Of a DNA stretch of 64,000 nucleotides, positions 1-64,000 are shown piece by piece. Every line of letters begins with the position of its first letter. Positions within the stretch are counted from its first letter, which is position 1. The stretch is taken from contig CAYZNS010000002.1 in NCBI GenBank assembly GCA_964479945.1, forward strand, positions 13,172 to 77,171, read 5' to 3'. The notes under the pieces are model-generated. The model had not been told where the DNA came from, searched no databases, and saw only the letters and a program-made list of their open reading frames with translations. The stretch comes from an uncultured Candidatus Saccharibacteria bacterium (GTDB taxonomy: Bacteria; Patescibacteriota; Minisyncoccia; Ryanbacterales; 2-02-FULL-48-12). The position numbers and the translations under genes are program-made.

Positions 1-902
1 CCGCCGCACTTATTCTTAATCGCCCAACGGCGCCAGTTCAGCTGCTCGGGTGATAGCTCGTAACATGCGACAATATTTTTTTCGTATTCAGTAAGCGTCT
101 CCATAAATCGAGCTTTTTCTTCATCAGAACTGAATCGCAGTGAATATTCGGGCATCAAGTACCATGGGAGAAAAATCAGCTCAAAATCATTTTCATTTGC
201 CGCCGCTTCTTCAACCATTTTGAAGAAATACGCGCCATCACCGCCAAAGCCGTTAGCAGTTGATTCCAAAAACACCATCGTATTTGGATTTTCTGGTATT
301 GCTTGCATAACAGCATTCATGAGTTCCTCCGCATTTTCCCAAAAAGCAACCTCGGACCCATGGAAGCAATGAAGTGTTAGGCCCCGGCCTACTTTCACTT
401 TACTTGCGGTGGCAATCACAATTTTTGATCGCAATCCCGGTTCGGTGGTTCTTGTTTTCTCATCAGGATTTTCAAACACCATTTGTTTTCTGTTGTCGTA
501 TCTGCGAAGCGGTTTTTGATTGGGCGGAAGCATGTCATAGAAAAGCTTGGACATCTGAAATATCGCGTCCGTTGATTCGGGTTCGTGCGCAACGATTAGC
601 GAGTGGGAATTTTCATGCCGCGCGGTATGCTCAAAAATAAGTGATTCGCAAAGCGTTGACACTCCTTCTTGCCGAGCTTTAAGGACAATGACGCGAATCG
701 GTTTCCCTTTATCCCGAAGTTTCTGAATCGTTTCGTAAATTAGCTGTTGAGCGCGATTAAACTTCAGCAAAATGACTTGCTGGTCTTTTGTTTTAATGTG
801 GAGGTTCTTCTCAATATAAATCCTCGGCTCCTCATCATAGCGCCGCACGATTTCTTTGAGGGCCTCTTCTTCGTTATTGATTTTGTTTGGTATTGTTGTC
901 AT
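1..902 (-). CDS. phage terminase large subunit, N-terminal part (ORF runs off window start)
   Basis: Minus-strand ORF from ATG at 902 to the window edge with no stop. It is absent from the ORF track because it is incomplete. Translation MTTIPNKINNEEEALKEIVRRYDEEPRIYIEKNLHIKTKDQQVILLKFNRAQQLIYETIQKLRDKGKPIRVIVLKARQEGVSTLCESLIFEH... carries the KARQxGxST Walker-A-like signature typical of terminase_6-type large subunits. Confidence 0.6.
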   Translation of the reverse strand, partial: MTTIPNKINNEEEALKEIVRRYDEEPRIYIEKNLHIKTKDQQVILLKFNRAQQLIYETIQKLRDKGKPIRVIVLKARQEGVSTLCESLIFEHTARHENSHSLIVAHEPESTDAIFQMSKLFYDMLPPNQKPLRRYDNRKQMVFENPDEKTRTTEPGLRSKIVIATASKVKVGRGLTLHCFHGSEVAFWENAEELMNAVMQAIPENPNTMVFLESTANGFGGDGAYFFKMVEEAAANENDFELIFLPWYLMPEYSLRFSSDEEKARFMETLTEYEKNIVACYELSPEQLNWRRWAIKNKCG

Positions 903-1311
903 ATTCTTTTCTTATTTCTCTTAATTGTTGTTCGTAGGAAAGATCGATCAGACCGAGATTTCCTTCATAACGCAGTGGTTGGGTTGGTTTACCGAGCAGT
1001 CGCTCGAGAATAGCAAGTACGGCCCGTAACTTTACTGCATCACTCGTGCTTGCCATTAACCCAAGAAGCATCCGAGCGGCAGTTTTGATTTCTCGGCGCA
1101 GTTCATCCAGCGCCTCCTGCTCTCGAAATTCGTTTTGCGAATCGCGGTATTCTTTGTACGCGTCAGCGAGCAACCCGCCTTCGGCAAACCATTTTTTGAT
1201 CGTATCAACAGGAACCTTTAGTGTTCGGGCGAGCATGGCATAATTTTCTCCTTCGTAGCGAAGACGGATCGCGTCCTGACATTTTTTACCTTGTGGATCG
1301 TATTTAGGCAT
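874..1311 (-). CDS. phage terminase small subunit-like / HTH DNA-binding protein
   Basis: 145-aa ORF immediately upstream of and overlapping the terminase large subunit. It has an N-terminal helix-turn-helix-like segment (LARTLKVPVDTIKKWF) and is charged and coiled. Gene order small then large terminase is the classical packaging module. Confidence 0.4.
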   Translation of the reverse strand: MPKYDPQGKKCQDAIRLRYEGENYAMLARTLKVPVDTIKKWFAEGGLLADAYKEYRDSQNEFREQEALDELRREIKTAARMLLGLMASTSDAVKLRAVLAILERLLGKPTQPLRYEGNLGLIDLSYEQQLREIRKEYDNNTKQNQ

Positions 1312-1340
1312 TTTAGTGCTTCTTGGTGCCGCTTGGTGCG

Positions 1341-2075
1341 CTATTTTGGCATTTCCATTGATTTTGAAATGACCTCTTTGCTTCCAACCAATGCGTCAAA
1401 TGATTCTTTTTCCATTTTTCCCGCATGCGCTCGTCTGTCTTTTAAGTCCTCCAGCGCGCGCTTTTTCGCGCAGTAATCTTCGTATGCTCGTATGTCGCCA
1501 ATCGCCCACCCGTATGCTGGCGAATCGTCTCTGACCCACCTTCTTGAAATTGCGCGTATCTCAAGGAGGTATTTGGTCAAAGACGCGTGCGAAAGTCCAA
1601 CGATATCATTGCGTATCCTTCCCGACATTCTGCTTTCTGGAAATCTATATTTTCCAAACTCCTGCGCGGGGATAACTTCTTTATCTTCGCCGTAATATGA
1701 GAGCGGATGCTTTAGTGGTTTTTTCTCTAAATTTTTGAGCATCTGTTCAAACTCTTTAATTTCTTCATCGGTATACGAAGTTTTCTGAAATCCCGGTTGG
1801 TGCTTTTCATCTTTGTCGAAGATCTCAATATTCGATGTTCTCAATAGATTGCCGCGCCACTCTATTTGCACGGGGCGATTTTTACTGGTGAGTACATCCA
1901 TTATTTTTTCGACCTCTTCGTTGGAAGGATAATATTTTATGACCACGAATTTTCCTTCCTCATTTTTAGTTGTGTAATGAATTATTTTGTTCATATTTTT
2001 ACGACTCGCTCTGTTCGAGCAATCATTTTTTCCAAGTTTTCGTCTATATACTTGTGTACGGTTTCCAATGTCCAT
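1341..2075 (-). CDS. hypothetical phage-module protein
   Basis: 244-aa ORF. It overlaps the next ORF by 85 bp, so the true start is probably an internal Met. No recognisable motifs. Confidence 0.3.
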   Translation of the reverse strand: MDIGNRTQVYRRKLGKNDCSNRASRKNMNKIIHYTTKNEEGKFVVIKYYPSNEEVEKIMDVLTSKNRPVQIEWRGNLLRTSNIEIFDKDEKHQPGFQKTSYTDEEIKEFEQMLKNLEKKPLKHPLSYYGEDKEVIPAQEFGKYRFPESRMSGRIRNDIVGLSHASLTKYLLEIRAISRRWVRDDSPAYGWAIGDIRAYEDYCAKKRALEDLKDRRAHAGKMEKESFDALVGSKEVISKSMEMPK

Positions 2076-2797
2076 TTGACCTCCAAATTTTTATCAAGCC
2101 ATTCCATAACTTCAGCAATACGGTTATCGGCATATCCTTTTAGCATTCCTGCAGCTCGCAAATCCCTCTTTATTCCCGAATTAAACTGATCCCTATTCTC
2201 AAATCGGAATTTTTTATGGAGATAGTAAAGCGCGATAATATGAAGGTCGCGTCTGTTTGCCGAAAGCATTTCTTTTAACTTATCTTCAAGACGCCATACC
2301 GCATCGGCGTTAGCCGATGCAATTTGGGTTTTCTTCAATGTGTTTACTTCAACCTTAGGTTCCTTATGCGGCAACTGGTGCCTCTGGTTTTTTGTCGTTA
2401 TTTGCCTCTGGGTAGTGTCGTGAGATGCCTCTGGTTTCCCAAAGGCATCAGTTGCCTCTGGCTTTTTCCACTCACTTCGATCAAGCAAGTAGTAAATGTT
2501 GTTTTTGAATTTTTTAGTTTCCCAATCCCTCTCGCGCTCTACAAAAATGATGTTCCATTTCTCAAGTTTTCTGATATAATTTCTCACCGTTCTTTCGCCA
2601 ATATTCAGTTCCTTGGCAATAAGTCGGTTGGATGGAAAGCATTTTTGACTGATATCCGCGTGCCTGCATAAGCTGACATAAATCGCAGTACCAATAGGCC
2701 CGAGAAATCGCGCAAAACCATTCAAATAATCATTATCGAGATAAAACCATCCTCGCTGGCGTTTATCTCGTATCTTAAAGGTTGCAGAGTCCTTCAT
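1991..2797 (-). CDS. winged-helix DNA-binding protein (phage replication/regulation module)
   Basis: 268 aa with an HTH segment LIAKELNIGERTVRNYIRKLEKWNII and a basic N-terminus. Sits in the phage-like gene block. Confidence 0.35.
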   Translation of the reverse strand: MKDSATFKIRDKRQRGWFYLDNDYLNGFARFLGPIGTAIYVSLCRHADISQKCFPSNRLIAKELNIGERTVRNYIRKLEKWNIIFVERERDWETKKFKNNIYYLLDRSEWKKPEATDAFGKPEASHDTTQRQITTKNQRHQLPHKEPKVEVNTLKKTQIASANADAVWRLEDKLKEMLSANRRDLHIIALYYLHKKFRFENRDQFNSGIKRDLRAAGMLKGYADNRIAEVMEWLDKNLEVKWTLETVHKYIDENLEKMIARTERVVKI

Positions 2798-3304
2798 GGT
2801 TTTGTTTGTTTTCTTTTTTTTCTTCAGGATCAGGCAAGGAAAGAAGTAAATCCCAAAGTTTTCTTAATTTTTCGTTTTTATCTGGAACTTCTTTATAAGC
2901 AACTTCTACCTGGAAGTTCGGCGTTCGTTTCTGCCGCATATATTTTGTTGCTTTTTTCAATGATCTCTTTTTTCAAGACCTCAAATGAAAAAAGAGATCG
3001 GCGTAAACAAAGAATGCACAGCTTAATGTGATCCTTTGTCGTCCCGACCTCTTCGGACGATGTCGCGGCTTGGGAGTTTTTTGTTAATTAATTTTTAATC
3101 TCCCAGACCGCGTGGATTATTCGATTTTTTACTTACGCTTCTGCTGTTTAGCAAAAGCGATACCTTTTCTGATCCTTGAGCGGTGTTCTTCTCTTATGAA
3201 CTCTCCAATCGCCTCAAGGAGCGACTGCAGAAATTTTTCTTTCGCATCCATAATTTTTCTACCTTTAATCTTTATGAATCACGCCCGGACCTCACGGGGG
3301 AAAT

Positions 3305-3838
3305 TCATTCCAACGGTTTCTGATTTAAAGTTTTCAGAATATCGTTGACAATATCGTTAACACTGACTTGCAATACGATTCCCATGCCACCCTGTTCGTT
3401 ATAAGCCAAAAGAATCATTTCATTAATGTTTTTATCCCCGTCAGAATTAAAGTAAAATCTATCTTTAAGATTCGTACTTAAAAATACTTTATGCCCAAGT
3501 GCCATTTGTTCTTTGACAAAATCAGACATTGACACCTCCCTTTCTTTCAACCAACTATAAAGATTTTTTAAATCAACGAACGGCAAACCAGTTTTCCGAA
3601 GTTTTGAAATTATGGCTAGCTGAATAGCGTTGGTGCCGGTGAACCTTCGCCAGCGCCAAGTTTCTGTTGATTCTCGCTTTTGAGCCGGCAAAATACCTTT
3701 CACATCCCAGTCATTAAGTTGCCGGTAAGTAAGTCCGCAGATCTCCTTTGTTTCTCTGGCAGTAAGCGTATTAGAGAGCAAGCTTTCCAAAATACCCCGC
3801 CTGAGCTCATATACTTCTTTAGTTTTTTGTTTAATCAT
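3305..3838 (-). CDS. MerR-like HTH protein
   Basis: 177 aa. N-terminal TARETKEICGLTYRQLNDWDVKGIL resembles the MerR-family HTH. Confidence 0.35.
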   Translation of the reverse strand: MIKQKTKEVYELRRGILESLLSNTLTARETKEICGLTYRQLNDWDVKGILPAQKRESTETWRWRRFTGTNAIQLAIISKLRKTGLPFVDLKNLYSWLKEREVSMSDFVKEQMALGHKVFLSTNLKDRFYFNSDGDKNINEMILLAYNEQGGMGIVLQVSVNDIVNDILKTLNQKPLE

Positions 3839-4045
3839 AGAATTATACCTTTATGTTCAATTTAATCATAGTAGCACAAATTATACCGTCAAGTATAATC
3901 CCTGTGGATAACTTTTAGTATCTCTGGAGAGACTATTAACTTCTCATTTCGCATCTGATACACTTTTGTTATATATCTGAAATGTGCCCAGCTCTTAAAA
4001 TTCGAGTTATTTGGCACCAAGGGTATTTGAGATTACAAAATCATC

Positions 4046-4078
4046 AAAAAATAAAGCCCGGTAAAGGCTTTATTTTGA
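4046..4078. terminator. rho-independent terminator hairpin (aaagcc-cggtaaa-ggcttt) flanked by A and T runs
   Basis: 6-bp GC-containing stem with a 7-nt loop. The T-run on the minus strand lies right after the stop of the 4102..5823 gene. Confidence 0.55.
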
Positions 4079-4101
4079 AAACAGAGCGCTAGACGGGGTG
4101 A

Positions 4102-5823
4102 TCATTTTACTTCCTTCTCGATATCCTCAATTTCTTTTCTCACAAATTTCTCCGCATCGTCTAAATCTCTCTTGAGCTGCTTGACGATCTTTTCTTCCTC
4201 ATCGGTTAGTTCTCTTTTGCTCTTTGTTTTTTCGAGCATTTTGATTTGCTCGCGAATGGCTTCTTTTAATAAATCGAATGCTTTGTGAAGCGCGTGTTCG
4301 GCTTCGCGGATTTCCTTTCTTACTCTTTTTCGCATAGTCGCAAATTTATGCCACCAATGCCACGACAAATACACAAGAAGAAGCACGAGCGCAATAAGCG
4401 GAACAACCACGGAGAGAAATCCTATAGCCCATGAGCCGACGCGGAGAAACGCGGGTCGCTCCACCGCTATAGTGACTTTTTCGCTCGATTCGCTTCTCGC
4501 GCCTCTCTCATCCGCTACTTCCGCCCATGCCGTATAAATGCCGCTTGATAATCTATCTTCGGCGACAAAAGTGAATTTCCCGTCTTTATCGCTTTTTACT
4601 GAATAACTTTTAGCTTCGTCCTTTTCGTGTTGGAGAGAAATATTTACTTGAGCGTTGGGGTATTTGGTTTTTCCTTTGATACTAAGAATTTCGCCGCTTG
4701 CGAGCTCCCTGGGATAATCAGTAATTGTTGGTGGTTCTAATGCCTCAACAACAAACTCCGCAGAATTCGCCAAAGAGTTGCCGGCTTTATCCACCGCTTT
4801 TGCAATCAATGTATGCTTTCCTGGCCTCAAAGCAGGAGTTTCGTATCTATGACTTCCGTCGTCTTGCCATACTTGCGGACTTTCGTTGTCGATTTGAATC
4901 TCGTAGTGATCTATGCCGGATGTTTTATCGCTCGCATCAAAAATGAATTTGGCGTGGGGATCAGTCAAATCTTTTCGCTCAACCTCGCTGATCTCAAAAC
5001 GAGTCGGTTTTTCTGTATCTATTTGAAACCTAAAATGCGAGACGCCGCCCCATCCTTCGGCATTGCGAAATCGCACATGGAAATAGTAAGCACCCTCAGC
5101 TAAATCCGTAAGCTCTTTGGAAGTAATCGACGTGGTATAAGTTACCGTGGGAATGGCCTGGGGAATTCTTCCTACAAGTAAGCGAACCGCAGTAGTATCT
5201 TTTGGCACATCCCAAGTAAATTTTGCCTCTTTTACCGCATACCATTTGTTTGGATCAGGATGAGTCGGCGAACTAATAGCTGGCGCTTCAGGAGTGCCTG
5301 CTACTTCAGCCGGCGTAACAATCTCTGGCGCTCCCGGCCCTACTACGCCTATTGAAAAATTGGCGTCTCCAAGTCCAGTCAAAATATTCGTTCCCTTGCC
5401 ATCATTCGCCAACGCCGAGCCGGAATAAAAAGTAATGGGAGCGCTGCCGGCCGCTTTGGTTTTGAAAGTAATATTGATGGCTTTACCGCTTGCGCCGGTA
5501 AAACCCGGGTTCAGAACTATTCCTTCAAAATTTATCGTCCCGGCGGAATTGGAAAAAGAGGGTTCCTGAACCCACAAGCTAAAAACAGAGCCGCTTTTAG
5601 AAAGTGATTCAACCGATAGTTTATCAGACGGAAATGAAATAACTCCCGAAGCCGCATTCATCGCCTGGTCAGCGCTTGAAACATAAACGCTTACCGTAAA
5701 TGAGGTGCCAACCGCATGCGTTCCAGAAGAAGGAGAAAAATACAAACTTGCCGCTTGAGCGGTTACTGGCAGAATACCAAAAATTACAAACAGCAACGCG
5801 CCGCCGATCAACAGAATTTTCAT
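4102..5823 (-). CDS. cohesin-like domain surface protein with C-terminal TM helix and coiled-coil tail
   Basis: Start moved to MKILLIGGALLFVIFGILPVTAQA (signal peptide; ATG at 5823). N-terminal beta-rich domain SFTVSVYVSSADQAMNAASGVISFPSDKLSV resembles a cohesin. A TM helix (IGFLSVVVPLIALVLLLVYL) precedes a charged coiled-coil C-terminus. Confidence 0.5.
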   Translation of the reverse strand: MKILLIGGALLFVIFGILPVTAQAASLYFSPSSGTHAVGTSFTVSVYVSSADQAMNAASGVISFPSDKLSVESLSKSGSVFSLWVQEPSFSNSAGTINFEGIVLNPGFTGASGKAINITFKTKAAGSAPITFYSGSALANDGKGTNILTGLGDANFSIGVVGPGAPEIVTPAEVAGTPEAPAISSPTHPDPNKWYAVKEAKFTWDVPKDTTAVRLLVGRIPQAIPTVTYTTSITSKELTDLAEGAYYFHVRFRNAEGWGGVSHFRFQIDTEKPTRFEISEVERKDLTDPHAKFIFDASDKTSGIDHYEIQIDNESPQVWQDDGSHRYETPALRPGKHTLIAKAVDKAGNSLANSAEFVVEALEPPTITDYPRELASGEILSIKGKTKYPNAQVNISLQHEKDEAKSYSVKSDKDGKFTFVAEDRLSSGIYTAWAEVADERGARSESSEKVTIAVERPAFLRVGSWAIGFLSVVVPLIALVLLLVYLSWHWWHKFATMRKRVRKEIREAEHALHKAFDLLKEAIREQIKMLEKTKSKRELTDEEEKIVKQLKRDLDDAEKFVRKEIEDIEKEVK

Positions 5824-6707
5824 TTTTTTAAATATATCCTCCATAAAAATTTTTTGATAGCGTAAGCAATGACGAGCCCTAATGTGATTATAATCCAATT
5901 CTCGTAATTTTCGTACCAGCGAAGCTGATTTTGCGGCAGAATTTTTTCAATTCGCGCATTGCCGGCTTTGTCAACGGCTTTCACAAAAATATAGCTTCTC
6001 AACTTTTGATCTCGCAGCGCGTATGGACTTTCCGATGAAATCCACCTTGAAAATGACTCAAAAATTCTGTATCGTGTCTCTCGTATTTCGTAACGGTCAA
6101 TACCAAATCCCTTGTCTTGCGTCGCAAAAACCAAAAACCACTTGCCGTCAAATAGGGCGGGATCGCGCGCGATCTCTGGCTTAAACGATTCTGGCAGTTC
6201 TTGATCTTTTGGTTCTTTTTTGGGCGGCAAAGACAAATCCTGGCTTGTAACAACGATTTTAAGAGGAGAAACGGAAATATTGGCCGCAGTACCATTACCG
6301 TCATTCAAGAGGGCTTTTATATTTTGCATCTCCAGTTTTCCGTTGCCTTCGTTCTTCGCTAAAAAAGTAATTCTGAAGATGAGTCCTCTTTTGCCAACAA
6401 ATCCGCCGGGCGTGATACCGGAAAAGACGATTTCATTTTCGACACGACGCGACGGCCTCTCTACCCAAAAATTAACAATAGAATTTCCGTCATTTAATTC
6501 TTTGAACTCCAAAAGGCCGGCTGGAAATCGCAGGACGCCCTCAATGGCGTTGATGTTTTCGCTTTCCGCATTCAAGAAAACGCCGACTTCAAATTCCGTA
6601 TTCGCTTTAACTTTTCTGGTATCGGCGTCATAAAAAATCTCCGCCGCAAAAAGGTGGTACGGAAAAAGAAATGCTATGCTTAACAAAATAAATAAAATCT
6701 TTTTCAT
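5820..6707 (-). CDS. cohesin-like domain protein with signal peptide and C-terminal TM anchor
   Basis: Signal peptide MKKILFILLSIAFLFPYHLFAA. Domain EFEVGVFLNAESENINAIEGVLRFPAGLLEFKEL is cohesin-like. C-terminal TM helix WIIITLGLVIAYAI. Confidence 0.5.
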   Translation of the reverse strand: MKKILFILLSIAFLFPYHLFAAEIFYDADTRKVKANTEFEVGVFLNAESENINAIEGVLRFPAGLLEFKELNDGNSIVNFWVERPSRRVENEIVFSGITPGGFVGKRGLIFRITFLAKNEGNGKLEMQNIKALLNDGNGTAANISVSPLKIVVTSQDLSLPPKKEPKDQELPESFKPEIARDPALFDGKWFLVFATQDKGFGIDRYEIRETRYRIFESFSRWISSESPYALRDQKLRSYIFVKAVDKAGNARIEKILPQNQLRWYENYENWIIITLGLVIAYAIKKFLWRIYLKK

Positions 6708-6714
6708 ATTTGAT

Positions 6715-8199
6715 TTATCCCGTCCAATAAAATGCCATAATACTAAAATCGATCAAATCTACTTTACCGTCGCCATTCAAATCAACTGAAGCAGGGGGCA
6801 ATGATCGCTTGTACCAATATGCGGCAATGGAAAAATCAACGAGGTTAACTCGCCTGTCATTGTTCATATCGCCTTTCGTGACAACCTTGGGCAATTCGGC
6901 CGCAATATTTTTTGTGCCAACGAGAAAGCTGATGGCCTTACTAAAAGAACTAATCGCACCCTCTTTGGCCGCTTTTGATTTTGTGAAATGCTGACCCATA
7001 TCCAGTTGAGTAGTATCAAAGTTGTAAAGATACGCGCCGTTCGGATCAGCGGCAGTTTTTCCAAAAAATTCTTCCTCCGAACTAACGGCAATAGTAATCT
7101 CTCCGCTTGGCACACTTTGTCCGAAAATCGCGATGTTGTCGCCCCGCTTCACCTCACTCTTATCAACCGCAATGGTGGGCGCAATGAAAACGCCGCCAAT
7201 GTTAGTAGTGGCGCCGGAAGTAACGCTTACAGGAAAAGTTAAAAGAGATGAGCGGATTCCTTTGCCATCTTCCGAATAAACGCTAAAGATATAATTGCCG
7301 CTGGAAATGCTGGTAACGCTCACTGAAAAGTTGGCATTTGCGTCAGCAACCGTAGTTGCCGCAATTTGCGCATCTTTCAAAACTGTTATCGTGCTTTTGG
7401 GGTAAGCTCTGCCAGAAAAAGTAACACCGGTAGTTGGAGCGGTATAGCCACCGCCCCCACCGCCTCCGCCACCTCCACCACCGCCGCTGGATGGAGTGGG
7501 AGTAGGCGCTGGCGCTGGATCAGTTTCGTTATTATCGCTTGTTGAAGAACATCCCGGATCGGCAGAGTAATCTGTTTTCCCATCACCATCATTATCAACG
7601 CCGTCAGAACAGGCCGGCGCGCCAAAAATACCAAACGAACTAAAAGTTGAGGTGGCAAAAGTAATAGTATTCGCAGCCGTATTCACCGTACTCCCGGAAA
7701 TCAAACTCCATGAAGAATCATTAGTGCCTCTGCGATATGGCGCGATAGTGCTTTCATTAAGTCCGCTCACATCGGAATCTAAATAATGCATCACGAGTGT
7801 GGGAGCAGAAGAAAGCGTTGATACTGAGCCGCCTGTAGTAGTAAAAAAATTAAAATCATATGCCTTGCCGACAAAGCTTTTGCCGGAAGGCGGAGGTTTT
7901 TGCGACTCAAAAGTGGCTTGATCGTATTGAAATATTTTTAGTTCGAGATTCTCTGAATAAAAATCTGTCGGAAGCGTAAAGTTAATTTGCGTATTGTCAA
8001 CTGCCGTAAATGTAAAATCCCCACCACTGCCAAAAGAAAAAGTTGTGGTGGCGGTTTTTTCAGGAACAAACGCGTAAATTGTTACCTCTCCCTGAAGAGC
8101 GTACGCGGTATGCGCAAAAAAACTCGCGCTTGAGAAAATTGCAAGGCCGAAAACGAACCAGAAAAATGAAATTTTTGTAAAAATTGCGTTGCATCGCAT
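6715..8199 (-). CDS. secreted dockerin-containing protein with Cys-DGxDNDxDG loop and poly-Gly linker
   Basis: Signal peptide present. ACSDGVDNDGDGKTDYSADPGC is a calcium-binding loop. A 13-residue Gly run is encoded by (GGN)13 at ~7450-7490. The C-terminus has two canonical type-I dockerin repeats: DMNNDRRVNLVDFSI and DLNGDGKVDLIDFSI (DxNxDxxVNxxD pattern). Confidence 0.6.
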   Translation of the reverse strand: MRCNAIFTKISFFWFVFGLAIFSSASFFAHTAYALQGEVTIYAFVPEKTATTTFSFGSGGDFTFTAVDNTQINFTLPTDFYSENLELKIFQYDQATFESQKPPPSGKSFVGKAYDFNFFTTTGGSVSTLSSAPTLVMHYLDSDVSGLNESTIAPYRRGTNDSSWSLISGSTVNTAANTITFATSTFSSFGIFGAPACSDGVDNDGDGKTDYSADPGCSSTSDNNETDPAPAPTPTPSSGGGGGGGGGGGGGYTAPTTGVTFSGRAYPKSTITVLKDAQIAATTVADANANFSVSVTSISSGNYIFSVYSEDGKGIRSSLLTFPVSVTSGATTNIGGVFIAPTIAVDKSEVKRGDNIAIFGQSVPSGEITIAVSSEEEFFGKTAADPNGAYLYNFDTTQLDMGQHFTKSKAAKEGAISSFSKAISFLVGTKNIAAELPKVVTKGDMNNDRRVNLVDFSIAAYWYKRSLPPASVDLNGDGKVDLIDFSIMAFYWTG

Positions 8200-8205
8200 T
8201 GCATT

Positions 8206-9273
8206 CTATTGAAATTTACCGCTTTGCGCCTTTTTGATAATCCAGCGGTTATATTTTTTAAGCCCAACAAACGCGAGAAAGCCTATGATTCCTAAAATAA
8301 CGATTATAATGCTCAATAACTGCCACGGCACTACAAAAAAGCGATAGCTTGCCTCGGCCTTATTAGTCGCTTCTGCCTCGGAAAGTTTGCCATAAGTAAG
8401 ATTAAGCTCCGCTTTGTATGGACCTAAGGCGAAATTTTTCCACTGATTCTTTACAGCGGCAAAAAATCCTTGCCCATCCTTTGTGGTTTCTTCTGTCGCC
8501 GTGACGGCAGTTTTATCTTGCTGATTTTCTCCAGACCAAACAACCGAAAACTTTCTGATGCTTCCCGGCAAAATATTGCCACTTTGCGGATTAGCATTCA
8601 GCGTTACCGTGGTAAATCCAAACAAATTTTTAACCTTCAATTCGCCAGTCGGCTTCACCCGTTCCGACCCATCGTTGGAAAAACGATAAACAAAAACTAT
8701 CGGCAAAGAATTTACAAAACGACCACCCTCTTCAATCTTGAAGTCCAATAAGCCGCCGCCTTCTTTGAGCTCGCCTTTAACGCTCAAAAGAATAAGTACG
8801 CCCAATTTCCCTCCAATAGACACCTGCCCGCTGCCCTGCTGCCCCGCGGGGGAAGTCCCCCATAAAACAGCGGCAAAATAACCGCCAGCTTCAGTTTTTG
8901 CTGGTATTTGGATAGTGAATGGAATTTTCGTTCTTTCCCCGGCTTTTAAGGTGACGCTTTCCTGAACACTGATCCAAGAAGCAAGTCCCTTGTTAGTGTC
9001 AGGTAAAAAATACGGTGCGCCGCTCTCTCCTCTCGCTTCAAAATTGGCCGCGGATGAATAAAAAGTTTTTGTTTCGTCTTGCTCATTAAATAATTCAAGT
9101 GTGTCGCCCAGAGTTTGCCCCGGATCGCCTGAAATTTCCATTCTTACAGGAGAAATAGTCAAAGCAAAAACCGGCTGAATTAACATCAGCCCGATACCAA
9201 AAAATAAAATTATCGCAAGCCCAGTTAGACAAACGCGCCGTCTGTCTAACGAGGCGAGTAGGAAATATCTCAT
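8206..9273 (-). CDS. CscA/DUF916-like (WxL-interacting-like) surface protein with C-terminal TM anchor
   Basis: N-terminal signal/TM segment, a beta-rich ectodomain, a C-terminal TM helix (LLSIIIVILGIIGFLAFVGL) and a basic tail. Its position next to two proteins sharing a C-terminal domain mirrors the cscA position in Lactobacillales csc/WxL loci. The family assignment is from memory and is low-confidence. Confidence 0.35.
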   Translation of the reverse strand: MRYFLLASLDRRRVCLTGLAIILFFGIGLMLIQPVFALTISPVRMEISGDPGQTLGDTLELFNEQDETKTFYSSAANFEARGESGAPYFLPDTNKGLASWISVQESVTLKAGERTKIPFTIQIPAKTEAGGYFAAVLWGTSPAGQQGSGQVSIGGKLGVLILLSVKGELKEGGGLLDFKIEEGGRFVNSLPIVFVYRFSNDGSERVKPTGELKVKNLFGFTTVTLNANPQSGNILPGSIRKFSVVWSGENQQDKTAVTATEETTKDGQGFFAAVKNQWKNFALGPYKAELNLTYGKLSEAEATNKAEASYRFFVVPWQLLSIIIVILGIIGFLAFVGLKKYNRWIIKKAQSGKFQ

Positions 9274-9307
9274 ATCGAAATCCGAAAAATTTTAATTCCT
9301 CGCCTCG

Positions 9308-10363
9308 TTAGAAGGTCGCGGTCGCTGTATAGGTCAAAGTAGTAGTGTAACTCCCAGCTTCTGTGGCGCCGGCAATGTTGGCGATGTAGGAAATGGTGCA
9401 AGTTGTGCTATTGATTCCCGCGGATGCGCTTATCACTGTCTCGCCTGTCACGAACTTAAAGCTGTCGGCAGTGCTATAGCCGGTAGCTGCGGCCGCGACC
9501 GGAGCCGTTCCAGTACATTCCGCTCCCACATTAGGTGTCGCGTTATCTTTCGCATTGATTCCGAACTGTTCTGTTCCCACCGAACTTGCGGCAGCCGTTG
9601 ACATAGCAGTGACTGTATTTCCGCCCGAAGTCAGAGTTGTCCCGGCATAAGTCAAAACCATTCCGCTCGCGGCATTCGTGGCAACAGTAACTGTATGCGT
9701 GCCACTCGTAACAGCCGAAGTAGATAATGTCCCCAAGGCAACAGAATTGGCGCTCAAAGAAAAGGATATGGATTCAGAAACGGTTCCGCTCACCGCGACT
9801 TGATCATCGGTAAGTATCTGAACAAGAATGTCTCCTGTATCCCCAAATGTACCCGATATGGAAATGGTCTTAGATCCCGAAGTAGTCGGGTTGGTGGAAT
9901 TGGTGTTGTTGTAGGTGATAATTACTTTATCGCTAGCGGCAACTGCGGCTGCTCCAACGCCATCGGTCGGGGCGGTTAGGGTAAAGACGCGATTTGCCGT
10001 GCCGGAAAATACCGCGCCCCAAGCGGTCGCGCTTGGCGTTGCGGCAAGCGTTTCCGTGTTTTCCGAACCCGTAGTCGCACCATGGGTGAATGTAACAGAA
10101 CTTATCGCCTTGCTCGTGAAGTCAAAGTCGGTCGGGAAAGTAATGATGATAGTGTCCGTGGAATCAGCCGCGCCAGTCGGTGTAGTGAATTTAATCGTGT
10201 GGCTTGACACTGTACTTACTTTTGAGCTCGACATCGTGTCGGATTTGGCCGTCAAGGCCGCAGCAAGCGCGACCTGCAAAGGCGGCCCTACTAAGATCGC
10301 GAGCATTGCCAGAACTAATCCAAAACTTACTATTGTACTTGTTTTTATCGTAATGCGTTTCAT
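9308..10363 (-). CDS. small Thr/Ser-rich secreted surface protein with shared C-terminal domain (CscB-like)
   Basis: 351 aa with a signal peptide. The last ~150 aa are near-identical to the C-terminus of the 948-aa neighbour (for example GTEQFGINAKDNATPNVGAEC...TTCTISYIANIA...AGSYTTTLTY). No LPXTG motif. Confidence 0.5.
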   Translation of the reverse strand: MKRITIKTSTIVSFGLVLAMLAILVGPPLQVALAAALTAKSDTMSSSKVSTVSSHTIKFTTPTGAADSTDTIIITFPTDFDFTSKAISSVTFTHGATTGSENTETLAATPSATAWGAVFSGTANRVFTLTAPTDGVGAAAVAASDKVIITYNNTNSTNPTTSGSKTISISGTFGDTGDILVQILTDDQVAVSGTVSESISFSLSANSVALGTLSTSAVTSGTHTVTVATNAASGMVLTYAGTTLTSGGNTVTAMSTAAASSVGTEQFGINAKDNATPNVGAECTGTAPVAAAATGYSTADSFKFVTGETVISASAGINSTTCTISYIANIAGATEAGSYTTTLTYTATATF

Positions 10364-10492
10364 AAATTATTAATTTATTTCTTGTCTTTGTTAATTATTT
10401 TCGTTCGACCTTATGATTACGAAAATAAAAATCCAATCAGCCAAAGCCGATTGGACCTAAAATCAAAACTTCTCCAGAATTTATCTGTGTAA

Positions 10493-10506
10493 GAGAGAGA
10501 GAGAGA
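10493..10506. repeat. (GA)7 microsatellite in the 440-bp intergenic region upstream of the CscB-like gene
   Basis: The run agagagagagagag is adjacent to the tandem palindrome gtagctacgtagctac. Confidence 0.7.
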
Positions 10507-10804
10507 CGAAACTGCGGAATTAAATTGTATTATATTGGCGTTCATAGACACTCTTTAATGTAGCTACGTAGCTACAAATTTATTATATAGCCCCCGCAAA
10601 ACAAAATGATGGATTTTACCTTTTGGCCCTTTGCCATTAAAGTGGCTTAACAAAGGCAAGTTTCCCGTTTACGAGCATACAGAGAAAACGAACATTTTGT
10701 TTTGCGCTTGCTATACCATATTATCAACTTGATAATCCACAACCCGCTTTTAATCAACAACCCTGCGGCAAGCCGCGGGGAAATCCGCTTACGCGTATTA
10801 TACC

Positions 10805-13651
10805 TTAAAAAGTCCCGGTAGCAATATATGTCAAGGTGGTGGTATAACTACCGGCTTCGGTGGGGGCTGCGATATTGGCAATATATGAAATAGTGCAGGT
10901 CGTATCGTTGATTGAACCGCTCGAACTTACGATTGTCTCTCCTGACACGAATTTAAAGTTGTCAACGGTGCTGTAGCCGGTCGCGGCGGCAGCGACTGGT
11001 GAAGTGCCAGAACATTCCGCACCCACATTCGGTGTCGCATTATCTTTCGCGTTGATTCCGAACTGCTCTGTGCCGACAGAACTTGCGGCGGCGGTTGACA
11101 TGGCGGTAATGGTATTGCCGCTCGAGGTTAGTGTAGAACCAGAGTAGGTAACAACTACTCCATTGGCGGCATTCGTCCCGACGGTGATGGTATGAGAACC
11201 AGTGCTCACGGCGCTGCTTGACAATGTTCCAAGATTTATAGAATTTGCCCCTAAGCTGAAAGTAAGGGTTGGCCCGGCACCTCCGCCAGCGAGTGTAACT
11301 TGCGCGATAACATCGGCAGAGTTCAAAGCCGTGCCGGCGTTCGTCACCCTGAAACAATACACGCCGCCGTCCGTAGCGTTTGTATTTGCCTGAAAAACAT
11401 ACTCCACTTCGGTATATTGGTTTTGAGCCAAGGTAATCGCGCCTGATTGGTTAGATGTGCTTTCTACCTGATCGCCGGCCACGAAAGTATATGCTTCGGC
11501 ATTTGTAAGCTGAGCAGTAGTCGGATCGCCATCAACATAAAAACTGCTGCCGCTCAAAGTCATATCAAAATGTTCGGTAGTCGCCGTATCAGGAACCGCA
11601 GCATAACTCTCTCCACTGTATGCAGTGTCGCAGGTGCCACTCTGCGCCGCCCACTCCAAACGATAATTGTAAGCGGAAGCGCTGCCGCCGGTATTGTCCA
11701 CTTGAAAACGGAGTCGGATATTGGTGCTTTTGGCAAGGCCAGTGTGCACCGCATCCTCCGTCTGCGCCCAAGTTGCAGCAGGAACGGTGTAGGTTACCAA
11801 AACATATAAAGTTGAAATTTCTGCTTTGTTGCCGCTTCCCGTAAGCACCAATTCCATAGCATTCATCCGCGTCGTGTTGATGCTCAAGCCGGTAAATTGT
11901 TGTGTTTTTGTCTGGTCGGCCCCAGTAATAGCTTGGGCTGACCCCATCGAATCCGTGACGCCACATTCAACCGCATCACTGGCTATATTTATGCAATATC
12001 CTAAAGTGATGCTTGAATTCGGATTTCCGACATCATCTGCCCCGGCAACCGTGATATCAAGCTGAGTTACCGTCACGCCTGCCGGAAGAGCGTCATTAGC
12101 AAGCGTATAATAATCCGTCGCGGCGGCAAGTAAAAGTTGAGAGGTTTCCAGATCACTTGTCGGTGCGGTTGCCGAAGTATCCGCAGTGTCATCATCCACG
12201 CAATCCCATTCGCTTCCAGCAGTACATCCGCTAACGATGCTGAAACCCACCGCGCCAAAGCCATTGCCGGTCGGATTGAAATAAAGCGTTTGGTTTGTGT
12301 CTCCTTCTGGGCCGTTATCATTTCTCCAACGATAGTGGTCTTGAAACACATTTGGCAGAAGATTAAGGGTTGTCGCGCCGGAAATAGCCACAGCGGTGGC
12401 CGGACTCACCACTCCCGCTGAAACTGTCACCTCCGTGGATGGGTCGGTAATTTCAATCTCAAAAGTATCGGCATTAGGCGCACCGGACGCAACATTTAAT
12501 TGAACATAAACGCATATTTGGGAAGTGCCGACTACCATTGCGCTGTCGCCCGTTATCGCGGCTTTTTCCGAAGCGTTAAAACCAACGCCTGTGGCGTTAA
12601 AAGCTGTGGCGTCGCCGGGGATGGAAGCGGAACAACTTGCCTCTGTTTTGTAATATAATTTTACATTGGAAAGGTAGGTCTGAGCGACAAGCGAGGCATC
12701 CGTTTCGCTGATAGTTATGGCGGTAACATTTGCCGTGCCCTCATTTCTGACAAATGTAAAGGCACCTCCCACATACTGGTTAGTTGAAGGAATGTTCATA
12801 TTGGCGGTTTGGGTGCCGGTTGTCCCGACCGTAATCGTTGAAGGAGCGGGTTTGAGCGCCAAGGAAATCGCCCCTTTATATGTAGTGTTTGCCATTGTCA
12901 CAGCCGTTGTTGTGTATGACCCGGCACTTGCTTTCTCGCCCGTTGCCAAACAATGTCCTCCTCCTAGACCTTGTGTGCTGGAGTTATCCGTTCTTTCCTG
13001 TATATTTGCCAGATCCGCGTTCGTCCAGCCGGAACATTCGGTTGTGCTATTAGCGTTCCTGCTTGTCGAAGTTATAAGGACAATCAAGGCGTCGGCTACC
13101 GATGTTGTTGCGCCGGGGATAGTGCCACTCGTGTCATTGGCCGCGCTGTCGTTTCCGCCTGCACCCGTGTCCCACGGATCACCGGAGGTTATTACTCCAG
13201 TAAAACAATGTATCTGACCTTCTGTGTTATTGATAGAATCCGCGACTACCGGCGCGGAGTCGCCGCCGACAGTGCGCTTCCAATACAATGCCAACATGGA
13301 AGCCGGATCCGTAGCAGCCGTGCCGGCACCTTGCGGAGACCATGTAGGAACTTCAACAAACCCATTTGCTGTGGTCAGTGTAATCGCTTGGTTTTCCGAT
13401 GACACAGCCAGCAGACAGACATCGTTAGCTGCCATGTCCGCGGGATATGGCGGTGTTATCGCACCGGTTCCTGCCGTAAAAGTGCCGGAATTCCGATATC
13501 CTGGCAACGCCGCCAGCGCTTTCTGAATCCCCGGCGGAAAATTAAAAATTTGAGGAAATCCCGAAAAAATCCAAGAGAAAACTAAAACTGTTACCAGAAA
13601 GAATCTGGAAATTTTCAAAACCACGCTTTTTGGAGGCAAAAACTCTTTCAT
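10805..13651 (-). CDS. large Thr/Ser/Ala-rich secreted surface protein with shared C-terminal domain (CscC-like)
   Basis: 948 aa with a signal peptide. Low-complexity beta-rich body. C-terminal ~150 aa homologous to the 9308..10363 product. Confidence 0.5.
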   Translation of the reverse strand: MKEFLPPKSVVLKISRFFLVTVLVFSWIFSGFPQIFNFPPGIQKALAALPGYRNSGTFTAGTGAITPPYPADMAANDVCLLAVSSENQAITLTTANGFVEVPTWSPQGAGTAATDPASMLALYWKRTVGGDSAPVVADSINNTEGQIHCFTGVITSGDPWDTGAGGNDSAANDTSGTIPGATTSVADALIVLITSTSRNANSTTECSGWTNADLANIQERTDNSSTQGLGGGHCLATGEKASAGSYTTTAVTMANTTYKGAISLALKPAPSTITVGTTGTQTANMNIPSTNQYVGGAFTFVRNEGTANVTAITISETDASLVAQTYLSNVKLYYKTEASCSASIPGDATAFNATGVGFNASEKAAITGDSAMVVGTSQICVYVQLNVASGAPNADTFEIEITDPSTEVTVSAGVVSPATAVAISGATTLNLLPNVFQDHYRWRNDNGPEGDTNQTLYFNPTGNGFGAVGFSIVSGCTAGSEWDCVDDDTADTSATAPTSDLETSQLLLAAATDYYTLANDALPAGVTVTQLDITVAGADDVGNPNSSITLGYCINIASDAVECGVTDSMGSAQAITGADQTKTQQFTGLSINTTRMNAMELVLTGSGNKAEISTLYVLVTYTVPAATWAQTEDAVHTGLAKSTNIRLRFQVDNTGGSASAYNYRLEWAAQSGTCDTAYSGESYAAVPDTATTEHFDMTLSGSSFYVDGDPTTAQLTNAEAYTFVAGDQVESTSNQSGAITLAQNQYTEVEYVFQANTNATDGGVYCFRVTNAGTALNSADVIAQVTLAGGGAGPTLTFSLGANSINLGTLSSSAVSTGSHTITVGTNAANGVVVTYSGSTLTSSGNTITAMSTAAASSVGTEQFGINAKDNATPNVGAECSGTSPVAAAATGYSTVDNFKFVSGETIVSSSGSINDTTCTISYIANIAAPTEAGSYTTTLTYIATGTF

Positions 13652-13716
13652 TACCTATATTATACTTCTTATACGAAAATTATTGAAGTTGAGGGAATAA
13701 AAGGTCGTCTTTTTTG

Positions 13717-14151
13717 TCAAAAATCGTCCATAATTCTCAAAACCTCATCGGGATAATTTGGATTGATTATTCCATTGTAATTCCACAACCTCTCGTAGGT
13801 TGTTTTGTTTTTGTAGTAGTCAGCGGTTCTCGGATTGAATCCGCAAAGGTTCGCGCCAACGATTTCAATCGCTTTTTCGACACTCTCAAAATCCGCTCGG
13901 CATGAAGCCCAGCCGAACGGATTATTACCGCACGCTTGTTTTCCGCCGGATGATTCCCGAACCGCAATTGCCGGCAATAATCGCCAGTCCATATCGCACC
14001 GATCAGCGGCTTCCACAAATTCGGTGCCATACCCAGCGAGTGGCATGTCTCGCTCGGCAAAGTAGCGGTCTATTCTCGCCATTCGTTCGTCAGGTATCAC
14101 ACAGGTCGGCTTGGTCTCGAATCGTTCGCCACAGGGGCAACCACGGGGCAA
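13717..14151 (-). CDS. Rpf/transglycosylase-like domain protein
   Basis: AVRESSGGKQACGNNPFGWAS resembles the transglycosylase-like (CESGG...W) motif. The true start may be the internal MARIDRY. Confidence 0.4.
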   Translation of the reverse strand: MPRGCPCGERFETKPTCVIPDERMARIDRYFAERDMPLAGYGTEFVEAADRCDMDWRLLPAIAVRESSGGKQACGNNPFGWASCRADFESVEKAIEIVGANLCGFNPRTADYYKNKTTYERLWNYNGIINPNYPDEVLRIMDDF

Positions 14152-14161
14152 CCCGCTAATA

Positions 14162-14186
14162 CAAAACCGCCTTTCGGCGGGTTTTG
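14162..14186. terminator. rho-independent terminator aaaaccgcc-tttc-ggcgggtttt
   Basis: Perfect 8-bp stem with flanking A and T runs. Lies downstream of the hsdS stop on the minus strand. Confidence 0.6.
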
Positions 14187-14360
14187 CATCGCAACGAGCA
14201 TTATTCTCTTTATACCATGACTTTGGGGCGTCCCCTTCTCAAGGGTTCAAACTTCAACGAGCCTAAAACCATTTGAAACTTAAGCCCCTCATTCGTGTAC
14301 ATTGCTACAAAGACTTTAAGTTTATTGCGAATTTTTGCCATATGTATTTCGATATGATAC

Positions 14361-14380
14361 CCCTTTTTAGCCGTTCTGTA
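14361..14380. repeat. direct repeat DR-L (ccctttttagccgttctgta), a remnant copy of the rnhB 3' end
   Basis: 20/20 identical to 21595..21614. Read on the minus strand it encodes ...IQNG*, compared with ...VQNG* for the intact rnhB end. Confidence 0.7.
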
Positions 14381-14436
14381 TATCCCGCGCGCATATTTGT
14401 CCGTAAAATAGGCAATTTTTTGCCATTCTACTACTC

Positions 14437-14982
14437 CTATATTTCCTCCAAAACCTGATCGATTTTTCCCTCCATAAGCTCAATTAAGCGGCGGTTGGCG
14501 GTGATGATTTCTTCTTCTTTTTCCGCTTCGGCGGCGAGCTGTTTTTGGATTTCAATTGGCGGAAAAGGGATTTGCAAGTTTTTTACGAACGATAGATTTG
14601 CCATTTTGTATTTGTTATCGCTACCGACAAACCGGTCATGCAGCATACCAAGCGCATAAAATAAAAATTTTGAATCTAAATCCTTTTCATTTATTGGCGA
14701 TAGAGATGCAATGTTCTGATTTGTGCAAAAGTCAAAAGTTACATATCCAGTTTTTCCAATAGTTGCTCCGACAAGAGCAACTATTGCCGTGTTTGCATGA
14801 ATCAACTTTGCCGATGAATTATTTAGACCTTTTTTCGATATGTATGTTTTGGGGTTAGTAATTATCAAATCTTTACATACTTCTGATTTCAACCAAGGTA
14901 CTTCTGGTGGTTCATAGTATTCTTTTATTTTTGTGTCCGGGGTACCACCTGATTTTACTTCGCAAACTTTCCCCAATTCCAC
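14437..14982 (-). CDS. hsdS: type I restriction-modification specificity subunit, half-size (single TRD)
   Basis: 181 aa. TRD-like N-terminal region plus the conserved IPFPPIEIQKQL segment and a coiled C-terminus. Confidence 0.7.
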   Translation of the reverse strand: MELGKVCEVKSGGTPDTKIKEYYEPPEVPWLKSEVCKDLIITNPKTYISKKGLNNSSAKLIHANTAIVALVGATIGKTGYVTFDFCTNQNIASLSPINEKDLDSKFLFYALGMLHDRFVGSDNKYKMANLSFVKNLQIPFPPIEIQKQLAAEAEKEEEIITANRRLIELMEGKIDQVLEEI

Positions 14983-15004
14983 CCACTCAACATCTTTTAA
15001 TTTT

Positions 15005-16915
15005 CTAAGCGACTGGCCAAAATAGCGTCTCTCTCTCTAGATTTTTGATAATTTCTTTGGCGTGCTTGATGGAATTTTCCTTCGCCTCAATTTGCTCCAC
15101 GATTTCATTTTGCACGTCTAAAGGCGGGAGTGGGATTTTGATTTCATAAAAATGATCAATGTTCAGATTCTTTTGCGCACCGCCACGGGCACACATAAAA
15201 ATTTCTTCCTGCCGCTGCAATAAAATTTTCCCAACAAAATCCTTGCTCAACTTATCTTGATATTCGGATTTAACTGAAAAAGTTCCGCCGGAATCCATAA
15301 GCCAAAATTTTTCAGGCACATATCGCACACAGTGCTCTGCCATGGCAAATCGAGCAATTAAGTAGTCATTTTCTCGATTAAATTTGTCTGTTCTAAAACT
15401 TTCTCCACCGCCGCCATAGACAGGATATTTTGTACCGCGATTTCCATGTTTTGTGATTCTTTCTCCAAAATTTAGCTTGATCAGTTTCCCCAATTCAATC
15501 ATTGGCCACTTTTCATTTTTTACAGCAGCAACGTCTCTGTATCTTTCGCTGGTTAAACTGTATTCACCGCTTTCAGCAATTTTTTCTTTTTTAACCCAAA
15601 GCGCAAGAGTACTTTCTCCCGCCTGCGCCGAAGCTTCGACGGGCAGGTGTTTTTTGCCATTCTTCCACGCGTCTAAAATCGCCAATGTTTCCGGCAGATC
15701 GTTTTTATCAATCTTCCGTCTTTGCGCGCCGAGATCAAAGCCGTCGTTTTCTACCTTTACAAACAAAATCTCATCGCTCTTTTTGGCAAGCTGATTATCA
15801 AAAAAGAGAATACTTGTTTTTACATTCCCTTTGCCGCCGGGTTTGGCAAACACGCCTTGCGGCAAGGAGACGACGGCATACAAGCCATCTTCAACTAACT
15901 TTTTCCGTAATTCTTTATATGCCGAATCATTCCTAAAAATCACTCCTTCCGGCACGATTATACCCGCCCGTCCCTTGATGTTGAGGTGCTCCAAAATATA
16001 ATCAACAAACAACACCTCACTGCGCGTGGCTTGCACGGAAAAACGCTTGTGGGGGCGAATACCGCCCTTTGGCGTCATAAACGGCGGATTGGCGAGGATT
16101 ACGTCAAAGGTATCGTCCCAGCGATCCTCATACGTCAACGTGTCGTACTCGTATATTTTCGGATTGGGGAAATGGTGCAAGTACATATTCACGATGGCGA
16201 TCCGCATCATTCCCGGATCAATGTCGTAACCGACAAAATTACTCATCATTTTTTGCTTTTCTTCCGGTGAAAGGCGTTTTTCCGCGCTCGTCGGCTCGCC
16301 CGATGGGTCTTTGCCGTCGTGCTGGCGTAAAATGTGTTTGTACGCGGAAATCAAAAATCCGGCCGTGCCGCAAGCGGGGTTCAAAATTGTTTCGTTTTTC
16401 TTCGGCGCGACAACTTCAACGATAAAATCAATAATATGGCGCGGCGTGCGAAATTGTCCGGCTTCTCCCGAAGTGCCTATAACATTCAGCAGATATTCAT
16501 AGGCGTCGCCCAAGTCCTCACTGTGGTCAAAAATAAATCCGTCAATTTCTTTCAAAAATAAATTTAATGTTTGAGCGTCGTTATATGGCAATGCCGCACT
16601 CTTAAAAATATCCCTAAAAAGTTGCGGGATGTGTGAATTTTTGGACATATTCGTGATGGCTTGCACATACAGATCAAGCCGCTCGGCTCCAGAAAGCCGT
16701 TTATCCAAAAGTTTGGTCCAGCTGTATTTGGCAAAATCCTCCACAAAATATTGCGCTTTCAACCCGACTCCTTCATTTTCTTTATCCATATCGTCCATAA
16801 ACTTGTAAATCAGCGCAATCGTAATCTGATCAACCTGTAATTGTGGGTTTGGAATTCTCCCAACAAGAATATCGCGCGCCGAGTCAATTTTTCGTTTTGT
16901 GATTTGGTCAAGCAT
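15005..16915 (-). CDS. hsdM: type I R-M N6-adenine DNA methyltransferase fused to a C-terminal target-recognition domain
   Basis: HsdM N-terminal domain, then the MTase core (ILNPACGTAGFLISAY ... ILANPPF). The C-terminal ~200 aa are HsdS-like (TRD plus IPLPPLDVQNEIVEQIE). Confidence 0.8.
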   Translation of the reverse strand: MLDQITKRKIDSARDILVGRIPNPQLQVDQITIALIYKFMDDMDKENEGVGLKAQYFVEDFAKYSWTKLLDKRLSGAERLDLYVQAITNMSKNSHIPQLFRDIFKSAALPYNDAQTLNLFLKEIDGFIFDHSEDLGDAYEYLLNVIGTSGEAGQFRTPRHIIDFIVEVVAPKKNETILNPACGTAGFLISAYKHILRQHDGKDPSGEPTSAEKRLSPEEKQKMMSNFVGYDIDPGMMRIAIVNMYLHHFPNPKIYEYDTLTYEDRWDDTFDVILANPPFMTPKGGIRPHKRFSVQATRSEVLFVDYILEHLNIKGRAGIIVPEGVIFRNDSAYKELRKKLVEDGLYAVVSLPQGVFAKPGGKGNVKTSILFFDNQLAKKSDEILFVKVENDGFDLGAQRRKIDKNDLPETLAILDAWKNGKKHLPVEASAQAGESTLALWVKKEKIAESGEYSLTSERYRDVAAVKNEKWPMIELGKLIKLNFGERITKHGNRGTKYPVYGGGGESFRTDKFNRENDYLIARFAMAEHCVRYVPEKFWLMDSGGTFSVKSEYQDKLSKDFVGKILLQRQEEIFMCARGGAQKNLNIDHFYEIKIPLPPLDVQNEIVEQIEAKENSIKHAKEIIKNLERETLFWPVA

Positions 16916-16917
16916 GG

Positions 16918-17913
16918 TTATTTTTTCTTGATGGACTTTGATAGTTTTTTCACTTCCCTGTCAAAATCAGAAATGTGCTTTTTGTCTTGCTTTTTTTTAT
17001 ATTTGGAAAATTCACTTTCCGCTTTTTCATTCGCTTTTTCCGCGCTCACCTTGCCCGCGTTCAGCAAAAGTTTTTTCTCGCTTAATTTTAGAAATTCATC
17101 AAGCTTTACCGCCCATTCGGCCATTTTCATCGGGCGTTCGTTGGTTGCTTGAAGTTCGGCAAAGTCCAAATACAAGGACACAATAAGGTTAAGTTGCTTG
17201 AGTTCTTTTTCAGAAAGATAATTTTTGGCAATTTTTGCGTCTCCGGCAGTAATATAGTTCCCCTTAAAATTTGAGAGTCCCATCATCGGTTTTTTGCTGT
17301 CGGCGCGCAAAGATACTATTTCCGCGGCGGTATATCCGTGCACGGCATAGTGCATTTTGTTTTGTACGGTAGCAAAAAACTTTTTTGTAAGCTCATCGTC
17401 TTTCCGATAGTCAATGCTGGTTGCGTAAATGTCCGTAACTTTTTGATAAAAATTACGCTCGCTACTGCGAATATCGCGGACGCGCTGGAGCAATTCTTCA
17501 AAGTACCGCGCTCGCTCTCCGCCTTGCTTCATCCGCTCATCGTCCAATGCAAAACCCTTAATAATATAATCACGAAGCCGCGCCGTCGCCCAAATACGGA
17601 ATTGAGTAGCTCGTTTTGAATTAACGCGGTAACCCAAAGCAATAATAACGTCCAAATTATAATGTTTTGCATCATATTTTTTCCCATCGTCGGCAGTTAT
17701 TAAGAAATTCTTAATAACTGATTTTTCGCCCAATTCGCCTGTTTCGAAGATATTTTTAAGATGTTGATTGATTGCGGATGTGGTAACCTCGAACAACTCC
17801 GCCATTAATTTTTGAGTAAGCCAAACAGTTTCATCTTGAAAATAAACATTAACCTTTGCTTGGCCGTCTTCGCTTTGATAAATGACGATCTGTGATTGTT
17901 GATTTTTTTTCAT
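16918..17913 (-). CDS. RhuM-family protein embedded in the R-M operon
   Basis: 331 aa. The N-terminal region IVIYQSEDGQAKVNVYFQDETVWLTQKLMAELFEV matches the RhuM family that commonly sits between hsdR and hsdM (recalled from memory). Lys-rich tail. Confidence 0.55.
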   Translation of the reverse strand: MKKNQQSQIVIYQSEDGQAKVNVYFQDETVWLTQKLMAELFEVTTSAINQHLKNIFETGELGEKSVIKNFLITADDGKKYDAKHYNLDVIIALGYRVNSKRATQFRIWATARLRDYIIKGFALDDERMKQGGERARYFEELLQRVRDIRSSERNFYQKVTDIYATSIDYRKDDELTKKFFATVQNKMHYAVHGYTAAEIVSLRADSKKPMMGLSNFKGNYITAGDAKIAKNYLSEKELKQLNLIVSLYLDFAELQATNERPMKMAEWAVKLDEFLKLSEKKLLLNAGKVSAEKANEKAESEFSKYKKKQDKKHISDFDREVKKLSKSIKKK

Positions 17914-17917
17914 AGTC

Positions 17918-19516
17918 TTATTTCATGTATTGATTAACCGGCACATAATCTTTTACATATTCCGGCACTTTATTGCGCCAGCCATTTAATGATTGATATT
18001 CTTCCATGGTAAAAGCACCATAATCACGTGGGAACCTACCAGCATTAATTTCTTGCCTGAATCGCTCATCCCCAACATATACTTTAAGAAAATTTCGGAT
18101 ATGCGGCACATATTTATTTTCCGGCTTGTAGATTGAAATAAATTTCTCAACCTCGTCTTCCAATTTTTCGTCTTTAGATTTGAAAGCGTCAATCAAGCCG
18201 AATACGCGCTCCAGAAATTCGCGCCATGATAAACGGCGGTCAAGATTTTCGCTTTTGCGAATTTTTTCAAGGTTAAGGAAAAGCTCCGGCTTATCTTCGT
18301 ATTTGTCGCGCAGAATTTTTACGGCTTTTTCCCATTGTTCCTGATCCACCGCCTGTTTAACTTCTTCGTCATTTTGGATTTTCTTTCTCGCTTCTTCAAA
18401 TAATTTGCGATCAACCTTCATACCCTCCAATCCGATCGCATATTCTTTGATGATTTTTTCCTTGTCCGGCTCAAAAATCGTAATCTCATCAATATCAACA
18501 GGGCCGGGGCCATCTCCACCAGAACCGCCCTTTTTTATCGGCAATTTTATGGCTTCGTCATAATCAAACTTCTCTTCAAAGTATTCAAAGTTGGCGAAGA
18601 AATCGAAAAACTTGAATTTGTCTTTGATGACTTTTCGCACTTCGCCGTCCTCGTCCTTATATTCAAACGTATATTTTCGAGTGCCGCGGCCTTTCATCTG
18701 CACAAAATCTGTCGGCGAAAAAACAGGACGAAGCAAGGCGAGGTTCAAAATATCTTCGCAGTCATAGCCAGTCGTCATCATACCGACGGTAACGCAGATC
18801 CTTGTTTTACTTGATTTGTAGCCGGGCAGAAATTTTGTGTGGCCGCCCAAGGTATTGTTGGCGAAATTGATCGTCATTTGCGGGGAGCCCTGAATGTTTG
18901 AGGTGATTTGAACGGCAAAATCAGAACTGTATTTGTCTGGCCATACTTGATGAGCTTGTCTGTTTAAGGTTTGCGTAATCTTGGAAGCGTGTTTTTGGCT
19001 GACGCAGAAAATAAGCGTCTTGCCCATCTCGCCGCTTATCGGATCTTTCAAGGCATTTTCAATAATGGATTTGCAGAACACCTGATTTGTTTTGTCGGAA
19101 AAGAATTTTTTCTCAAAGTCGCGCTGGAAAAAAGTTTCTTCGGTTTCTTCGCCTTCTTCATTTTCAACCATTACCGCATAGCCCTTTTCCGAAAGAAGCT
19201 CCGTGGTAATGTCGGTACGCGCGTCAACGGCAACAGGATTGATGAGGTAGCCGTCTTTTACGCCATCAAGCAAGGTATATCTGAACGTCGGCTCGCCGCT
19301 CGGACAGCCAAAAGTCGTGTAGGTATCCAATAGTTGCCTGCGTTCCCACGCGCGCGGATCATTTGCTGAGAGTTTTTGAGAATCAACATTTTTTAGATAA
19401 TCTTTCGGCGTTGCAGTAAGTCCGAGTTTATATCCGACAAAGTATTCAAAGACGGCGCGCCTGTTCTTTGCCGTCGAGCGGGTCTTTCTCCTCTTTCTTT
19501 GCTTCCAAAACGACAA
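17918..19516 (-). pseudogene. hsdR: hsdR C-terminal fragment (helicase motifs III-VI and C-terminal domain)
   Basis: Begins at LGLTATPKDY (helicase motif III) and contains QMKGRGTR (motif VI). It lacks the nuclease core and helicase motifs I-II. Confidence 0.65.
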
Positions 19517-19736
19517 ATGGAAATCCCTTTTCGTCTAGCAGTAGGAAATCAATAAATCCGCCTTTGGTACTTTCAAAATCTTCGCCAAAAGCGTCAATGT
19601 CTTTCTTTGCGATTTTTACGTTTGGTTCAAGCTGGATATTTGCCGATTCTTTTTCGTCATCAAAAAATCGCCACCCTACATCTTCAAGCAGTTTGTTAAT
19701 TTTAATTCTCGCCTTTGCTTCTTTGGAATTTGCCAT
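19446..19736 (-). pseudogene. hsdR: hsdR N-terminal fragment (HsdR_N nuclease motif only)
   Basis: 96 aa with RIKINKLLEDVGW and the D...EAK nuclease motif (IDFLLLDEKGFPFVVLEAKK). It overlaps the C-terminal fragment by 71 bp in a different frame, indicating an internal deletion plus frameshift of ~400 codons. Confidence 0.55.
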
Positions 19737-19740
19737 AAAT

Positions 19741-20208
19741 TTACTTTGCGGTTCTTTCGCCGTTTAATATCCTCTCGAACGCTTCGAGGTTGCCCATGGC
19801 GTCATTAACAGGATTGTGGTCATGTGCTGTAACTCGCAGCTTTTTCCATGAGCTCGCGTCGGTAAAGTCACCGACGAGCCCGGCATAAAAATCGCCGATT
19901 CTCCTCGCGGAATGACCGAATGGGTTTTTGCCGAGAAATAGATGAAAATAATAATTTATGAATTGCCAGTCGTAAGCCGGATTGTCGCTCACGAATAGCG
20001 GTCTGAATCCTTTCTCTATCACCGATAAAATCCATGTATCGAAATTTTCGAATGTTTCTTTTTTCGCCCCTATTCCGTGGAATGCTTGTTTTGAAGGATA
20101 AGCGATTGCGCCAAATTCAAATGACGCCGAGTCGTTCAATGTCGGTGCGGGCCCGTGTCCTTCACAATCCACGAATATTAAGTTTTTAATGGCGATTTCC
20201 TTTGGCAT
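19741..20208 (-). CDS. DEDDh-type 3'-5' exonuclease (DnaQ-like fold)
   Basis: Start chosen at MPKEIAIKNLIFVDCEG (DxE motif I). C-terminal motif HDHNPVNDAMGNLEAF (H...D). The start overlaps the upstream ATPase stop by 4 nt, suggesting translational coupling. Confidence 0.5.
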   Translation of the reverse strand: MPKEIAIKNLIFVDCEGHGPAPTLNDSASFEFGAIAYPSKQAFHGIGAKKETFENFDTWILSVIEKGFRPLFVSDNPAYDWQFINYYFHLFLGKNPFGHSARRIGDFYAGLVGDFTDASSWKKLRVTAHDHNPVNDAMGNLEAFERILNGERTAK

Positions 20209-20210
20209 AT

Positions 20211-21482
20211 TTATTTGTTGGGCTTTTCCAATAGCCATTTCCAAAGCGGCTTTAACTGTATGGTTTTTCCGTCTCGTTTTACTTCGCGCTCTTCATCCCA
20301 TGTAAGTACGGTCAACTTTGACACTTTCAGTTCTTCTCCAGCTTCGGCTAAAGATTTCACTTCGCGCTGTTCAACATCGGGATTTCTTAAGTCGTAAGAA
20401 ATCTGAATAAGTTCGGATGTCTCGTATCCGTACCGAATCGCAAAATCGACCTCTCGATCGTTACGGGTCTTGTAATAAAATAATTCTCGGTTCGGCTCAA
20501 ATCCTCTTTTTACCAATTCGGTAAAGACAAGATTTTCCATGAGCTTGCCGTTATCAGGAGAATGCTGAACGGCTTTGGAAGCAACAAAACCGTTATCTAC
20601 CGTGTATATCTTTTTGGGTGAACGCAGGCGTTCACTGGCTTTCGCGGAAAATCCGGAAAGGGAAAAAACGACGTATGCTTCCTCGAGATATTTAAGATAC
20701 CGCTCAAGCGTCACATTACTCTTGAATTTCAAAACGTTTGCGAGCTTCCGGAAACTATACTGACTGGAAACATTGTTTATTAAAAATGTTCCGAGCTGAT
20801 CTATCTGCTCGGAAAAACGAACCTTGTGGCGCTTCACCACGTCCTTAAAAAGGAGTGCATCGAAAAGCACATCCAAATATCCGCGCGGATGCTGATTCTT
20901 TATCACCACTTCGGGAAAGCCGCCGAATGCCATATACTGCTCCAGCAATTTCAAAAGCTCTGATTTCTGGTCAAACTCTGAGAAGTTTTTAGCTTTTAGA
21001 AATTCTTGAAAATCAAACGGCATTATTTCTATGGGCATATGTCTCCCCGTCAAATGTGTCGCAAGCTCCATTGATAAGAGATTCGCGTTCGATCCGGTTA
21101 TCACGAGATTGTATCCCTGGCGGTGCAGGCGGTTGGCGAACAGTTCCCAGCCTCGAAGGTTTTGTATTTCGTCGAATAAGGCGAGTTTGGTATCGCCGTA
21201 GAATTTGTGTAACTCATCCACGAGCTCGTATAAATCCAATTTTTCTCCGACCAACGCCGGATCGTCAAAATTAAAATAGAGAAAAGGCTTGCCTCTTAGG
21301 AGCATGAGGGAAAAGACGGACTTGCCGGCGCGGCGCGGGCCGAGCACCACCTTAATCAAAGGCGAGGACATCCATTCTGAACCCTTCGCCAGCTTAGTCC
21401 TTTCCACATAGGTCAAATTAGCCAAGGCTACTTTTTCTTGGTTTTGTTTGGATATAACCTCTTTTAACAGGCTTTTTTGCAT
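20211..21482 (-). CDS. AAA+ ATPase (AAA_14-like P-loop GPRRAGKS) with C-terminal DUF4143-like region
   Basis: 423 aa. Walker A GPRRAGKS and Walker B LALFDEIQ. The C-terminal part (EVDFAIRYGYETSELIQISY) resembles DUF4143, which I recall as a restriction-endonuclease-like fold. Confidence 0.6.
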   Translation of the reverse strand: MQKSLLKEVISKQNQEKVALANLTYVERTKLAKGSEWMSSPLIKVVLGPRRAGKSVFSLMLLRGKPFLYFNFDDPALVGEKLDLYELVDELHKFYGDTKLALFDEIQNLRGWELFANRLHRQGYNLVITGSNANLLSMELATHLTGRHMPIEIMPFDFQEFLKAKNFSEFDQKSELLKLLEQYMAFGGFPEVVIKNQHPRGYLDVLFDALLFKDVVKRHKVRFSEQIDQLGTFLINNVSSQYSFRKLANVLKFKSNVTLERYLKYLEEAYVVFSLSGFSAKASERLRSPKKIYTVDNGFVASKAVQHSPDNGKLMENLVFTELVKRGFEPNRELFYYKTRNDREVDFAIRYGYETSELIQISYDLRNPDVEQREVKSLAEAGEELKVSKLTVLTWDEEREVKRDGKTIQLKPLWKWLLEKPNK

Positions 21483-21594
21483 AGTATTTTAGTCGTATTA
21501 AACATTATATGCCTTTTTTGTTCATTACAATTATTATATTAAACATAAGGGGAAAATGCAATAACCGTGAATTATTATTCTCATTTTACTCTCA

Positions 21595-21614
21595 CCCTTT
21601 TTAGCCGTTCTGTA
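21595..21614. repeat. direct repeat DR-R (overlaps the rnhB stop codon)
   Basis: Identical 20-mer to DR-L. On the minus strand it encodes the RNase HII C-terminus GCVQNG*. Confidence 0.7.
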
Positions 21615-22230
21615 CACACCCGTTAAACGTACGCCGGTGGTGGGGCGTGAGGCCGAATCTTGCTATGGATTCCCGGTGCTCCGCTGTGCCATATCCTTTG
21701 TTCCGCTCAAACCCGTAGCGCGGGTATGTATGGTGCAGGCGCGTCATATAGCGGTCGCGGTGCACTTTTGCCACAATGGAAGCCGCGGCAATCAAAGGCA
21801 CGCGCTCATCACCCTTTATGATCGTCTGCTGGTTTTTATATGCGGGAGGAGCGGCTAGACCGCCGTCTAGTAGAATTATGAATCTGGAATTATGAATTAT
21901 GGGAAATGCCTTGAGAAGTTTCCGCAATGACCTCATAACGGCGACAGAACAAGCCCATCTGATTCCGTTTTTATCAATGACAGAATGAGAAACGGAACTA
22001 ATGGTACACGGAAAGTTTTTTCTAATTATTTTATCCCACCCTTCCCTCTGTTTTGATGAAAGTCTTTTTGAATCGCGTATATTTTTTAACCCATAATTCA
22101 TAATTCCAGATTCATAATTCACCATTGCGGCCACTGCCGCAATGGTTACCGGTCCCGCCAACGGCCCCCGCCCCACTTCGTCTATTCCTATAATCCACAC
22201 CTGCGTGGCGCGTCCCTTGACTGTATCCAT
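21601..22230 (-). CDS. rnhB: ribonuclease HII
   Basis: GIDEVGRGPLAGPV, DSKRLS and LLDGG motifs. Start set at MDTVKG. Contains two in-frame insertions encoded by a perfect 31-bp inverted repeat. Confidence 0.85.
   Translation of the reverse strand: MDTVKGRATQVWIIGIDEVGRGPLAGPVTIAAVAAMVNYESGIMNYGLKNIRDSKRLSSKQREGWDKIIRKNFPCTISSVSHSVIDKNGIRWACSVAVMRSLRKLLKAFPIIHNSRFIILLDGGLAAPPAYKNQQTIIKGDERVPLIAAASIVAKVHRDRYMTRLHHTYPRYGFERNKGYGTAEHRESIARFGLTPHHRRTFNGCVQNG
21873..21903. repeat. 31-bp inverted-repeat arm 1 inside the rnhB CDS (gaattatgaatctggaattatgaattatggg)
   Basis: Exact reverse complement of 22090..22120. Translated in frame as PIIHNSRFII. Confidence 0.8.
22090..22120. repeat. 31-bp inverted-repeat arm 2 inside the rnhB CDS
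   Basis: Translated in frame as NYESGIMNYG. The arms are separated by exactly 186 bp (62 codons) containing the catalytic DSK region. Confidence 0.8.
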
Positions 22231-22257
22231 ATCACTATGGTACGCTATACATATCGT

Positions 22258-22617
22258 ATGACTCAACAAGTTCTCTCGTTTTTCCAGATAGGCGTGGCCG
22301 TTTTGCTGGGTGCCGCCATTCTACTTCAGCAAAAAGGAGCGGGCCTTTCCAGCGCTTTCGGCGGAGAAGGCGGCTTTTACCGTACGAAACGGGGATTTGA
22401 GAAAATTCTTTTGGTATCCACCATAATCCTTTCCATTTTATTCGTTGCGACAGGCATTGTGCGCATTGTTATGGCTCCCAATATGCCTGCCGCTCCGGTC
22501 ATTCCCGGTGATAGCGGTATCATCCCTTCATTTGAACTTGGCGCTGAAGAGTCACCGACGCCGCTCATAAGTCCGGAAGTTGAAATTTCGGGCGAAACGG
22601 CGCCTTCTCAAGAATAA
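22258..22617 (+). CDS. secG: preprotein translocase subunit SecG
   Basis: MTQQVLSFFQIGVAVLLGAAILLQQKGAGLSSAFGG matches the SecG N-terminal TM-Gly-rich signature. Divergent from rnhB. Confidence 0.7.
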   Translation: MTQQVLSFFQIGVAVLLGAAILLQQKGAGLSSAFGGEGGFYRTKRGFEKILLVSTIILSILFVATGIVRIVMAPNMPAAPVIPGDSGIIPSFELGAEESPTPLISPEVEISGETAPSQE

Positions 22618-22619
22618 AT

Positions 22620-24332
22620 ATGCCTCCAATTTTTTCCCTGTTTCGGAATTTTTCTTCCACTCAACGCCGCGTATTGCCGCGCCTGTTTACGCGCGGAGAC
22701 AAGATATTGCTTGTATTTTTTGTGCTATCGTTTCTTGCATCCGGCACATATGCCGGCCTTGCCCTTACGGACACGTATTCCGATTCTGTTCCAGCAGATG
22801 GCGGATCATTCCGCGAAGGCATTGTCGGCATTCCTCGTTTCATAAACCCGCTGCTTGTAATCTCGGACGCTGATCGCGATGTAACCAGCATTGTCTACAC
22901 CGGGTTGCTGCGCCACGACGGCAAAGGCAATCTAGCGCTCTCATTGGCGGAACACTACGAAATATCGGAAGATGGACTTTCCTATACATTCTACCTTCAC
23001 CGCAATGCGCGGTGGAGCGACGGCGCGCCGCTTGGCGCCGATGACGTAATCTATACCATCTCGCTCGCGAAAGACCCGCAATACCGAAGCGTGATACGGC
23101 CCAATTGGGAAGGCGTTACGGTAGAAAAAATAGATGATTATACGGTCATATTCACGCTGGCAAAACCCTATGCGCCATTTCTTGAAAACGCAACGCTCGG
23201 CATTCTGCCCAAACACATCTGGCGCGAAGTGCTCCCCGCCGAGTTTCCGTTGAGCGAGTTTAATCTGCGCCCCGTAGGCGCGGGCCCCTATCGCGCCGTT
23301 GGGTTTGAACAGCAGCCAAACGGCCGCATTGCGTCATACGCGCTTGAAGCAAATCCCTACTATCTGCCGGCCGCTCCGCATATCTCACAGATCAAGCTTA
23401 TGTTCTTTACGTCAGCCGCGGAACTTCTTGAAGCGCGCGCCGGAAACCTAATAGATACCGCAAGCATGTCCGCCGCATTAGACGTGCCGGCGGGCGATAC
23501 GGTAATACGATTGCCGATTGCACGCATATTCGGCGTGTTCTTCAATCAAAATTCCACTGAAGTGCTTGCCGATGAGGCGGTACGCGAGGCGCTCCAATAC
23601 GCAACGGACCGGCAGCGTCTCGTCACGGATGTTCTGCATACAAACGGAATCCCCATCCATACTCCCCTTCCCATCTCCGGCACGGGCGCGCTATCAGATC
23701 AGGCAGCATTCCACCTTAATGTTGCGAGTTCCACCGCGTTGCTGGAACGCGCCGGTTGGACGGATGAAGATAACGACGGTATCAGGGAGAAAAATATAAA
23801 TGACCAAACAATACGCTTGGCATTTACCATAAGCACAACCAATGCGCCTGATCTTGCTGCCACTGCCCGATTGTTACAAGAGATGTGGAAAGCGGTGGGC
23901 GCGGACGTACAGGTTGCCATTTTTGAAATCGGCGATTTTGAGCAAAATATCCTGCGGCAACGCAATTATGAATCCCTGTTGTTTGGCGAAGTGTTCGGCT
24001 ATGACCCGGATCCATTTGCCTTTTGGCATGCGTCCCAACGCAACGATCCAGGCCTCAATATTGCGCTCTATACCAACCCCCAAGCAGACACGCTGCTGGA
24101 AAAAGCCCGTACCGTAACAGACAGAACGGCGCGCCACGCCATATATGAAGAATTTCAAAGCATTGTGCTTGCAGATAATCCCGCCGTATTTTTATATAGT
24201 CCGGAATATGCGTACGTTCCAGTCGGTTCAATAAAGAATATAAACCTGACGCAAATAGTAGTGCCTTCCGACCGTTTCGGCAGCATCCATGAGTGGTACA
24301 TCAAAACGAAGAAGCAGTGGAAAGGGTTTTAA
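22620..24332 (+). CDS. ABC transporter substrate-binding protein, peptide/nickel (family 5) type, orphan
   Basis: 570 aa. N-terminal TM anchor and SBP_bac_5-like length and composition. No permease or ATPase genes are adjacent. Confidence 0.7.
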   Translation: MPPIFSLFRNFSSTQRRVLPRLFTRGDKILLVFFVLSFLASGTYAGLALTDTYSDSVPADGGSFREGIVGIPRFINPLLVISDADRDVTSIVYTGLLRHDGKGNLALSLAEHYEISEDGLSYTFYLHRNARWSDGAPLGADDVIYTISLAKDPQYRSVIRPNWEGVTVEKIDDYTVIFTLAKPYAPFLENATLGILPKHIWREVLPAEFPLSEFNLRPVGAGPYRAVGFEQQPNGRIASYALEANPYYLPAAPHISQIKLMFFTSAAELLEARAGNLIDTASMSAALDVPAGDTVIRLPIARIFGVFFNQNSTEVLADEAVREALQYATDRQRLVTDVLHTNGIPIHTPLPISGTGALSDQAAFHLNVASSTALLERAGWTDEDNDGIREKNINDQTIRLAFTISTTNAPDLAATARLLQEMWKAVGADVQVAIFEIGDFEQNILRQRNYESLLFGEVFGYDPDPFAFWHASQRNDPGLNIALYTNPQADTLLEKARTVTDRTARHAIYEEFQSIVLADNPAVFLYSPEYAYVPVGSIKNINLTQIVVPSDRFGSIHEWYIKTKKQWKGF

Positions 24333-24343
24333 TTTGGTAATTT

Positions 24344-24373
24344 GGGCAAGTGGCGGAATTGGTATACTTGCCC
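24344..24373 (+). other. hairpin whose 5' half copies the first ~25 nt of the downstream tRNA-Leu (gggcaagtggcggaattggtat...acttgccc)
   Basis: 8-bp stem. The 15-nt segment aagtggcggaattgg is repeated in tRNA-Leu at 24388-24402. Confidence 0.5.
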
Positions 24374-24385
24374 GCCTATACCTGC

Positions 24386-24469
24386 GCCGAAGTGGCGGAA
24401 TTGGCAGACGCGCTAGCTTCAGGAGCTAGTATCCGCAAGGATGTGAGGGTTCGAATCCCTCCTTCGGCA
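24386..24469 (+). tRNA. tRNA-Leu(CAG), class II with long variable arm
   Basis: Manual cloverleaf: acceptor gccgaag/cttcggc, D-arm gcg-gaattggcaga-cgc, anticodon arm ctagc-ttCAGga-gctag, 15-nt variable arm, T-arm gaggg-ttcgaat-ccctc, discriminator A. CCA is not encoded. Confidence 0.85.
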
Positions 24470-24482
24470 TAGACATAGACAA

Positions 24483-24577
24483 TGGTGGGCGGGCGCGTAC
24501 GGCGAAAAGCAACTGGTGTTGCTTTTCGCGGAGCGTATGGGGTAACCCTTGAGGGTTCGAGTCCCTCCTTGCCACCA
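24483..24577 (+). ncRNA. tRNA-like element: canonical T-arm (gaggg-ttcgagt-ccctc) plus 3' acceptor strand and encoded CCA, but no foldable D or anticodon arms; contains a perfect 12-bp hairpin
   Basis: The T-arm is near-identical to that of tRNA-Leu. A 5' strand tggtggg could pair with cttgcca only with three G-U pairs. The hairpin gcgaaaagcaac-tggt-gttgcttttcgc occupies the would-be anticodon region. I could not derive a canonical cloverleaf. Confidence 0.3.
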
Positions 24578-24597
24578 CATCAAAAAACTTACAAGAG

Positions 24598-24687
24598 TAT
24601 GTCATTGCGAGCAAAGCGAAGCAATCCCATGAATATCTTAAAAAATTACGGGATTGCCGCGTCGCTTCGCTCCTCGCAATGACAACA
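24598..24687. repeat. family-A palindromic MITE-like element, core-only copy (tgtcattgcgagcaaagcgaagcaatccc ... gggattgc...ctcgcaatgaca)
   Basis: Imperfect ~90-bp palindrome. It yields the spurious ORFs SLRAKRSNP.../VIASEAKQ... and sits between the tRNA block and rnj. Confidence 0.7.
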
Positions 24688-24711
24688 TTCTATTACTAAT
24701 AAATAATCTTT

Positions 24712-26577
24712 ATGCAAACAAAAGAACAAGAACAAAAGCAGGCGGATAAACCAGTCAGCCGGCAGGCGGGCGCAGGACGGCATCAACGATCATCTACCGG
24801 CCCGCGCACGCGGAGAGGATTGCCGTCGGCTTCAAAAACAAGCCAGCAAAGCCCTCCCTTCAACGGAAACGGCGACACGTTACGTATGCCGCCAACAGTC
24901 GCGAAAGGGAAACTGCGCATCATTCCGCTGGGCGGCCTGGAAGAAGTCGGCCGCAATATGACCGTCTTAGAATACGAGAACGACGTCATTATTATAGACA
25001 TGGGCCTGCAATTCCCGGAAGAAAACATGCCGGGCATTGACTATATCATCCCCAATATTGCCTACCTTATGCCCCGCCGCAAGAATATCCGCGGCGTCAT
25101 TATCACGCACGCGCATTACGACCATATCGGCGCCATCCCGCATCTCATGCCGAAGCTCGGCAAGCACATCCCGCTGTTCGGCACCGATATTACCATCGCG
25201 ATCATACATAAGCGCCAGGACGACTACCGCGAAATATCCGGCGCCATCAAAACGCGCGAGGTTACCAACAATACACGCCTGAAGCTTGGCGTCTTCGAGA
25301 TTGTATTCTTCGGCGTGTCTCACAATGTACCCGGATCCGTCGGCGTTATCATAAAGACGCCCGCGGGAATTATAGTGCACACGGGCGACTTTAAACTGGA
25401 CCTTAAATCCGATATCGCGGGCAAAACGGAAATAGACAAAATAAAAGCGCTGGGACAAAAGAACGTGCTTGCTTTAATGTCTGACAGCACCAACGCGCGC
25501 GAGCCGGGCCATCAGTATAGCGAACACGAAATAAAAACGGAGTTGGAAACTATAATCGCCAAATCCAAAGGGCGCCTTATCATAGGCACATTCGCGTCTC
25601 TCCTGGGGCGGCTGCAGCAGATAATCCAACTTGCCGAGCGGCACAAGAAGAAAGTGGTAATTGAAGGGCGTTCCATGCGGATCAATATCGAAATAGCGCG
25701 GCAGCTTGGCTATATGAAGTTCGATAAAGATACAATCATCCCCGTGCAAGAAGTGCCCGACTATCCGCCGCACAAGGTAATTATATTAGCCACCGGCGCG
25801 CAGGGAGAATCCAACGCAGTTCTTATGCGGATTGTAAACAAGGAACACAAGTTCCTGCGCATCCAGCCCGGCGACACCGTTGTATTTTCTTCGTCTGTAA
25901 TCCCCGGCAACGAACGCTCCGTGCAATATCTCACCGACAAGCTTTATCGCGACGGCGCGGAGGTCATCAACTACAAGATGCTTGACATTCACGCAGGCGG
26001 ACACGCAAAACAGGAAGATTTAAAATTAATGATAAGCCTGGTCAAGCCGCAGTATCTCATCCCTATTGAAGGTAATCATTCGTTCCTCAAAATCCACGGA
26101 AAAATTGCGCGCGACATTGGCTTTCCGGCCGAGCGCATTCTTATTGCCGACAATGGTCAGATACTAGAGAGCATCGGCAAACAGGAGTTGGAGTTAACAC
26201 AGCATTTCGCGCCCGCGAACTATATATTCGTAGACGGCCTGGGCGTGGGCGATGTGGAAGAAGTGGTGCTGCGCGACCGCCAGATGCTCGCGGAAGACGG
26301 CATGTTTGTCATTATAGCCGTAGTGGATTCGCAGACCGGCAACGTGCGCGGCAGCCCCGATATCATATCGCGCGGGTTCGTATATTTGCGCGAATCGCGG
26401 GAACTTCTGCACGAAGCGCGCGGCCGGATCCGGCGCACCATAGAAGAGACAACGCAGAAAATGCATCCGCTGAACTTGGCTTACGTAAAAGATAAAATCC
26501 GCGAGCAGATAGGACAGTTTCTGTTTTTGAAGACGCAGAGGCGCCCGATGGTGCTTCCGGTCATTATAGAGGTTTAA
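24712..26577 (+). CDS. rnj: ribonuclease J (metallo-beta-lactamase/beta-CASP)
   Basis: HAHYDHIG motif and beta-CASP region. Has a ~65-aa basic N-terminal extension, so the true start may be later. Confidence 0.85.
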   Translation: MQTKEQEQKQADKPVSRQAGAGRHQRSSTGPRTRRGLPSASKTSQQSPPFNGNGDTLRMPPTVAKGKLRIIPLGGLEEVGRNMTVLEYENDVIIIDMGLQFPEENMPGIDYIIPNIAYLMPRRKNIRGVIITHAHYDHIGAIPHLMPKLGKHIPLFGTDITIAIIHKRQDDYREISGAIKTREVTNNTRLKLGVFEIVFFGVSHNVPGSVGVIIKTPAGIIVHTGDFKLDLKSDIAGKTEIDKIKALGQKNVLALMSDSTNAREPGHQYSEHEIKTELETIIAKSKGRLIIGTFASLLGRLQQIIQLAERHKKKVVIEGRSMRINIEIARQLGYMKFDKDTIIPVQEVPDYPPHKVIILATGAQGESNAVLMRIVNKEHKFLRIQPGDTVVFSSSVIPGNERSVQYLTDKLYRDGAEVINYKMLDIHAGGHAKQEDLKLMISLVKPQYLIPIEGNHSFLKIHGKIARDIGFPAERILIADNGQILESIGKQELELTQHFAPANYIFVDGLGVGDVEEVVLRDRQMLAEDGMFVIIAVVDSQTGNVRGSPDIISRGFVYLRESRELLHEARGRIRRTIEETTQKMHPLNLAYVKDKIREQIGQFLFLKTQRRPMVLPVIIEV

Positions 26578-26579
26578 TA

Positions 26580-26693
26580 TCCAATCGCAGAAAAATTGAA
26601 AATGTAAAATGCAAAAATCAAAATGACAATTCAAAATTTTAAAATTTTACATTGTCATTTTACATTTTGATTTTTAAATTTTACATTACGCTT
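26580..26693. repeat. AT-rich imperfect inverted repeat (aaaatgtaaaatgcaaaaatcaaaatgacaat / attgtcattttacattttgattttt)
   Basis: ~40-bp arms between rnj and trpS. Likely a terminator/promoter module. Confidence 0.5.
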
Positions 26694-27695
26694 ATGAACC
26701 ACGGATCTTCAAAAAAACCAATACTACTCTCCGGAGCAAAACCCTCCGGCGAGCTTCACATCGGCAACTACATCGGCGCTATCCGACAATGGATTGCTTT
26801 GCAAGACACGCATGAGACCTACGTGCCCATTGTGGACCTGCACGCACTCACCGAGCCGCAGGATCCGGAGAAATTGCGCGCGCAAATCTTAGAAATCACG
26901 GCCGACTATGTCGCTTTAGGACTTGATCCGGAGCGCGCCGCTATTTTTCTGCAATCCGCCGTGCCCGCGCACGCCCAGCTTATGTGGGTACTTGCCACCA
27001 TTTCCGCCATGGGCGAGCTGGAACGCATGGTGGTGTACAAGGAAAAACTTGAAGAAGGCAAGCCGGCGAACGCGGGACTGTTCACCTACCCCATCCTCAT
27101 GGCGGCGGATATTTTATTGTACAAGCCCACCATCGTGCCCGTTGGCGAGGATCAGCGCCAGCATCTGGAATTTACGCGGACGCTTGCGCGCAAATTCAAC
27201 AAGCGCTTCGGGTTGACGTTCCCGGTCCCCAAAGAATTTAAGCTGGACGCGGGCAAAAAAATTCTCTCGCTCACAGATCCCGCCAAAAAAATGTCTAAGT
27301 CGCACGGCGTAATGTCATATATCGCCCTAGCCGACGCGCCAGAAAAAATACGGCAGAAAATAAAAACGGCCGTTACCGATTCCGGCAGCGCTATCAAATA
27401 CGACACAGTGACAAAACCGGCCATTTCCAATTTGATGGCAATATATCACGCGTTTTGCGGAAAAGAGTTCGCCGCAATTGAAAAAGAATTCGCCGGCAAA
27501 AGTTATAAAGAATTCAAAGAAGCACTCGCGGAGCTGGTAATTGAAAAACTGCGCCCCGTGCAGGAGAAGCGAAAGGAATTACTTGAAAACAAGAGTAACC
27601 TTATCAAAATTCTCGAAGAAGGAGCCGCGAAAGCGAACGCAAAAGCATCGGAGACGCTGGAAGAGGTACATAGGAAGGTGGGGTTGAAAGTATAA
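26694..27695 (+). CDS. trpS: tryptophanyl-tRNA synthetase
   Basis: HIGN motif (GELHIGNYIGA) and KMSKS. Start set at MNHGSSKKPILL. Confidence 0.9.
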   Translation: MNHGSSKKPILLSGAKPSGELHIGNYIGAIRQWIALQDTHETYVPIVDLHALTEPQDPEKLRAQILEITADYVALGLDPERAAIFLQSAVPAHAQLMWVLATISAMGELERMVVYKEKLEEGKPANAGLFTYPILMAADILLYKPTIVPVGEDQRQHLEFTRTLARKFNKRFGLTFPVPKEFKLDAGKKILSLTDPAKKMSKSHGVMSYIALADAPEKIRQKIKTAVTDSGSAIKYDTVTKPAISNLMAIYHAFCGKEFAAIEKEFAGKSYKEFKEALAELVIEKLRPVQEKRKELLENKSNLIKILEEGAAKANAKASETLEEVHRKVGLKV

Positions 27696-27696
27696 C

Positions 27697-28158
27697 TTAT
27701 ACCTCCCGCACTTTGTGCGAAAGAATAGTATTCAAATCCTTAAAATGAAACGTGCCCTGAATGTTCTTTCCCGCAAGCACGAGTGGCAGCCAATGCGGAT
27801 CATCCGCCCACATATTTTGATACGGGATGCTGTCCAGGGAAAACCATTGCGGGCGCATCTCATCTGATTCCTTGGGCTCTCCGGAAAACGTTCTCGCACT
27901 GAATACATGAATCTCCAATGATGGCGCGGAACCATCCTCAAAGGCAAATGTCAGTATGCCGCGCTTTAGCATGGTATGCGGCGTGATACCCGCTTCTTCC
28001 ACAAGTTCTCTGTGCGCCGCTTCCTCAATAGTCTCGCCTGCTTCCACCTTGCCGCCAAACCCGTTCCATTTCCCCAAGCCAAACCCGCGCTTCTTTAGCC
28101 CCAAAAGAATGTGTGCCTCATCGTGAACAACGCAAAGCGTTAATATCTTTTTATTCAT
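27697..28158 (-). CDS. NUDIX hydrolase (MutT/NUDT1-like)
   Basis: Nudix box GGKVEAGETIEEAAHRELVEEAGI. Start at MNKKIL. Confidence 0.7.
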   Translation of the reverse strand: MNKKILTLCVVHDEAHILLGLKKRGFGLGKWNGFGGKVEAGETIEEAAHRELVEEAGITPHTMLKRGILTFAFEDGSAPSLEIHVFSARTFSGEPKESDEMRPQWFSLDSIPYQNMWADDPHWLPLVLAGKNIQGTFHFKDLNTILSHKVREV

Positions 28159-28432
28159 TATGCTTAAAGCCGATAGCGCCCGGCTCATCCGCCGCTTCCA
28201 GCTTGCCGAACGAAGTTTCGTATCTGTCCACCTGCTCGCCCAATGCGCGCAGAAGCCGCTTGGCGTGCCCCGGACTTATAATGATTCGCTCCACCAGCAA
28301 AGCCCCCGGCGGCAGAATATTCATGAAGTCAAACACGAACTCCTCTTTGGTGTGCGAAACCATCACGTTGTTTGCATACCGGCCCTTCAAAACCTCGTCC
28401 GTCGCTTTGATGTTTAGTTTTTGTTGTTCCAT
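28151..28432 (-). CDS. small conserved protein, DUF3467-like
   Basis: 93 aa. MEQQKLNIK...GRYANNVMVSHTKEEFVFDF pattern recalled as DUF3467. Low confidence. Confidence 0.35.
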   Translation of the reverse strand: MEQQKLNIKATDEVLKGRYANNVMVSHTKEEFVFDFMNILPPGALLVERIIISPGHAKRLLRALGEQVDRYETSFGKLEAADEPGAIGFKHNE

Positions 28433-28473
28433 AGTTCCAGTATAACAGGAAATACAACTTTTAGTAAATAACT

Positions 28474-28608
28474 GTAATTACGAAACTCCAAAAACATTGT
28501 CATTGCGAGGAGCGAAGCGACGTGGCAATCCCGTAATTTTCAAGGTATTCACGAGATTGCTTCGCTTTGCTCGCAATGACAATGGGTAGTTTCGTAATTC
28601 AAAGTAAG
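28474..28608. repeat. family-A palindromic element, full-length copy with terminal inverted repeats aattacgaaact/agtttcgtaatt
   Basis: Core gtcattgcgagg...ctcgcaatgac plus the conserved outer segments ttacgaaactc(c)aaaaa and gtttcgtaattcaaagtaag, which are shared with the 63527 copy. Confidence 0.7.
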
Positions 28609-28647
28609 GTATTGTCGGAGAGCATATAAGCGCTGCACAGGGGCATA

Positions 28648-28675
28648 TTGACAAATAAACACACTTTGCTACACT
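28648..28675 (+). promoter_or_regulatory. sigma70-like promoter TTGACA-16-TACACT
   Basis: Consensus -35 with a 4/6 -10. No plus-strand CDS lies downstream, only a 250-nt GC-rich segment and a terminator. Confidence 0.45.
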
Positions 28676-28681
28676 GGTAAC

Positions 28682-28930
28682 TAGATTGTTATGGGGCTTC
28701 TCCGTATCCCTCTCCACTCACAACCCCCAACCCCGAGGGACCGGAGAGCCCCGCCCTTTCGCCCCCCTTGACAGTACCTGACCCTCGGTCCTCGGAGGCG
28801 TGAGTTGTCCGCCTTAGGCGGAAGTGAGATTAGCTCGCGCCTCCCCACCCCCACCCCCGCCGACGCTCGCGGTACCATACCGTTATATTCCGATACGGTA
28901 TCCGAGTGTTGCGGGGGTTCTTTTTTTGCA
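28682..28930 (+). ncRNA. candidate structured ncRNA: GC- and C-rich (ccccacccccaccccc) ~250-nt unit between a promoter and a strong terminator
   Basis: No convincing ORF. Local hairpins at tccgcc-tta-ggcgga and ataccgt-(11 nt)-acggtat. GC content is well above the genome background. Confidence 0.3.
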
Positions 28931-28960
28931 AAAAAGCCGACAAGGTGTCGGACTTTTTTT
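28930..28960. terminator. bidirectional rho-independent terminator aaaaaag-ccgaca-agg-tgtcgg-acttttttt
   Basis: 6-bp stem and 3-nt loop, with an A6 tract upstream and a T7 tract downstream. Confidence 0.7.
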
Positions 28961-28995
28961 ATTTTGAATTGCAAGATGATCCCCTCCTATTATCT

Positions 28996-29112
28996 CCGGG
29001 TGTGCTCCCTCACCAAAAGTTTTGGTGAGGGAGTGTGCCGAGCCGGGCTACTCACAATCCCGCTTTTAGCGGAATGTGCGAAGCTCGGTTAGCCACAATC
29101 CTGACGCTTTAG
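28996..29112. repeat. family-B repeat element (ctccctcaccaaaagttttggtgagggag...agctcggttagccacaatcc)
   Basis: Contains the perfect 17-bp palindrome caccaaaagttttggtg. A second copy lies at 45286..45381 and a related palindromic variant at 37859..37924. Confidence 0.6.
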
Positions 29113-29117
29113 ATTCC

Positions 29118-29468
29118 CTACTTCTTTTTTGGGGGCGACTTCGCCGCTTGCGTTACGTGCTTGGAGATATTCTTCCAGTATCCTTTCAGCTCTTTTGCGA
29201 GCGCGGCCACTTCATCTTTGTCTATGTTCTTTGCACTTTGATACTTTTGGGAAACTTTGTCCACCATCTTTTCGTATGCATCCCCGCTCATGTCGCGCAG
29301 GCCTTCCAATCCGTCCATCACTTCGCCTTTCATGCGAAGCATCCAGCCCTTTATTTTTTTCTTCTGCTTAGGCGCGGCTTTCCCATACAAAAAATACGCG
29401 CCCGCCGCGGCCGCCGCGATTGCGGCTAAACCCAATCCGATACCGCTTGCTTTTTTATTGTTCGCCAT
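29118..29468 (-). CDS. YtxH-like general stress protein
   Basis: 116 aa. N-terminal GIGLGLAAIAAAAAGAYFLY segment and a charged coiled C-terminus. Classic pairing with the adjacent DUF948 gene. Confidence 0.5.
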   Translation of the reverse strand: MANNKKASGIGLGLAAIAAAAAGAYFLYGKAAPKQKKKIKGWMLRMKGEVMDGLEGLRDMSGDAYEKMVDKVSQKYQSAKNIDKDEVAALAKELKGYWKNISKHVTQAAKSPPKKK

Positions 29469-29796
29469 TGTTTTTTTCTTCAGTTATATTGCTATGCTTT
29501 TTTCGTGCCACCGGTTTTCGCGTTCGACCTCTCACCTTTTCCCCCAGAGTGAATAAAACGCTTAAAAATCCCAGCGCATGTTTAAATTTTATGCTTTCTT
29601 CTTTTACAAAGGAACGCGCATCCGCGATATCGCCGCGCAGCGTGTACAATTCCTGTTCCACCACTTCTGAAATACTGCGAAGTATCCGCAACAAACGCAC
29701 GAAATGGTACAGCGCCAAGATAACGGCGCCCGCAACACATACGGCGGCAATTGCCGTTATAAAAAAGAATACATTGGACTGCAAAACTTCACTCAT
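29455..29796 (-). CDS. DUF948/YtxG-like membrane protein
   Basis: 113 aa. N-terminal TM helix then a coiled-coil. Confidence 0.45.
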   Translation of the reverse strand: MSEVLQSNVFFFITAIAAVCVAGAVILALYHFVRLLRILRSISEVVEQELYTLRGDIADARSFVKEESIKFKHALGFLSVLFTLGEKVRGRTRKPVARKKHSNITEEKNNGEQ

Positions 29797-30686
29797 ATTT
29801 TTACTATATCACGTACCAAATGGTCCGCCACTGTTGATAACACTCTGCGCGGCAGCGCGTCGGCTGAAATATCCTGCGCGCCCAGATCAATCGGGTGGTT
29901 CGCATAATCAACCACGAAATAGTCCTCTCTGTTCGTAAACACTATCTCTGCGCTGAATACGTCAAATCCCGTTATGCTATATATTGCCAGGAGTGTTTTT
30001 TCCAACACCGTCGCCGCTGCATTCTCTTCCGGCACATGTCTCAATTCTTCATAAAAATGATTAACCGGATTCCACCGCAATGGAATAATGGCGCCGCACA
30101 CATACAGGGGCCGGAACCATCCCGCGCGTCCGGCAATTACGGCAGGCGTTAAGAACTCCTGCATCAGCGCGGCATCGTTGCCATTCCCCTCCATGAACTT
30201 TGTAACATCTTCCTTGCGCGATGCTGTCATCAAAACATCATTCTCCATGCCTCCGTATGCGGGTTTTATGACGAACGGAACAGTAAATTCCTTGAGCGCG
30301 CGAGGAGCCTCCCGTTTTGCCTCACTAAGCGAATAGACTATGCGCGTTTTGGGTACCGGAATGCCCGCGGACGCGAAAGCCTTGTGAAGCGCTATCTTGC
30401 TTCCCCACCGCGCGGCTTGCGTTGGATTGTTTACCACGCGCACGCCGCGCTCGGCCAACATCCACGCGATCTGCGCATAGGGCGGATAATCTATGGAGGA
30501 GCGATCCAAGTACCAGCGATACGCAACGCTGCCATTTCTAATTTCTTCAAACCGTTCGCTGATATTCTGATAGGTGATCTCGTCAACAGAAAGCTTGGCG
30601 CTTCGCAACTCTTTTTTCAGGAGTGATACAAAAACTGCGTCTATCGGACTCGCCCACCCGATACCAACGTCATATATCTTTGTCAT
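29793..30686 (-). CDS. ATP-grasp domain protein (RimK/glutathione-synthetase-like)
   Basis: Start set at MTKIYDVGIGW (ATG at 30686). ATP-grasp-like core FVIKPAYGGMENDV. Confidence 0.5.
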   Translation of the reverse strand: MTKIYDVGIGWASPIDAVFVSLLKKELRSAKLSVDEITYQNISERFEEIRNGSVAYRWYLDRSSIDYPPYAQIAWMLAERGVRVVNNPTQAARWGSKIALHKAFASAGIPVPKTRIVYSLSEAKREAPRALKEFTVPFVIKPAYGGMENDVLMTASRKEDVTKFMEGNGNDAALMQEFLTPAVIAGRAGWFRPLYVCGAIIPLRWNPVNHFYEELRHVPEENAAATVLEKTLLAIYSITGFDVFSAEIVFTNREDYFVVDYANHPIDLGAQDISADALPRRVLSTVADHLVRDIVKI

Positions 30687-30848
30687 ACATAAACTATAAG
30701 ACTTTTCACACCTTATTCCCATATTACGAACAGTGTCCGAGTTGTGCATAACCCAATCCCCCACTATACTATCCCTATGGCAAATCCTCCACCGCAACAA
30801 TCGTCCGGGTCCGTTTCTCTGCACCCCGCCTCATTTGCAGGGGTACGC

Positions 30849-33455
30849 ATGCCGCCGCAAAACGTGGAAGCCGAAATGTCCGTTTTAGGATCGCTCATGC
30901 TAGACAAAGACGCATTCAATAAAACCGCCGATATCTTAAAACCGGCTTGTTTTTATCGTGACCAGCATCGGGTTATTTATGAGGCAATGCAGGAATTATT
31001 TGAAAAGCGCGTGCCGATTGACGTGCTTTCCACATCCAACCGGCTCCGTGAAAAAAAGAAATTGGAAGAAACCGGCGGGGTCAGTTACTTAACGCAGCTC
31101 GTGAATATGGTGCCAACTGCGAGCAATGTTGCGCATTATGCCGATATCGTAAACCGCAAATACGTGCTGCGAAGCATTATCTCCATATCGCAGGACATAA
31201 GCCAATTGGGCTATCAGGAATCCGACGACGTAGATATATTGCTGGACGAGGCAGAGCGAAAAATTTTTAGCATCTCGCACGGCTCGCTCCGCCAGCGGTT
31301 CGCCCCCGTTTCCGAAGCGCTGGAAGCCGCATGGGATCGCATAGACAATCTTCAAAAAGGCGAGCATCTGCGTGGCGTCCCCACAGGCTTTACTCAGCTG
31401 GACAATCTTCTCTCCGGACTCCAAAAATCGGATATGATTGTCCTTGCCGCGCGGCCTTCTTTCGGTAAAACGAGTCTCGCACTTGATATAGCGCGTAAAG
31501 CGGCCGTCAAGGAAAACACGCCAGTCGGCATATTTAGCCTGGAGATGTCCACCGAACAGGTTATTGACCGCCTTCTTGCGGCAGAAGCCAATGTGGATTC
31601 ATGGCGGCTCCGCACGGGCCGGCTTTCCCATGATTCCGATGATTTTCTACGCATCCGCGAAGCGCTGGACCGCCTTTCCAAAGCGCCAATTTTCATAGAC
31701 GACGAGCCATCCAATAACATTCTTCAAATGCGCGCGATGGCCCGGCGGCTGCAAACCGAACACGGGCTGGGGCTTATTATCGTGGACTATCTGCAACTTA
31801 TTACCTACCACAAAGGAACCTCCGACAGCTTGGTACGCGAAGTTACGGAAATCTCCCGCGCATTGAAAGGCCTCGCGCGCGAACTCGAAGTGCCTGTGCT
31901 CGCCATCTCCCAGCTTTCGCGCGCCGTAGAGCAGCGCCATCCGCCGATACCGAAATTGTCGGATTTGCGGGAATCCGGATGTCTTACGGGAGATACTCTC
32001 CTGACCAATGCCGATACGGGGAAACGCACCCCGATCAAAGAACTGGTCGGTAAAACAAATATTCCGATATTTTCATTTACCGCGGACCATAAAATAGAAC
32101 GACGCCTTATTTCCAACGTATTTCCAAACGGGAATAAAAAAATATATCAAATCACAACGAGAAGCGGGCGCACCATAAAAGCGTCAGAGAATCATCCATT
32201 TTTTACCATACACGGTTGGCGCGCTCTTAAAACATTGACTGCAGGCATGCATGTTGCCGTCCCGCGCCACATAGCACCAATGCATTCCGTTTCTGTAATG
32301 TCTGATTCGGAACTTACCCTGCTTGCTCATCTTATCGGAGACGGATGTATTCTTCCTCGCCAACCCTTCCATTACACCAGCGCAGATGAATATAATATTG
32401 CCGTTGTAAGCGCATCAGCAAACAAACTTTTTGGCATACAGCCGCGCACGATCCGCCAAAAAAATTGGTATCATATATATCTGCCATCGCCCTATCGTCT
32501 GACACGCAATAAAAGACATCCAATATCAAATTGGTATAAAAAGATGGGGCTTCCTTTATCAAGATCATATGAAAAAACTCTCCCGGATTCTCTATTCCAA
32601 TGCGGTAATAAGAAAATTCAACTCTTCCTCCATCATCTTTGGGCAACAGACGGAAATATATCTTATAAAAATATTCCTGCCAGGAAAACTGCAGGGTCAA
32701 TATATTATGCTACTTCAAGCACTGTTCTCGCAGAACAAGTACAACATCTTCTCTTGCGTCTTGGTATTTTTAGCACTCTGCGGACAATCCCGCATAAAAA
32801 ATACCGGCCTATGTATCATGTATACATAGAAGGCAGTGTCATGCAAATCCGTTTCTGTGAACTCATAGGATCATATGGAAAGCGAGGCAGTATCGTTCCC
32901 GAACTTCTCAAAAAACTGAAATTAATCAATCCAAATACGAATACGGATATCATACCACGCGAAGCATGGCGTATCCTTATTGAACCGATAAAAGAATCTT
33001 TACAGATAAGTTGGCGGGATTTCGCAAAAAAAATTGACATGGCGTACTGCGGAAGCGCTCTCTTTAAAAACGGGTTGTCTCGTAATAGAATGCTACGCGT
33101 AGCAGAGGCTTTTAGTAGCGAACCATTATGTAAAATAGCACAGTCGGATATTTATTGGGATAAAATAGAATCTATTATCTCTCTTGGAGAAGAAGAAGTT
33201 TTTGATGCGACGGTGCCCGAAACCCATAATTTTATCGCAAATGATATTGTTGTCCATAACAGTATTGAACAAGATGCGGATGTCGTCATGTTCCTTTATC
33301 GGGAGGATAGATACAAAGACGACTCCGCGCAAAAAAACGTAACGGAAGTCCAGATTGCAAAACACCGCAATGGCCCCTTGGGCAAAGTAAGCTTATATTT
33401 TAATCCGAATACTATCTCGTTCTCCGATATCGACAGGCGGGTTGAGGAAGTGTAA
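30849..33455 (+). CDS. dnaB: replicative DNA helicase DnaB interrupted by an intein
   Basis: Start at MPPQNVEAEMSVLGSLM. Walker A ARPSFGKTSLAL and the H4 motif SDLRESG|SIEQDAD are split by the intein. Extein ~476 aa. Confidence 0.85.
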   Translation: MPPQNVEAEMSVLGSLMLDKDAFNKTADILKPACFYRDQHRVIYEAMQELFEKRVPIDVLSTSNRLREKKKLEETGGVSYLTQLVNMVPTASNVAHYADIVNRKYVLRSIISISQDISQLGYQESDDVDILLDEAERKIFSISHGSLRQRFAPVSEALEAAWDRIDNLQKGEHLRGVPTGFTQLDNLLSGLQKSDMIVLAARPSFGKTSLALDIARKAAVKENTPVGIFSLEMSTEQVIDRLLAAEANVDSWRLRTGRLSHDSDDFLRIREALDRLSKAPIFIDDEPSNNILQMRAMARRLQTEHGLGLIIVDYLQLITYHKGTSDSLVREVTEISRALKGLARELEVPVLAISQLSRAVEQRHPPIPKLSDLRESGCLTGDTLLTNADTGKRTPIKELVGKTNIPIFSFTADHKIERRLISNVFPNGNKKIYQITTRSGRTIKASENHPFFTIHGWRALKTLTAGMHVAVPRHIAPMHSVSVMSDSELTLLAHLIGDGCILPRQPFHYTSADEYNIAVVSASANKLFGIQPRTIRQKNWYHIYLPSPYRLTRNKRHPISNWYKKMGLPLSRSYEKTLPDSLFQCGNKKIQLFLHHLWATDGNISYKNIPARKTAGSIYYATSSTVLAEQVQHLLLRLGIFSTLRTIPHKKYRPMYHVYIEGSVMQIRFCELIGSYGKRGSIVPELLKKLKLINPNTNTDIIPREAWRILIEPIKESLQISWRDFAKKIDMAYCGSALFKNGLSRNRMLRVAEAFSSEPLCKIAQSDIYWDKIESIISLGEEEVFDATVPETHNFIANDIVVHNSIEQDADVVMFLYREDRYKDDSAQKNVTEVQIAKHRNGPLGKVSLYFNPNTISFSDIDRRVEEV
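31980..33260 (+). other. DnaB intein (427 aa) with LAGLIDADG homing-endonuclease domain, inserted at the DnaB-b site
   Basis: Begins at Cys (CLTGDTLLT) and ends VVHN followed by Ser. Block B TIKASENHPFFT. LAGLIDADG-like motifs LLAHLIGDGCI and LHHLWATDGNI. Confidence 0.8.
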
Positions 33456-33504
33456 TCAATTCAAATAATATAATCATCTTGCACTTTTAATTTTTAATTT
33501 TTTT

Positions 33505-34113
33505 ATGTCCTATCCAAAACACATCCAACGGCTCTCCGAACTCTTGACAGAACTCCCCGGCTTGGGCCCGCGGCAAGCCATGCGGCTTGCGTTTGCGCTC
33601 ACTGAAAAGAATGACGCCTGGCGCCAGGAATTCTTGGCTCTCATCGAAACGATGAGCAGCGAACTTGGCGCGTGCGCGCTTTGTTTCCGCATAATGGAAA
33701 AACGCGTGGCGGCGCTGTGCAATATATGCTCCTCCCCGAGCCGCGCAAAAGACAAACTGCTGGTGGTAGAAAAAGAATCAGACTTGGAAATGTTCGAACG
33801 CGCGAATGCCTTTGACGGCCTCTATCATGTTACGGGCGGCACGCTCTCCCCGCTTGAGAAAAACCCGGGCGAGCGTCTGCATTTGCAGGAATTGTTCAAT
33901 CGCATCAAAGCGGACCCGCAGCGCGCATCTTTGGAAGTCATCATTGCCACATCCAACACATTGGAAGGCAACCAGACCGCAAACTATATTGAGCGCATCT
34001 TGGCTCCCCTGCAGATAAAAATAACCCGCTTAGGCCGCGGGTTATCTACGGGCGCGGAGATCGAATATGCGGATCCCCTTACGCTAGAGGCAGCGTTGAA
34101 GAACAGGAACTAG
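33505..34113 (+). CDS. recR: recombination protein RecR
   Basis: HhH N-terminus, C4 zinc finger (CALCFRIMEKRVAALCNIC) and Toprim domain. Confidence 0.9.
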   Translation: MSYPKHIQRLSELLTELPGLGPRQAMRLAFALTEKNDAWRQEFLALIETMSSELGACALCFRIMEKRVAALCNICSSPSRAKDKLLVVEKESDLEMFERANAFDGLYHVTGGTLSPLEKNPGERLHLQELFNRIKADPQRASLEVIIATSNTLEGNQTANYIERILAPLQIKITRLGRGLSTGAEIEYADPLTLEAALKNRN

Positions 34114-34114
34114 T

Positions 34115-34172
34115 CTGCTGTCAAACACTAAGTGTCTGACAAGCTTGTCAGACACTTAGTGTTTGACAGCAG
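34115..34172. terminator. perfect 58-bp palindrome (29-bp arms) between convergent recR and rplU; overlaps the last 17 nt of rplU
   Basis: Every position was checked manually: position i pairs with 34287-i across 34115-34172. It contains two copies of the TGTCAAACACT half-site motif. The right arm encodes TAVKH* of L21. Confidence 0.7.
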
Positions 34173-34476
34173 TAATCTCAACCTCCGTAAAATGCTGGCG
34201 ATGCCCTTTTTTGCGGCGGTGGCGGGTTTTTGAGTGGTAGCGCAGATTTGTTATTTTTTTGGCGCGTCCATGGCGAAGTACCTTTGCGGCAACGTGGACT
34301 CCCGCAACCAGGGGCGTCCCGATTTTCGCCTCCGTTCCGTCTTCTACCAATAGCACCTCCTCAAATGAAAAATCCTTACCCTCTTCCACGGGCAGTTTTT
34401 CTATTTTGAGCTTTTTCCCCGGTTCCGCGATGTATTGCTTTCCTCCAGTTTTGATGACCGCAAACATGCTATACAT
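34156..34476 (-). CDS. rplU: 50S ribosomal protein L21
   Basis: (MYS)MFAVIKTGGKQY signature. No rpmA (L27) downstream. Confidence 0.85.
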   Translation of the reverse strand: MYSMFAVIKTGGKQYIAEPGKKLKIEKLPVEEGKDFSFEEVLLVEDGTEAKIGTPLVAGVHVAAKVLRHGRAKKITNLRYHSKTRHRRKKGHRQHFTEVEITAVKH

Positions 34477-34542
34477 AGTAACAAATCGCCTGTAAAAGTA
34501 AAGCCCCATGCCGCTGTCCGGCATGGGGTGTTCAGATGAGAA

Positions 34543-35139
34543 TTAGAGGCCTTTAGACATAACACTCGTGGAAGGAGGAGATGATGGCGGAGGTGGTGGT
34601 GGAATAGTCTCTTCCGGCAGCAGCCAATCAATGCCGGCATCAGAAACGAAAAGTCTGATGCCAACTTCCCATGCAAAAAGCTCTCTGCCAGTTGAGTCCT
34701 TCACATATAAGTCAAACTTATAGCCGCCACCAAAACCACAAGTCTCCCCGGTTGTGGTAGCGCCGCCATAATCGGCAATCAACACAAAATGATTGCCCTC
34801 ACCACACGCGCCGGTCACTAGCGGACAAGCGTATCCACACACAGGTTGCCACAAGCAAACACGCTCATCATCCCCTCTTCCCAAAATCAGCTCCTCATCC
34901 ACCACAAAGATTTGGGGATCAACGAATGACATCCCTAAGTCATTACTCAACGTGTCGCCCAAAACCCGAAATGTTCCGCCCGGGGGACAATAAAATTTCC
35001 AGGCATCCCCGTTACGCTGCCCCCGTTCATTTCTCCCTACGTTGGGCAAGTCGTTTTGCCGGCGCACGCGCTCGCCGAAAGACAAGCCGGGGATAGTAAC
35101 TATAAGAGAAATAAACAAAGCCGAACAAATCCATCTCAT
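34543..35139 (-). CDS. secreted Cys-rich hypothetical protein with Pro-rich C-terminus
   Basis: Signal peptide MRWICSALFISLIVTIPGLSFG. Multiple Cys. PPPPPPSSPPSTS tail. Confidence 0.35.
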   Translation of the reverse strand: MRWICSALFISLIVTIPGLSFGERVRRQNDLPNVGRNERGQRNGDAWKFYCPPGGTFRVLGDTLSNDLGMSFVDPQIFVVDEELILGRGDDERVCLWQPVCGYACPLVTGACGEGNHFVLIADYGGATTTGETCGFGGGYKFDLYVKDSTGRELFAWEVGIRLFVSDAGIDWLLPEETIPPPPPPSSPPSTSVMSKGL

Positions 35140-35304
35140 TGCACACCTCCATTGTTGAGATTGTTTAGCATGCCTTCCATTCCAACCAACTCATGCACAT
35201 AAAGGCGGATCCCGCGCCATAATCACCTCCCATTATCAACAAAGCATCTGCATGTATTATGCACATGGCTAGACCTTTGTCAAATGGATCCGCTCATCGT
35301 CTTC

Positions 35305-37032
35305 TTACATCTTTTCCAGAGCTTCAAGCCCCAAGAGATACATGCCGTTTTTGAGAGTTAGCGCCGTTGTGGAAACGAGTACTAAGCGCAACGCCCGTTT
35401 TGCCTCATCCGGCTCTTGCAACACGGAAAACGCATGATAAAACTCGTTTGCCGTACTTGCAAGCTGATAGAGATATGCGGCAACGACATGGGGAGAAAGG
35501 AGCGATAACGCTTCCGCGATTATCTCCGGGTAGCGGAGAATGGTTGCCGCAAGCCGGCGCTCGCTATCTTCAAAGCGTATCCCCCCATACGCTGAAATTC
35601 CTGCAAGGGGTAAGCCGGACAGGCAGTTTTTTCGTAAAATACTCTTCAAGCGCGCGTATGTATACTGCACGTAAGGTCCCGTATTTCCTTCAAATGACAA
35701 TGCCTTATCCCAATCAAATACGATATCCGACTTTCTATTATGCGATAGATCAAAATATTTTATGGCTCCCACTCCGACTTTCCTTGCCGCCGCGTCGGCA
35801 TCGGCAAGCGCGGGATTCTTTTCCCGGATAATCTCGCGCGCTTTTCGTTCCGCATCTTGGAGCAATTGATAAAGCGCGACAGCTGTTCCTTTACGCGTAC
35901 TCATAGCACCTTCCGGCAATGTCATGAACCCGAATTCCACCTGCTGTGATCCCTGAGCGCCATCGAATCCAAGCAGCTCCGCTACGCGAAACAACTGGTG
36001 AAAATGATGCGCCTGGCGCACATCAACCACGTAGAGATTCTTCCAAAAATTCCAGCGTTCGTTCCGATAGTTTATTGCCGCCAGGTCGCGAAGAAGATAC
36101 GTGGTCGCTCCATCGGATTTTATCAAAACGGCCTCATCCAGCTTCTCGGCGGTCAAGTCAACCACAACGGCGCTATCGCTTTTTTTCTCCGCGACTCCTC
36201 TTTTGAGCGCTTCTTCCACGATAGGAAGCATAACCTCCTCATAGGACGACTCGCCCTTATGCTCGTCAAACGGCAGAAGGCCAAGCTGCTCCGCGCTTTC
36301 GGTGAGTTTTTGCATGGAAACCTCTACCATCCATTGCCAGATTTTTCTGTTTTCCACGTCTCCGCGTTCCAGCTTTGCAAATTCTTGCTTTGCCCTTTCT
36401 CTGCGTTCCGGATTCTCCTCAATACGCTTGTTTTCACGCTTATATAAATCCTCCAAAAACTCAAACGGGTCTCCCGCAATTTTTTCCTGCAGCGCGGCGT
36501 CTCCCTGATCTTTGTATGCATGCAACAATATCCCAAACTGCGTGCCCCAATCCCCCACGTGCGTATCGGAAACCGCGTGATATCCTTGCGATAAAAACAT
36601 ACGCTTCAACGCATCCCCGATTGCCGCTGAACGAAGATGCCCGATATGCGGGCGTTTTGCGATATTAAGCTGAAAATATTCAACCATAACCGTTTTTCCT
36701 GCTCCTGCAGCACTGGTCCCCCACGCGTCATCCTGCTCCAAAACGTACTCAATACTTTTTTGTAAATGCGCGTCCGCAATACGAAAATTTAAAAACCCCG
36801 GTGGCGCCACGGATACCTCCCACCGTTCATCTTGCAAATTTCTTGCAATTTCATCGGCTATCTCAAGCGGATTCTTGCCAATAGCCTTCGCGACCAAAAG
36901 CGCAATGTTTGTCGCATAGTCGCCATGATCCTGGTTGTCAGGCGTCTCCACGGAAAACGATATATCAGTCGCCTCTCCCACACCTTGAAGCGCCTCTTCT
37001 ATTTTTTGCTTTATATCTTGCCGAATCTTCAT
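35305..37032 (-). CDS. argS: arginyl-tRNA synthetase
   Basis: HIGH-like motif PHIGHLRSAAIGD and overall ArgRS architecture. Confidence 0.9.
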   Translation of the reverse strand: MKIRQDIKQKIEEALQGVGEATDISFSVETPDNQDHGDYATNIALLVAKAIGKNPLEIADEIARNLQDERWEVSVAPPGFLNFRIADAHLQKSIEYVLEQDDAWGTSAAGAGKTVMVEYFQLNIAKRPHIGHLRSAAIGDALKRMFLSQGYHAVSDTHVGDWGTQFGILLHAYKDQGDAALQEKIAGDPFEFLEDLYKRENKRIEENPERRERAKQEFAKLERGDVENRKIWQWMVEVSMQKLTESAEQLGLLPFDEHKGESSYEEVMLPIVEEALKRGVAEKKSDSAVVVDLTAEKLDEAVLIKSDGATTYLLRDLAAINYRNERWNFWKNLYVVDVRQAHHFHQLFRVAELLGFDGAQGSQQVEFGFMTLPEGAMSTRKGTAVALYQLLQDAERKAREIIREKNPALADADAAARKVGVGAIKYFDLSHNRKSDIVFDWDKALSFEGNTGPYVQYTYARLKSILRKNCLSGLPLAGISAYGGIRFEDSERRLAATILRYPEIIAEALSLLSPHVVAAYLYQLASTANEFYHAFSVLQEPDEAKRALRLVLVSTTALTLKNGMYLLGLEALEKM

Positions 37033-37074
37033 ACAATAACTCTATCTTATTCTCCTCGCGAATCAAACAGGCAA

Positions 37075-37113
37075 AAAACAAAAGCAACAATTCCTCGCGA
37101 TCGCGAGGAATTG
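37075..37113. terminator. hairpin terminator with perfect 26-bp palindrome caattcctcgcgatcgcgaggaattg (GATC centre) followed by a T-rich tract on the minus strand
   Basis: Lies after the stop of the 37149..37849 gene and upstream of argS. Confidence 0.55.
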
Positions 37114-37148
37114 TTAAACACGTCTTCATAATGTAAATTGAATGTTCA

Positions 37149-46081: not shown

Positions 46082-49000
46082 TTATGGATTTACCAAAAAC
46101 GTGGTGGGGTTCTCTGTCATGGTAAGATAATTAACACGCGCGCGATTAGCATAATCAATCCCCAGATAACTATAATATGCCCCGACGCGATAGAGTTTGG
46201 CAGGATCAAGAATAGGACCATCATACGCTTTTGAACCAGTCTGACTGCTGATAGGAACCGAAACAGTGCTTCGATATACCTGGGTTCTGCTTACTTCTTC
46301 ATGAACATGAATCGAGTAACCGGCTGTAATGGTGCTTGCCCAGTGAGCGGGCCATCCGCTTTGCGGCACGGTCCACTGAATGGTAAACGGCTGCAGGACC
46401 GGCGAGAACGCGGAGGTTGGACTTATAATACGCGTAGAAGATAATGCATGCTGATGCAGCATATCGGAAATAATGGTTTCAATGCCTGTGGAATCAACTA
46501 CCGCCACATAATAACTATATTCCCCGATGGGAACAGTATTGCCATAGTCAAATATGCGCGATGTTGCGGTCCATGCTTCATAATCTGTCCTGCAGGAAAA
46601 CCCGAGCGACCAATTTAGATCAGTGGTAACGCTCGTTCCGCACGCGGTACTGGCAAGTGGAAATGATCCACTCAACGCAAATTGAGTTTCTCCCGGTTTT
46701 TTCTCATAGAGCCGAATAGCGCGCACATCAGTAAATTTTGTTCTATCAAACCCGAAGCGAACAGACCGCACAAAGCGATGTGAATCGTACTGACTCCCTC
46801 CCCAATATCCGCCTTGATCTGATTTGACTTCTATACTCAATACTTTTGTAGCACTCGCTCCCGCGCTGTCGGTAACACCCGCGGTAAATGTATAGGTCCC
46901 GGGTACCACCAATGGCCATTGTGAAATCTGGCCGGTTGCAGCAAGTTTAAGCCCATTGGGGAAATTGCCTCCCACAATCTGCCATTGATAGGGCGCAACG
47001 CCTCCGGTTGCCGAAAGCGCTACACTACGCAGGGATCCATCTTGATTAACTCCAAAATAAGATATACCCCACGCGCCAGCTGGTAAATTAGTAGTTGTAA
47101 TAGAAAGCGTTGATGTGGTCAAAGCCGTAGAATCTATCCAAATAGTGGTTACGACCTCGGGCATTGCGTTATAAGTATCCCAAGCCAATGAGTCTTGATT
47201 CATGATAATACGGCCGGCATCAATGAGCACAATATACTTCTTTGCGGGATCAAGCGCTGGACCATCATAGACAAAGGATCCGGTTATGGATCCGGCGGGC
47301 GCATAATTATACATAAATTTCTGCCAATACACCTGCCGCGTATCGCTATCATAAAGAGCAATGCGATAACTAGGCGCTGTACCTACAGGCCAACCACTCG
47401 TAAGTGTCCATTGAAATGTTATAGGAGAACCGATTGTTTGAGCGCCAGATGGGCTTACAATTTTTACCTTCGGCGTTGCATACTTCTTGATTATTTTTGA
47501 TGAGGCACGCGCAAATCCGGATGGAGGAAGGATTGTTTCATTACCTGAAGAATCAACAGCTGCAACGTAATACTCGTAGGTACCAACCAGGTAGGTTGAT
47601 GAATGAAATTGGCTGGTGCGCCGGGCGGTCCATTGATCCAATGAGCCAAGTGGATCAGAGCGTCCACAGCCAAAATCCAATGCCCAACCGGTGACGCTAA
47701 CAACATTACTGTTACACCTCCATGACACGAGTAGCGAAAAGGTTGCCACAGAGTTAAACGCACTGTCTCCCGGCCGCTTTTCATAAATGCGTAGCGATTG
47801 TACAGTTGGATACGACGAGGTGGCGAAAGTGAAATTGACCCGATCAATAAATGTATCCGGCAGCCATCCATTGTGCCATGTGGCAGAAGCGGGTGCGTAA
47901 CCGACTCTGAAAGGACCGTCACTTGCATCCTTTATAGCTGGATCAGCCGAGTCAGAAATCTCAATCGTAAATCCAGTAAGGTTCTGCATGTTAGCCGGAA
48001 CACTCCAAGTATAGCTGAATGTACCGCTTTCCGCGTTCTGGGGAATTTTGGTTCCCAATGTCGTGAAGAGATTTCCATCCTTAAGTATTTTAATGGCAAC
48101 AGTTTTGGACACTAAACCGCTTGAGGTCCATGAAATAGTAACCATTTCATCAACCATCAAAAGTTCTCCGCTGTTTGGATAGAGTACCATTATGCTGGAT
48201 GCAGGAGCCGACGAAAGAGATGCAACGATCGGAGCCCCCGCAATCTCAATGGCTAACACCCGAGATCCGATGACACTTCTTCCATCAGTGGCCTCCACTG
48301 TGAACTCGGCTACCCCCGCGATGGAAGGCATACCGGAGATAACGCCGCTTGAAGAATCAAGAGCAAGACCTGAAGGCAATGAACCGACTTTCACACTCCA
48401 ACGGAGCGGCGCAACACCATTTACCGCCGTAAGTGCTGCACGGTATTCTTTCCCGACAACACCTGCGGGCAATCGTTCGTGGAAAAAGATATCACCCTTG
48501 AGATTAGAATCGCCAGGAACGAGATTTGAAAATGCTGAAGCAAAGGCCACAAATCGACCATCCGCGCTGATTGCTGGATCCCCGAAGATATGCGCAGCCG
48601 AACCCTGTTGGCCGCTATCAGAAATACTTACGCGGCTTGTCCGTTTTGTCTCCCGGTCATACACAAAAATATCGGGTTGGGAATTGGTATCTCCGACTAT
48701 GAGGTTTGAGGCGTAAGATTCAAAAACCATATAGCGGCCATCAGCACTGATTGTAGTATTTACGCTATGACCATTCCCTTCTCCTCCCATCGAGGAAACA
48801 CTCACCCGAGTCGTGGTCTTAGCAACACGATCGTGGACAAACACATCCCCCACGCCATTAGCATCACCAGAGATAAGATCAGATGCGCTAGAAACAAACG
48901 TGACATAGCGGCCGTCAGAACTTATTGATGGCGCATAAAGAGAGCTTGGCCCTGCGATACCGGTACTCTGGAGGCCACTATTCGTGATACTCACACGCGT

Positions 49001-52000
49001 AGTCTCTTTTGTATCTCGATTATGCACAAACACATCGCCAAGACCATTTGTATCACCGGAAACAAGCCCCGTAGAAAAAGAAAGGAATGCCACAAACTTG
49101 CCATTGGCGCTGATGGCCGGATAAAAACTTGATGCTCCAAATCCCTGACCACCGCTTGAAGAAACGCTCACGCGGGTTGTTGTTCTGGTCTCTCTATCGT
49201 GAATAAAGATATCCTGCTGTAAGTTGGTATCACCCGTAACCAAATTTGATGCATCAGAAGCAAAAACAATATATCGCCCGTCGGCGCTCAAACTCGGCGT
49301 CTGACTCACGCCATTTGACTGACTACCACCGTCGGCTATGCTCACGCGGGTTGTTGTTCTGGTCTCTCTATCGTGAATAAAGATATCCGACATGCCATTG
49401 GTGTCATCTGACACAAGGTTGGTTGCTGTTGAGCTAAAAACTATATATCGCCCGTCAGCGCTTATTACTGGTACATCATCTGTTGCTGGTGATGGACCAT
49501 TTGCCTGTGTGCCGTCATTTGCTACATTCACACGGGTTGTTGTTTTGGTTTCTCGATCATGAATGAAGATATCTGACACGCCATTGGTGTCATCTGATAC
49601 CAAGTTAGTGGCTATTGAGCTAAATACCACATACCGTCCATTACTACTTATAGCGGGGCCGCCGCTACTTATATTGTTTCCCTGCGTGCCATTACTTGAT
49701 ACACTTACGCGGGTCGTGGCAGGCGGTGTGATATAAATTGCGGCGCTTGATACGGTTGGCGCAACTGTGATACTAAAGTTCTCGGTGTCACTCAAACCAT
49801 CCCTATCAGAAACTTTGGCAGTAAAATTGAAAGTGCCAGATGTAGTAGGATTGCCCGAAATGCTTCCCTGGTCATTAACGGTGGTAAGCGCAAGGCCAGC
49901 CGGAAGCGCGCCGGCCGCAATGCTCCAGGCAAACGGCGGCGTTCCGCTTTGCACAGAAATTTTTGCGCTATACAGTGTTCCAACTGTTCCGCCTGGTAAC
50001 TGTGCAAAGACAATTTCAGGAACCGGCTGCGGGGCAGTTGTTGTTTGCGTAGAAACTGGCGCAGGAACCGGTCCGTTGGAAAATACCGCGCCGCGTGCAA
50101 CAGAAAGAACAGCACCTCCTATTTCTACATGGGGAATCAGTTGATTAACAAAACCTCCCCATGCGTAACTCCCCGGGCCGTCAGTAATCAGTGCCCAGTT
50201 GGCGCCGGAGTCGGATGATTTATACAACCCATCGCCTTGGCATGTGGTATAGGTAATCGCGTACATCGCTTCGCTTTCAGCGCTACCCAAAACTCGACCG
50301 TTTTGGAATGAAACTGGCAGCGTTCCTCCCCGAATCCATGTAGAGCCGTGATCCATTGAAGTATATGCAACAAGATGTGTTGATCCCCGTTCTACTGTTC
50401 CGCCAGTGTAGGGATCTTCTGGAATTTTCCCGATAAAGAACAGTTGTCCATCTTTATTTTTAGCAATTCTGTACTGGTGGGGATTGCCGCCCCAGTAAAG
50501 ATACGCGCTGAACGTTTTTGTCAAGGTTCCATTGATCCAGCGATAGATGCCGCGGTACTGCTTTGAATCGCTTACTTGTATATCTTCTGAATCCATAAAT
50601 ACCAGTGCGCCATCGTCCGCCTCCACGATGGATTCTAACCATCTGGAATGCGTGAATAATTTCTGCCACGTTGCCCCGCTATCGGCGCTGCGATATACCT
50701 CGGCAGTGCCATAGAGTGAGAGACCAACGGTGGCGACAAGCACGTTGTCTCGCTGCACAAGAAGATTATTCACTACTACGGAATCGGACGGCGAAAGCGC
50801 AGACGGCGGCTTTTGCACGAATATCCATGTGGCGCCACCGTCATTACTTTTCCAAAGTCGCGAGCCGCCGGCAAATAACACACCATTTTTATCCTCTGCG
50901 AGGGAGCGTATAGAATCATAGGTGCGATTCGGGTCAGATACAACATAGGGGATATTCACCAATGTCCACGTTTTCCCGTTATCAGATGATTTGCCGATAA
51001 CTGGAACTTTCGCGGTTATTGTTCCCGCGCTGTCTTTTACTGATTTCACTCCGCCCGCGATTAACGCGCCGTTTTTAGTTTTGATCATGTCTGCCATGAC
51101 GATATTTTCCAGATTATTTTTTGTTGAATCGCTTGTAGAAAAATTCCATGTTGCCGGATCCCATCCCGTTTCAAAACTTCCTACCCATTGAAAGTCGGGG
51201 GTAGCTGGACACGTAAGGATTGCCGTGGACGATGCTGGCGCAATTGTGATACTAAAGTTCTCGGTGTCACTCAAACCATCCCTATCAGAAACTTTGGCGG
51301 TGAAATTGAAAGTGCCAGCGGTGATAGGATTGCCTGAAATGCTTCCTTGGCCATCAACGGTGGCAAGCGCAAGGCCAGCCGGAAGCGCGCCGGCCGCAAC
51401 ACTCCATGTAAACGGCGGCGTTCCGCTTTGCACAGAGATTTTTGCGCTATATGGTGTGCCAACTGTTCCGCCTGGCAACTGTGCAAAGACAATTTCGGGA
51501 ACAGGATTGTTTGCTACTGAAAACAAAATAGGATAATCATCCGTGTTGACGTTGCCCGCGCTATCCTGACATCGGACATTATATCCAAATCCTGTTGGGT
51601 ACGACGGACTTATCGACATCACCGATACAACCGAGGAATGAGATGTGGAATTCGTATTGGAAAATGTATTTGCCATTTGCTCATAACTTACCCCTGACGC
51701 ATCCGCAGAATATTTACAAGTAGCATTTTCATCAGTATTCAATGATATAGTGACGGATGTCGTGCCTGCGGGAAACGTGCCGGAAGGCGCTTCATTGAAA
51801 CGCACGGGAGGAGTGATATCCGTAGAAGGCGGCAGAACCGATCCGGTTATAGTGGAGGCAGAACCTGAAAACCAGCGAACGTGAACGGCGCTGTTTCCTT
51901 CAAAACAATATTGATATTGTTCTGACTCTGCAAGCGCTGTTTTCGTTTGTCCAAATCCTCGCAGACTGCGAGATTTACTATTTATGCATGCCTGAAAAAC

Positions 52001-52939
52001 ATTCTCTCCCGTTTTTGCCGCGAGTCCGACCACTCTCCCTGGAGTAACACGGTCAAAACAAGGCCGCGTAGTGGAACTTGCGCAATTACTGCCGGTAAGA
52101 CCAGAAAGCATTGCTCTGGTTTTAGGCCCCACAATGCCAACCGCCTCAATGCCATTCTTTTCTTGAAAGCGCTTTACGGCCGCTTCCGTCGCGGGCCCAT
52201 AAAACCCCGTTGCAAGGCCTTGGGGATAAACATTTTTATCTTGCGCCAAAAATTCCTGTAATTGTTTTACATCATCTCCGGTAGATCCGCGTTGTAATGT
52301 TCTCGTAAGCGCGAGTTCTGACATAGGAGATGCTGATCTTTGAATTCTTGAAACAACTTGCTGTTGAGATTGTAATTCCGCAACTTGTGTTTGTAATAAT
52401 TGGATCCGGTTTTGTAATTCTTTAGTAAGCTGTTCTTGAACTTCCCCGATTTGCGTTCGCAAGTTTTGTATTACTTCTTTTGTCTCTTGCGATGATTGCT
52501 GTTGGACAACTTCCGGTTGAATAACAGGAGACTGCGGACATGTATAACAAACTTCCGCTTTTGGCGAAGACCCAAGTTGAGTAGGTGTTGCTTCTTCCGC
52601 CGGTGTTGCAGACTGATCTGTTCCCACATAAGGCTGTGCCGGAGTTGCCTGTTGCGCTGGTTGTGTGGAAGTAGGCGGCGTGCTTACCGGAAAAGAAGGA
52701 ACAATAGGAGTTATTTTTTTATCCGGTGTCGCAGGAGTTGCGGGAGTACTGGTTCCTCTCGCTGGTTGAGCAGGAGTAGCAGCCGCAAACAACGACAAAA
52801 AAGCCTGCTGTAAAGACGCAAGCTGTGATTGTAATTGTTGGATGGTATGGAAATCGTTATGATCCGCAAACGCGGCAATTGGCGAGAATGCTAATGCAAT
52901 AAAAAAACTGCTTGATAAAAAAACATGCTTTATCTTCAT
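46082..52939 (-). CDS. 2285-aa secreted multidomain surface protein with coiled-coil, peptidoglycan-binding, putative-Ig (cadherin-like), BNR/Asp-box propeller and ~9 PD40/TolB-like repeats
   Basis: Signal peptide. PG_binding_1-like LQRGSTGDDVKQLQEFL...GPATEAAVKRFQ. Repeated SxDxGxTW Asp-boxes. Repeated DIFIHDRETxTTTRVSV WD40-like blades. Two Ig-like domains near-identical at the DNA level. Confidence 0.7.
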   Translation of the reverse strand: MKIKHVFLSSSFFIALAFSPIAAFADHNDFHTIQQLQSQLASLQQAFLSLFAAATPAQPARGTSTPATPATPDKKITPIVPSFPVSTPPTSTQPAQQATPAQPYVGTDQSATPAEEATPTQLGSSPKAEVCYTCPQSPVIQPEVVQQQSSQETKEVIQNLRTQIGEVQEQLTKELQNRIQLLQTQVAELQSQQQVVSRIQRSASPMSELALTRTLQRGSTGDDVKQLQEFLAQDKNVYPQGLATGFYGPATEAAVKRFQEKNGIEAVGIVGPKTRAMLSGLTGSNCASSTTRPCFDRVTPGRVVGLAAKTGENVFQACINSKSRSLRGFGQTKTALAESEQYQYCFEGNSAVHVRWFSGSASTITGSVLPPSTDITPPVRFNEAPSGTFPAGTTSVTISLNTDENATCKYSADASGVSYEQMANTFSNTNSTSHSSVVSVMSISPSYPTGFGYNVRCQDSAGNVNTDDYPILFSVANNPVPEIVFAQLPGGTVGTPYSAKISVQSGTPPFTWSVAAGALPAGLALATVDGQGSISGNPITAGTFNFTAKVSDRDGLSDTENFSITIAPASSTAILTCPATPDFQWVGSFETGWDPATWNFSTSDSTKNNLENIVMADMIKTKNGALIAGGVKSVKDSAGTITAKVPVIGKSSDNGKTWTLVNIPYVVSDPNRTYDSIRSLAEDKNGVLFAGGSRLWKSNDGGATWIFVQKPPSALSPSDSVVVNNLLVQRDNVLVATVGLSLYGTAEVYRSADSGATWQKLFTHSRWLESIVEADDGALVFMDSEDIQVSDSKQYRGIYRWINGTLTKTFSAYLYWGGNPHQYRIAKNKDGQLFFIGKIPEDPYTGGTVERGSTHLVAYTSMDHGSTWIRGGTLPVSFQNGRVLGSAESEAMYAITYTTCQGDGLYKSSDSGANWALITDGPGSYAWGGFVNQLIPHVEIGGAVLSVARGAVFSNGPVPAPVSTQTTTAPQPVPEIVFAQLPGGTVGTLYSAKISVQSGTPPFAWSIAAGALPAGLALTTVNDQGSISGNPTTSGTFNFTAKVSDRDGLSDTENFSITVAPTVSSAAIYITPPATTRVSVSSNGTQGNNISSGGPAISSNGRYVVFSSIATNLVSDDTNGVSDIFIHDRETKTTTRVNVANDGTQANGPSPATDDVPVISADGRYIVFSSTATNLVSDDTNGMSDIFIHDRETRTTTRVSIADGGSQSNGVSQTPSLSADGRYIVFASDASNLVTGDTNLQQDIFIHDRETRTTTRVSVSSSGGQGFGASSFYPAISANGKFVAFLSFSTGLVSGDTNGLGDVFVHNRDTKETTRVSITNSGLQSTGIAGPSSLYAPSISSDGRYVTFVSSASDLISGDANGVGDVFVHDRVAKTTTRVSVSSMGGEGNGHSVNTTISADGRYMVFESYASNLIVGDTNSQPDIFVYDRETKRTSRVSISDSGQQGSAAHIFGDPAISADGRFVAFASAFSNLVPGDSNLKGDIFFHERLPAGVVGKEYRAALTAVNGVAPLRWSVKVGSLPSGLALDSSSGVISGMPSIAGVAEFTVEATDGRSVIGSRVLAIEIAGAPIVASLSSAPASSIMVLYPNSGELLMVDEMVTISWTSSGLVSKTVAIKILKDGNLFTTLGTKIPQNAESGTFSYTWSVPANMQNLTGFTIEISDSADPAIKDASDGPFRVGYAPASATWHNGWLPDTFIDRVNFTFATSSYPTVQSLRIYEKRPGDSAFNSVATFSLLVSWRCNSNVVSVTGWALDFGCGRSDPLGSLDQWTARRTSQFHSSTYLVGTYEYYVAAVDSSGNETILPPSGFARASSKIIKKYATPKVKIVSPSGAQTIGSPITFQWTLTSGWPVGTAPSYRIALYDSDTRQVYWQKFMYNYAPAGSITGSFVYDGPALDPAKKYIVLIDAGRIIMNQDSLAWDTYNAMPEVVTTIWIDSTALTTSTLSITTTNLPAGAWGISYFGVNQDGSLRSVALSATGGVAPYQWQIVGGNFPNGLKLAATGQISQWPLVVPGTYTFTAGVTDSAGASATKVLSIEVKSDQGGYWGGSQYDSHRFVRSVRFGFDRTKFTDVRAIRLYEKKPGETQFALSGSFPLASTACGTSVTTDLNWSLGFSCRTDYEAWTATSRIFDYGNTVPIGEYSYYVAVVDSTGIETIISDMLHQHALSSTRIISPTSAFSPVLQPFTIQWTVPQSGWPAHWASTITAGYSIHVHEEVSRTQVYRSTVSVPISSQTGSKAYDGPILDPAKLYRVGAYYSYLGIDYANRARVNYLTMTENPTTFLVNP
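49780..50045. repeat. intragenic near-identical ~270-bp duplication (copy 1; copy 2 at ~51245-51510)
   Basis: Plus-strand ORF-track translations of the two regions are ~90% identical. They encode VPEIVFAQLPGGTVGT...DRDGLSDTENFSIT. Confidence 0.7.
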
Positions 52940-53152
52940 ATTAAAAAGAAACCGCTACCAACTTTGAGGCGACATGCATGGTCATTACATTATAGTAATA
53001 AAATTCGACGTTTTTATAATACCACACGCCTGCAATTTAAATTTATATTCCTGTGGATAAAATTACGGTACACTATAGACATTACATTATGAAATAGCAC
53101 TCTGACGACCCGAACGCTAATTGGCGTTCGGGTCGTCAAAGCACAATGAGCG

Positions 53153-53944
53153 CTATTTCATACTGTGCGTTCTATATATCTCTACAGAAGCAGTTGCCTC
53201 CCGATATTGGCAATAGTCGCATCCCTTTCTTTGAACAGGCATATCATCCGAATCTAGACATAGCTTGATGTCTCCAAGCATTCCTTCAACCCATCCGTCA
53301 TCTCCGGTATAAGGAATAAGTTTTACATCAAACTCCAGCTTGCCGTCAAAAGCGGCGCGGTCTGTGCGCCCGTTGCAGTACACAAAATACCCCGTGTCAG
53401 ACACTAAGTGTTTGACATTACCATGCCGCAGGAGCCATTGGTATATTTCCATCTGCCGCTTGTAGCCCATCTGCCAATCGGCATCTATATTCACCTCCGC
53501 ATCTTTGGCGGTACTTTTATAATCAACCACGATCAGTTCTTTTTTTGGGTTTACCCAGATGTCATCTACGGCGCCCGTAACCAAAAAGTTTGTCGGCTTG
53601 TGCAAAAACTGCACGCCCTTAAAATTCTCCCGCCATTCGTCCATCATTTCGTGCTGAAATGGCACCGCGTCCACGCCATAATGTTCCATCAAAGGGTGCT
53701 TGGTATTTGCCGCGCGATGAATGTCAAATTCTTTTTTTAAAAGTTTGTCCACCGCGGAGTTCAGATTAAATGGAAACCCGGGTGGGCGTCCGATACCCAG
53801 CCGCCGGTCCAGATAAAAACACCGTGGACACTCGATGTAAAGCTCAATTTTGGAACGCGAAAGCTTAAACGGCTCGCTGCCGCCCGGCGCATACACATTC
53901 CTCGTCCGGTTTGCATGGTAGTATTGGGACATATTCGTAATCAA
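53153..53944 (-). CDS. PD-(D/E)xK nuclease with Cas4/AddB-like Fe-S cysteine cluster
   Basis: N-terminal ECPRC, IVVDYKS (D-x-K) and C-terminal C...CDYC. Carries an in-frame copy of the TGTCAGACACTAAGTGTTTGACA palindrome at 53395-53417. Confidence 0.5.
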   Translation of the reverse strand: MITNMSQYYHANRTRNVYAPGGSEPFKLSRSKIELYIECPRCFYLDRRLGIGRPPGFPFNLNSAVDKLLKKEFDIHRAANTKHPLMEHYGVDAVPFQHEMMDEWRENFKGVQFLHKPTNFLVTGAVDDIWVNPKKELIVVDYKSTAKDAEVNIDADWQMGYKRQMEIYQWLLRHGNVKHLVSDTGYFVYCNGRTDRAAFDGKLEFDVKLIPYTGDDGWVEGMLGDIKLCLDSDDMPVQRKGCDYCQYREATASVEIYRTHSMK

Positions 53945-54456
53945 TGATTTTGTTCTTCCTTGAATTCAAAACCTTGAAATATCGCATGCATGCGCTGCAA
54001 CAACGCATGCATCAAAATAAACTCCTTTTCAGAGGCGGAAGAAAGCCGCGCGGTGATGGCGTGATATTCATGTTCGTCCAACATTCCACTGCCAAGATAG
54101 CCGCCAATTTCGCGTTCAATACGTTCCCATGTAATCGGTTCTTGCTGAGGAATAAAATAATAATCTGGCATCGCTTTTGAGAGCATTTCGGATGCTTGCA
54201 CCCAAAACAATGGGGAGGAATCCGGCAGAGAGGATTGCGTATCTATAATTTCTTGTATTCCTTCTTTTTCACGCGTTACACCGCGTATATATGTCGGCTG
54301 AATGGAAAGCAAAATTTTCTCAATCGCGGCATACCTATGCTTGTCAGTATTTTTTTCAGCAAGAAAAAAGTTGCCTTGATTACGTTTTATTTTCGCGGCA
54401 TAGGCGCCTGACTGTTTTTGAAACACAAAAATACAATTCATATCAATATTCATCAT
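53941..54456 (-). CDS. hypothetical protein
   Basis: 171-aa ORF with no motifs. Confidence 0.3.
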   Translation of the reverse strand: MMNIDMNCIFVFQKQSGAYAAKIKRNQGNFFLAEKNTDKHRYAAIEKILLSIQPTYIRGVTREKEGIQEIIDTQSSLPDSSPLFWVQASEMLSKAMPDYYFIPQQEPITWERIEREIGGYLGSGMLDEHEYHAITARLSSASEKEFILMHALLQRMHAIFQGFEFKEEQNH

Positions 54457-55474
54457 CTTCCGGCGTTATTGACAGTCTGTCCGCCGGTGGAATTTCGAGT
54501 ACATTTTTGTTTTCTTCACCATATATATGTATCTCAGATTCCACACGCGGATCCCACGTCTCGTCATTTCCCATCTCACGCAGAAGGCGCACCATTGCCT
54601 GAAAGCGAGCAGGATGCTCTTGAGAAAACAAGAGGGGGGTGTGTATCGTATCAGCGAACGATACAGCAAAATCTTCAATAATTTTATCGTGTATATATTT
54701 TTCCCCAATTGCTGCCGGATAGGGCGATACATCTTTTTTTTCCTGCCGCATTGCGCCGAGCCATCGCGACGAAATGCCATCTACATCTTCCCCATGTACA
54801 ATATGACCGAGTTCATGTAAAAAAGTTTCCTCTTCCTTCCAAGGTGTATGTTCCGCCTTTGCCTGCGTGTATAATTGTATAATTTGTTGTTCCGTGCCAA
54901 ATCCTGTAACACGCGCGGCAACGGTACTTGTCTGAGCCCATTCCTCATTCTCAAAGTTCGCAATGTTTCCTGTAAGCTCCTCGGGGGTACCGGGCCGCAC
55001 TTCTATGGAATCAATCAGCCGCGACACTATCATATGCCGCAAACCCGGGCCGAGTTTTAAAAATATGTTTGCATAATCTTTGTCCTGCATATCACGTTCC
55101 GGAAATCGTTCTTTTCCAACAGGCGCTGCAACATCTATTTTCTCAAGCAATTTTTCCGTATGCTGCGTGCGGGTGACTTCATCAAGCGGATAATCATACA
55201 GCTGTTCGTGTGTAATACCGCTTGGATGTTCAACATCTGCCTTCTTCATAACGCCGGTTTCCGCGCCTATAAGCATAAGGGTTGCCAAGGCCGCATGATT
55301 CACTTTTTTATTAAACGCATGCCATCTTTTAGCCCACGGCGCTTTTTTGTGTTCAATGCGGGCGTCCTCCGCAAAACGCAAAATGCGCTCCTTTCTTAAA
55401 GGAAGAGAATCCATATCGGCAGAGGGTATATGTTCTACCGCATGTTGTGGCAACTCTTGATTACGCATATCCAA
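54443..55474 (-). CDS. HExxH (HELGH) putative zinc metallopeptidase-like protein
   Basis: 343 aa with a single HELGHIVHGE motif. Confidence 0.35.
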   Translation of the reverse strand: MDMRNQELPQHAVEHIPSADMDSLPLRKERILRFAEDARIEHKKAPWAKRWHAFNKKVNHAALATLMLIGAETGVMKKADVEHPSGITHEQLYDYPLDEVTRTQHTEKLLEKIDVAAPVGKERFPERDMQDKDYANIFLKLGPGLRHMIVSRLIDSIEVRPGTPEELTGNIANFENEEWAQTSTVAARVTGFGTEQQIIQLYTQAKAEHTPWKEEETFLHELGHIVHGEDVDGISSRWLGAMRQEKKDVSPYPAAIGEKYIHDKIIEDFAVSFADTIHTPLLFSQEHPARFQAMVRLLREMGNDETWDPRVESEIHIYGEENKNVLEIPPADRLSITPEDDEY

Positions 55475-55476
55475 AT

Positions 55477-56400
55477 TTACCGAATCCCCGTGTCGCAGGA
55501 TATGTCTGCCGTTATCCAGTTTTCATGAACAACGATCTCAACTTCCTCACACGCCGGAAACGGCGACCTGCCCATTGTACGCAAAACATAGGCAGTACCT
55601 GGGAGTTCAACGCGATAAAATCCATCTTCATCCGTAGAAACAGTTTTTATATATTCAGTACCATTTGCTTTATAAATGGCAATTTGAGTTTTGTATGGCT
55701 TATCCGCGCATTCTTCATCAGGAGGTTCCTTCACTACGGGACAGGTCGGGCCAAGTATCACGCGGCCTTCAATGCCAGAGGTTTGAAATTTCTGATCCCC
55801 ATCCCCCATCTCTTGCAAGCACCGTCCTATGGCTGCCGTCAGCGTCCAGCCGCACTGGCCGTCTGCCTGCCGCTCGCATACTGCCTGTTCATAGCATGCA
55901 TACTCCGCGCGATACTCGCATGTTGTGACAACATCGCCATCCGCGCATACCTGCCCGCTGCATCCCGTAACCATGCAGCCGCCCCGCTCGCGCCCGGTTT
56001 CTTCTATAATTTCCCCTTCGCCGGTATCTTTTTTTACACCGCTGTCTTGTTTCCCATCCTCCATCTTAGTTTCCGTGGTATCTTCATCCAGCTTTTCAAC
56101 AAATGTCCGCCCATCCGGCGTACGGCACTGCCGGGGGTGGGATTCCCCGCCTACTTGGCGGGCAGGCATTACCGGATATCCGGCAGCTTCGCAGTCTGCA
56201 AAATTTAAAACATCTGCCCCCTTGGGTTCTGTCCATAGCTCACCGCGCAACAAAAACCCTCCTACCAATAAAAGGATACCAAGACCAAGCAATATACATA
56301 ATCGCGTTTTAGAAAGATACATACTATTCGTATGGTAGCACAACCAGAATATAAATTCAGCCGCAGTGCTCTTGATAGTACTTGATTTTTTTGATAGCAT
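55477..56400 (-). CDS. secreted Cys-rich protein with C-terminal carboxypeptidase-regulatory-like beta-sandwich
   Basis: Signal/TM. Cys-cluster CMVTGCSGQVCADGDVVTTCEYRAEYACYEQAVCERQADGQCGW. C-terminal GRVILGPTCPVV...DGFYRVELP. Confidence 0.35.
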   Translation of the reverse strand: MLSKKSSTIKSTAAEFIFWLCYHTNSMYLSKTRLCILLGLGILLLVGGFLLRGELWTEPKGADVLNFADCEAAGYPVMPARQVGGESHPRQCRTPDGRTFVEKLDEDTTETKMEDGKQDSGVKKDTGEGEIIEETGRERGGCMVTGCSGQVCADGDVVTTCEYRAEYACYEQAVCERQADGQCGWTLTAAIGRCLQEMGDGDQKFQTSGIEGRVILGPTCPVVKEPPDEECADKPYKTQIAIYKANGTEYIKTVSTDEDGFYRVELPGTAYVLRTMGRSPFPACEEVEIVVHENWITADISCDTGIR

Positions 56401-56423
56401 TCAAAATGAAAGGAGGTGGATGT

Positions 56424-56867
56424 ATGCATAAGCTTCATGGTACCGAATCACTGTTTCCCCATTTGGAACAGAAATACGCTAACAAGCGCTTCTATAATAC
56501 TTTAATCTTGCACTCTACGGCTAAAAAGGATCACGAATATGCGGTTTTAATATCTTCATCTCTCGAACATTTTAATATTCGCCATAAGCGCCAACAGCTC
56601 TCACCATTGGATCTTCTTGAGCCTGTTTCTTTCGATCGCGAGCGCGTGTTAATTGTCGCGCCAGCATCGTTGGCAACATTGCCAGAACAGCCAGCTATAC
56701 TTGTACGACTACAGCGCCTTGCGAAGCAGTTTAAGAAATTGGAAGAAAGGATGCTATTGGTGCTCCACCTTTCAAACGAATGGTGGATATACGAAAATGG
56801 TTTTATGCACAAATATGGGGAATTCACAGAATTTCTCGAAGGCGTGTTATTTGCGCTTGCGAAATAA
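56424..56867 (+). CDS. hypothetical protein
   Basis: ORF with a start at MHKLHG. Followed by a terminator. Confidence 0.3.
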   Translation: MHKLHGTESLFPHLEQKYANKRFYNTLILHSTAKKDHEYAVLISSSLEHFNIRHKRQQLSPLDLLEPVSFDRERVLIVAPASLATLPEQPAILVRLQRLAKQFKKLEERMLLVLHLSNEWWIYENGFMHKYGEFTEFLEGVLFALAK

Positions 56868-56884
56868 AACCATCTAAAAAGCGC

Positions 56885-56914
56885 AAATGCCCGGACCCTC
56901 GGGCATTTTTATTT
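56885..56914. terminator. bidirectional terminator atgcccg-gaccct-cgggcattttt
   Basis: 7-bp stem plus a T5 run. Lies between convergent genes. Confidence 0.65.
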
Positions 56915-56929
56915 TATTTGAAATGAAAT

Positions 56930-64000: not shown

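What the first reader, a model, noticed from the sequence alone, without database searches (positions are those of the whole stretch)
14361..21614. Defense island inserted at the rnhB 3' end, bounded by 20-bp direct repeats, with no integrase
A perfect 20-mer (ccctttttagccgttctgta) occurs at 14361 and again at 21595, where it is the genuine stop region of rnhB. The left copy is a decayed duplicate of that gene end (encodes IQNG* versus VQNG*). This is the attL/attR signature of site-specific integration into a protein-gene 3' end.

The cargo is a type I R-M system plus an ATPase/exonuclease pair. No integrase remains. The island is therefore either immobilised or was mobilised in trans.
Basis: seen in the sequence. 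Interest (0 to 1): 0.6.

Follow-up and report, generated by a model that had tools for sequence, protein, structure and literature searches.

The report
Integrase-less defence island with 20-bp repeats
A 7.2-kb stretch of foreign, partly decayed anti-phage genes in a tiny candidate-phyla (Patescibacteria) bacterium really is bracketed by two identical 20-base repeats, but the far repeat is part of a mobile promoter module for the gene mnmA, not a worn copy of the rnhB gene end.

Summary
CCCTTTTTAGCCGTTCTGTA occurs exactly twice, at 14361 and 21595. Similarity stops sharply on both sides, and independent assemblies show the same structure. The right copy covers the last four rnhB codons, the stop and 6 nt.

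The 7.2 kb between the copies is foreign: GC is 42% against 48-50% in the flanks. It carries no integrase or transposase.

The cargo is an AAA_14/DUF4143 ATPase, a DnaQ-like exonuclease, RhuM and a type I R-M system. The hsdR gene is a remnant, and hsdM is frameshifted in other assemblies.

The left copy is not a decayed rnhB end. It is the -35/spacer of a promoter in front of a 14-codon mnmA stub. A distant relative (L108) has the same site (18/20) between the same ATPase-led cargo and its mnmA.

All close relatives have rnhB followed by rpmF. The "13717 gene" is a truncated pseudogene at the left end of a second element inserted into mnmA. No empty site or circular junction was found.

Best reading (about 0.4): a recombination scar from insertion of an ATPase-cargo circle at the rnhB-stop/mnmA-promoter junction, with the enzyme supplied in trans. 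Main rival: tandem element accretion plus an internal deletion.

The parts
21595..21614 (-). Right copy of the 20-mer (gene sense TACAGAACGGCTAAAAAGGG). It covers the last 4 codons of rnhB (VQNG), the TAA stop and 6 nt beyond.
14361..14380 (-). Left copy of the 20-mer. It forms the last 4 nt of the -35 hexamer plus 16 nt of the spacer of a sigma-70-like promoter (TATACA-17-TATCAT) in front of the mnmA stub. It is orthologous to L108 2210-2229.
21601..22230 (-). rnhB (RNase HII, 209 aa from the ATG). A core gene, divergent from secG as in all relatives.
21483..21594 (-). ATPase upstream region. 21483-21575 is conserved with the ATPase gene in other Patescibacteria and holds a promoter-like TTGCAT-17-TATAAT (my reading; it falls below the scan's threshold). 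21576-21594 (19 nt) is unique to this genome.
20211..21482 (-). AAA_14/DUF4143 ATPase (PADLOC candidate PDC-S01). Homologues of 85-98% aa identity occur across many Patescibacteria lineages.
19741..20244 (-). DnaQ-like (DEDDh motifs read by eye) exonuclease, 167 aa, overlapping the ATPase 3' end by 34 nt. Same-species contigs break or diverge within or just after it.
17918..19736 (-). hsdR remnant (EcoAI family). Two overlapping frames match profile positions 23-84 and 320-650 of 768, so about 235 profile positions between the two matches are missing (by position most likely the ATP-binding motor domain; inferred, not tested).
16918..17913 (-). RhuM-family gene (Pfam Virulence_RhuM 2e-108; PADLOC PDC-S05).
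15005..16915 (-). hsdM fused to one target-recognition domain (636 aa). It is intact here. A frameshifted allele occurs in L007 and L090, with all differences in 16079-16223; L097 shows the same 278+357 aa split.
14437..14982 (-). Half-size hsdS with a single target-recognition domain (181 aa).
14300..14341 (-). mnmA 5' stub, MAKIRNKLKVFVAM. It is homologous to the MnmA N-terminus of L108 (MTRIWNKH...KRKVFVAISGGVDS). No mnmA body exists in the window.
14213..14299 (-). Conserved element end ("X-rest", TACACGAATGAGGGGCTTAAGTTTCAAATGG...) abutting the mnmA stub. It is 89% nt identical in L109-L113 and L115. The same junction is seen in 19 clusters of short ORFs.
14167..14180 (-). Intrinsic-terminator-like hairpin (CCGCCGAAAGGCGG followed by a T run).
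13717..14160 (-). Glucosaminidase-like gene remnant. It lacks the signal-peptide part of a 169-aa family and carries a +2 frameshift (GTGTG).

Best explanation
The interval is the cargo of a decayed, integrase-less defence array led by an AAA_14/DUF4143 ATPase gene. It lies between rnhB and a displaced 5' stub of mnmA.

The 20-mer is the -35/spacer part of the promoter module in front of mnmA, which here also supplies the last codons and stop of rnhB. The two identical, sharply bounded copies are most simply the attL/attR-like scar of a conservative recombination. In that event a circular ATPase-plus-cargo molecule inserted into the rnhB-stop/mnmA-promoter junction.

The recombinase is not encoded in the island, so it must have acted in trans. 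One candidate is the neighbouring element that split mnmA, which carries Rep-like and MerR-like genes at 874-3838; its integrase, if it has one, lies outside the window.

Afterwards the cargo decayed: hsdR was lost and hsdM is frameshifted in some strains. The slot behind the ATPase-exonuclease pair kept exchanging cargo.

Shown: the repeat, its sharp edges, the foreign composition, the absence of a recombinase, the identity of the left copy as a promoter module, conserved linkage of ATPase, cargo, 20-mer and mnmA in L108, and absence of the island from relatives' rnhB loci.

Inferred: that the repeat arose by site-specific recombination, the circular intermediate, and supply of the enzyme in trans.
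For: - The 20-bp repeat is perfect and unique, and no similarity extends beyond it.
- It is reproduced in independent assemblies.
- Island GC is 42.2% against 48-50% in the core flank.
- The ATPase is 85-98% aa identical across distant Patescibacteria, while RnhB's nearest relative is 73% identical. That indicates horizontal spread.
- Relatives have rnhB followed by rpmF, with no island.
- In L108 unrelated cargo abuts the same core position (GACAGAACGGCTAAAAAAGG) and is followed by a homologous -10 box and mnmA leader. This is what a shared attachment core predicts.
- Identity of 20/20 between the two copies contrasts with 18/20 between this genome and L108. Copies made by one event would be identical; two old independent modules would more likely differ.
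- There are no terminal inverted repeats and no transposase.
Against: - No integrase or integrase remnant is present, and there is no room for one.
- No empty site and no circular junction turned up in the viral or JGI metagenome collections. The only hits were occupied contigs of the same species.
- The sequences just inside the core on the cargo side are unrelated in the window and L108, so no conserved arm sites exist on that side.
- L109-L115 carry the ATPase cassette and the mnmA leader without any 20-mer. L098-L107 carry the cassette next to htrA without it. The ATPase therefore spreads without this site.
- The model requires mnmA to have lain directly downstream of rnhB before the insertion. 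No relative shows that arrangement.
- Whether L108 has a second core upstream of its ATPase cannot be seen, because the contig ends there.
Confidence: 0.4

Rival explanations
1. Tandem accretion plus deletion. A family of Patescibacteria elements integrates into the first codons of mnmA (around KVFVA). Each element supplies a replacement promoter, leader and 5' end at its right end, with the ATPase and cargo lying just inside that end.

On this view the native arrangement here was rnhB, promoter, mnmA. One such element inserted, then a second one (left end at 14299). An internal deletion then removed everything from just after the native 20-mer to 19 nt upstream of the ATPase.

The two 20-mers would then be the native promoter and the element-borne copy, not an attachment site.
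For: - The mnmA-stub/X-rest junction is present in the window and in L109-L113 and L115. It also appears in 19 clusters of short ORFs.
- In L110 a 2.5-kb segment (X-rest, terminator, glucosaminidase remnant, ATPase, 203-aa gene, leader) is bracketed by imperfect repeats of the mnmA start.
- MnmA is only 45% aa identical between L108 and L110. Yet the leader plus first ~25 codons are ~95% nt identical, and identity drops right after the SGGVD codons.
- The 5' edge of the 20-mer coincides with the cargo/module boundary in L108.
- The model explains the missing integrase.
Against: - It needs a deletion whose endpoint happens to leave exactly the shared block.
- It predicts some divergence between a native and an imported module. 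L108 differs at 2 of 20 positions, but the two copies here are 20/20.
- It also needs an unobserved native rnhB-mnmA adjacency.
Confidence: 0.25
2. Short-homology (Campbell-type or illegitimate) single crossover. A circular or linear fragment carrying the ATPase and cargo shared 20 bp by descent with the rnhB/mnmA-promoter junction and integrated there through host recombination, with no dedicated recombinase.
For: - It gives the same product as site-specific integration: a direct repeat exactly as long as the shared block.
- No recombinase gene is present.
- The promoter module travels with the ATPase cargo in other genomes, so a donor fragment could carry it.
Against: - From general knowledge, 20 bp is at or below the usual minimum for efficient RecA-dependent recombination.
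- A donor carrying the module would normally share more than 20 bp (the -10 box and leader), which would give a longer repeat.
Confidence: 0.12
3. Chance repeat, or a conserved ancestral gene order. On this view the 20-mer is coincidental or a common motif, and the genes between the copies are native.
For: None beyond the lack of an empty site.
Against: - Expected matches in shuffles are 0.
- The motif is not dispersed in the window or in 1.56 Mb of related loci, apart from the orthologous L108 site.
- Relatives lack these genes at rnhB.
- Composition and cross-lineage identity of the ATPase mark the segment as foreign.
Confidence: 0.03
4. Target-site duplication of a DDE transposon or IS-borne composite element.
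For: A direct repeat flanks the segment.
Against: - There are no terminal inverted repeats at 14381 or 21594.
- There is no transposase.
- From general knowledge, 20 bp is far longer than usual target-site duplications.
Confidence: 0.02

Closest known systems
CIMEs (cis-mobilizable elements), e.g. those at the fda 3' end in Streptococcus thermophilus
   Same: Both are islands that have lost integration and transfer genes but keep attL- and attR-like direct repeats at the end of a protein gene. Both are thought to be moved by a related element's recombinase, often after tandem accretion. The definition is taken from ICEberg 2.0, PMC6323972. The S. thermophilus examples are from my own knowledge.
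   Different: No cognate integrase-bearing element using this 20-mer is known. Activity of the sites is untested. The neighbouring element uses a different site (the mnmA codons). The repeat lies in a promoter that overlaps the gene's stop codon.
Pseudo-SCC / SCC-like elements at the rlmH (orfX) 3' end in staphylococci
   Same: They show short direct repeats overlapping the 3' end of a housekeeping gene, variable cargo that often includes R-M genes, elements without recombinase genes, and arrays of several elements at one site (own knowledge).
   Different: SCC repeats are recognised by known Ccr serine recombinases, and the target gene is invariant. Here the enzyme is unknown, and rnhB is not the site used by the related cargo in other genomes.
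SXT/R391 integration into the 5' end of prfC
   Same: This is an analogue for the second element seen here. It inserts into the first codons of a housekeeping gene and supplies a replacement promoter and 5' coding end (own knowledge for SXT; for mnmA).
   Different: No integrase was seen for the mnmA-targeting elements in the sequence available. This element concerns the left flank, not the 20-mer itself.
Defence hotspots and genomic islands without mobility genes, including the Patescibacteria island with a type I R-M system
   Same: Variable defence cargo lies between conserved flanks and differs between strains. Patescibacteria islands carrying type I R-M systems have been reported in PMC12455944. 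Variation of the cargo here is shown.
   Different: Such hotspots usually lack a precise 20-bp flanking repeat. Here the conserved upstream flank is itself a horizontally spread defence-type ATPase.

Membership tests
Site-specifically integrated island (attL/attR; CIME type) | Direct repeats at both ends, one overlapping the target gene end | tested here: met
   Perfect 20-mer at 14361 and 21595. The right copy spans the rnhB stop.
Site-specifically integrated island (attL/attR; CIME type) | An empty site (one core copy, flanks joined) in a related genome or population | tested here: inconclusive
   No contig with the predicted junction was found in the collections searched. RnhB relatives above 73% identity do not exist in the databases. 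More distant relatives have a different neighbour, rpmF.
Site-specifically integrated island (attL/attR; CIME type) | A cognate recombinase, in the island or in a related element using the same core | tested here: not met
   No recombinase domain in any island ORF. The 20-mer is absent from viral contigs. The neighbouring element uses the mnmA codons instead.
Site-specifically integrated island (attL/attR; CIME type) | The same core flanking related elements in other genomes | tested here: inconclusive
   L108 has the core (18/20) at the distal cargo boundary, but its contig ends before the proximal boundary. L109-L115 and L098-L107 carry the ATPase without the core.
Site-specifically integrated island (attL/attR; CIME type) | Excision or circularisation at the repeats | not testable with these tools
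   This needs raw reads or an experiment.
Type I restriction-modification system | Intact HsdR with nuclease and both motor domains | tested here: not met
   Two overlapping frames cover only EcoAI-profile positions 23-84 and 320-650 of 768.
Type I restriction-modification system | HsdM with an N6-adenine methyltransferase domain | tested here: met
   N6_Mtase 5e-52 and MTase_I 3e-91. The gene is frameshifted in L007 and L090; L097 shows the same split gene calls.
Type I restriction-modification system | HsdS with two target-recognition domains | tested here: inconclusive
   One domain is fused to HsdM (residues 467-628). One lies in a separate 181-aa half-subunit.
PADLOC candidate PDC-S01 (AAA_14 + DUF4143 ATPase) | Match to the family profile over the full length | tested here: met
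   PDLC04787 2e-103 over residues 24-420; AAA_14 and DUF4143 above the Pfam cut-offs. A defence function has not been tested.
DDE transposon / composite transposon | Transposase, terminal inverted repeats and a short target duplication | tested here: not met
   No transposase, no inverted repeat at the ends, and a repeat of 20 bp.
Known structured RNA gene used as attachment site (tRNA, tmRNA and others) | Rfam or tRNA model match at either repeat | tested here: not met
   The only tRNA in the window is tRNA-Leu at 24386. Rfam gives only chance-level matches at the left junction and in L110 and L108.

The most novel reading that the evidence does not exclude
The ATPase gene and the mnmA promoter-leader module may be the two conserved borders of a cassette-exchange platform that circulates among Patescibacteria. 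Elements would insert into the first codons of mnmA and bring a replacement 5' end. Inside them, the 20-mer core next to the promoter would act as a second recombination site. Through it, defence cargo would be swapped in and out behind the ATPase without any island-borne integrase, loosely like an integron in logic.
Probability: 0.12. Interest if true: 0.7.

Novelty: new member of a known kind. Interest (0 to 1): 0.4.

Why it matters
Mobile elements and defence islands are poorly described in Patescibacteria (the candidate phyla radiation). These organisms have tiny genomes and cannot be grown alone.

This locus shows three things:
- A horizontally spread AAA_14/DUF4143 ATPase that heads a slot of rapidly changing defence genes.
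- A type I R-M system caught in the course of decay.
- Evidence for a family of elements that insert into the 5' end of mnmA and replace its promoter and first codons.

If the 20-mer proves to be a working recombination site, it would point to recombinase-in-trans mobilisation of defence cargo in these bacteria. As it stands, it is a well-documented example of a known kind of structure, an integrase-less island with flanking repeats.

Tried and rejected
1. A decayed duplicate of the rnhB end. Rejected: there is no similarity beyond 20 nt, and the left copy has an orthologue in a promoter module of L108.
2. A chance or common motif. Rejected.
3. An ancestral gene order. Rejected: relatives have rnhB followed by rpmF.
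4. A transposon target duplication. Rejected: no inverted ends and no transposase.
5. A tRNA or other RNA attachment site. Nothing found.
6. A search for attP or an empty site with the 20-mer. There were 0 hits in viral contigs and 2 in JGI metagenome contigs, both occupied contigs of the same species.
7. Exact-protein look-ups of RnhB, the 121-aa protein and HsdS gave only occupied contigs.
8. The X-rest sequence, the ATPase and the Rep-like protein against viral contigs: no relatives. The glucosaminidase-like protein gave one unrelated viral contig, L116.
9. A possible homology between the 20-mer region and the mnmA start region of L110, suggested by MAFFT, was not significant against shuffles (p 0.3-0.8). 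It was dropped.
10. Pfam on the short ORFs around the left copy: no hits.
11. The divergent 68-nt and 180-nt ends of L006 matched nothing else held.

Full report
**Observation**

The 20-mer CCCTTTTTAGCCGTTCTGTA occurs at 14361-14380 and 21595-21614 and nowhere else in the window, even with two mismatches. Shuffles give none. A census of exact repeats found 30 of at least 16 nt. Only 13 reach 20 nt, and the other twelve are palindromes or inverted pairs, internal repeats of one giant gene, or a dispersed intergenic repeat.

The identity is exactly 20 nt. Local alignment of 150 nt on either side adds nothing.

On the minus strand the right copy reads GTA CAG AAC GGC TAA AAAGGG. That is the last four codons and stop of rnhB (Pfam RNase_HII 1e-33, NCBIfam RNase HII 6.5e-57).

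Both copies and the whole arrangement recur at 99.8-100% identity in independent assemblies of the same species from several metagenomes: L001-L009, L090 and L097. The structure is therefore real.

**What lies between the copies**

All genes are on the minus strand and tightly packed.
- AAA_14/DUF4143 ATPase, 20211-21482 (PADLOC PDC-S01, 2e-103).
- A 167-aa exonuclease, 19741-20244, overlapping the ATPase by 34 nt. It matches a PADLOC effector exonuclease at 2e-20, and DEDDh-type motifs are readable in the sequence.
- An hsdR remnant, 17918-19736.
- RhuM, 16918-17913.
- hsdM fused to one target-recognition domain, 15005-16915.
- A half-size hsdS, 14437-14982.

hsdR is dead. Two overlapping frames cover only positions 23-84 and 320-650 of the 768-position EcoAI-family profile.

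hsdM is intact in the window. In L007 and L090 it is split by a 1-nt deletion at the catalytic motif; L097 shows the same 278+357 aa split. All 12 differences between L007/L090 and the window lie in one 145-bp patch, 16079-16223.

No ORF has a recombinase or transposase domain, and the intergenic spaces are too short to hide one. There are no inverted repeats at the ends.

GC is 42.2%, against 48-50% for rnhB and the core genes to the right.

**Foreign origin**

RnhB has no relative above 73% identity in 5.8 billion proteins. The ATPase, in contrast, has scores of homologues at 85-98% identity. They are labelled Kerfeldbacteria, Taylorbacteria, Minisyncoccales, Paceibacterota and others.

At the DNA level a 1.37-kb cassette (21575-20210: 93 nt of promoter region plus the ORF) is 93.8% identical in L109-L113 and L115 (L114's contig begins at 21563), and 97% identical in L108 as far as that contig reaches. 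It is 77% identical in L098-L107. Homology stops at the ends of the cassette in each case.

What follows the ATPase differs every time:
- the exonuclease plus R-M here;
- an exonuclease remnant plus a 243-aa gene in L108;
- a 203-aa gene in L109-L115;
- htrA in L098-L107;
- a 53-aa extension fused to the ATPase C-terminus in P0253 and P0254.

Variation exists within the species too. Contigs break at 19714 and at 20016-20050. L006 diverges from the window directly after the exonuclease gene, and again inside secG, while the 2.8 kb in between is 99.86% identical.

The ATPase therefore heads a slot of fast-changing cargo.

**Relatives at rnhB**

Six loci from relatives with RnhB at 57-73% identity (L010, L011, L092-L096) have secG divergent from rnhB, followed by rpmF and nusB; the contigs long enough also show rnc. 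L011 carries a 2-kb insertion between rnhB and rpmF.

In the window, rpmF-nusB-rnc lie at 63462-61396, behind a murG-like gene end (my reading of the translation). The rnhB 3' end is therefore a rearrangement breakpoint in this lineage.

**The left flank**

Downstream of the left copy, in gene sense, come in order:
- 19 nt;
- ATGGCAAAAATTCGCAATAAACTTAAAGTCTTTGTAGCAATG (14341-14300);
- TACACGAATGAGGGGCTTAAGTTTCAAATGG... ("X-rest");
- a terminator hairpin at 14180-14167;
- the 13717 ORF.

The first stretch is the N-terminus of MnmA. MAKIRNKLKVFVAM aligns with L108's MTRIWNKH...KRKVFVAISGGVDS, including nucleotides upstream of the ATG. It breaks off after codon 14, and no mnmA body exists in the window.

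X-rest is 89% identical to a stretch in L109-L113 and L115, where it also follows a short mnmA start (MKVFVAT). An HMMER scan of 1.8 billion representatives found 19 clusters of short ORFs with the same junction...KVFVA(T/M)|YTNEGLKFQMVLGPLKFEP.... Several carry the long MnmA N-terminus in front.

The 13717 ORF belongs to a family of 169-aa secreted glucosaminidase-like proteins. Here the signal-peptide part is missing, and a GTGTG slip shifts the frame.

In L110 the segment from X-rest through terminator, a ~20-nt glucosaminidase remnant, ATPase, the 203-aa gene and the leader ends in an intact mnmA. It is thus bracketed by imperfect repeats of the mnmA start.

MnmA of L108 and L110 is only 45% identical. 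Yet the leader and first ~25 codons are ~95% identical at the nucleotide level, and identity collapses right after the SGGVD codons.

Together this indicates a family of elements that insert into the first codons of mnmA and bring a replacement promoter, leader and 5' end. The window holds the left end of one such element at 14299. That element runs leftwards through surface-protein genes to Rep-like and MerR-like genes at 874-3838.

**The left copy itself**

The promoter scan places TATACA-17-TATCAT at 14382-14354 on the minus strand. The 20-mer is the last four bases of the -35 hexamer plus 16 of the 17 spacer bases.

L108 has GACAGAACGGCTAAAAAAGG (18/20) followed by ATATAAT. This forms GTGACA-17-TATAAT, placed between the terminator of its 243-aa cargo gene and the mnmA leader. 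The match extends into the left copy's flank (23 of 26 nt), and none of 500 shuffles reached its score. A hit with two or fewer mismatches is expected about 0.005 times in the 1.56 Mb of loci held (my calculation).

The order ATPase, cargo, 20-mer, mnmA start is thus conserved between this genome and a species whose MnmA is less than 50% identical to that of another carrier of the same cassette. The left copy is the copy in its usual context. It is not a worn rnhB fragment.

**How the duplication arose**

Two models fit. I could not separate them with the data reachable.

A circular ATPase-plus-cargo molecule recombined conservatively with a 20-bp core at the rnhB-stop/mnmA-promoter junction, leaving attL- and attR-like copies. 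The enzyme acted in trans.

In its favour:
- the perfect identity and sharp edges;
- the fact that unrelated cargo abuts the same core position in L108;
- 20/20 identity here against 18/20 between genomes.

Against it:
- no recombinase, and no empty site or circle junction;
- no conserved sequence inside the core on the cargo side;
- the ATPase cassette occurs without the core in L109-L115 and L098-L107.

Model B proposes that the native order was rnhB, promoter, mnmA. Two mnmA-targeting elements inserted in tandem, the first carrying the ATPase, cargo and its own promoter module. A deletion then removed everything between the native 20-mer and the ATPase upstream region.

This explains the missing integrase and the module boundary. 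It needs a fortunate deletion and perfect identity between a native and an imported module.

Both models require mnmA to have lain downstream of rnhB before the events. No relative shows that.

I put model A at about 0.4, model B at about 0.25, and a short-homology crossover without a dedicated enzyme at about 0.12. Chance and a transposon origin are close to excluded.

**Comparison with known systems**

The structure works like a CIME: an island that has lost its integration and transfer genes but keeps attL and attR (definition in PMC6323972). It also resembles recombinase-less SCC-like elements at the rlmH 3' end (own knowledge).

Membership cannot be claimed. The repeat criterion is met, but the cognate recombinase and activity of the sites are not shown.

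The mnmA-targeting element resembles SXT at the prfC 5' end (own knowledge). Genomic islands with type I R-M systems have been reported in Patescibacteria (PMC12455944).

**Verdict**

The finding is a new member of a known kind. The modular ATPase-led cargo slot and the mnmA-targeting elements are the parts most worth following up.

Noticed in passing
window 21873-21903 and 22090-22120 (inside rnhB): A perfect 31-nt inverted repeat lies inside the rnhB coding sequence, with the arms 186 nt apart. The arms encode NYESGIMNYG and PIIHNSRFII. The pairing is kept (87-90% complementary, same spacing) in rnhB of relatives L092 and L094 but not L096. The motif occurs nowhere else in the window.
   Followed up: partly
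window 16079-16223 (hsdM): All 12 differences between the window and same-species contigs L007 and L090 over about 18 kb fall in one 145-bp patch. They include a 1-nt deletion at the NPPF motif that frameshifts hsdM. This looks like a recombination or conversion tract rather than scattered mutation.
   Followed up: partly
window 14213-14341; L110 3280-3359; proteins P0375-P0393: An mnmA 5' stub is fused to a conserved ~80-130-nt sequence (translated as YTNEGLKFQMVLGPLKFEP...). The same junction appears in many Patescibacteria. It suggests a family of elements that insert into the first codons of mnmA and supply a new promoter, leader and 5' end.
   Followed up: partly
window 13717-14201: The gene left of the island is a remnant of a 169-aa secreted glucosaminidase-like family. 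Its signal-peptide region is missing, and a GTGTG +2 frameshift is present. Homologues of 80-87% identity are common, and many are also N-terminally truncated 109-aa forms.
   Followed up: partly
window 61396-63462 versus 21601-22269: rpmF-nusB-rnc directly follow rnhB in every close relative. Here they lie 40 kb away behind a murG-like gene end (my reading of the translation). The conserved block trpS-RNase J-SBP-secG-rnhB has new neighbours on both sides.
   Followed up: partly
window 24600-24685, 28497-28581, 63510-63657: A dispersed palindromic intergenic repeat of about 86-150 nt (TGTCATTGCGAGC.AAGCGAAGCAATC...). One copy sits at the murG/rpmF junction.
   Followed up: no
window 874-3838: Mobile-element-like genes lie at the left edge: a replication-initiator-like protein (HTH_36 / DnaD-like PHROGs), a MerR-type HTH protein, and an HTH / small-terminase-like protein. 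No integrase is visible before the window ends.
   Followed up: partly
L006 (= L091) 1-179 and 2955-3022: A contig from another sample is 99.86% identical to the window from mid-secG through rnhB, the ATPase and the exonuclease. It is unrelated on both sides. That points to a recombinant strain or a different cargo after the exonuclease.
   Followed up: partly
L099, L100, L103 upstream of the ATPase; L098, L107: In another Patescibacteria lineage the space upstream of the homologous ATPase is either rpoD or a DruA/NurA/DUF87 gene set. About 0.7-0.9 kb of gene-free DNA lies before the ATPase in each case.
   Followed up: no
window 34115-34172; 49166-51500: A 58-nt perfect palindrome lies at 34115. 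Partial copies of its arm occur at 58882 and 53401. Long exact internal repeats lie in the 2285-aa gene.
   Followed up: no

Follow-up and report, generated by a model that had tools for sequence, protein, structure and literature searches.

The 7.2-kb island studied here is headed by two genes, one for a PDC-S01-type AAA+ NTPase and the next for a Cap18-like DEDDh exonuclease, which form a recurrent pair whose link is not obligate, the exonuclease being facultative. The reading that we favor, at somewhat better than even probability, is that of two separable units, namely an autonomous ATPase that is a candidate for defense and a promoterless, facultative Cap18-like accessory placed behind it. 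The tempting reading of the pair as "ATPase plus nuclease equals new system," from which this work set out, is corrected by the data below.

Identity of the two genes and of their island

The features of the island and its surroundings in the window (the whole stretch of 64,000 nucleotides that was analyzed) are summarized in Table 1. As originally predicted, the first gene encodes a 423-aa P-loop ATPase with a DUF4143-like C terminus, and its Pfam matches were AAA_14 (1.6e-28, residues 43 to 162) and DUF4143 (3.6e-24, residues 213 to 354). PADLOC identified it as PDC-S01 (PDLC04787, 2.1e-103) over the full length, with residues 24 to 420 aligned to profile positions 9 to 409 of 412. Across 91 relatives, Walker A (GPRRAGKS, G48-x4-G53-K54-S55) and Walker B (D104-E105) were unchanged, and E316 and D346 of the DUF4143 region were invariant, with a third motif, Q360-V-C/S362, that contains no lysine. 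The AF2 model of this protein was poor (pLDDT 61); the C-terminal fold in that model is alpha-beta-beta-beta-alpha-beta, and Foldseek returned only a generic AAA+/archaeal Walker ATPase fold (TM ≤0.26). A phmmer search against PDB sequences gave no useful match, and NCBIfam and PHROGs yielded no family for either the ATPase or the exonuclease.

Homology detected by blastn upstream of the ATPase begins at 21575 with loci L088 (98.6%) and L089/L090, and at 21561 with L008/17/21/28/91/146; consensus scans for promoters and terminators, including the region 21483 to 21575, were no better than chance. The ATPase, autonomous and mostly found alone, is a predicted anti-phage or anti-MGE protein. PDC-S01 is reported as the fourth most common predicted defense in prokaryotes, its mechanism is not known, and its defense role is described as unvalidated (PMC12988326); one representative, tested in E. 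coli, failed to protect against T4, T5, and T7 (10.1101/2024.09.26.614923).

The start of the exonuclease at ATG 20208 is backed by homologue N termini and by a DNA homology breakpoint at 20214 in loci with other partners, giving 155 aa where 156 aa had been reported. Upstream starts at 20238 or at TTG 20244 (a mechanical ORF of 167 aa) are contradicted by the homologue N termini. Nor do the two genes overlap by 4 nt, as had been stated: the junction reads AAC AAA TAA at ATG CCA, with the ATPase stop at 20213 to 20211 and a 2-nt spacer before the ATG.

The description of the second protein as a DEDDh exonuclease was confirmed: residues D14, E16, D80 (in N76-x3-D80), H131, and D136 were invariant in 28 homologues. 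Cap18 (7t2s) was its best PDB match. In hmmsearch, 7t2s scored 1.8e-17 versus 0.016 for RNase T, and with an AF2 model of pLDDT 93.4 Foldseek placed 7t2s first (E 1.9e-9, TM 0.76, 28% identity), RNase T reaching 1e-4 with 14% identity. The only PADLOC match was PDLC00753, "Effector/Exonuclease" of CBASS (2e-20), covering the C-terminal two thirds, and 10 diverse relatives matched the CBASS exonuclease model at 1e-6 to 1e-22. No Pfam family was found at E ≤0.1. The protein therefore does not match the Rv2179c-like exoribonuclease family (PF16473), for which only 2 of the 120 listed homologues have a precomputed assignment. Judged from sequence and structure model, the exonuclease is a member of the Cap18/CBASS-Exo lineage and the ATPase of a named candidate family, so that neither protein is unrecognized. 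The exonuclease and its relatives appear to form a sister group to the CBASS-associated Exo clade; this placement, together with an identity to Cap18 of only 28%, means that its substrate may differ from that of Cap18. Strong purifying selection acts on the DEDDh active site, all of whose residues are intact. Membership in a housekeeping operon was rejected, as just 228 of 185,579 species genomes contain the exonuclease and its contexts vary. The family to which it belongs comprises 1148 clusters.

The island is sited at the 3′ end of rnhB in a CPR/Patescibacteria genome, an assignment supported by a PamT pilin, and consists of six co-directional genes in the order ATPase, exonuclease, hsdR, RhuM (PDC-S05), hsdM-S, and hsdS. 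It is indeed repeat bounded, as first noted, with a perfect 20-nt direct repeat at its two ends, for which the estimated chance expectation in 11 kb is about 5e-5, and its GC content is 0.40 to 0.45 versus 0.49 to 0.54 in the flanks. The gaps between all six genes are 2 to 22 nt; tight spacing is thus generic in this island and therefore not informative on the ATPase/exonuclease pair specifically. The restriction subunit is dead, in line with the earlier observation: hsdR is split, motif III (TATP) directly follows the N-terminal nuclease fragment with helicase motifs I-II deleted, and neither a GxGK[ST] nor a DExH motif occurred in any frame of the region 17900 to 19760. Against the NCBIfam EcoAI-type R model, only positions 23 to 84 and 320 to 650 of 768 were matched, and the HSDR_N match was weak. 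With HsdM-S and HsdS present and HsdR in this state, the type I R-M is not functional as a set. The proposed defense context holds, given PDC-S01, the R-M remnant, and RhuM. A PADLOC scan of 53 window ORFs, with the best 25 families listed, gave MTase_I and Specificity_I for the methylase-specificity genes; weak hits elsewhere in the window may have escaped this list. No CD-NTase was found among the six genes, and tblastn with the cyclase of locus L069 gave no match in the window. Rfam matched neither the island nor the conserved flank 14126 to 14323, and an exact search of the fetched loci did not find this flank.

Table 1. Features of the island and its surroundings (window coordinates)
Feature	Position	Strand	Evidence
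rnhB (RNase HII), chromosomal gene	21601..22269	-	NCBIfam ribonuclease HII 8e-57; direct repeat overlaps stop codon
Left copy of 20-nt perfect direct repeat, over last codons and stop of rnhB	21595..21614	.	Repeat search
Region upstream of ATPase, moves with ATPase cassette, presumed promoter/5′ UTR	21483..21575	-	blastn homology
PDC-S01-type AAA+ NTPase gene, 423 aa, AAA_14 + DUF4143 PD-(D/E)xK-like C-terminal domain	20211..21482	-	ORF, Pfam, PADLOC
ATPase/exonuclease junction: stop TAA, 2-nt spacer, then ATGCCAAAGGAAATCGCC (MPKEIA)	20191..20213	-	Sequence
Cap18-like DEDDh 3′-5′ exonuclease/phosphodiesterase gene, 155 aa	19741..20208	-	Homologue N termini, homology breakpoint, PADLOC, structure
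Inactivated type I hsdR	17918..19736	-	Two fragments in different frames: N-terminal nuclease part of 96 aa (19736..19446) and C-terminal part of 532 aa (19516..17918)
RhuM-family gene (PADLOC PDC-S05)	16918..17913	-	Pfam Virulence_RhuM 2.3e-108; PADLOC PDC-S05 1.8e-142
HsdM-HsdS fusion	16915..15005	-	Pfam N6_Mtase 5e-52 and Methylase_S
Half HsdS	14982..14437	-	Pfam Methylase_S 1.9e-21
Right copy of 20-nt perfect direct repeat, far island end	14361..14380	.	Repeat search

Recurrence and facultative status of the pair

The two genes co-occur in other genomes, so that the refutation first proposed, absence of co-occurrence, fails. For exonucleases of ≥85% identity, the upstream sequence could be read in 23 species genomes. 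In 19 of these loci a co-oriented PDC-S01 ATPase precedes the exonuclease at a distance of ≤5 nt, and in 22 the exonuclease is directly downstream of, co-oriented with, and ≤5 nt from a defense gene. The ATPases ahead of it fall into two PDC-S01 subfamilies, of 423 to 433 aa and 477 to 489 aa, and the exonuclease retains ~90% amino acid identity where the ATPase has 66%. The ATPase-exonuclease cassette of 1.83 kb (21561..19729 in the window) is ~80% conserved at the nucleotide level across otherwise unrelated contexts.

Viewed from the ATPase, the association is loose, and the fixed ATPase-plus-nuclease system of the original prediction does not stand. At 60 close ATPase loci with room downstream, a full exonuclease was found at only 7, remnants at 2, a Zn-ribbon gene at 11, and nothing at 36. 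The exonuclease was wholly absent from 51 of the 60, including cassettes of 98.6%, 94%, and 93% nucleotide identity. At L088, whose ATPase cassette is the 98.6%-identical one, it is reduced to a deletion relic of 10 codons, at L151 it is pseudogenised, and an 85%-identical ATPase (P0152) stands alone in 10 places. ATPase copies adjoin R-M genes in 12 of 80 cases. Neighbors of copies outside this island include an EcoRI methylase, a TOTE helicase, and T5orf172-ResIII.

The exonuclease opens with a 5′-CDS motif, MPKEIA, that occurs 57 times in 2.13 Mb versus ~0.09 expected. It also opens DUF7695-like Zn-ribbon, HsdM-like, and PLD-helicase genes as well as relic mini-ORFs, and the exonuclease-less locus L088 retains exactly the 18 nt of this motif, ATGCCAAAGGAAATCGCC. 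The exonuclease is flanked by shared junction repeats.

Partners of the exonuclease and the readings weighed

Elsewhere, the exonuclease stands behind SoFic (L024), PDC-S04, RhuM/PDC-S05 (L037 and L259), AbiEi-AbiEii (L045), and a CBASS cyclase (L069/L070; PDLC00803, 3.6e-78), and DNA homology with the loci of other partners begins exactly at the exonuclease start. It is thus one accessory behind at least five unrelated defense genes in CPR bacteria, and its partners are nearly all PADLOC defense families.

In the two-unit reading that we favor, the first unit would be a PDC-S01-type NTPase with its own upstream region of ~90 nt, predicted to act against phages or MGEs. Its Walker A/B ATPase is intact, and its C-terminal domain has a restriction-endonuclease fold in which the lysine normally present in the third catalytic motif is missing. 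It may sense, or act on, foreign nucleic acid. The second unit would be the promoterless exonuclease, expressed by read-through or re-initiation from the upstream gene and filling a variable slot at the ATPase 3′ end that is otherwise occupied by a 63-aa Zn-ribbon gene or by none. It would hydrolyze short 3′-OH-terminated nucleotide substrates, be they oligonucleotide or linear-intermediate signals, as for Cap18/Exo, or 3′ tails, and would tune or limit the activity of its partner instead of supplying the nuclease that the partner requires. Such a "brake" is an analogy, because to our knowledge no nucleotide-linked or nucleotidyl product that a Cap18-type enzyme could remove is known for an AAA+ ATPase such as PDC-S01.

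Exonucleases of ~70% identity are located in phage replication modules, and there were 130 matches in IMG/VR viral contigs; one relative sits in a SNF2-exo-DnaB-primase-PolA module, another in a YopX/HNH context. Such siting agrees equally well with a general role at DNA/RNA ends and with anti-defense. Together with the cassette-like boundaries and flanking repeats of the gene, and with a Borg Cap18-like core protein that occurs without any CBASS (PMC11208441), it could mean that the exonuclease is derived from MGEs or phages, serves replication, end processing, or counter-defense against signaling, and hitch-hikes in mobile islands with no functional link to the ATPase. We regard this as unlikely, as its position in the close clade, within 5 nt of a co-oriented defense gene in nearly all loci, leaves no space for a promoter of its own and defense families so dominate its partners.

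Just as unlikely, in our estimate, is a generic co-effector that resects 3′ ends after its partner (the ATPase-nuclease, Fic, AbiEii, or RhuM) has damaged or marked phage nucleic acid, thereby boosting defense. Phage relatives adjoin helicases, RNA ligase, and replication genes, suggesting a polynucleotide substrate, the active site is intact and conserved, and the position suits co-expression with diverse defense genes; however, the closest characterized relatives act only on dinucleotide or 2′-5′ substrates (10.1101/2025.03.04.641389), and protection was undiminished when Cap18 was catalytically dead (10.1101/2022.01.04.474952). The exonuclease is also shorter than Cap18 (155 versus 187 aa) and has no added nucleic-acid-binding domain.

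Somewhat more doubtful is a joint reading in which the exonuclease would be a portable immune "brake/eraser" of non-canonical nucleotide linkages and the MPKEIA junction could mark cassette exchange, promoterless accessory genes being swapped behind defense genes via an 18- to 25-nt repeat. If the "brake/eraser" part were true, PDC-S01, SoFic, RhuM, and AbiE would also make, or answer to, short 2′-5′- or 3′-linked nucleotide products.

Lower again we place an obligate two-component defense, with the ATPase sensing infection and the exonuclease as its dedicated nuclease effector. The ATPase precedes the exonuclease in most close loci, the two move as a unit, and the Q-x-C/S motif in place of the canonical lysine implies that an external nuclease could help the ATPase; such an arrangement is, however, difficult to reconcile with the 51 loci devoid of the exonuclease, the relics and pseudogenes beside intact ATPases, the other partner families, of which there are at least five, and the observation that the Cap18-related CBASS Exo SmExo is inactive toward generic DNA or RNA (10.1101/2025.03.04.641389).

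A toxin-antitoxin-like arrangement, in which the exonuclease neutralizes upstream toxins or erases their product, such as 3′ nucleotides from AbiEii/MenT-type enzymes, is highly improbable: the classic toxins AbiEii and Fic are among the partners and a 3′-5′ exonuclease could in principle undo 3′-nucleotidylation, but ATPases stay intact after exonuclease loss, which makes the exonuclease dispensable and led us to reject it as an antitoxin, AbiEii loci retain their own antitoxin in the order AbiEi-AbiEii-exo, and the nucleotidyl product it would erase is not known for an AAA+ ATPase.

The biochemical role of Cap18/Exo has been assigned only recently, and inside CBASS alone. That this close-knit lineage follows PDC-S01 as well as five or more further defense genes suggests that the job of the enzyme is not CBASS specific, and it offers a handle, since each defense gene can be compared in versions that have or lack the exonuclease naturally found behind it. 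The biological payoff is hypothetical, its basis being comparative only.

Comparison with known systems

The exonuclease shares with Cap18/CBASS Exo (E. coli upec-117 Cap18 7t2s, SmExo, and VcExo) the DEDDh fold and the catalytic set D-x-E, N-x3-D, and H-x4-D, and its pattern equals that of VcExo (D9/E11/N97/D101/H157/D162) (10.1101/2025.03.04.641389). CBASS Exo selectively hydrolyzes 2′-5′ phosphodiesters, cuts 2′-5′ linear intermediates, and sets the activation threshold, acting as a regulator and not as a killing effector (bioRxiv 10.1101/2025.03.04.641389). Both are minority accessories, found in ~4% of CBASS operons (bioRxiv 10.1101/2025.03.04.641389) and at ~12% of close PDC-S01 ATPase loci. 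In the exonuclease, Exo motifs I and II are closer together than in Cap18, and unlike CBASS Exo it lies in an island that contains no CD-NTase and has mostly non-CBASS partners. The Borg protein, likened here by description, is likewise a Cap18-fold exonuclease whose mobile element carries no further part of CBASS, although the Borg host is archaeal and the element giant.

Accessory genes are familiar in type I R-M operons, as with PrrC within EcoprrI and with insertions of RhuM, Fic, or Abi genes into hsd loci. Similarly, the ATPase, the exonuclease, and RhuM share a single co-directional array with hsdR, hsdM, and hsdS; the L088 ATPase copy is ahead of an EcoRI-type methylase, and exonuclease copies are ahead of PLD-SNF2 restriction helicases (L024/L026). 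In contrast to such operons, however, hsdR is dead here and most ATPase copies are away from R-M genes.

With PDC-S01, the ATPase shares the full-length HMM match, the two-domain architecture, and the defense-gene surroundings, while in its clade Q-x-C/S takes the place of the expected PD-(D/E)xK lysine motif. PDC-S01 was defined as a single-gene candidate, whereas at this locus, and in at least 19 species genomes, its 3′ accessory slot is filled by a Cap18-like exonuclease.

The ATPase, the exonuclease and their island

Searches of the 423-aa ATPase against Pfam returned AAA_14 (1.6e-28) and DUF4143 (3.6e-24), in agreement with the original prediction of a P-loop ATPase carrying a DUF4143-like C-terminal region, and its full length matched the PADLOC phage-defense candidate family PDC-S01 (PDLC04787, 2.1e-103). 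The protein is a new member of this known candidate family, a single-gene candidate discovered through "guilt by embedding". PDC-S01 is reported to be the fourth most frequent of the predicted prokaryotic defenses, and the same source presents it as an unvalidated fusion of an ATPase and a PD-(D/E)xK domain (PMC12988326). Across 91 relatives, Walker A and Walker B were invariant, and so were residues E316 and D346 in the nuclease-like domain. The third PD-(D/E)xK motif, however, reads Q-V-C/S in place of E-x-K in this PDC-S01 clade (Q360-S362, window 20399-20404; 91 relatives), suggesting that the nuclease-fold domain may lack catalytic activity or may draw its lysine from another position. 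The AF2 model had low overall confidence (pLDDT 61), and its fold hits were generic AAA+ proteins; its C-terminal part showed the expected alpha-beta-beta-beta-alpha-beta topology. Elsewhere, one fetched locus (L255, 1023-3029) contains a called 668-aa product with AAA_14, DUF4143 and sigma-70 domains, either a fusion or a merged gene call, adjoining a second PDC-S01 ATPase.

The gene junction reads ...AAC AAA TAA at ATG CCA AAG..., in which the ATPase stop (20213-20211) is followed by a 2-base spacer and the exonuclease ATG at 20208. The 4-nt overlap and the 156-aa product previously proposed were therefore replaced by a spacer and a 155-aa product. Two further in-frame starts upstream (TTG 20244 and ATG 20238) are unlikely to function, because 27 homologue N-termini line up with the M at 20208 and DNA homology to loci with another upstream gene starts at 20214.

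Features of the gene pair, its island and the adjoining DNA (window positions)
Feature	Position	Strand	Remark
ATPase gene, 423 aa	21482..20211	minus	ORF call
Exonuclease gene, 155 aa	20208..19741	minus	ATG at 20208, ORF end 19741
18-nt 5'-CDS motif ATGCCAAAGGAAATCGCC (MPKEIA)	20191-20208	minus	first 18 nt of the exonuclease gene
HsdM-HsdS fusion	15005-16915	minus	type I methylase and half specificity subunit in one 636-aa ORF; N6_Mtase, Methylase_S
Separate half HsdS, 181 aa	14437-14982	minus	after the HsdM-HsdS fusion
Perfect 20-nt direct repeat CCCTTTTTAGCCGTTCTGTA	21595-21614 and 14361-14380		
Perfect 31-nt inverted repeat	21873-21903 and 22090-22120		186 nt between arms
Conserved segment	14126-14323	minus	just outside the island repeat

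The host belongs to CPR/Patescibacteria, since a neighbor protein matches a CPR PamT pilin and related loci come nearly all from CPR MAGs. Direct repeats, the 21595-21614 copy spanning the final codons and stop of rnhB, bound a 7.2-kb segment with a GC content of 0.40-0.45 (versus 0.49-0.54 in the flanks), bearing out the predicted repeat-bounded island. Its six genes, all on the minus strand with spacers of only 2-22 nt, are the ATPase, the exonuclease, a broken hsdR, RhuM (Pfam 2.3e-108; PDC-S05 of PADLOC, 1.8e-142), the HsdM-HsdS fusion and the half HsdS. Since all are tightly packed, close spacing alone is not specific to the ATPase-exonuclease pair. The hsdR gene matched the EcoAI-type R model only at positions 23-84 and 320-650 of 768, helicase motif III comes right after the N-terminal nuclease fragment, and neither GxGK[ST] nor DExH was found in any frame; judged from its sequence, the restriction subunit is dead, as originally proposed. 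No integrase is present in the 7.2 kb, and the segment looks like an R-M/defense island inserted at the rnhB stop with target duplication.

Two observations concern the surroundings. The inverted repeat lies wholly within the RNase HII coding region with both arms in frame (NYESGIMNYG / PIIHNSRFII), which is unexpected for a conserved gene. The conserved segment (78-98% nt identity), which has no Rfam family and may encode a 44-aa ORF (MAKIRNKLKVFVAMYTNEG...), was found again upstream of an ATPase cassette in two other CPR contigs (L020, 706-944; L089, 2388-2467).

Kinship and placements of the exonuclease

Alignment of homologues revealed invariant D14, E16, D80, H131 and D136, the DEDDh set expected of the DnaQ-like 3'-5' exonuclease in the original prediction. 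Pfam, NCBIfam and PHROGs searches returned no family. The protein matched the PADLOC CBASS "Effector/Exonuclease" model at 2e-20, its family profile matched PDB entry 7t2s at 1.8e-17, and with a confident AF2 model (pLDDT 93.4) Foldseek ranked 7t2s, "E. coli upec-117 Cap18 3'-5' exonuclease", first (E 1.9e-9, TM 0.76, 28% identity), the next match being RNase T at 14% identity. These data place the exonuclease near Cap18 and make it kin to an already known CBASS accessory enzyme. Among 1.84 billion representatives, 1148 clusters belong to its family at E≤1e-3, a modest number. Ten diverse members matched the CBASS model with E-values of just 1e-6 to 1e-22, and we therefore regard the family as sister to CBASS Cap18 and not as a proven clade member.

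Cap18 is an accessory gene in a type III CBASS, and a catalytic mutant left lambda protection unimpaired (10.1101/2022.01.04.474952). CBASS Exo proteins reportedly occur in ~4% of CBASS operons, leave generic DNA and RNA uncut, and hydrolyze the 2'-5'-linked linear intermediate in cGAMP synthesis (preprint 10.1101/2025.03.04.641389). That the exonuclease serves as a generic co-effector resecting 3' ends is thus unlikely, its closest characterized relatives being confined to dinucleotide or 2'-5' substrates.

For the survey of its contexts, one genome per species was scanned, relatives were detected in 228 genomes, and 80 loci were fetched. The close set comprised 26 loci with an exonuclease ≥85% identical to that of the window, 23 of them with upstream sequence. 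A PDC-S01 ATPase lay ≤5 nt upstream on the same strand in 19 of the 23, a SoFic-type Fic in 3 and something else in 1. The paired ATPases formed two distinct subfamilies (423-433 and 477-489 aa), both PDC-S01 by Pfam and PADLOC. Immediate upstream co-oriented neighbors, assigned by Pfam and PADLOC, included SoFic (L024, 1.7e-107), a short Fic of PDC-S04 (L005), RhuM of PDC-S05 (L037, L072, L259), AbiEi-AbiEii (L045, L051, L036) and a CBASS oligonucleotide cyclase (L069/L070; PDLC00803, 3.6e-78). The exonuclease is therefore promiscuous in its partners, and with spacers ≤5 nt its position is promoterless. Copies behind different genes were 84-88% identical to the window exonuclease at the nt level, and the protein has diverged far less than its partner, keeping ~90% aa identity at loci whose ATPase shows 66%. 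Downstream neighbors also varied (hsdR, PLD-SNF2 restriction helicases, a Zn-ribbon gene, housekeeping genes), TOTE-type primase-helicases occurring nearby in two loci. In a Paceibacterota MAG (L069, 4715-6510), a 168-aa membrane protein, the 255-aa cyclase (PADLOC Cyclase) and a Cap18-like exonuclease form a minimal CBASS-like array, followed by a TOTE-type primase-helicase.

Members of the family are also carried by 130 IMG/VR contigs and by a phage-like replication module ordered SNF2 helicase-exonuclease-DnaB-primase-PolA; such phage or MGE modules (L257 2292-8432, L167 5437-6546, L205 4051-5931, L263) carry ~55-72% identical enzymes, and others adjoin RNA ligase, gyrB, SpoU methylase or YopX/HNH. 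Mobile elements thus also use this family, possibly for end processing or counter-defense. Distant, mostly non-CPR relatives follow mixed genes (ImmA-like peptidase, NYN, HTH, SNF2, methyltransferase). While the phage contexts speak for a functionally unlinked, hitch-hiking MGE or phage gene, this explanation is improbable given that the exonuclease lies directly behind defense genes in 22 of 23 placements.

The slot downstream of the ATPase

Window DNA homology to six loci (L008, L017, L021, L028, L091, L146) covered exactly 21561..19729 (~80% nt, >88% aa) amid unrelated flanks, indicating that the ATPase and exonuclease travel as a 1.83-kb cassette. From the ATPase side, we surveyed 60 metagenome loci (ATPase 63-100% identical, ≥520 nt of downstream sequence). 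A full exonuclease followed in 7 (one also holding a Zn-ribbon remnant), a truncated or pseudogenised one in 2, a 63-aa DUF7695-like Zn-ribbon gene (MPKEIANKTKEETYYKCTHCGDEIFWNTHKK...) in 11, a Zn-ribbon remnant without exonuclease in 4, and neither in 36. By these counts, the slot behind the window-type ATPase clade is variable (L102-L145). Its Zn-ribbon occupant (e.g., L110 2199-2390) is absent from the window.

Locus L088, 98.6% identical to the window at the nt level over 21575..20190, retains the opening 18 nt of the exonuclease gene in a 10-codon relic (MPKEIA|NILK*), followed by an EcoRI-type methylase gene; in L151 an in-frame stop near codon 22 interrupts the exonuclease; and at ten places an 85%-identical ATPase, flanked by rpoD and an htrA-like gene, stands without the exonuclease. 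Together with the 60-locus counts, these loci indicate that the exonuclease is dispensable for keeping the ATPase. The predicted co-occurrence thus held from the exonuclease side (19/23) and failed from the ATPase side (7/60): the pairing is recurrent but facultative. An obligate ATPase-nuclease system, akin to the uncharacterized two-component module first envisaged, is very unlikely in view of the 7/60 count and near-identical ATPase cassettes lacking the exonuclease. Dispensability also rules out addiction, and an antitoxin or eraser is extremely unlikely, as intact ATPases occur without the exonuclease and AbiE loci keep AbiEi.

The fetched DNA, 2.13 Mb in all, contained 57 occurrences of the ATGCCAAAGGAAATCGCC motif (≤2 mismatches) against ~0.09 expected by chance (e.g., L009 6001/6475, L010 6001/6465, L017 6471, L026 4501, L088 3864, L105 4299). 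It begins unrelated genes, namely the exonuclease, the 63-aa Zn-ribbon gene, an HsdM-like gene, a PLD-helicase (MPKEIAK+NSDLT in L026 versus MNSDLT in L024) and short relic ORFs. In L009, L010, L013, L016, L019 and L104 the exonuclease lies between two copies, its own start and that of the next gene; this layout suggests that cassettes are exchanged through recombination at the starts of genes. L105 and L088 resemble what deletion between or within motif repeats would leave, and we infer from the sequence that the repeats offer a simple route to exonuclease gain and loss in a variable 3' accessory slot.

A proposed accessory role compared with CBASS

We propose that the ATPase would be an autonomous unit and a defense candidate, and that the exonuclease would be a Cap18-type phosphodiesterase in an accessory role, expressed together with any defense gene that precedes it; its action on short nucleotide substrates would adjust or restrain the response. 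As a whole, this reading appears somewhat probable; the brake role of the exonuclease, taken alone, is tentative. No description of a Cap18 relative paired as here was found in the searchable literature, and the pair offers a lead on the role of Cap18-like enzymes outside CBASS and on the unexplained PDC-S01 family. The proposed function resembles that of Exo in CBASS, whose hydrolysis is reported to set an activation threshold and prevent toxicity (10.1101/2025.03.04.641389), and the window exonuclease has in common with VcExo the N-x3-D and H-x4-D arrangement (10.1101/2025.03.04.641389).

Follow-up and report, generated by a model that had tools for sequence, protein, structure and literature searches.

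THE rnhB LOCUS AND ITS INVERTED REPEAT

In the window, as we call the whole 64 000-nt stretch of DNA analysed, rnhB lies at 21601..22230 on the minus strand, with an ATG start, 209 amino acid codons and a stop. Its product is RNase HII: it matches the Pfam domain RNase_HII (PF01351, 1.1e-33), and its AlphaFold (AF2) model (pLDDT 85.6) has the RNase H fold, the top Foldseek matches being the E. coli and T. maritima RNases HII. Both the DSK motif and the catalytic residues (DEDD) are present; D17, E18, D53-S54-K55 and D122 are unchanged throughout 27 homologs.

Inside this gene a repeat search finds two 31-nt arms, at 21873-21903 and 22090-22120, which are 100% complementary and 186 nt (62 codons) apart, confirming the perfect in-frame inverted repeat described in the initial annotation. 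The arm that comes first in the mRNA (5′ arm, 22090..22120, minus strand) consists of about four heptamers (GAATTAT, GAATCTG, GAATTAT and GAATTAT, then GGG) and encodes NYESGIMNYG, residues 38–47. The 3′ arm (21873..21903, minus strand) is its exact reverse complement and encodes PIIHNSRFII, residues 109–118. In mRNA order the arms are read codon against anticodon, 22120->22090 giving the first peptide and 21903->21873 the second. TRF reports period-7 tandem arrays in both: 21873-21901 holds 4.1 copies and 22092-22121 holds 4.3, where about 3 head-to-tail copies make a heptanucleotide repeat of the STRR type.

The enclosed segment (21904..22089, minus strand) encodes helices αA–αC and the DSK motif (D53-K55), whose place between the arms had been described correctly. 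Its 62 codons are orthologous RNase HII sequence, with invariant DSK, R62, W65, S79 and D86. Each arm is an in-frame insertion, again as proposed: compared with E. coli RNase HII there are 7 extra residues at each site, and compared with the homolog of lineage L097, in which both insertions are absent, about 8 and 7 extra codons. In the AF2 model the 5′ arm would occupy the loop after strand β2, as coil of moderate confidence, while the 3′ arm is predicted to form a short helix and the beginning of strand β4, which bears the catalytic LLDG Asp.

The earlier view that such a repeat is hard to explain by chance is upheld. With up to 3 mismatches allowed, the 31-mer occurs in the 64-kb window only as the two arms, with 0 occurrences in 100 shuffles. 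A contig scan with the family alignment gave, among the matches listed, mainly unrelated bacteria, which were used solely as negative controls; about 150 unrelated rnhB genes set the chance level, their best long-range inverted repeats being 7–13 nt. Nor is the repeat a product of assembly, as might be feared from its length, 31 being a common assembler k-mer size. The same protein with the same two 31-mers is present in five contigs of separate assemblies, three from JGI (metagenomes 3300022563, 3300009444 and 3300025157) and two MEGAHIT k141 assemblies from ENA (ERZ27245644 and ERZ27245685). Because these five independently fetched contigs are identical in structure, a misassembly or k-mer artefact is very unlikely; homologous inverted repeats are moreover found in many other assemblies.

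At the gathering threshold Rfam returned nothing for the locus, and its sole match with E <= 1 was a plant miRNA precursor, scoring 29.9 bits where the gathering score is 211. Consensus scans for an internal promoter or terminator stayed at chance level.

Across relatives the neighbours of rnhB are secG, a SBP_bac_5 protein gene, rpmF, nusB-NUDIX, rnc, smc and dnaE. There rpmF directly follows rnhB, and rnhB stands at the head of a cluster rnhB-rpmF-nusB/NUDIX-rnc-smc. In the present genome rnhB is apart from rnc, and murG precedes rpmF. With the additional suggestion that rnhB is the integration target of an adjacent island, this synteny is consistent and no more.

THE ARMS IN RELATED LINEAGES

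The homologs compared bear the names Parcubacteria, Paceibacterota and Giovannonibacteria, from which the taxonomic placement is taken. An inverted repeat of 20–31 nt (20/23 to 31/31 matched) occupies the same rnhB codon columns, with different bases, in 12 of the 17 Parcubacteria relatives for which DNA was available. These repeats fall into at least 5–6 different sequence families, whose arm peptides are wholly different (NYESGIMNYG, LYLVSSISYL, NFQFSISNEF and KFETWNMKL), so that the constraint is not on the protein.

Pairing has been kept through these changes. In a protein-guided alignment, which takes no account of pairing, 19 of 25 stem pairs are altered on both sides. The stem columns of the window are paired in other lineages as well, with 22 Watson–Crick and 3 G.U pairs in L169, 23 pairs in L089, 20 each in L092 and L173, and 18 in L172. 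Over all cells of the alignment 75% are paired, against 63 +/- 2% when partners are exchanged at random among lineages (none of 2000 shuffles exceeded 0.70) and against 31–47% when the stem partner is slid by 1–3 nt out of register. Pairing of arm 1 with arm 2 of the same lineage exceeded random cross-lineage pairing in all 100000 of 100000 permutations, although all these statistics cover related lineages and therefore overstate independence. Pairs maintained by compensatory changes are what a conserved secondary structure would leave in the alignment, whether formed by RNA or by single-stranded DNA. The comparison of related rnhB genes proposed in the initial annotation thus gives arms that covary between lineages and one homolog lacking both insertions, and shows a constraint at the nucleic-acid level; the 31-mer is no widespread repeat, and not all relatives have the insertions.

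A change of this kind is seen in the present lineage, whose arm 2 has TCC AGA where three relatives have TCA AAA; the change closes a 3-nt internal mismatch with arm 1. Lineages L087, L166 and L167 retain the same 3-nt mismatch, and homogenisation of the arms is therefore not continuous.

Complementarity is not universal. Both rnhB sites hold non-complementary heptamer arrays in L088, L096, L170, L171 and L174, and these five lineages together with the empty L097 indicate that the rnhB stem is dispensable. In L170, L096 and L174 in-frame GC mini-hairpins are also found at the same two sites. Lineages L094 and L096 are 80–83% identical outside the arms and 37% within them, which implies wholesale replacement of arms, and L088 is a mosaic with two arms from different families. 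All four units of both arms, eight in all, change in parallel between lineages, and the units share a GAATYWN-like pattern in one register across families. The idea of a lineage-dependent reading-frame relation between the arms was rejected, as the arrays permit several registers; in-register pairing holds in most families.

SYNONYMOUS SITES, BASE COMPOSITION AND FOLDING

In the closest family, that with GAATTAT units, identity at synonymous codons reaches 0.86 for the arms, compared with 0.55 for the centre, which is equally AT-rich, and 0.49 for the outer gene. Between families the arms are replaced wholesale.

Arms and enclosed segment have a lower GC content than the remainder of rnhB. For the enclosed segment GC3 is 0.35, against 0.62 in outer rnhB, and G3 and C3 are affected about equally by the shift to AT. 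Among windows of equal size from other genes of this genome, 7% have a GC3 of 0.35 or less, so the low value carries weight chiefly because it recurs across lineages: where the inverted repeat is present, the enclosed segment lies on average 0.18 below the outer gene in GC3, compared with a difference of -0.02 +/- 0.08 in 146 other rnhB genes.

The sense rnhB RNA is predicted to fold at -102.9 kcal/mol (z = -8.1), and in the minimum free energy fold the arms make up the closing stem as a perfect helix of 31 bp. RNase III requires a dsRNA helix of ∼20 bp. On this fold the rnhB stem would have the structure of an RNase III substrate, with an uninterrupted helix of at least ∼20 bp in a genome that encodes the enzyme. 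Mismatches between arms, counted on the sense strand, are G.U in 16 cases and A.C in 11 (p = 0.44); this shows no wobble bias on that strand and does not tell an RNA form from a DNA form. The intergenic heptamer hairpins described below likewise fold equally well on either strand.

HEPTAMER ARRAYS ELSEWHERE AND THE rnc GENE

The rnhB arms have kin in the intergenic DNA of the same genome. Directly upstream of rnc (61390..62085, minus strand), which encodes an RNase III with a dsRBD (dsrm domain) and is thus the candidate enzyme for long perfect RNA helices, the spacer between nusB-NUDIX and rnc is filled by a contiguous hairpin of ∼50 bp (62094..62200, minus strand; TCAAAAC x7.9 and TTTGAGT x7.4). 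Long hairpins stand upstream of rnc also in L166 and L174. Another array hairpin, AAAATGC-type, directly follows the stop codon of the RNase J gene (26592..26687, plus strand). A third (AAAGTGC x3.7 and ACTTTGC x4.7) lies after a multicopper-oxidase gene (41485..41582, minus strand), and a CAAAGTG-type inverted repeat with a loop of 65–85 nt is placed between same-strand genes (44206..44340, minus strand). Neither the heptamer-array nature of the rnhB arms nor this kinship had been noticed in the initial annotation.

The units differ by locus: in the 64 kb examined they are GAATTAT, AAAGTGC, TCAAAAC, AAAATGC, TGAAATC and AATTGCA, and no favoured heptamer unit recurs within the window. Period 7 accounts for 9 of the 20 tandem arrays in the window and for 5 of 44 in 230 kb from other bacteria; in relatives it accounts for 28 of 44, mostly the rnhB arms for which the loci were fetched. 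Most arrays in intergenic DNA are inverted pairs. Of the conserved genes in the window and in the flanking DNA of relatives, rnhB alone has in-frame arrays. A dispersed repeat, CATTGCGAGCAAAGCGAAGCAATC, is present in 3 copies in this genome and is quite unlike the rnhB arms.

INTERPRETATION

We tentatively favour the view that selection maintains the arms as a long-range stem, which is most likely a dsRNA helix of RNase III type within the mRNA and is renewed by slippage and templated correction. Two insertion-tolerant surface loops of RNase HII would hold complementary arrays of about four heptamers, and selection would preserve the complementarity of the arms, such that a long-range stem closes off the 186-nt segment with the DSK core. 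The working form would most likely be RNA, a 31-bp perfect A-form helix in the rnhB message and far above the ∼20 bp mentioned. Cleavage at the helix, or blockage of ribosomes by it, may inactivate the message unless translating ribosomes separate the arms, and rnhB output could in this way be tied both to dsRNA-nuclease activity and to translation. Selection for a helix leaves heptamer periodicity and the parallel change of units unexplained, and a DNA-level process is therefore needed too. The arrays may originate from the heptamer-repeat process that builds the intergenic hairpins of the clade, with slippage and the correction of one arm on the template of its partner renewing them; such a history would account for the periodicity, for the parallel change of all eight units and for the perfect 31/31 match in this lineage.

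The initial annotation had offered an mRNA stem around the catalytic core, a cruciform, or the footprint of a recombinase or homing element. Of these three the mRNA stem is the best-fitting candidate, although a G.U strand bias is not found. A cruciform in duplex DNA across a 186-nt spacer is unlikely.

A bolder form of the favoured reading, which we hold to be doubtful, is that throughout this Parcubacteria clade the translated, co-evolving heptamer arrays constitute an intragenic dsRNA switch, read by RNase III or another dsRNA reader. The codons of the rnhB catalytic core would then sit inside a helix like a processing stalk, as part of a genome-wide system of heptamer hairpins that includes the rnc leader. 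Array renewal might proceed by transcription- or structure-dependent homogenising, as reported for the H. influenzae hmw repeat (PMC12721329).

The main rival, which we consider rather unlikely, dispenses with any function of the stem's own. Slippage of the polymerase, combined with intramolecular template switching (quasipalindrome correction), would in this clade amount to a mutational process that yields palindromes and AT-rich arrays of heptamers. Its products in coding DNA would survive only in the two permissive RNase HII loops, and it would be templated copying between the arms, rather than selection, that creates and refreshes their complementarity. The dominance of period 7 in the window and in relatives compared with other bacteria speaks for such a tolerated by-product, as do the mostly inverted intergenic arrays, the GC mini-hairpins at the same rnhB sites, the wholesale replacement seen between L094 and L096, the five non-complementary lineages and the empty one, the parallel change of units in both arms, and the lack of G.U bias. 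Both sites also appear to be at loops or edges, distant from the end of the sheet with the active site, if the topology taken from the model is right. Over-representation of heptamers has been attributed in the literature to polymerase slippage (PMC4692102, PMC4679880). Neutral arrays, however, would be expected to diverge like the rest of the gene, whereas the GAATTAT arms are much better conserved at synonymous codons than the centre. The mismatch retained in L087, L166 and L167 is also against continual refreshing by copying, and rnhB is the sole conserved gene with in-frame arrays even though permissive loops are common in proteins. The low GC3 of the enclosed segment is left unexplained as well.

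Should the arms act as DNA instead, with the RNA inactive, they could be a hairpin in the lagging-strand template, a recombination substrate, or paired sites for a protein that binds heptamer arrays. The 31/31 Watson–Crick match with zero wobble pairs and the mismatches without strand bias would suit this, the roughly equal AT shift of G3 and C3 is as expected with both strands exposed, and the GAATYWN-like units in one register resemble iterated binding sites. We nevertheless think it improbable. In duplex DNA a spacer of 186 nt makes extrusion of a cruciform kinetically very unfavourable. A binding protein would need a new specificity in each lineage and could not fit the intergenic AAAGTGC, TCAAAAC and AAAATGC units, and no candidate protein is linked to the rnhB locus in relatives. 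Recombination between the arms might alternatively flip the 186-bp segment and turn rnhB off, as a mutator or repair state subject to phase variation. Inversion classically acts on identical inverted repeats such as these of 31 bp, the spacer is of whole codons, and truncation after 8 new codons (KCLEKFPQ*) would make a clean OFF state; the flipped segment would have the junction of GAATTATGAATTATGGG with AAATGCCTTGAGAAG. Such a switch is very improbable, given that the ON orientation is found in 5/5 fetched contigs (from a look-up by intact protein, which is biased to ON), that the arms of most relatives are imperfect, with 20–28 matched bases, and so poor for homologous inversion, that no recombinase gene is conserved beside rnhB in relatives, and that the arms vary by lineage and hence offer no conserved recombinase site. 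A search for the predicted OFF product in the protein collection, a weak test with just 3 candidates scored, returned only an unrelated 41-aa fragment.

The footprint of a recombinase or homing element, as put forward in the initial annotation, is not supported. Dispersed or viral copies, a target-site duplication and, in relatives, an adjacent recombinase are all lacking, and inversion would place a stop after 8 codons. One might see in the 248-bp unit a MITE-like or RPE-like element, or a cassette with terminal inverted repeats, in view of its lower GC content, of the in-frame palindromic elements known from Rickettsia, and of the L088 mosaic with arms from different families. We regard a mobile unit as scarcely credible. 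The 31-mer has no further copies in the window and none in 2.9 million viral contigs, the flanks of the unit (CTAGTA and ACCATT) form no direct repeat that could mark a target-site duplication, and a dispersed repeat, MITE or phage origin was rejected on these grounds; moreover, the enclosed segment is native RNase HII with its invariant residues, L094 and L096 combine the same centre with different arms, and the genuine dispersed repeat of this genome has quite a different look. Finally, selection might act jointly on the two peptides, which could for instance be interacting strands, the complementarity of the DNA being incidental; arms read codon against anticodon do yield peptides of opposite hydropathy. 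Base pairing is kept, though, across families with unrelated peptides, constraint extends to third codon positions, and arm 1 is modelled as moderately confident coil. This protein-level reading is, like the assembly artefact, effectively refuted.

If the stem is functional, it would be a rare case of a long perfect helix made entirely of translated codons and kept through at least five sequence turnovers in a conserved enzyme of repair and replication, in a group (CPR/Patescibacteria) whose members are not growable alone and whose regulation is almost unknown. It would give a testable handle on the role of the abundant heptamer-repeat hairpins in these genomes, and a natural system in which repeat slippage, templated palindrome correction and selection on RNA pairing can be separated. 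The dsRNA switch, if true, would represent a new class of regulatory element in coding regions, with both helix strands also serving as codons. A mere by-product would still document a clade-specific process that writes heptamer palindromes into proteins, with a bearing on annotation of CPR proteins and of the insertions in them, as low-complexity segments of the NFQFSISNEF type recur.

COMPARISON WITH KNOWN SYSTEMS

In the invertible DNA switches Hin/Gin, fim and shufflons, as here, inverted repeats flank a short segment whose orientation would decide the integrity of a gene. At rnhB, however, neither a recombinase nor a conserved site is found, most relatives have imperfect arms, and one orientation is seen. 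The RPEs, which are contiguous dispersed families of 100–150 bp with many similar copies per genome, lie in frame in Rickettsia genes, and share with the rnhB arms the property of being palindromic elements translated as extra peptides at permissive sites of conserved proteins; the rnhB arms differ in that native coding sequence separates them, in having no other copies in the window and in varying with lineage.

Quasipalindrome correction by template switching of the Ripley type perfects an imperfect repeat by several simultaneous changes, much as TCA AAA has become TCC AGA here. The spacers for which it is usually described run from a few nucleotides to some tens, whereas here there are 186, and it is a mutational mechanism rather than an element.

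The flanking helices of pre-16S and pre-23S rRNA and the hairpin of the E. coli rnc leader, by which rnc is autoregulated, are RNase III stems. Like the processing stems, the rnhB arms are distant complementary segments that could form a helix of at least 20 bp around a functional segment, and the rnc leader has a parallel in the long hairpin just upstream of rnc in this genome, in L166 and in L174. Those stems are non-coding, whereas the rnhB helix is built of translated codons within an open reading frame and its processing is putative.

Compared with other periods, heptanucleotide repeats are strongly over-represented in some bacterial lineages, for which polymerase slippage has been proposed (PMC4692102, PMC4679880). 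The cyanobacterial STRR, the GGGAATC-type arrays of Xanthomonas and Nostoc and the TAACTGA arrays of Beggiatoaceae resemble those described here in having about four tandem 7-nt units, mostly in intergenic DNA, and in being occasionally inverted with stem-loop potential. Genomes of that type have one favoured unit throughout, in contrast to the present one, where each locus has its own; here arrays are typically paired as hairpins, and the rnhB pair is in frame, 186 nt apart and co-evolving.

A counterpart with a known effect is the heptamer repeat (ATCTTTC)n in the 5′-UTR of H. influenzae hmw, which forms an RNA hairpin cut by RNase III (PMC12721329). That hairpin controls expression, and the hairpin, transcription and RNase III also affect turnover of the repeat (PMC12721329). 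It is located in a 5′-UTR, sets at least 10 repeats against a non-repeat G-rich arm and serves the phase variation of an adhesin, whereas in rnhB both arms are arrays, both are translated, they enclose codons of a housekeeping enzyme, and cleavage would be a putative step. What the two have in common is a heptamer array as an arm of a long RNA hairpin, which for rnhB is a predicted one.

The inverted repeat and its host gene

The rnhB gene (21601..22230, minus strand) carries a perfect 31-nt inverted repeat, and its arms (21873-21903 and 22090-22120) and 186-nt spacer are as the initial annotation described them. The host ORF encodes a standard RNase HII (Pfam PF01351, 1e-33), whose AlphaFold model (mean pLDDT 85.6) has the E. 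coli and T. maritima enzymes as its top structural matches. In mRNA order the 5′ arm (arm 1) is translated as NYESGIMNYG and the 3′ arm (arm 2) as PIIHNSRFII, codon against anticodon. The arms are indeed in-frame insertions relative to canonical RNase HII, each site being seven residues longer than in E. coli, and the arm translations together with the homologs confirm that the invariant DSK motif lies between them.

A search of the 64 kb for further copies of the 31-mer, with up to three mismatches allowed, returned the two arms only, and none appeared in 100 shuffles. Among ∼150 unrelated rnhB genes the best long-range inverted repeat is 7-13 nt. Misassembly, one of the conditions under which the initial annotation would have abandoned the repeat, is set aside because the exact protein and both 31-mers recur in five contigs of separate assemblies (two of the five MEGAHIT k141). 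The repeat is a real, non-random and evolutionarily maintained structure with a putative function.

In the model, arm 1 (residues 38-47) forms a coil of lower confidence after strand beta2, and arm 2 (residues 109-118) forms a short helix and the first residues of strand beta4. RNase H fold topology would put both at the edge of the sheet, across from the catalytic carboxylates, and they are plausible permissive sites.

Heptamer arrays in rnhB and in spacers

The arms each consist of some four heptamers in tandem (GAATTAT GAATCTG GAATTAT GAATTAT GGG), and TRF calls period 7 on both. Hairpins or inverted repeats of like build, with a different unit at each locus, occur elsewhere in the window: at 26592-26687 (AAAATGC-type), 41485-41582 (AAAGTGC / ACTTTGC), 43076-43115 (AGATTCA), 44206-44340 (CAAAGTG) and 62094-62200 (TCAAAAC x7.9 / TTTGAGT x7.4). 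These and the lone heptamer arrays of the window are all in spacers, mostly between same-strand genes, and no credible long ORF crosses any spacer array in the window. Further AT-rich spacer hairpins or arrays of period 7 are found at 41023-41049 and 63110-63135.

Among tandem repeats in DNA of the clade, period 7 predominates: it is the period of 9 of the window's 20 non-overlapping arrays and of 28 of 44 arrays from the Parcubacteria loci, most of these 28 being rnhB arms because the loci were fetched for rnhB. It is not dominant in 230 kb of other bacteria (5 of 44 arrays). In the material examined rnhB is the sole conserved gene with in-frame heptamer arrays. The repeat in rnhB thus belongs to a class of heptamer-repeat hairpins specific to this clade, as a member that is split and translated.

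Distribution among relatives

Homolog names place the organism within Parcubacteria / Paceibacterota (CPR). The rnhB DNA of 19 distinct lineages (46-70% amino-acid identity) has arrays at both sites in 17. When rnhB was compared among these relatives, as the initial annotation had suggested, complementary arms were found at the same place in 12 lineages, with loops of 170-212 nt and differing sequences. The window matches at 31/31 (GAATTAT). Related loci, numbered with the prefix L, match at 20/23 to 28/31 with GAATTAT-type arms (L087, L166, L167, L168), at 27/30 and 26/31 with GAATCTG / GAATTTG (L090, L173), and singly at 26/30 with GAATCAA (L094), 21/24 with TGAAACA (L092), 19/20 with CAATTTC (L089), 26/31 with AATTTCT (L172, a Giovannonibacteria MAG) and 22/26 with TATCTCG (L169). 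In five lineages (L088, L096, L170, L171, L174) both sites hold heptamer arrays that do not complement each other; L098 has at these positions only a short stretch without repeats, and L097 is without either insertion. A crude test at the protein level covered the 120 nearest protein clusters and detected codon-anticodon compatibility in 12, none of them ranking beyond the 26th.

In-frame GC-rich mini-hairpins also occur at these two sites. L096 has GAAGTCCGACTTC and GGAAGTCGAACTTCC at site 1, and in L174 CCTACCTGCCGGTAGG interrupts a GAATTAT-type arm at site 2. L170 (P0024, Parcubacteria Gr01-1014_29; 2090-2180) has tandem TCCGCC-CAA-GGCGGA and TCCGCC-TCG-GGCGGA followed by CAATTTT repeats, an arrangement that looks like a terminator.

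Covariation and synonymous constraint

In a codon alignment guided by proteins alone and not fitted to any structure, the pairing columns of the window also pair in other sequence families, with different bases: 22 Watson-Crick plus 3 G.U pairs in L169, 23 paired columns in L089, 20 each in L092 and L173, and 18 in L172. Both sides have changed in 19 of 25 gap-free pairs. Paired cells amount to 75%, against 63 ± 2% when partners are shuffled among lineages (maximum 0.70 in 2000 shuffles) and 31-47% when the partner is slid 1-3 nt out of register. When arm 1 was set against arm 2 across lineages, none of 100000 permutations reached the within-lineage total. Since the lineages are related, the independent events number about 5-6 families rather than 17. 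One register and one loose unit (GAATYWN) are common to all families. A change at a given unit position recurs in all four units of both arms; this is concerted evolution, beyond the reach of selection on pairing alone.

Within the GAATTAT family (61-84% amino-acid identity), identical residues use the same codon in 86% of arm columns, against 55% in the equally AT-rich centre between the arms and 49% in the outer gene; the arm-centre difference has p = 3e-12 over pooled, non-independent pairs and the same direction in every pair. L087, L166 and L167 keep one common 3-nt internal mismatch, which the window lineage has closed (arm 2 TCC AGA instead of TCA AAA; arm 1 CTG). L094 and L096, on the other hand, are 80-83% identical in centre and outer gene and 37% identical in the arms. 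Arms have therefore been long conserved and then replaced wholesale. The rnhB of L088 (ERZ1292623 contig, P0006) is a mosaic whose arms do not pair because its 5′ part and arm 1 are L166/window-like and its 3′ part and arm 2 are L169-like; either natural recombination with a breakpoint between the arms or chimeric assembly at low coverage would account for it.

In lineages with the inverted repeat, the segment between the arms has a mean GC3 0.18 below that of the outer gene (in the window, 0.35 at 21904-22089 versus 0.62), as compared with -0.02 ± 0.08 in 146 other rnhB genes (Mann-Whitney p = 1e-6, uncorrected for phylogeny). At four-fold sites of the enclosed segment G and C are both reduced. 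So low a value is a 7% tail event within the window genome alone, and the signal rests on recurrence across lineages. Possible reasons are that the loop needs to stay unstructured or that the segment is exposed in single-stranded form.

Genomic context and other repeats

Relatives have the order secG (divergent), rnhB, rpmF, nusB-NUDIX, rnc, smc. Downstream of the window rnhB (1-21482) there are instead at least 21 kb of accessory-looking genes, among them an AAA_14/DUF4143 ATPase, RhuM, an N6 methyltransferase, Ig-domain/dockerin proteins, and MerR and HTH regulators, while rpmF, nusB-NUDIX and rnc lie at 61.4-63.5 kb, preceded by murG. Insertion of an island, or a rearrangement, has therefore probably taken place beside rnhB. 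Just past the rnhB stop codon, GTGAATTATTATTCT (21567-21581) complements the beginning of arm 1 (22108-22122) at 87%; the match may be due to chance, given the AT-rich DNA, or be what is left of a third copy at the island's edge.

The ∼50-bp heptamer hairpin at 62094-62200 fills exactly the spacer between nusB-NUDIX (62199-63104) and rnc (61390-62085), and long hairpins of other sequence lie upstream of rnc in L166 (3900-4020) and L174 (5075-5145). The E. coli rnc operon leader is cleaved by RNase III, and by analogy the hairpin may be an autoregulatory leader.

Other repeats of the window differ in build. An inverted repeat of 9-nt units (TAATTATCC-type; 44761-44799 / 44881-44918; arms up to 49 nt at 80% match, loop 59-90 nt) lies between two divergent small ORFs that Pfam does not recognise, possibly as an operator or promoter region. 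A perfect 29+29-nt palindrome without spacer (34115-34172; CTGCTGTCAAACACTAAGTGTCTGACAAG and its reverse complement), not heptamer-based, lies where ORFs 33505..34113 (+) and 34156..34524 (-) converge and probably terminates transcription in both directions. The GC-rich CATTGCGAGCAAAGCGAAGCAATC is dispersed in three copies (24603-24626 (+), 28555-28578 (-), 63604-63627 (-); 0 expected), one being part of a larger palindrome (24596-24700); it resembles REP elements and looks nothing like the rnhB arms. A single tRNA-Leu(CAG) gene (24386-24469) lies between an SBP_bac_5 gene and RNase J, and the 5′ part of the tRNA recurs immediately before it, at 24340-24385 (GGCGGAATTGG...), which points to a partial duplication.

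Possible mechanisms

Folding of the sense RNA (21853-22140), a check proposed at the outset, gives -102.9 kcal/mol (z = -8.1), the arms forming the closing helix. Perfect helices of 31 bp are canonical targets of RNase III, which this organism encodes with a dsRNA-binding domain. For H. influenzae hmw it has been shown experimentally that a heptamer repeat forms an RNA hairpin cleaved by RNase III (PMC12721329). On these grounds, among the three readings in the initial annotation, we favour a selected long-range stem acting in the rnhB mRNA, tentatively and at somewhat below an even chance. Such a stem would either be cut by RNase III or obstruct ribosomes while the message is untranslated, and its arrays would be made and refreshed by slippage and templated correction. 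The covariation, the synonymous constraint, the heptamer build and the presence of the RNase III gene are observations, whereas the RNA form, the action of the enzyme on it and any regulatory effect are inferred. Against it count the lineages that do without a stem, the lack of wobble bias among arm mismatches (G.U 16 versus A.C 11), and the intergenic hairpins, which fold equally well on both strands; a function at the DNA level we consider improbable.

The main rival, rather unlikely in our estimate, is that the repeat is a tolerated by-product of a process forming heptamers and palindromes. Arm turnover and heptamer periodicity would follow from such a process, as would the non-complementary lineages and the GC mini-hairpins found in frame at these sites in L170, L096 and L174, but this reading leaves unexplained the synonymous conservation of the arms, the uniqueness of rnhB and the GC3 dip. 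An inversion switch flipping the enclosed segment is very improbable, since the inverted segment reads KCLEKFPQ-stop, the ON orientation alone is seen in the five contigs and no recombinase gene is conserved beside rnhB in relatives. Slighter still is the chance of a mobile element, there being no other 31-mer copies in the window or viral contigs and the centre being orthologous; the recombinase or homing footprint initially suggested is not supported, on the same evidence and for want of a recombinase in the neighbourhood of rnhB in relatives. Arm-encoded peptides are unrelated between families, which excludes selection on the peptide pair, and a peptide-level role or artefact is the least probable explanation.

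Comparison with known systems

Neither heptamer hairpins in CPR genomes nor an inverted repeat inside rnhB is described in the literature covered by our search, whose coverage was limited, and an Rfam search with the element matched no family. Unlike RPEs and MITEs, the element is neither a dispersed family nor contiguous, and unlike STRR-type repeats it has no single favoured unit. It shares unit structure with bacterial heptanucleotide repeats (PMC4692102, PMC4679880), a possible mode of action with the H. influenzae hmw hairpin and RNase III processing stalks, and in-frame translation with Rickettsia palindromic elements, and it belongs to none of these.

Follow-up and report, generated by a model that had tools for sequence, protein, structure and literature searches.

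We identified a candidate stand-alone gene for a small non-coding RNA (sRNA) at positions 28683–28928 of the plus strand in a 64-kb window, which is the whole stretch of DNA analysed here, and propose with moderate confidence that the exposed C-rich tracts of its transcript likely pair with G-rich sites in mRNAs. The gene looks like a lineage-restricted one of an uncultivated groundwater bacterium (Patescibacteria), specifying a long hairpin with a large C-rich loop. The features to which the text refers, with stems as predicted, are the following:

28648–28675, plus strand: sigma-70-type promoter (−35 TTGACA at 28648–53, 16-nt spacer, −10 TACACT at 28670–75)
28683–28928, plus strand: predicted primary transcript of the candidate sRNA, ~245 nt, as deduced from the promoter and terminator T1
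28685–28775, plus strand: closing stem P1 (28685–91 pairs with 28769–75), surrounding P2 and the C-rich junction
28693–28752, plus strand: core hairpin P2, ~17 bp, with a 22-nt apical loop at 28713–34, UCCACUCACAACCCCCAACCCC
28753–28768, plus strand: C-rich single-stranded junction motif GCCCUUUCGCCCCCCU, within a 30-nt block that is identical in the closest relative, L134
28794–28844, plus strand: hairpin P3, GGAGGCGUGAG...CUCGCGCCUCC, part of the lineage-specific 3′ extension
28840–28861, plus strand: second C-rich tract, CCUCCCCACCCCCACCCCCGCC, unpaired at ~28845–53
28854–28928, plus strand: T1, the intrinsic terminator of the unit itself, a long hairpin with a CCCCC/GGGGG base and then UUCUUUUUUU
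28930–28960, both strands: T2, a bidirectional terminator with its hairpin at 28937–51
Open reading frames in the unit: TTG 28686–28781 (31 aa), ATG 28691 (26 aa) and TTG 28805–29092 (95 aa), with no Pfam match

The sequence-only reading of this region had described an orphan promoter that leads through a non-coding structured segment to a terminator, and this outline is supported by the lack of an Rfam family, of a repeat origin and of a conserved ORF, as well as by comparison with relatives. The orphan promoter, TTGACA-16-TACACT, is present as described. It matches the consensus at 10 of 12 positions, carries the TG of an extended −10 at 28667–8 inside its 16-nt spacer, and was the top site in a promoter scan of 27500–30000; the predicted start lies at ~28682–85, downstream of TACACT. 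Consensus-type promoter matches were not enriched window-wide (18 vs 14.5 ± 3.1 in shuffles), and what makes the promoter credible is its conservation in relatives, not the consensus match alone. The segment behind it is, as had been noticed, richer in GC and in C than its surroundings, with a GC content of 0.65 and a GC skew of −0.31 at 28700–28899 vs a GC content of 0.39–0.44 just upstream, and the C-rich string ccccacccccacccccgcc sits at ~28843–61. No plus-strand gene follows after 28960.

The bidirectional terminator that had been placed at the end of the segment was indeed detected on both strands (28937–51). It is not, however, the single terminator closing the unit, since a separate terminator upstream of it, T1, which acts on the plus strand only, had been overlooked. 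T2 mainly serves the convergent gene for a 116-aa protein (29118–29468, minus strand) and is a backstop for the unit. The 3′ end of T1 has TGCGGGGGTTCTTTTT in common with the relatives L013 and L100/L101 and GGGGGTTCTTTTTTT in common with L134, and these sequences occur only at the syntenic site. T2 is kept in L134 as well, where its stem differs in sequence and is still complementary.

The plus strand at 28682–28962 was predicted to fold with a minimum free energy of −122.9 kcal/mol (z = −7.7), and none of 200 shuffles did as well. The body without the terminators (28683–28853) gave z = −5.7 on the plus strand and only −1.3 on the minus strand; thus the structure is strand-specific and belongs to a plus-strand RNA. 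An RNA from the minus strand was rejected, as that strand lacks both a promoter and a U-run for T1, and the z of the body is only the −1.3 just given. In the predicted RNA, C makes up 44% of the unpaired positions and G 4%, and the P2 apical loop is 64% C and 0% G. Two further single-stranded C-rich tracts are present in the copy of the window besides this loop. The junction motif GCCCUUUCGCCCCCCU, whose CCTTTCGCCCC part is common to L129, had no other occurrence in the window or in 135 loci. The interior of P3 shows 27% identity to L134 and is unalignable. L134 and L013 have an analogous GGAGGU...ACCUCC / GCCUCCA stem, and GCCUCC..CCACC..CCCC tracts resembling the second C-rich tract were found in all relatives.

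The genes on either side of the unit, 685 nt apart and both on the minus strand, encode a DUF3467 protein (28151–28432) and the 116-aa protein, which has no Pfam family; with no same-strand gene upstream, the unit is free-standing and divergent from DUF3467. Judged by the homologues of both proteins, the organism belongs to Patescibacteria/Parcubacteria. The unit is single-copy within the window, and dispersed repeats at 28490–28613 and 28995–29109 merely flank it; the suspicion that the region might be a degraded cluster of one repeat family (family B) is thereby dispelled, and an origin of the unit as a repeat or MITE was rejected, with one copy where several would be expected. The flanking repeats themselves fall in two families of short, partly palindromic, MITE-like elements that recur in other intergenic regions (copies at 24600–24694, 63538–63662, 45285–45380 and 37859–37920) and are missing from the matching spacer of L134. 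Identical copies of the unit, from the same organism, were found in several groundwater metagenomes. Four independent metagenome assemblies of this organism have contigs ending inside the unit, at 28790, 28821 and 28867/28868, within the segment that is non-homologous to L134, which points either to a 3′ module that is replaced between strains or to difficulties in sequencing through the C/G runs.

Other parts of the window hold features of separate interest. A DnaB helicase gene at 30744–33455 (plus strand) contains an intein, which includes a homing-endonuclease domain of the LAGLIDADG type. A perfect intergenic palindrome, TGTCAAACACTAAGTGT(C/T)TGACA, occurs at 34115–34172, 53393–53417 and 58882–58906, where it might serve as an operator or represent a repeat resembling a terminator. 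A very large ORF of ~2285 aa (46081–52939, minus strand) contains internal direct repeats of 155–270 nt, at 49137–49651 and 49757–51505.

No known RNA family accounts for the unit. A search with Rfam 15 gave nothing at the gathering score in the whole window, the locally best match having E = 0.19 and 21 bits vs a gathering score of 40 or more, and the homologous units of L134, L129, L013, L126 and L101 matched no family either. The tmRNA, SRP, 6S and RNase P RNAs, like any other Rfam family, were therefore rejected on the negative Rfam result, ARAGORN also reporting no tmRNA. The likeness to tmRNA (ssrA) is limited to the first six bases, GGGGCU, which pair with AGCCCC 50 nt downstream to form the base of P2. 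The unit has no tRNA-like domain, T-arm, CCA end or tag reading frame, so the earlier remark that a tmRNA 3′ end is missing was correct; ARAGORN found only a tRNA-Leu at 24386, and Rfam gave no tmRNA even at E ≤ 10.

The unit does have several attributes of trans-acting sRNAs with C-rich loops, which are a functional class and not a homology family: a promoter and a Rho-independent terminator of its own, no conserved ORF, and C-rich, G-poor tracts in single-stranded loops that are conserved in six lineages. One member of this class is the 6C RNA of Actinobacteria (RF01066; B11/6C in mycobacteria), a small, independently transcribed RNA without an ORF, whose C-rich hairpin loops pair with G-rich targets and which ends in an intrinsic terminator. 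Our unit shares with it the C-rich loops, the intrinsic terminator, the lack of an ORF and, by prediction, the independent transcription. It differs in occurring in Patescibacteria, in its far larger loops (17–25 nt), in the enclosing stem P1 and in its variable 3′ extension, and it gave no Rfam match at permissive thresholds in a library that should include the 6C model. RsaE/RoxS of Firmicutes (RF01820) and the UCCC-motif sRNAs of Staphylococcus bear several unpaired C-rich motifs and have stand-alone promoters and terminators; they are presumed to act by pairing with G-rich regions, and RsaE mainly masks Shine-Dalgarno sites. The presence of several unpaired C-rich motifs in one RNA with its own promoter and terminator is common to these sRNAs and our unit, whereas there is no similarity to RsaE/RoxS in sequence or by covariance model, the unit is far less conserved and confined to a narrow clade, and the Shine-Dalgarno sites that RsaE masks are nearly lacking in this genome. 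A third comparison is offered by DapZ and MicL of enterobacteria, which are sRNAs from mRNA 3′ UTRs with an internal promoter. In the relative L009, an upstream PG_binding_1 gene has a stop codon that overlaps with the −35 box, and the terminator hairpin of that gene, bearing the seed loop, would be the sRNA, whereas the unit of the window has no upstream gene on the same strand. The best reading is that the unit would resemble 6C or RsaE/RoxS in its way of working without belonging to either family.

To compare the region among relatives, we used contigs encoding close homologues of the two flanking proteins. A homologous unit was found at the syntenic place, by the DUF3467 and/or the 116-aa gene, in six related Patescibacteria lineages. 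It adjoins DUF3467 in L134, L129–133, L013, L126 and L100/101, and the 116-aa gene in L009–12 and L014. The contigs with the unit and the protein identities of a neighbour are as follows:

L134: unit present, neighbouring 116-aa gene with 92% identity (closest relative)
L129–133: unit present, neighbouring DUF3467 with 78% identity
L013: unit present, neighbouring DUF3467 with 78% identity
L126: unit present, neighbouring DUF3467 with 81% identity
L100/101: unit present, neighbouring DUF3467 with 81% identity
L009–12: unit present, neighbouring 116-aa gene with 80% identity
L014: unit present, neighbouring 116-aa gene with 75% identity

The unit was not found in the close relatives L102, L128, L135 and L015–17, and L127 retains only a T1-like hairpin. 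No homologue was detected by nhmmer/blastn, by a scan for promoter and composition or by a covariance model in ~100 further DUF3467 loci (680 kb) that are more distantly related. Since it is absent from several close relatives and from these distant loci, the unit belongs to a narrow clade and is dispensable. A scan of viral contigs gave only chance 15-mer matches. In L134, the G-rich complement of the unit is annotated in public data as a 94-aa gene (625–906), which is a spurious antisense ORF; calls of this kind could hide more homologues in protein databases.

What the lineages share is the promoter (5 of 6) and a hairpin of ~20 bp. The window, L134, L129, L009–12 and the upstream copy of L013 have a promoter of the form TTGACAAA...TGC-NANANT in a matching position, and a perfect TTGACA-16-TATAAT is present in L126 and in the second copy of L013. 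In the comparison with L134, the promoter, positions 28683–28778 and the 3′ ends of the terminators are conserved. Identity reaches 86% at 28735–28778, where one 30-nt block is identical, and is 50% in the P2 loop, which has an 8-nt indel; at 28779–28853 it falls to the random level of 27%, and the 3′ half (28779–28905) is unalignable. Of the unit, only the 5′ ~100 nt (28683–28778) and the terminators are conserved, and 28779–28905 is replaced in L134.

The RNAalifold consensus of the 5′ domains of the window and L134 comprises P1 and P2 with 24 pairs and none broken, 2 of them changed on both sides and kept and 3 changed on one side and kept. All pairs of P1 are retained, with A-U becoming U-G (both sides) and U-G becoming U-A, and P2 shows one compensatory change, C-G to U-A; when P1 and P2 were defined by hand, 23 of 24 pairs were retained in L134. 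In six lineages (the window, L134, L009, L013, L014 and L129) we found a hairpin of 19–28 pairs with an apical loop of 17–25 nt that is 52–72% C and 0–12% G, examples of the loop being UCCACUCACAACCCCCAACCCC, UAGCCUCCGCACCCACACCACCCCC and CGCCUCCGACCACCCCC. The P2-type stems differ between lineages (GGGGCUUCUCCG, GAGGACCA, CGGGGAUCAGG, GGAGAUACUC), each being complementary to its own partner, and the loop sequence drifts while its C-richness persists. With 2 to 6 diverged sequences, the covariation of P1/P2 between lineages is no more than suggestive.

When only the window and L134 were used to train a covariance model, the hairpin of L009/L010 was recovered on the expected strand and at the expected site with 20.3 bits (E = 9e-4), and L013 was the second-best match (E = 0.5). 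L129 and L014 were not recovered by this model, and their homology therefore rests on synteny and shared motifs; L129, which MAFFT aligned to the 5′ domain ambiguously, was used for architecture only. The body of L134 folds weakly better than shuffles (z = −1.9). Overall, comparison with the homologous intergenic regions, proposed earlier as a check, showed a promoter that is kept, a hairpin with compensated changes and a loop that stays C-rich.

Taking these observations together, we infer that the unit is probably transcribed and would act in trans on targets. The strong and conserved sigma-70 promoter would drive an RNA of ~245 nt, with T1 ending transcription. Its functional core would be the 5′ domain, in which P1 encloses P2 with its G-free, C-rich 22-nt loop, followed by the single-stranded GCCCUUUCGCCCCCC junction, and to this the copy of the window would add the lineage-specific 3′ extension with P3 and a second CCUCCCCACCCCCACCCCC tract. 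The exposed C-rich tracts may serve as seeds that pair with G-rich mRNA sites and alter translation or stability. Target scans over the ~60 genes of the 64-kb window gave no convincing G-rich target. A GGAG-type Shine-Dalgarno core was present in only 2 of 49 crude gene calls, both encoding proteins without a Pfam family, and because the genome appears nearly free of Shine-Dalgarno sites, a simple model of Shine-Dalgarno masking is doubtful. Places in the window that illustrate this survey are 28432–28468 (minus strand), 34543–35139 (minus strand) and 57352–57933 (plus strand). Many genes look leaderless, and the TATACT −10 box of the DUF3467 gene ends 6 nt before its ATG.

Perhaps the unit has no function of its own, an explanation that we hold to be unlikely, yet worth weighing. 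The hairpins would then be leftover terminators amid GC-rich debris, with a fortuitous or relic promoter, in a rearrangement-prone spacer filled with mobile repeats, and the hairpin of L009 and L014 would be no more than the terminator of the upstream PG_binding_1 gene. In these two relatives the hairpin does lie directly 3′ of a same-strand gene, and it has a U-run in L009, while a separate terminator hairpin comes after it in L014; the window, L134, L129 and L013, however, have no upstream plus-strand gene to terminate. Promoter-like matches are not rare in the genome, but the perfect TTGACA and the TG-extended −10 are kept in five lineages where the neighbouring non-coding sequence is not. 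Debris would fit the loss of the unit in several relatives, the lone T1-like hairpin of L127, the MITE-like repeats at the flanks and a 3′ half that is not conserved. It fits less well with stem changes that are compensated, and terminators need neither loops of 17–25 nt nor near-G-free ones with 52–72% C.

It is also conceivable, though we judge it quite improbable, that the same RNA titrates a protein that binds poly(C), for example one of the KH or cold-shock type, via its C-rich tracts, as an RsmY/Z- or CsrB-like sponge. The RsmY/Z and CsrB sponges have GGA motifs where the candidate RNA has C-rich ones. The motifs CUCCCCACC and CCCAACCCC recur in loop and pre-terminator positions in both the window and L134, but the C-rich motifs have no regular spacing, and no candidate binding protein is encoded beside the unit. 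A loop whose composition is kept better than its exact sequence would suit protein binding, as would the failure to find an mRNA target in the window of a Shine-Dalgarno-poor genome, although this absence of targets is judged on 64 kb only.

We see only a slim chance that the unit is instead the mRNA of a protein of ~22–39 aa with a conserved ...F-A-P... motif, or a dual-function RNA. In L013 and L126, an ATG preceded at 5–6 nt by GGAGG opens a 22-codon ORF, the two ORFs having R-x-G-P...F-A-[PS] in common, and the codons for F-A-P-L differ between L126 and the window; the nucleotide identity of the window and L126, however, extends beyond the stop codon (CCTGACCCTC), and in L013, L134 and the window alike the GGAGG is paired to a CCUCC motif within a stem. 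Open frames cover the same block in the window (TTG 28686–28781, 31 aa), L134 and L129, in an organism that appears to initiate mostly without Shine-Dalgarno sites, but the window and L129 have neither an ATG nor a ribosome-binding site in the F-A-P frame. The sole ATG (28691) is shared with L134, yet there it reads the identical 30-nt block in another frame because of the 8-nt loop indel. Substitutions between the window and L134 gave flat mod-3 counts with no excess at third positions, the 95-aa TTG frame (28805–29092) runs through both terminators, and none of the frames has a Pfam match. The earlier statement that no credible ORF exists is thus borne out by the shifted frame, the missing codon periodicity and the lack of Pfam matches, and a small-protein gene in the window was rejected on the frame shift relative to L134 and the lack of substitution periodicity. 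In the relatives, the 22-codon ORFs preceded by GGAGG and ATG (MARDGPFSILQPSFASTTMVAG, MNTRAGPMLDVHRFKMFAPLTS; L013 reverse ~926–1064 and L126 reverse ~2779–2940) could encode small proteins or belong to dual-function RNAs.

A cis-acting element, either an orphaned leader or attenuator of riboswitch type or a read-through antisense to the convergent 116-aa gene, is very improbable: the promoter, short ORF and terminator of L126 do lie directly upstream of a same-strand DUF4446 gene, in the layout of an attenuator, but no same-strand gene follows the unit in the window, L134, L129, L013 or L009, two consecutive terminators block read-through, and no riboswitch or leader family was matched. A DUF4446 leader was rejected on the lack of a DUF4446 gene in the window and of a same-strand downstream gene in these five lineages, as was a riboswitch or attenuator, for which only L126 has such a gene.

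Our searches of the literature on sRNAs and regulatory RNAs of Patescibacteria and on DUF3467 found nothing relevant. It is a speculative reading, and an unlikely one at present, that with this unit a family of regulatory RNAs is recognised in Patescibacteria (CPR) for the first time, namely a modular 'C-loop' RNA with swapped 3′ modules and an action other than the ordinary masking of ribosome-binding sites. In such an RNA, a conserved module of promoter and hairpin would present the GCCUCC..CCACC..CCCC loop, with the 3′ modules being swapped even between strains, and its partners, in organisms nearly devoid of Shine-Dalgarno sites, might for instance be the few mRNAs led by GGAGG, a protein or a ribosomal component.

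Taken alone, a candidate sRNA that is dispensable and confined to a narrow clade is a common kind of finding. It would be somewhat more interesting if an unusual way of acting lay behind the scarcity of Shine-Dalgarno sites around it and behind its 3′ half, which is modular and variable between strains. Patescibacteria are ultra-small, uncultivated bacteria with minimal genomes, and their genes, as seen here, mostly have no Shine-Dalgarno site or are leaderless. If the unit is indeed a conserved sRNA with a strong promoter and a C-rich effector loop, its covariance model could seed a new Rfam family, and the RNA would be an entry point to post-transcriptional control in Patescibacteria.

Follow-up and report, generated by a model that had tools for sequence, protein, structure and literature searches.

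A full-size class-1 intein with a LAGLIDADG endonuclease domain at the H4 motif of a Patescibacteria dnaB gene

The replicative helicase gene dnaB of a Patescibacteria (CPR) bacterium is interrupted by a long in-frame insert, which raises the question of what this insert is, whether it would still splice and move, and how it came to reside in an essential gene of this lineage. The gene was analysed within a window of 64,000 nucleotides, that is, the whole stretch of DNA under study, in which a sequence-only reading had described a 427-aa intein at 31980-33260 with the junction RESG/SIEQDAD (a slash marks the insertion point here and below) in a small-genome lineage. The host, a member of the CPR, fits that description, and the coordinates, the in-frame translation and the family matches reported below agree exactly with the intein as it was described.

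The interrupted dnaB gene and its insertion site

The dnaB precursor gene occupies positions 30777..33455 of the + strand, on which all features described here lie, and encodes 892 aa from ATG 30777 to the stop codon at 33453-33455. Gene callers place the start at ATG 30777, the mechanical open reading frame 30744-33455 opens with GTG 30744, and the onset of DnaB homology is near ATG 30849; in an exact-protein look-up, the form starting at ATG 30777 was on record and no record was found for the form starting at GTG 30744. The product matches the NCBIfam model TIGR00665 with 531 bits, as well as both Pfam domains DnaB and DnaB_C. It consists of an N-extein of 401 aa (30777..31979), an intein of 427 aa (31980..33260, with Cys1 at 31980-31982 and Asn427 at 33258-33260) and a C-extein of 64 aa (33261..33452) that opens with Ser+1 (AGT, 33261-33263) and reads SIEQDADVVMFLYRED... 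from there. [quoted passage not shown] When the intein was taken out in silico, the reconstituted empty-site sequence was CCGAAATTGTCGGATTTGCGGGAATCCGGA/AGTATTGAACAAGATGCGGATGTCGTCATG, and the resulting DnaB aligned without gaps to the G. stearothermophilus DnaB (2r6a) across RESGSIEQDAD, with an intact H4 motif.

The insertion point, RESG/S(I or L)EQDAD, lies in motif H4, the DNA-binding loop. The same RESG/S(I or L)EQ point is used in one other genomic locus (L084) and in viral contigs, and a second, neighbouring H4 insertion point, RE/SG, is present in loci L094 and L096. The label "DnaB-b" given to the site in the sequence-only reading has to be corrected: in the nomenclature of PMC4760082 and PMC6195587, the letter b denotes the P-loop, and the letters a and c denote sites in the H4 motif. 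Known inteins of the P-loop site (GKT/S) usually belong to class 3 and are mini-inteins that lack an endonuclease (PMC4760082, PMC6195587, PMC5050341). Site b was considered and ruled out, the P-loop GKTS (31464-31475, within ARPSFGKTSLA) being unbroken inside the N-extein and the intein, of class 1 and with an endonuclease, being located ~180 residues downstream in H4. The published letter for RESG/S is probably a and less probably c; the mycobacterial H4-site DnaB inteins are assigned to "insertion site a" (PMC6195587).

The N-terminal splicing (HINT) half of the intein (aa 1-100, 31980..32279) was delimited by TIGR01445 and by alignment to the Npu and Ssp inteins, and the C-terminal splicing half (aa 389-427, 33144..33260) by TIGR01443 and the Npu alignment. 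The former contains block A, CLTGDTLLTNADT, and block B, S69-E-N-H72 (32184-32195), and the latter contains block F, EEEVFDATVPETHNFI, with Asp409 and His416, and block G, NDIVVHN, with His426 and Asn427. Both TIGR01445 (intein_Nterm, aa 1-76) and TIGR01443 (intein_Cterm) score above their cutoffs, and the Pfam Intein_splicing domain is matched with 94 bits (E=1e-26). The complete protein reaches 1035 bits with NF005852, an 886-position NCBIfam model of a replicative DNA helicase with a cutoff of 780, in which model positions 398-826 are the part aligning with the intein. Among solved structures, both splicing halves align with the DnaB inteins of Npu (4o1r) and Ssp (1mi8, 6frg) at E values from 4e-35 to 3e-33, the aligned regions being aa 2-99 with both mini-inteins and aa 388-427 with that of Npu. 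These family matches are much stronger than chance would produce. Across 76 family sequences, Cys1, His72, Asp121, Asp224, Asp409, His426 and Asn427 are invariant, and the replacement of the classical Thr by Ser in block B is a conservative, family-wide change. The Trp-Cys-Thr pattern of class-3 inteins is absent, and position 4 of block F is Asp.

Taken as a full-size intein with Cys1 ... HN/Ser+1 ends in the sequence-only reading, the insert indeed has Cys1, S-x-x-H72, Asp409/His416, His426-Asn427 and Ser+1, and blocks A, B, F and G, the absence of which that reading had named as evidence against itself, are all present. An in-frame insert with these four blocks and a Ser+1 nucleophile has the features of a class-1 intein, and we assign a probability of about 0.9 to the dnaB insert being a canonical class-1 intein of the H4-motif DnaB allelic family that includes the Synechocystis and Nostoc inteins. 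Self-splicing, as predicted from these residues, would begin with the translation of dnaB as an 892-aa precursor, in which an N-S acyl shift at Cys1 would be followed by the transfer of the N-extein onto the hydroxyl of Ser+1; cyclisation of Asn427, helped by His426, would then free the intein, and an O-N shift would yield a helicase of 465 aa. Since the H4 loop is split in the precursor, splicing is presumably needed for helicase function.

Both splicing halves are homologous to those of the Ssp (1mi8) and Npu (4o1r) DnaB inteins, the Ssp mini-intein 1mi8 showing 43% identity over 96 columns of the Foldseek alignment. The native Ssp intein, 429 aa long and with the same RESG/SIEQD junction and the same class-1 Cys1...HN/Ser+1 arrangement, resembles the Patescibacteria intein in size, and the natural Ssp and Npu DnaB inteins carry a LAGLIDADG endonuclease. 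The two cyanobacterial inteins have Thr in block B, whereas the intein of the Patescibacteria host has Ser69. Their solved structures are those of engineered mini-inteins without an endonuclease, whereas the endonuclease and helical regions of the window intein have no solved homologue within the family.

The endonuclease domain and the helical region

The LAGLIDADG homing-endonuclease core (approximately aa 105-297, 32292..32870) is matched by Pfam LAGLIDADG_3 with 67 bits (E=1.4e-18). Two LAGLIDADG-like motifs had been announced and both were found, namely LTLLAHLIGDGC (aa 112-123, 32313-32348, with Asp121 at 32340-32342) and IQLFLHHLWATDGN (aa 213-226, 32616-32657, with Asp224 at 32649-32651). 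The metal-binding Asp of both helices is present (LIGD121G and WATD224G), and the suggested check of catalytic Asp conservation found Asp121 and Asp224 invariant in 76 sequences, together with their surroundings, G120-D121-G122-C123 and T223-D224-G225. The mean identity to homologues is 48% in the endonuclease domain versus 42% in the N-terminal splicing half.

The AlphaFold (AF2) model of the intein (pLDDT 96.3, pTM 0.94) has two alpha-beta-beta-alpha-beta-beta-alpha repeats, the predicted pseudo-dimeric fold of such enzymes. Its best Foldseek matches are full-length intein endonucleases, with 7qss (E=3e-23) followed by 1dq3, 2cw7 and 1vde, and further matches include I-DmoI and I-Tsp061I; over the solved full-length inteins, E values range from 3e-23 to 7e-11 and TM scores from 0.5 to 0.69. 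These four inteins, TliVMA (7qss), PI-PfuI (1dq3), PI-PkoII (2cw7) and PI-SceI (1vde), have the combination of HINT and double-LAGLIDADG domains in common with the window intein, but they reside in other host proteins and sites, are 12-20% identical to it and possess other accessory DNA-binding modules.

The conserved double motif and a predicted fold that matches solved intein endonucleases are consistent with the earlier view of a potentially still functional homing endonuclease, and we consider it rather probable, judging from these conserved features, that the freed intein is an active enzyme. It would cleave intein-less dnaB alleles across the RESG/SIEQDAD coding sequence, and the intein would be copied into the cut allele through recombinational repair.

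A helical region of ~90 aa (aa 301-388, 32880..33143; secondary structure from the model) lies between the endonuclease core and the C-terminal splicing half. Its length is kept across the family, and its mean identity to homologues is 38%. A Pfam search with aa 301-388 alone gave no match; by analogy, this region may be an accessory DNA-binding module.

Distribution, composition and competing accounts of the intein

Among the 843 homologues found, a complete intein of 422-438 aa at ..SG/S[IL]EQ was recognized in 79 of the 120 best. The best intein match is 55-56% identical, and therefore a donor cannot be named; actinobacterial homologues at RESG/S[IL]EQ are ~42% identical. The M. tuberculosis DnaBi and M. 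smegmatis DnaBi2 inteins are likewise of class 1, with an endonuclease, Ser+1 and a location in the H4/DNA-binding loop (PMC6195587); the identity of such mycobacterial H4-site inteins to the window intein is no more than ~42%, and their junction may be RESG/S or the neighbouring RE/SG. Predicted viral contigs (IMG/VR) contain members of the intein family in DnaB-like genes with at most 44% identity. In the cultured-phage collection, no close relative was found: the matches do not exceed 28% identity, and most of them lie in terminase or helicase genes from phages of Bacillus and Staphylococcus. A phage vector cannot be named. A tblastn search with the intein as query revealed no second intein in the window.

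On the side of the host protein, all of the best 120 extein homologues are shorter than 600 aa, and the H4 motif is contiguous in 117 of them. The relatives in which intein-less dnaB had been proposed to be sought do provide it: the closest orthologues among the matches listed (86-88% identical) have the same dnaB-recR-rplU gene order and an empty site, and throughout the 82-88% identical orthologues this synteny is kept and the site is empty, without a trace of intein DNA. The genome contig scan ranks loci by contiguous match, which disfavours alleles with an intein, and its single intein-bearing locus among 80 (L084) does not serve as an estimate of frequency. Within the species, an allele lacking the intein was not found: all contigs of the organism, which come from four samples, bear it. 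In an exact 30-mer scan of metagenome contigs, neither the empty junction nor the intein-bearing control junction was matched; since the control was also unmatched, the collection does not contain this organism, and the absence of the empty junction from it is uninformative.

The intein differs from its host gene in codon composition, with a GC3 of 0.36 versus 0.58 in the extein (0.579 in the N-extein), and GC3 falls from ~0.6 to 0.3-0.4 exactly at both intein boundaries. A GC3 as low as this occurs in 2.8% of 200-codon windows in the other open reading frames, and 7.7% of the 1281-nt windows of the analysed stretch are as low in GC as the intein; because of these other low-GC stretches, composition alone is suggestive of a recent transfer and is no proof of it. 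In two other intein-bearing alleles, the GC3 of the intein is close to that of the host. Over 44 homologues, the identity of the intein does not correlate with that of the extein (rho=0.16), a sign of decoupling from the host. The strongly foreign codon composition, when combined with the intein-less close relatives, suggests that the intein was gained horizontally and fairly recently by this lineage, and both observations fit the earlier proposal that it is a marker of horizontal flow. A comparable case is the DnaB intein of Rhodothermus marinus (Rma), which was reportedly presented by Liu and Hu in 1997 as allelic and as a product of recent homing across distant bacteria; their argument is said to have combined high intein similarity with a codon usage that set the intein apart from its host gene. 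The codon-usage signal is of the same kind in both cases (GC3 0.36 vs 0.58 here), whereas the best match of the window intein, at 55-56%, points to no close donor.

Going further, the intein might be a recent and still mobile arrival from a lower-GC donor, with the module of aa 300-388 as a possibly undescribed target-recognition domain, an account that we put forward tentatively. The donor could be another CPR bacterium, the cell hosting these episymbionts, or a phage. If true, the intein would be a record of DNA exchange into a lineage with poorly known routes of gene flow.

The account that competes most closely has a splicing-competent intein with a dead endonuclease, resident and vertically inherited, which persists only because an imprecise deletion would destroy a helicase that the cell needs. 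Every recovered dnaB copy of the organism being intein-bearing, with no empty allele of the same species among them, is what this account would predict; moreover, inactive endonucleases are common among full-size inteins, and activity is unreadable from sequence alone. However, the catalytic Asp pair and the surrounding motifs have remained invariant in 76 diverged family members, and the endonuclease domain is no less conserved than the splicing domain and has a confidently predicted fold. Vertical residence is further at odds with a GC3 foreign to the host gene and with close relatives that lack the intein, both of which imply mobility not too long ago, and we regard this account as possible but doubtful.

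Considerably less probable is the co-option of the intein to control DnaB conditionally after translation, with splicing that would respond to redox state or metals through Cys1 and other cysteines. In addition to its Cys nucleophile, the intein has five more cysteines (123, 208, 293, 357 and 384), of which Cys123 is invariant, and a precedent exists in the published conditional splicing of DnaB inteins, where redox- or metal-sensitive splicing was reported for the mycobacterial DnaBi1 (PMC6195587, PMC7360933). The redox case in the literature, however, concerns a class-3 P-loop intein, whereas splicing of the H4-site DnaBi2 is almost instantaneous (PMC6195587). Besides, Cys123 lies within a LAGLIDADG motif, distant from the splicing centre, and the sporadic distribution is in keeping with a selfish element.

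Finally, an artefact, either an assembly chimera or a non-splicing bacterial intein-like (BIL)/Hint domain, is a general possibility for metagenome-derived sequence that can here be dismissed almost outright, because the same DNA was found with 100% or 99.99% identity on contigs of four independent samples (five loci, two of them from one contig), which excludes an assembly artefact, and because the frame is intact and four splicing blocks with a +1 nucleophile occur at a known intein site in a protein exceeding the NF005852 cutoff.

Implications for the intein family and its host

The canonical class-1 intein described here belongs to a large, well-known family and is nothing new in kind; the protein would be named correctly by automated annotation since it passes the curated NF005852 model. 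In the 2015 survey of DnaB inteins, ten host clades are given and CPR/Patescibacteria is not among them (PMC4760082). The known host range of the family is widened by the window intein, as it is by many other Patescibacteria matches. Its presence here versus its absence in 82-88% identical orthologues, together with its foreign codons, makes it usable as a presence/absence marker, and it adds a small piece of evidence for the horizontal flow of DNA into a CPR genome. The presumed dependence of an essential helicase on splicing could also offer a possible point of regulation.

The dnaB gene and its H4-site intein

A single long open reading frame on the forward strand (30744–33455) encodes DnaB, for which the gene callers of public collections chose the ATG at 30777, yielding a product of 892 aa. 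The start is ambiguous: GTG 30744 and ATG 30849 are the other candidates; in the 892-aa form, DnaB similarity sets in near residue 23; some close orthologues have been annotated with a length of 432 aa; and a mechanical ORF on the minus strand (29793–30824), upstream of dnaB, overlaps both GTG 30744 and ATG 30777. Translation places an insert of 427 aa (CLTGDTLL...IVVHN) at exactly 31980–33260, between ...LSDLRESG and SIEQDADVV..., in full agreement with the coordinates, length, terminal residues and flanks claimed in the sequence-only reading. Excision of the insert leaves a 465-aa protein that aligns without gaps to DnaB of G. stearothermophilus (2r6a, E = 6e-129), the alignment running through the segment RESGSIEQDAD, which is identical in both proteins. 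The P-loop ARPSFGKTS (31464–31475) is uninterrupted.

The insert is a real DnaB intein of the H4 site, canonical throughout, and its LAGLIDADG endonuclease looks intact. Pfam matches on the precursor comprise DnaB, DnaB_C (in two pieces), Intein_splicing (E = 1e-26) and LAGLIDADG_3 (E = 1.4e-18). The NCBIfam model NF005852 (replicative DNA helicase, 886 positions) matches end to end with 1035 bits (curated cutoff 780 bits), its positions 398–826 aligning to the intein, and the generic NCBIfam models of intein N- and C-termini also score above cutoff. Both splicing halves match the solved structures of DnaB mini-inteins from Nostoc (4o1r) and Synechocystis (1mi8, 6frg) with E-values of 4e-35 to 3e-33; unlike the window intein, these engineered proteins lack some 290 middle residues. 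A search of a large protein collection gave 843 homologues with identities of up to 55–56%, and 79 of the best 120 contain a complete intein of 422–438 aa at the same ..SG|S[IL]EQ junction, the remainder being cut off by contig ends. In an alignment of 76 sequences, the splicing residues Cys1, His72 (block B), Asp409 (block F) and His426-Asn427 (block G) are invariant, as are Gly120-Asp121-Gly122-Cys123 of the first LAGLIDADG motif and Thr223-Asp224-Gly225 of the second, which bears out the original proposal of a full-size DnaB intein with a LAGLIDADG endonuclease. In block B, S-E-N-H stands in place of the T-x-x-H pattern, Ser being the family consensus. Block F carries Asp where class-3 inteins have Cys, and the intein therefore belongs to class 1. 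It is a further member of the well-known allelic DnaB family.

Novikova et al. (PMC4760082) distinguish three insertion sites for DnaB inteins: b in the P-loop, and a and c, which are separated by two residues, in motif H4. The M. tuberculosis DnaB intein and M. smegmatis DnaBi2, both class-1 and endonuclease-containing, occupy site a (H4), and class-3 mini-inteins are assigned to site b (P-loop) (Kelley et al., PMC6195587), with which PMC5050341 concurs. The name "DnaB-b" first given to the insertion is thus a mislabel, because published site b is the P-loop, intact here, whereas the insert sits in H4, the location of sites a and c; this was the sole error of the sequence-only reading. Both H4 positions were found: most relatives share RESG|S with the window, and two IMG/VR viral contigs, L094 and L096 (match 3001–4266), have homologous inteins (41% and 34% identical, respectively) two residues upstream, at RE|SG. 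The intein family therefore uses both positions, published as a and c. The DnaB inteins that were described first, Ssp among them, sit at RESG|S, so that "a" is most likely the letter for this position.

Predicted structure and proposed homing

The AlphaFold2 model of the intein, built on the 76-sequence family alignment, has a pLDDT of 96.3 and a pTM of 0.94, with 0 of 427 residues below 70. In this model, residues 1–100 and 389–427 form a beta-rich HINT domain, and two alpha-beta-beta-alpha-beta-beta-alpha repeats (~105–297) are each led by a LAGLIDADG helix. Residues 301–388 (window 32880–33143) make up a helical stretch of about 90 aa that follows the endonuclease core and precedes block F. 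Its length is kept across the intein family and it has no Pfam match; it may be an accessory DNA-binding module, but only by analogy. The top Foldseek matches in the PDB are full-length intein endonucleases, led by the TliVMA intein (7qss, E = 3e-23) and continuing with PI-PfuI, PI-PkoII and PI-SceI; mini-inteins of DnaB and free LAGLIDADG enzymes, I-DmoI among them, rank lower. Matches to the whole model also include WhiA (8dy9_I), a protein that combines LAGLIDADG with HTH.

By established intein chemistry and LAGLIDADG enzymology, a protein of this anatomy would be expected to splice and to cleave DNA. Splicing would proceed from a Cys1 thioester through transfer to Ser+1 and cyclisation of Asn427 to an O-N shift, and the excised intein would cut an empty site of ~20–30 bp over the RESG|SIEQ codons, with gene conversion to follow. 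Among 61 intein-less relatives the target peptide does not vary, and the first and second codon positions are conserved, which would make it a durable homing target. Mean identity is 48% in the endonuclease domain versus 42% in the N-terminal splicing half. Given the invariant catalytic Asp residues and the conservation of this domain, the endonuclease is predicted to be active, with odds somewhat better than even.

Surrounding features of the window

The divergent neighbour of dnaB, a 296-aa ORF on the minus strand (29793–30683), matches RimK-like ATP-grasp only weakly (E = 1e-4). Between the convergent recR (stop 34113) and rplU (stop 34156–34158) lies a perfect palindrome of 58 bp (GTCTGCTGTCAAACACTAAGTGTCTGACAAGC/TTGTCAGACACTTAGTGTTTGACAGCAG) at 34115–34172, which extends over the final codons of rplU and resembles a long hairpin terminator that serves both directions. 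On the minus strand, a 198-aa ORF with a Pro/Ser-rich C-terminus (34543–35139) has no Pfam match, and a 2285-aa ORF (46082–52939) encodes a giant surface-type protein, of a kind common in CPR genomes, with He_PIG Ig-like, PD40, peptidoglycan-binding, sortilin-like and PKD-like domains. Detection of RNA genes across the 64 kb gave only tRNA-Leu(CAG), on the forward strand (24386–24469).

Distribution and probable horizontal origin

The relatives of the extein belong to Patescibacteria/Parcubacteria. The best 120 extein homologues are all shorter than 600 aa, and 117 have a contiguous H4 motif. The closest among the matches listed, P0121–P0124 (86–88% identical) and P0126 from Parcubacteria group bacterium Gr01-1014_29 (82%), share the dnaB-recR-rplU arrangement of the window. 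Their genes align with the spliced window dnaB at 75–77% nucleotide identity, unbroken across the junction, and intein DNA is absent from their dnaB loci. Four independent samples yielded the window DNA again, 100% or 99.99% identical and every time with the intein. Neither of the two protein searches listed the 892-aa product of the window itself, although an exact-match look-up does contain it, so that near-identical alleles may be missing from their results as well. Among 80 species-representative loci, one, from a Kaiserbacteria MAG (L084), carries an intein at the same site (54% identical).

GC3 falls from 0.579 in the N-extein to 0.356 in the intein and rises again to 0.531 in the C-extein; in a sliding profile of 30 codons, the drop and the recovery coincide with the two intein boundaries. 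Among 200-codon stretches of the other long ORFs in the window, only 2.8% are equally low. In the two other intein-bearing alleles compared at the DNA level, intein GC3 is near that of the host (0.646 versus 0.71 in L084 and 0.653 versus 0.68 in L090), and the gap is thus not general to the family. Among the 44 homologues whose extein part amounts to 150 aa or more, intein and extein identities to the window are uncorrelated (Spearman 0.16, p = 0.31), as exemplified by inteins of 52–53% identity in exteins of 40–50% and a 43% intein in a Patescibacteria extein of 56%. DnaB-like genes on predicted viral contigs contain members of the intein family as well, at no more than 44% identity; cultured phages yielded no close intein relative. 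Taken together, the GC3 contrast, the uncorrelated identities, the viral-contig occurrence and the intein-less relatives support a mobile element gained by the window lineage from a lower-GC donor after its split from the 88%-identical relatives.

The composition of the window is heterogeneous beyond the intein, the longest low-GC stretches being 1011–3861 and 13481–18011 (below 0.43 in 1281-nt windows, minimum 0.37). For the RESG Ser (-2, 31974–31976), the window uses the codon TCC, the three closest orthologues that lack the intein (L086, L087, L089) use AGC, and most distant relatives use TCN; in this small sample, the difference between TCC and AGC may be a short trace of co-conversion from the intein donor.

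The phylum Patescibacteria is absent from the ten host clades of the 2015 DnaB intein survey (PMC4760082). The window intein places this well-known DnaB family in a phylum outside that list.
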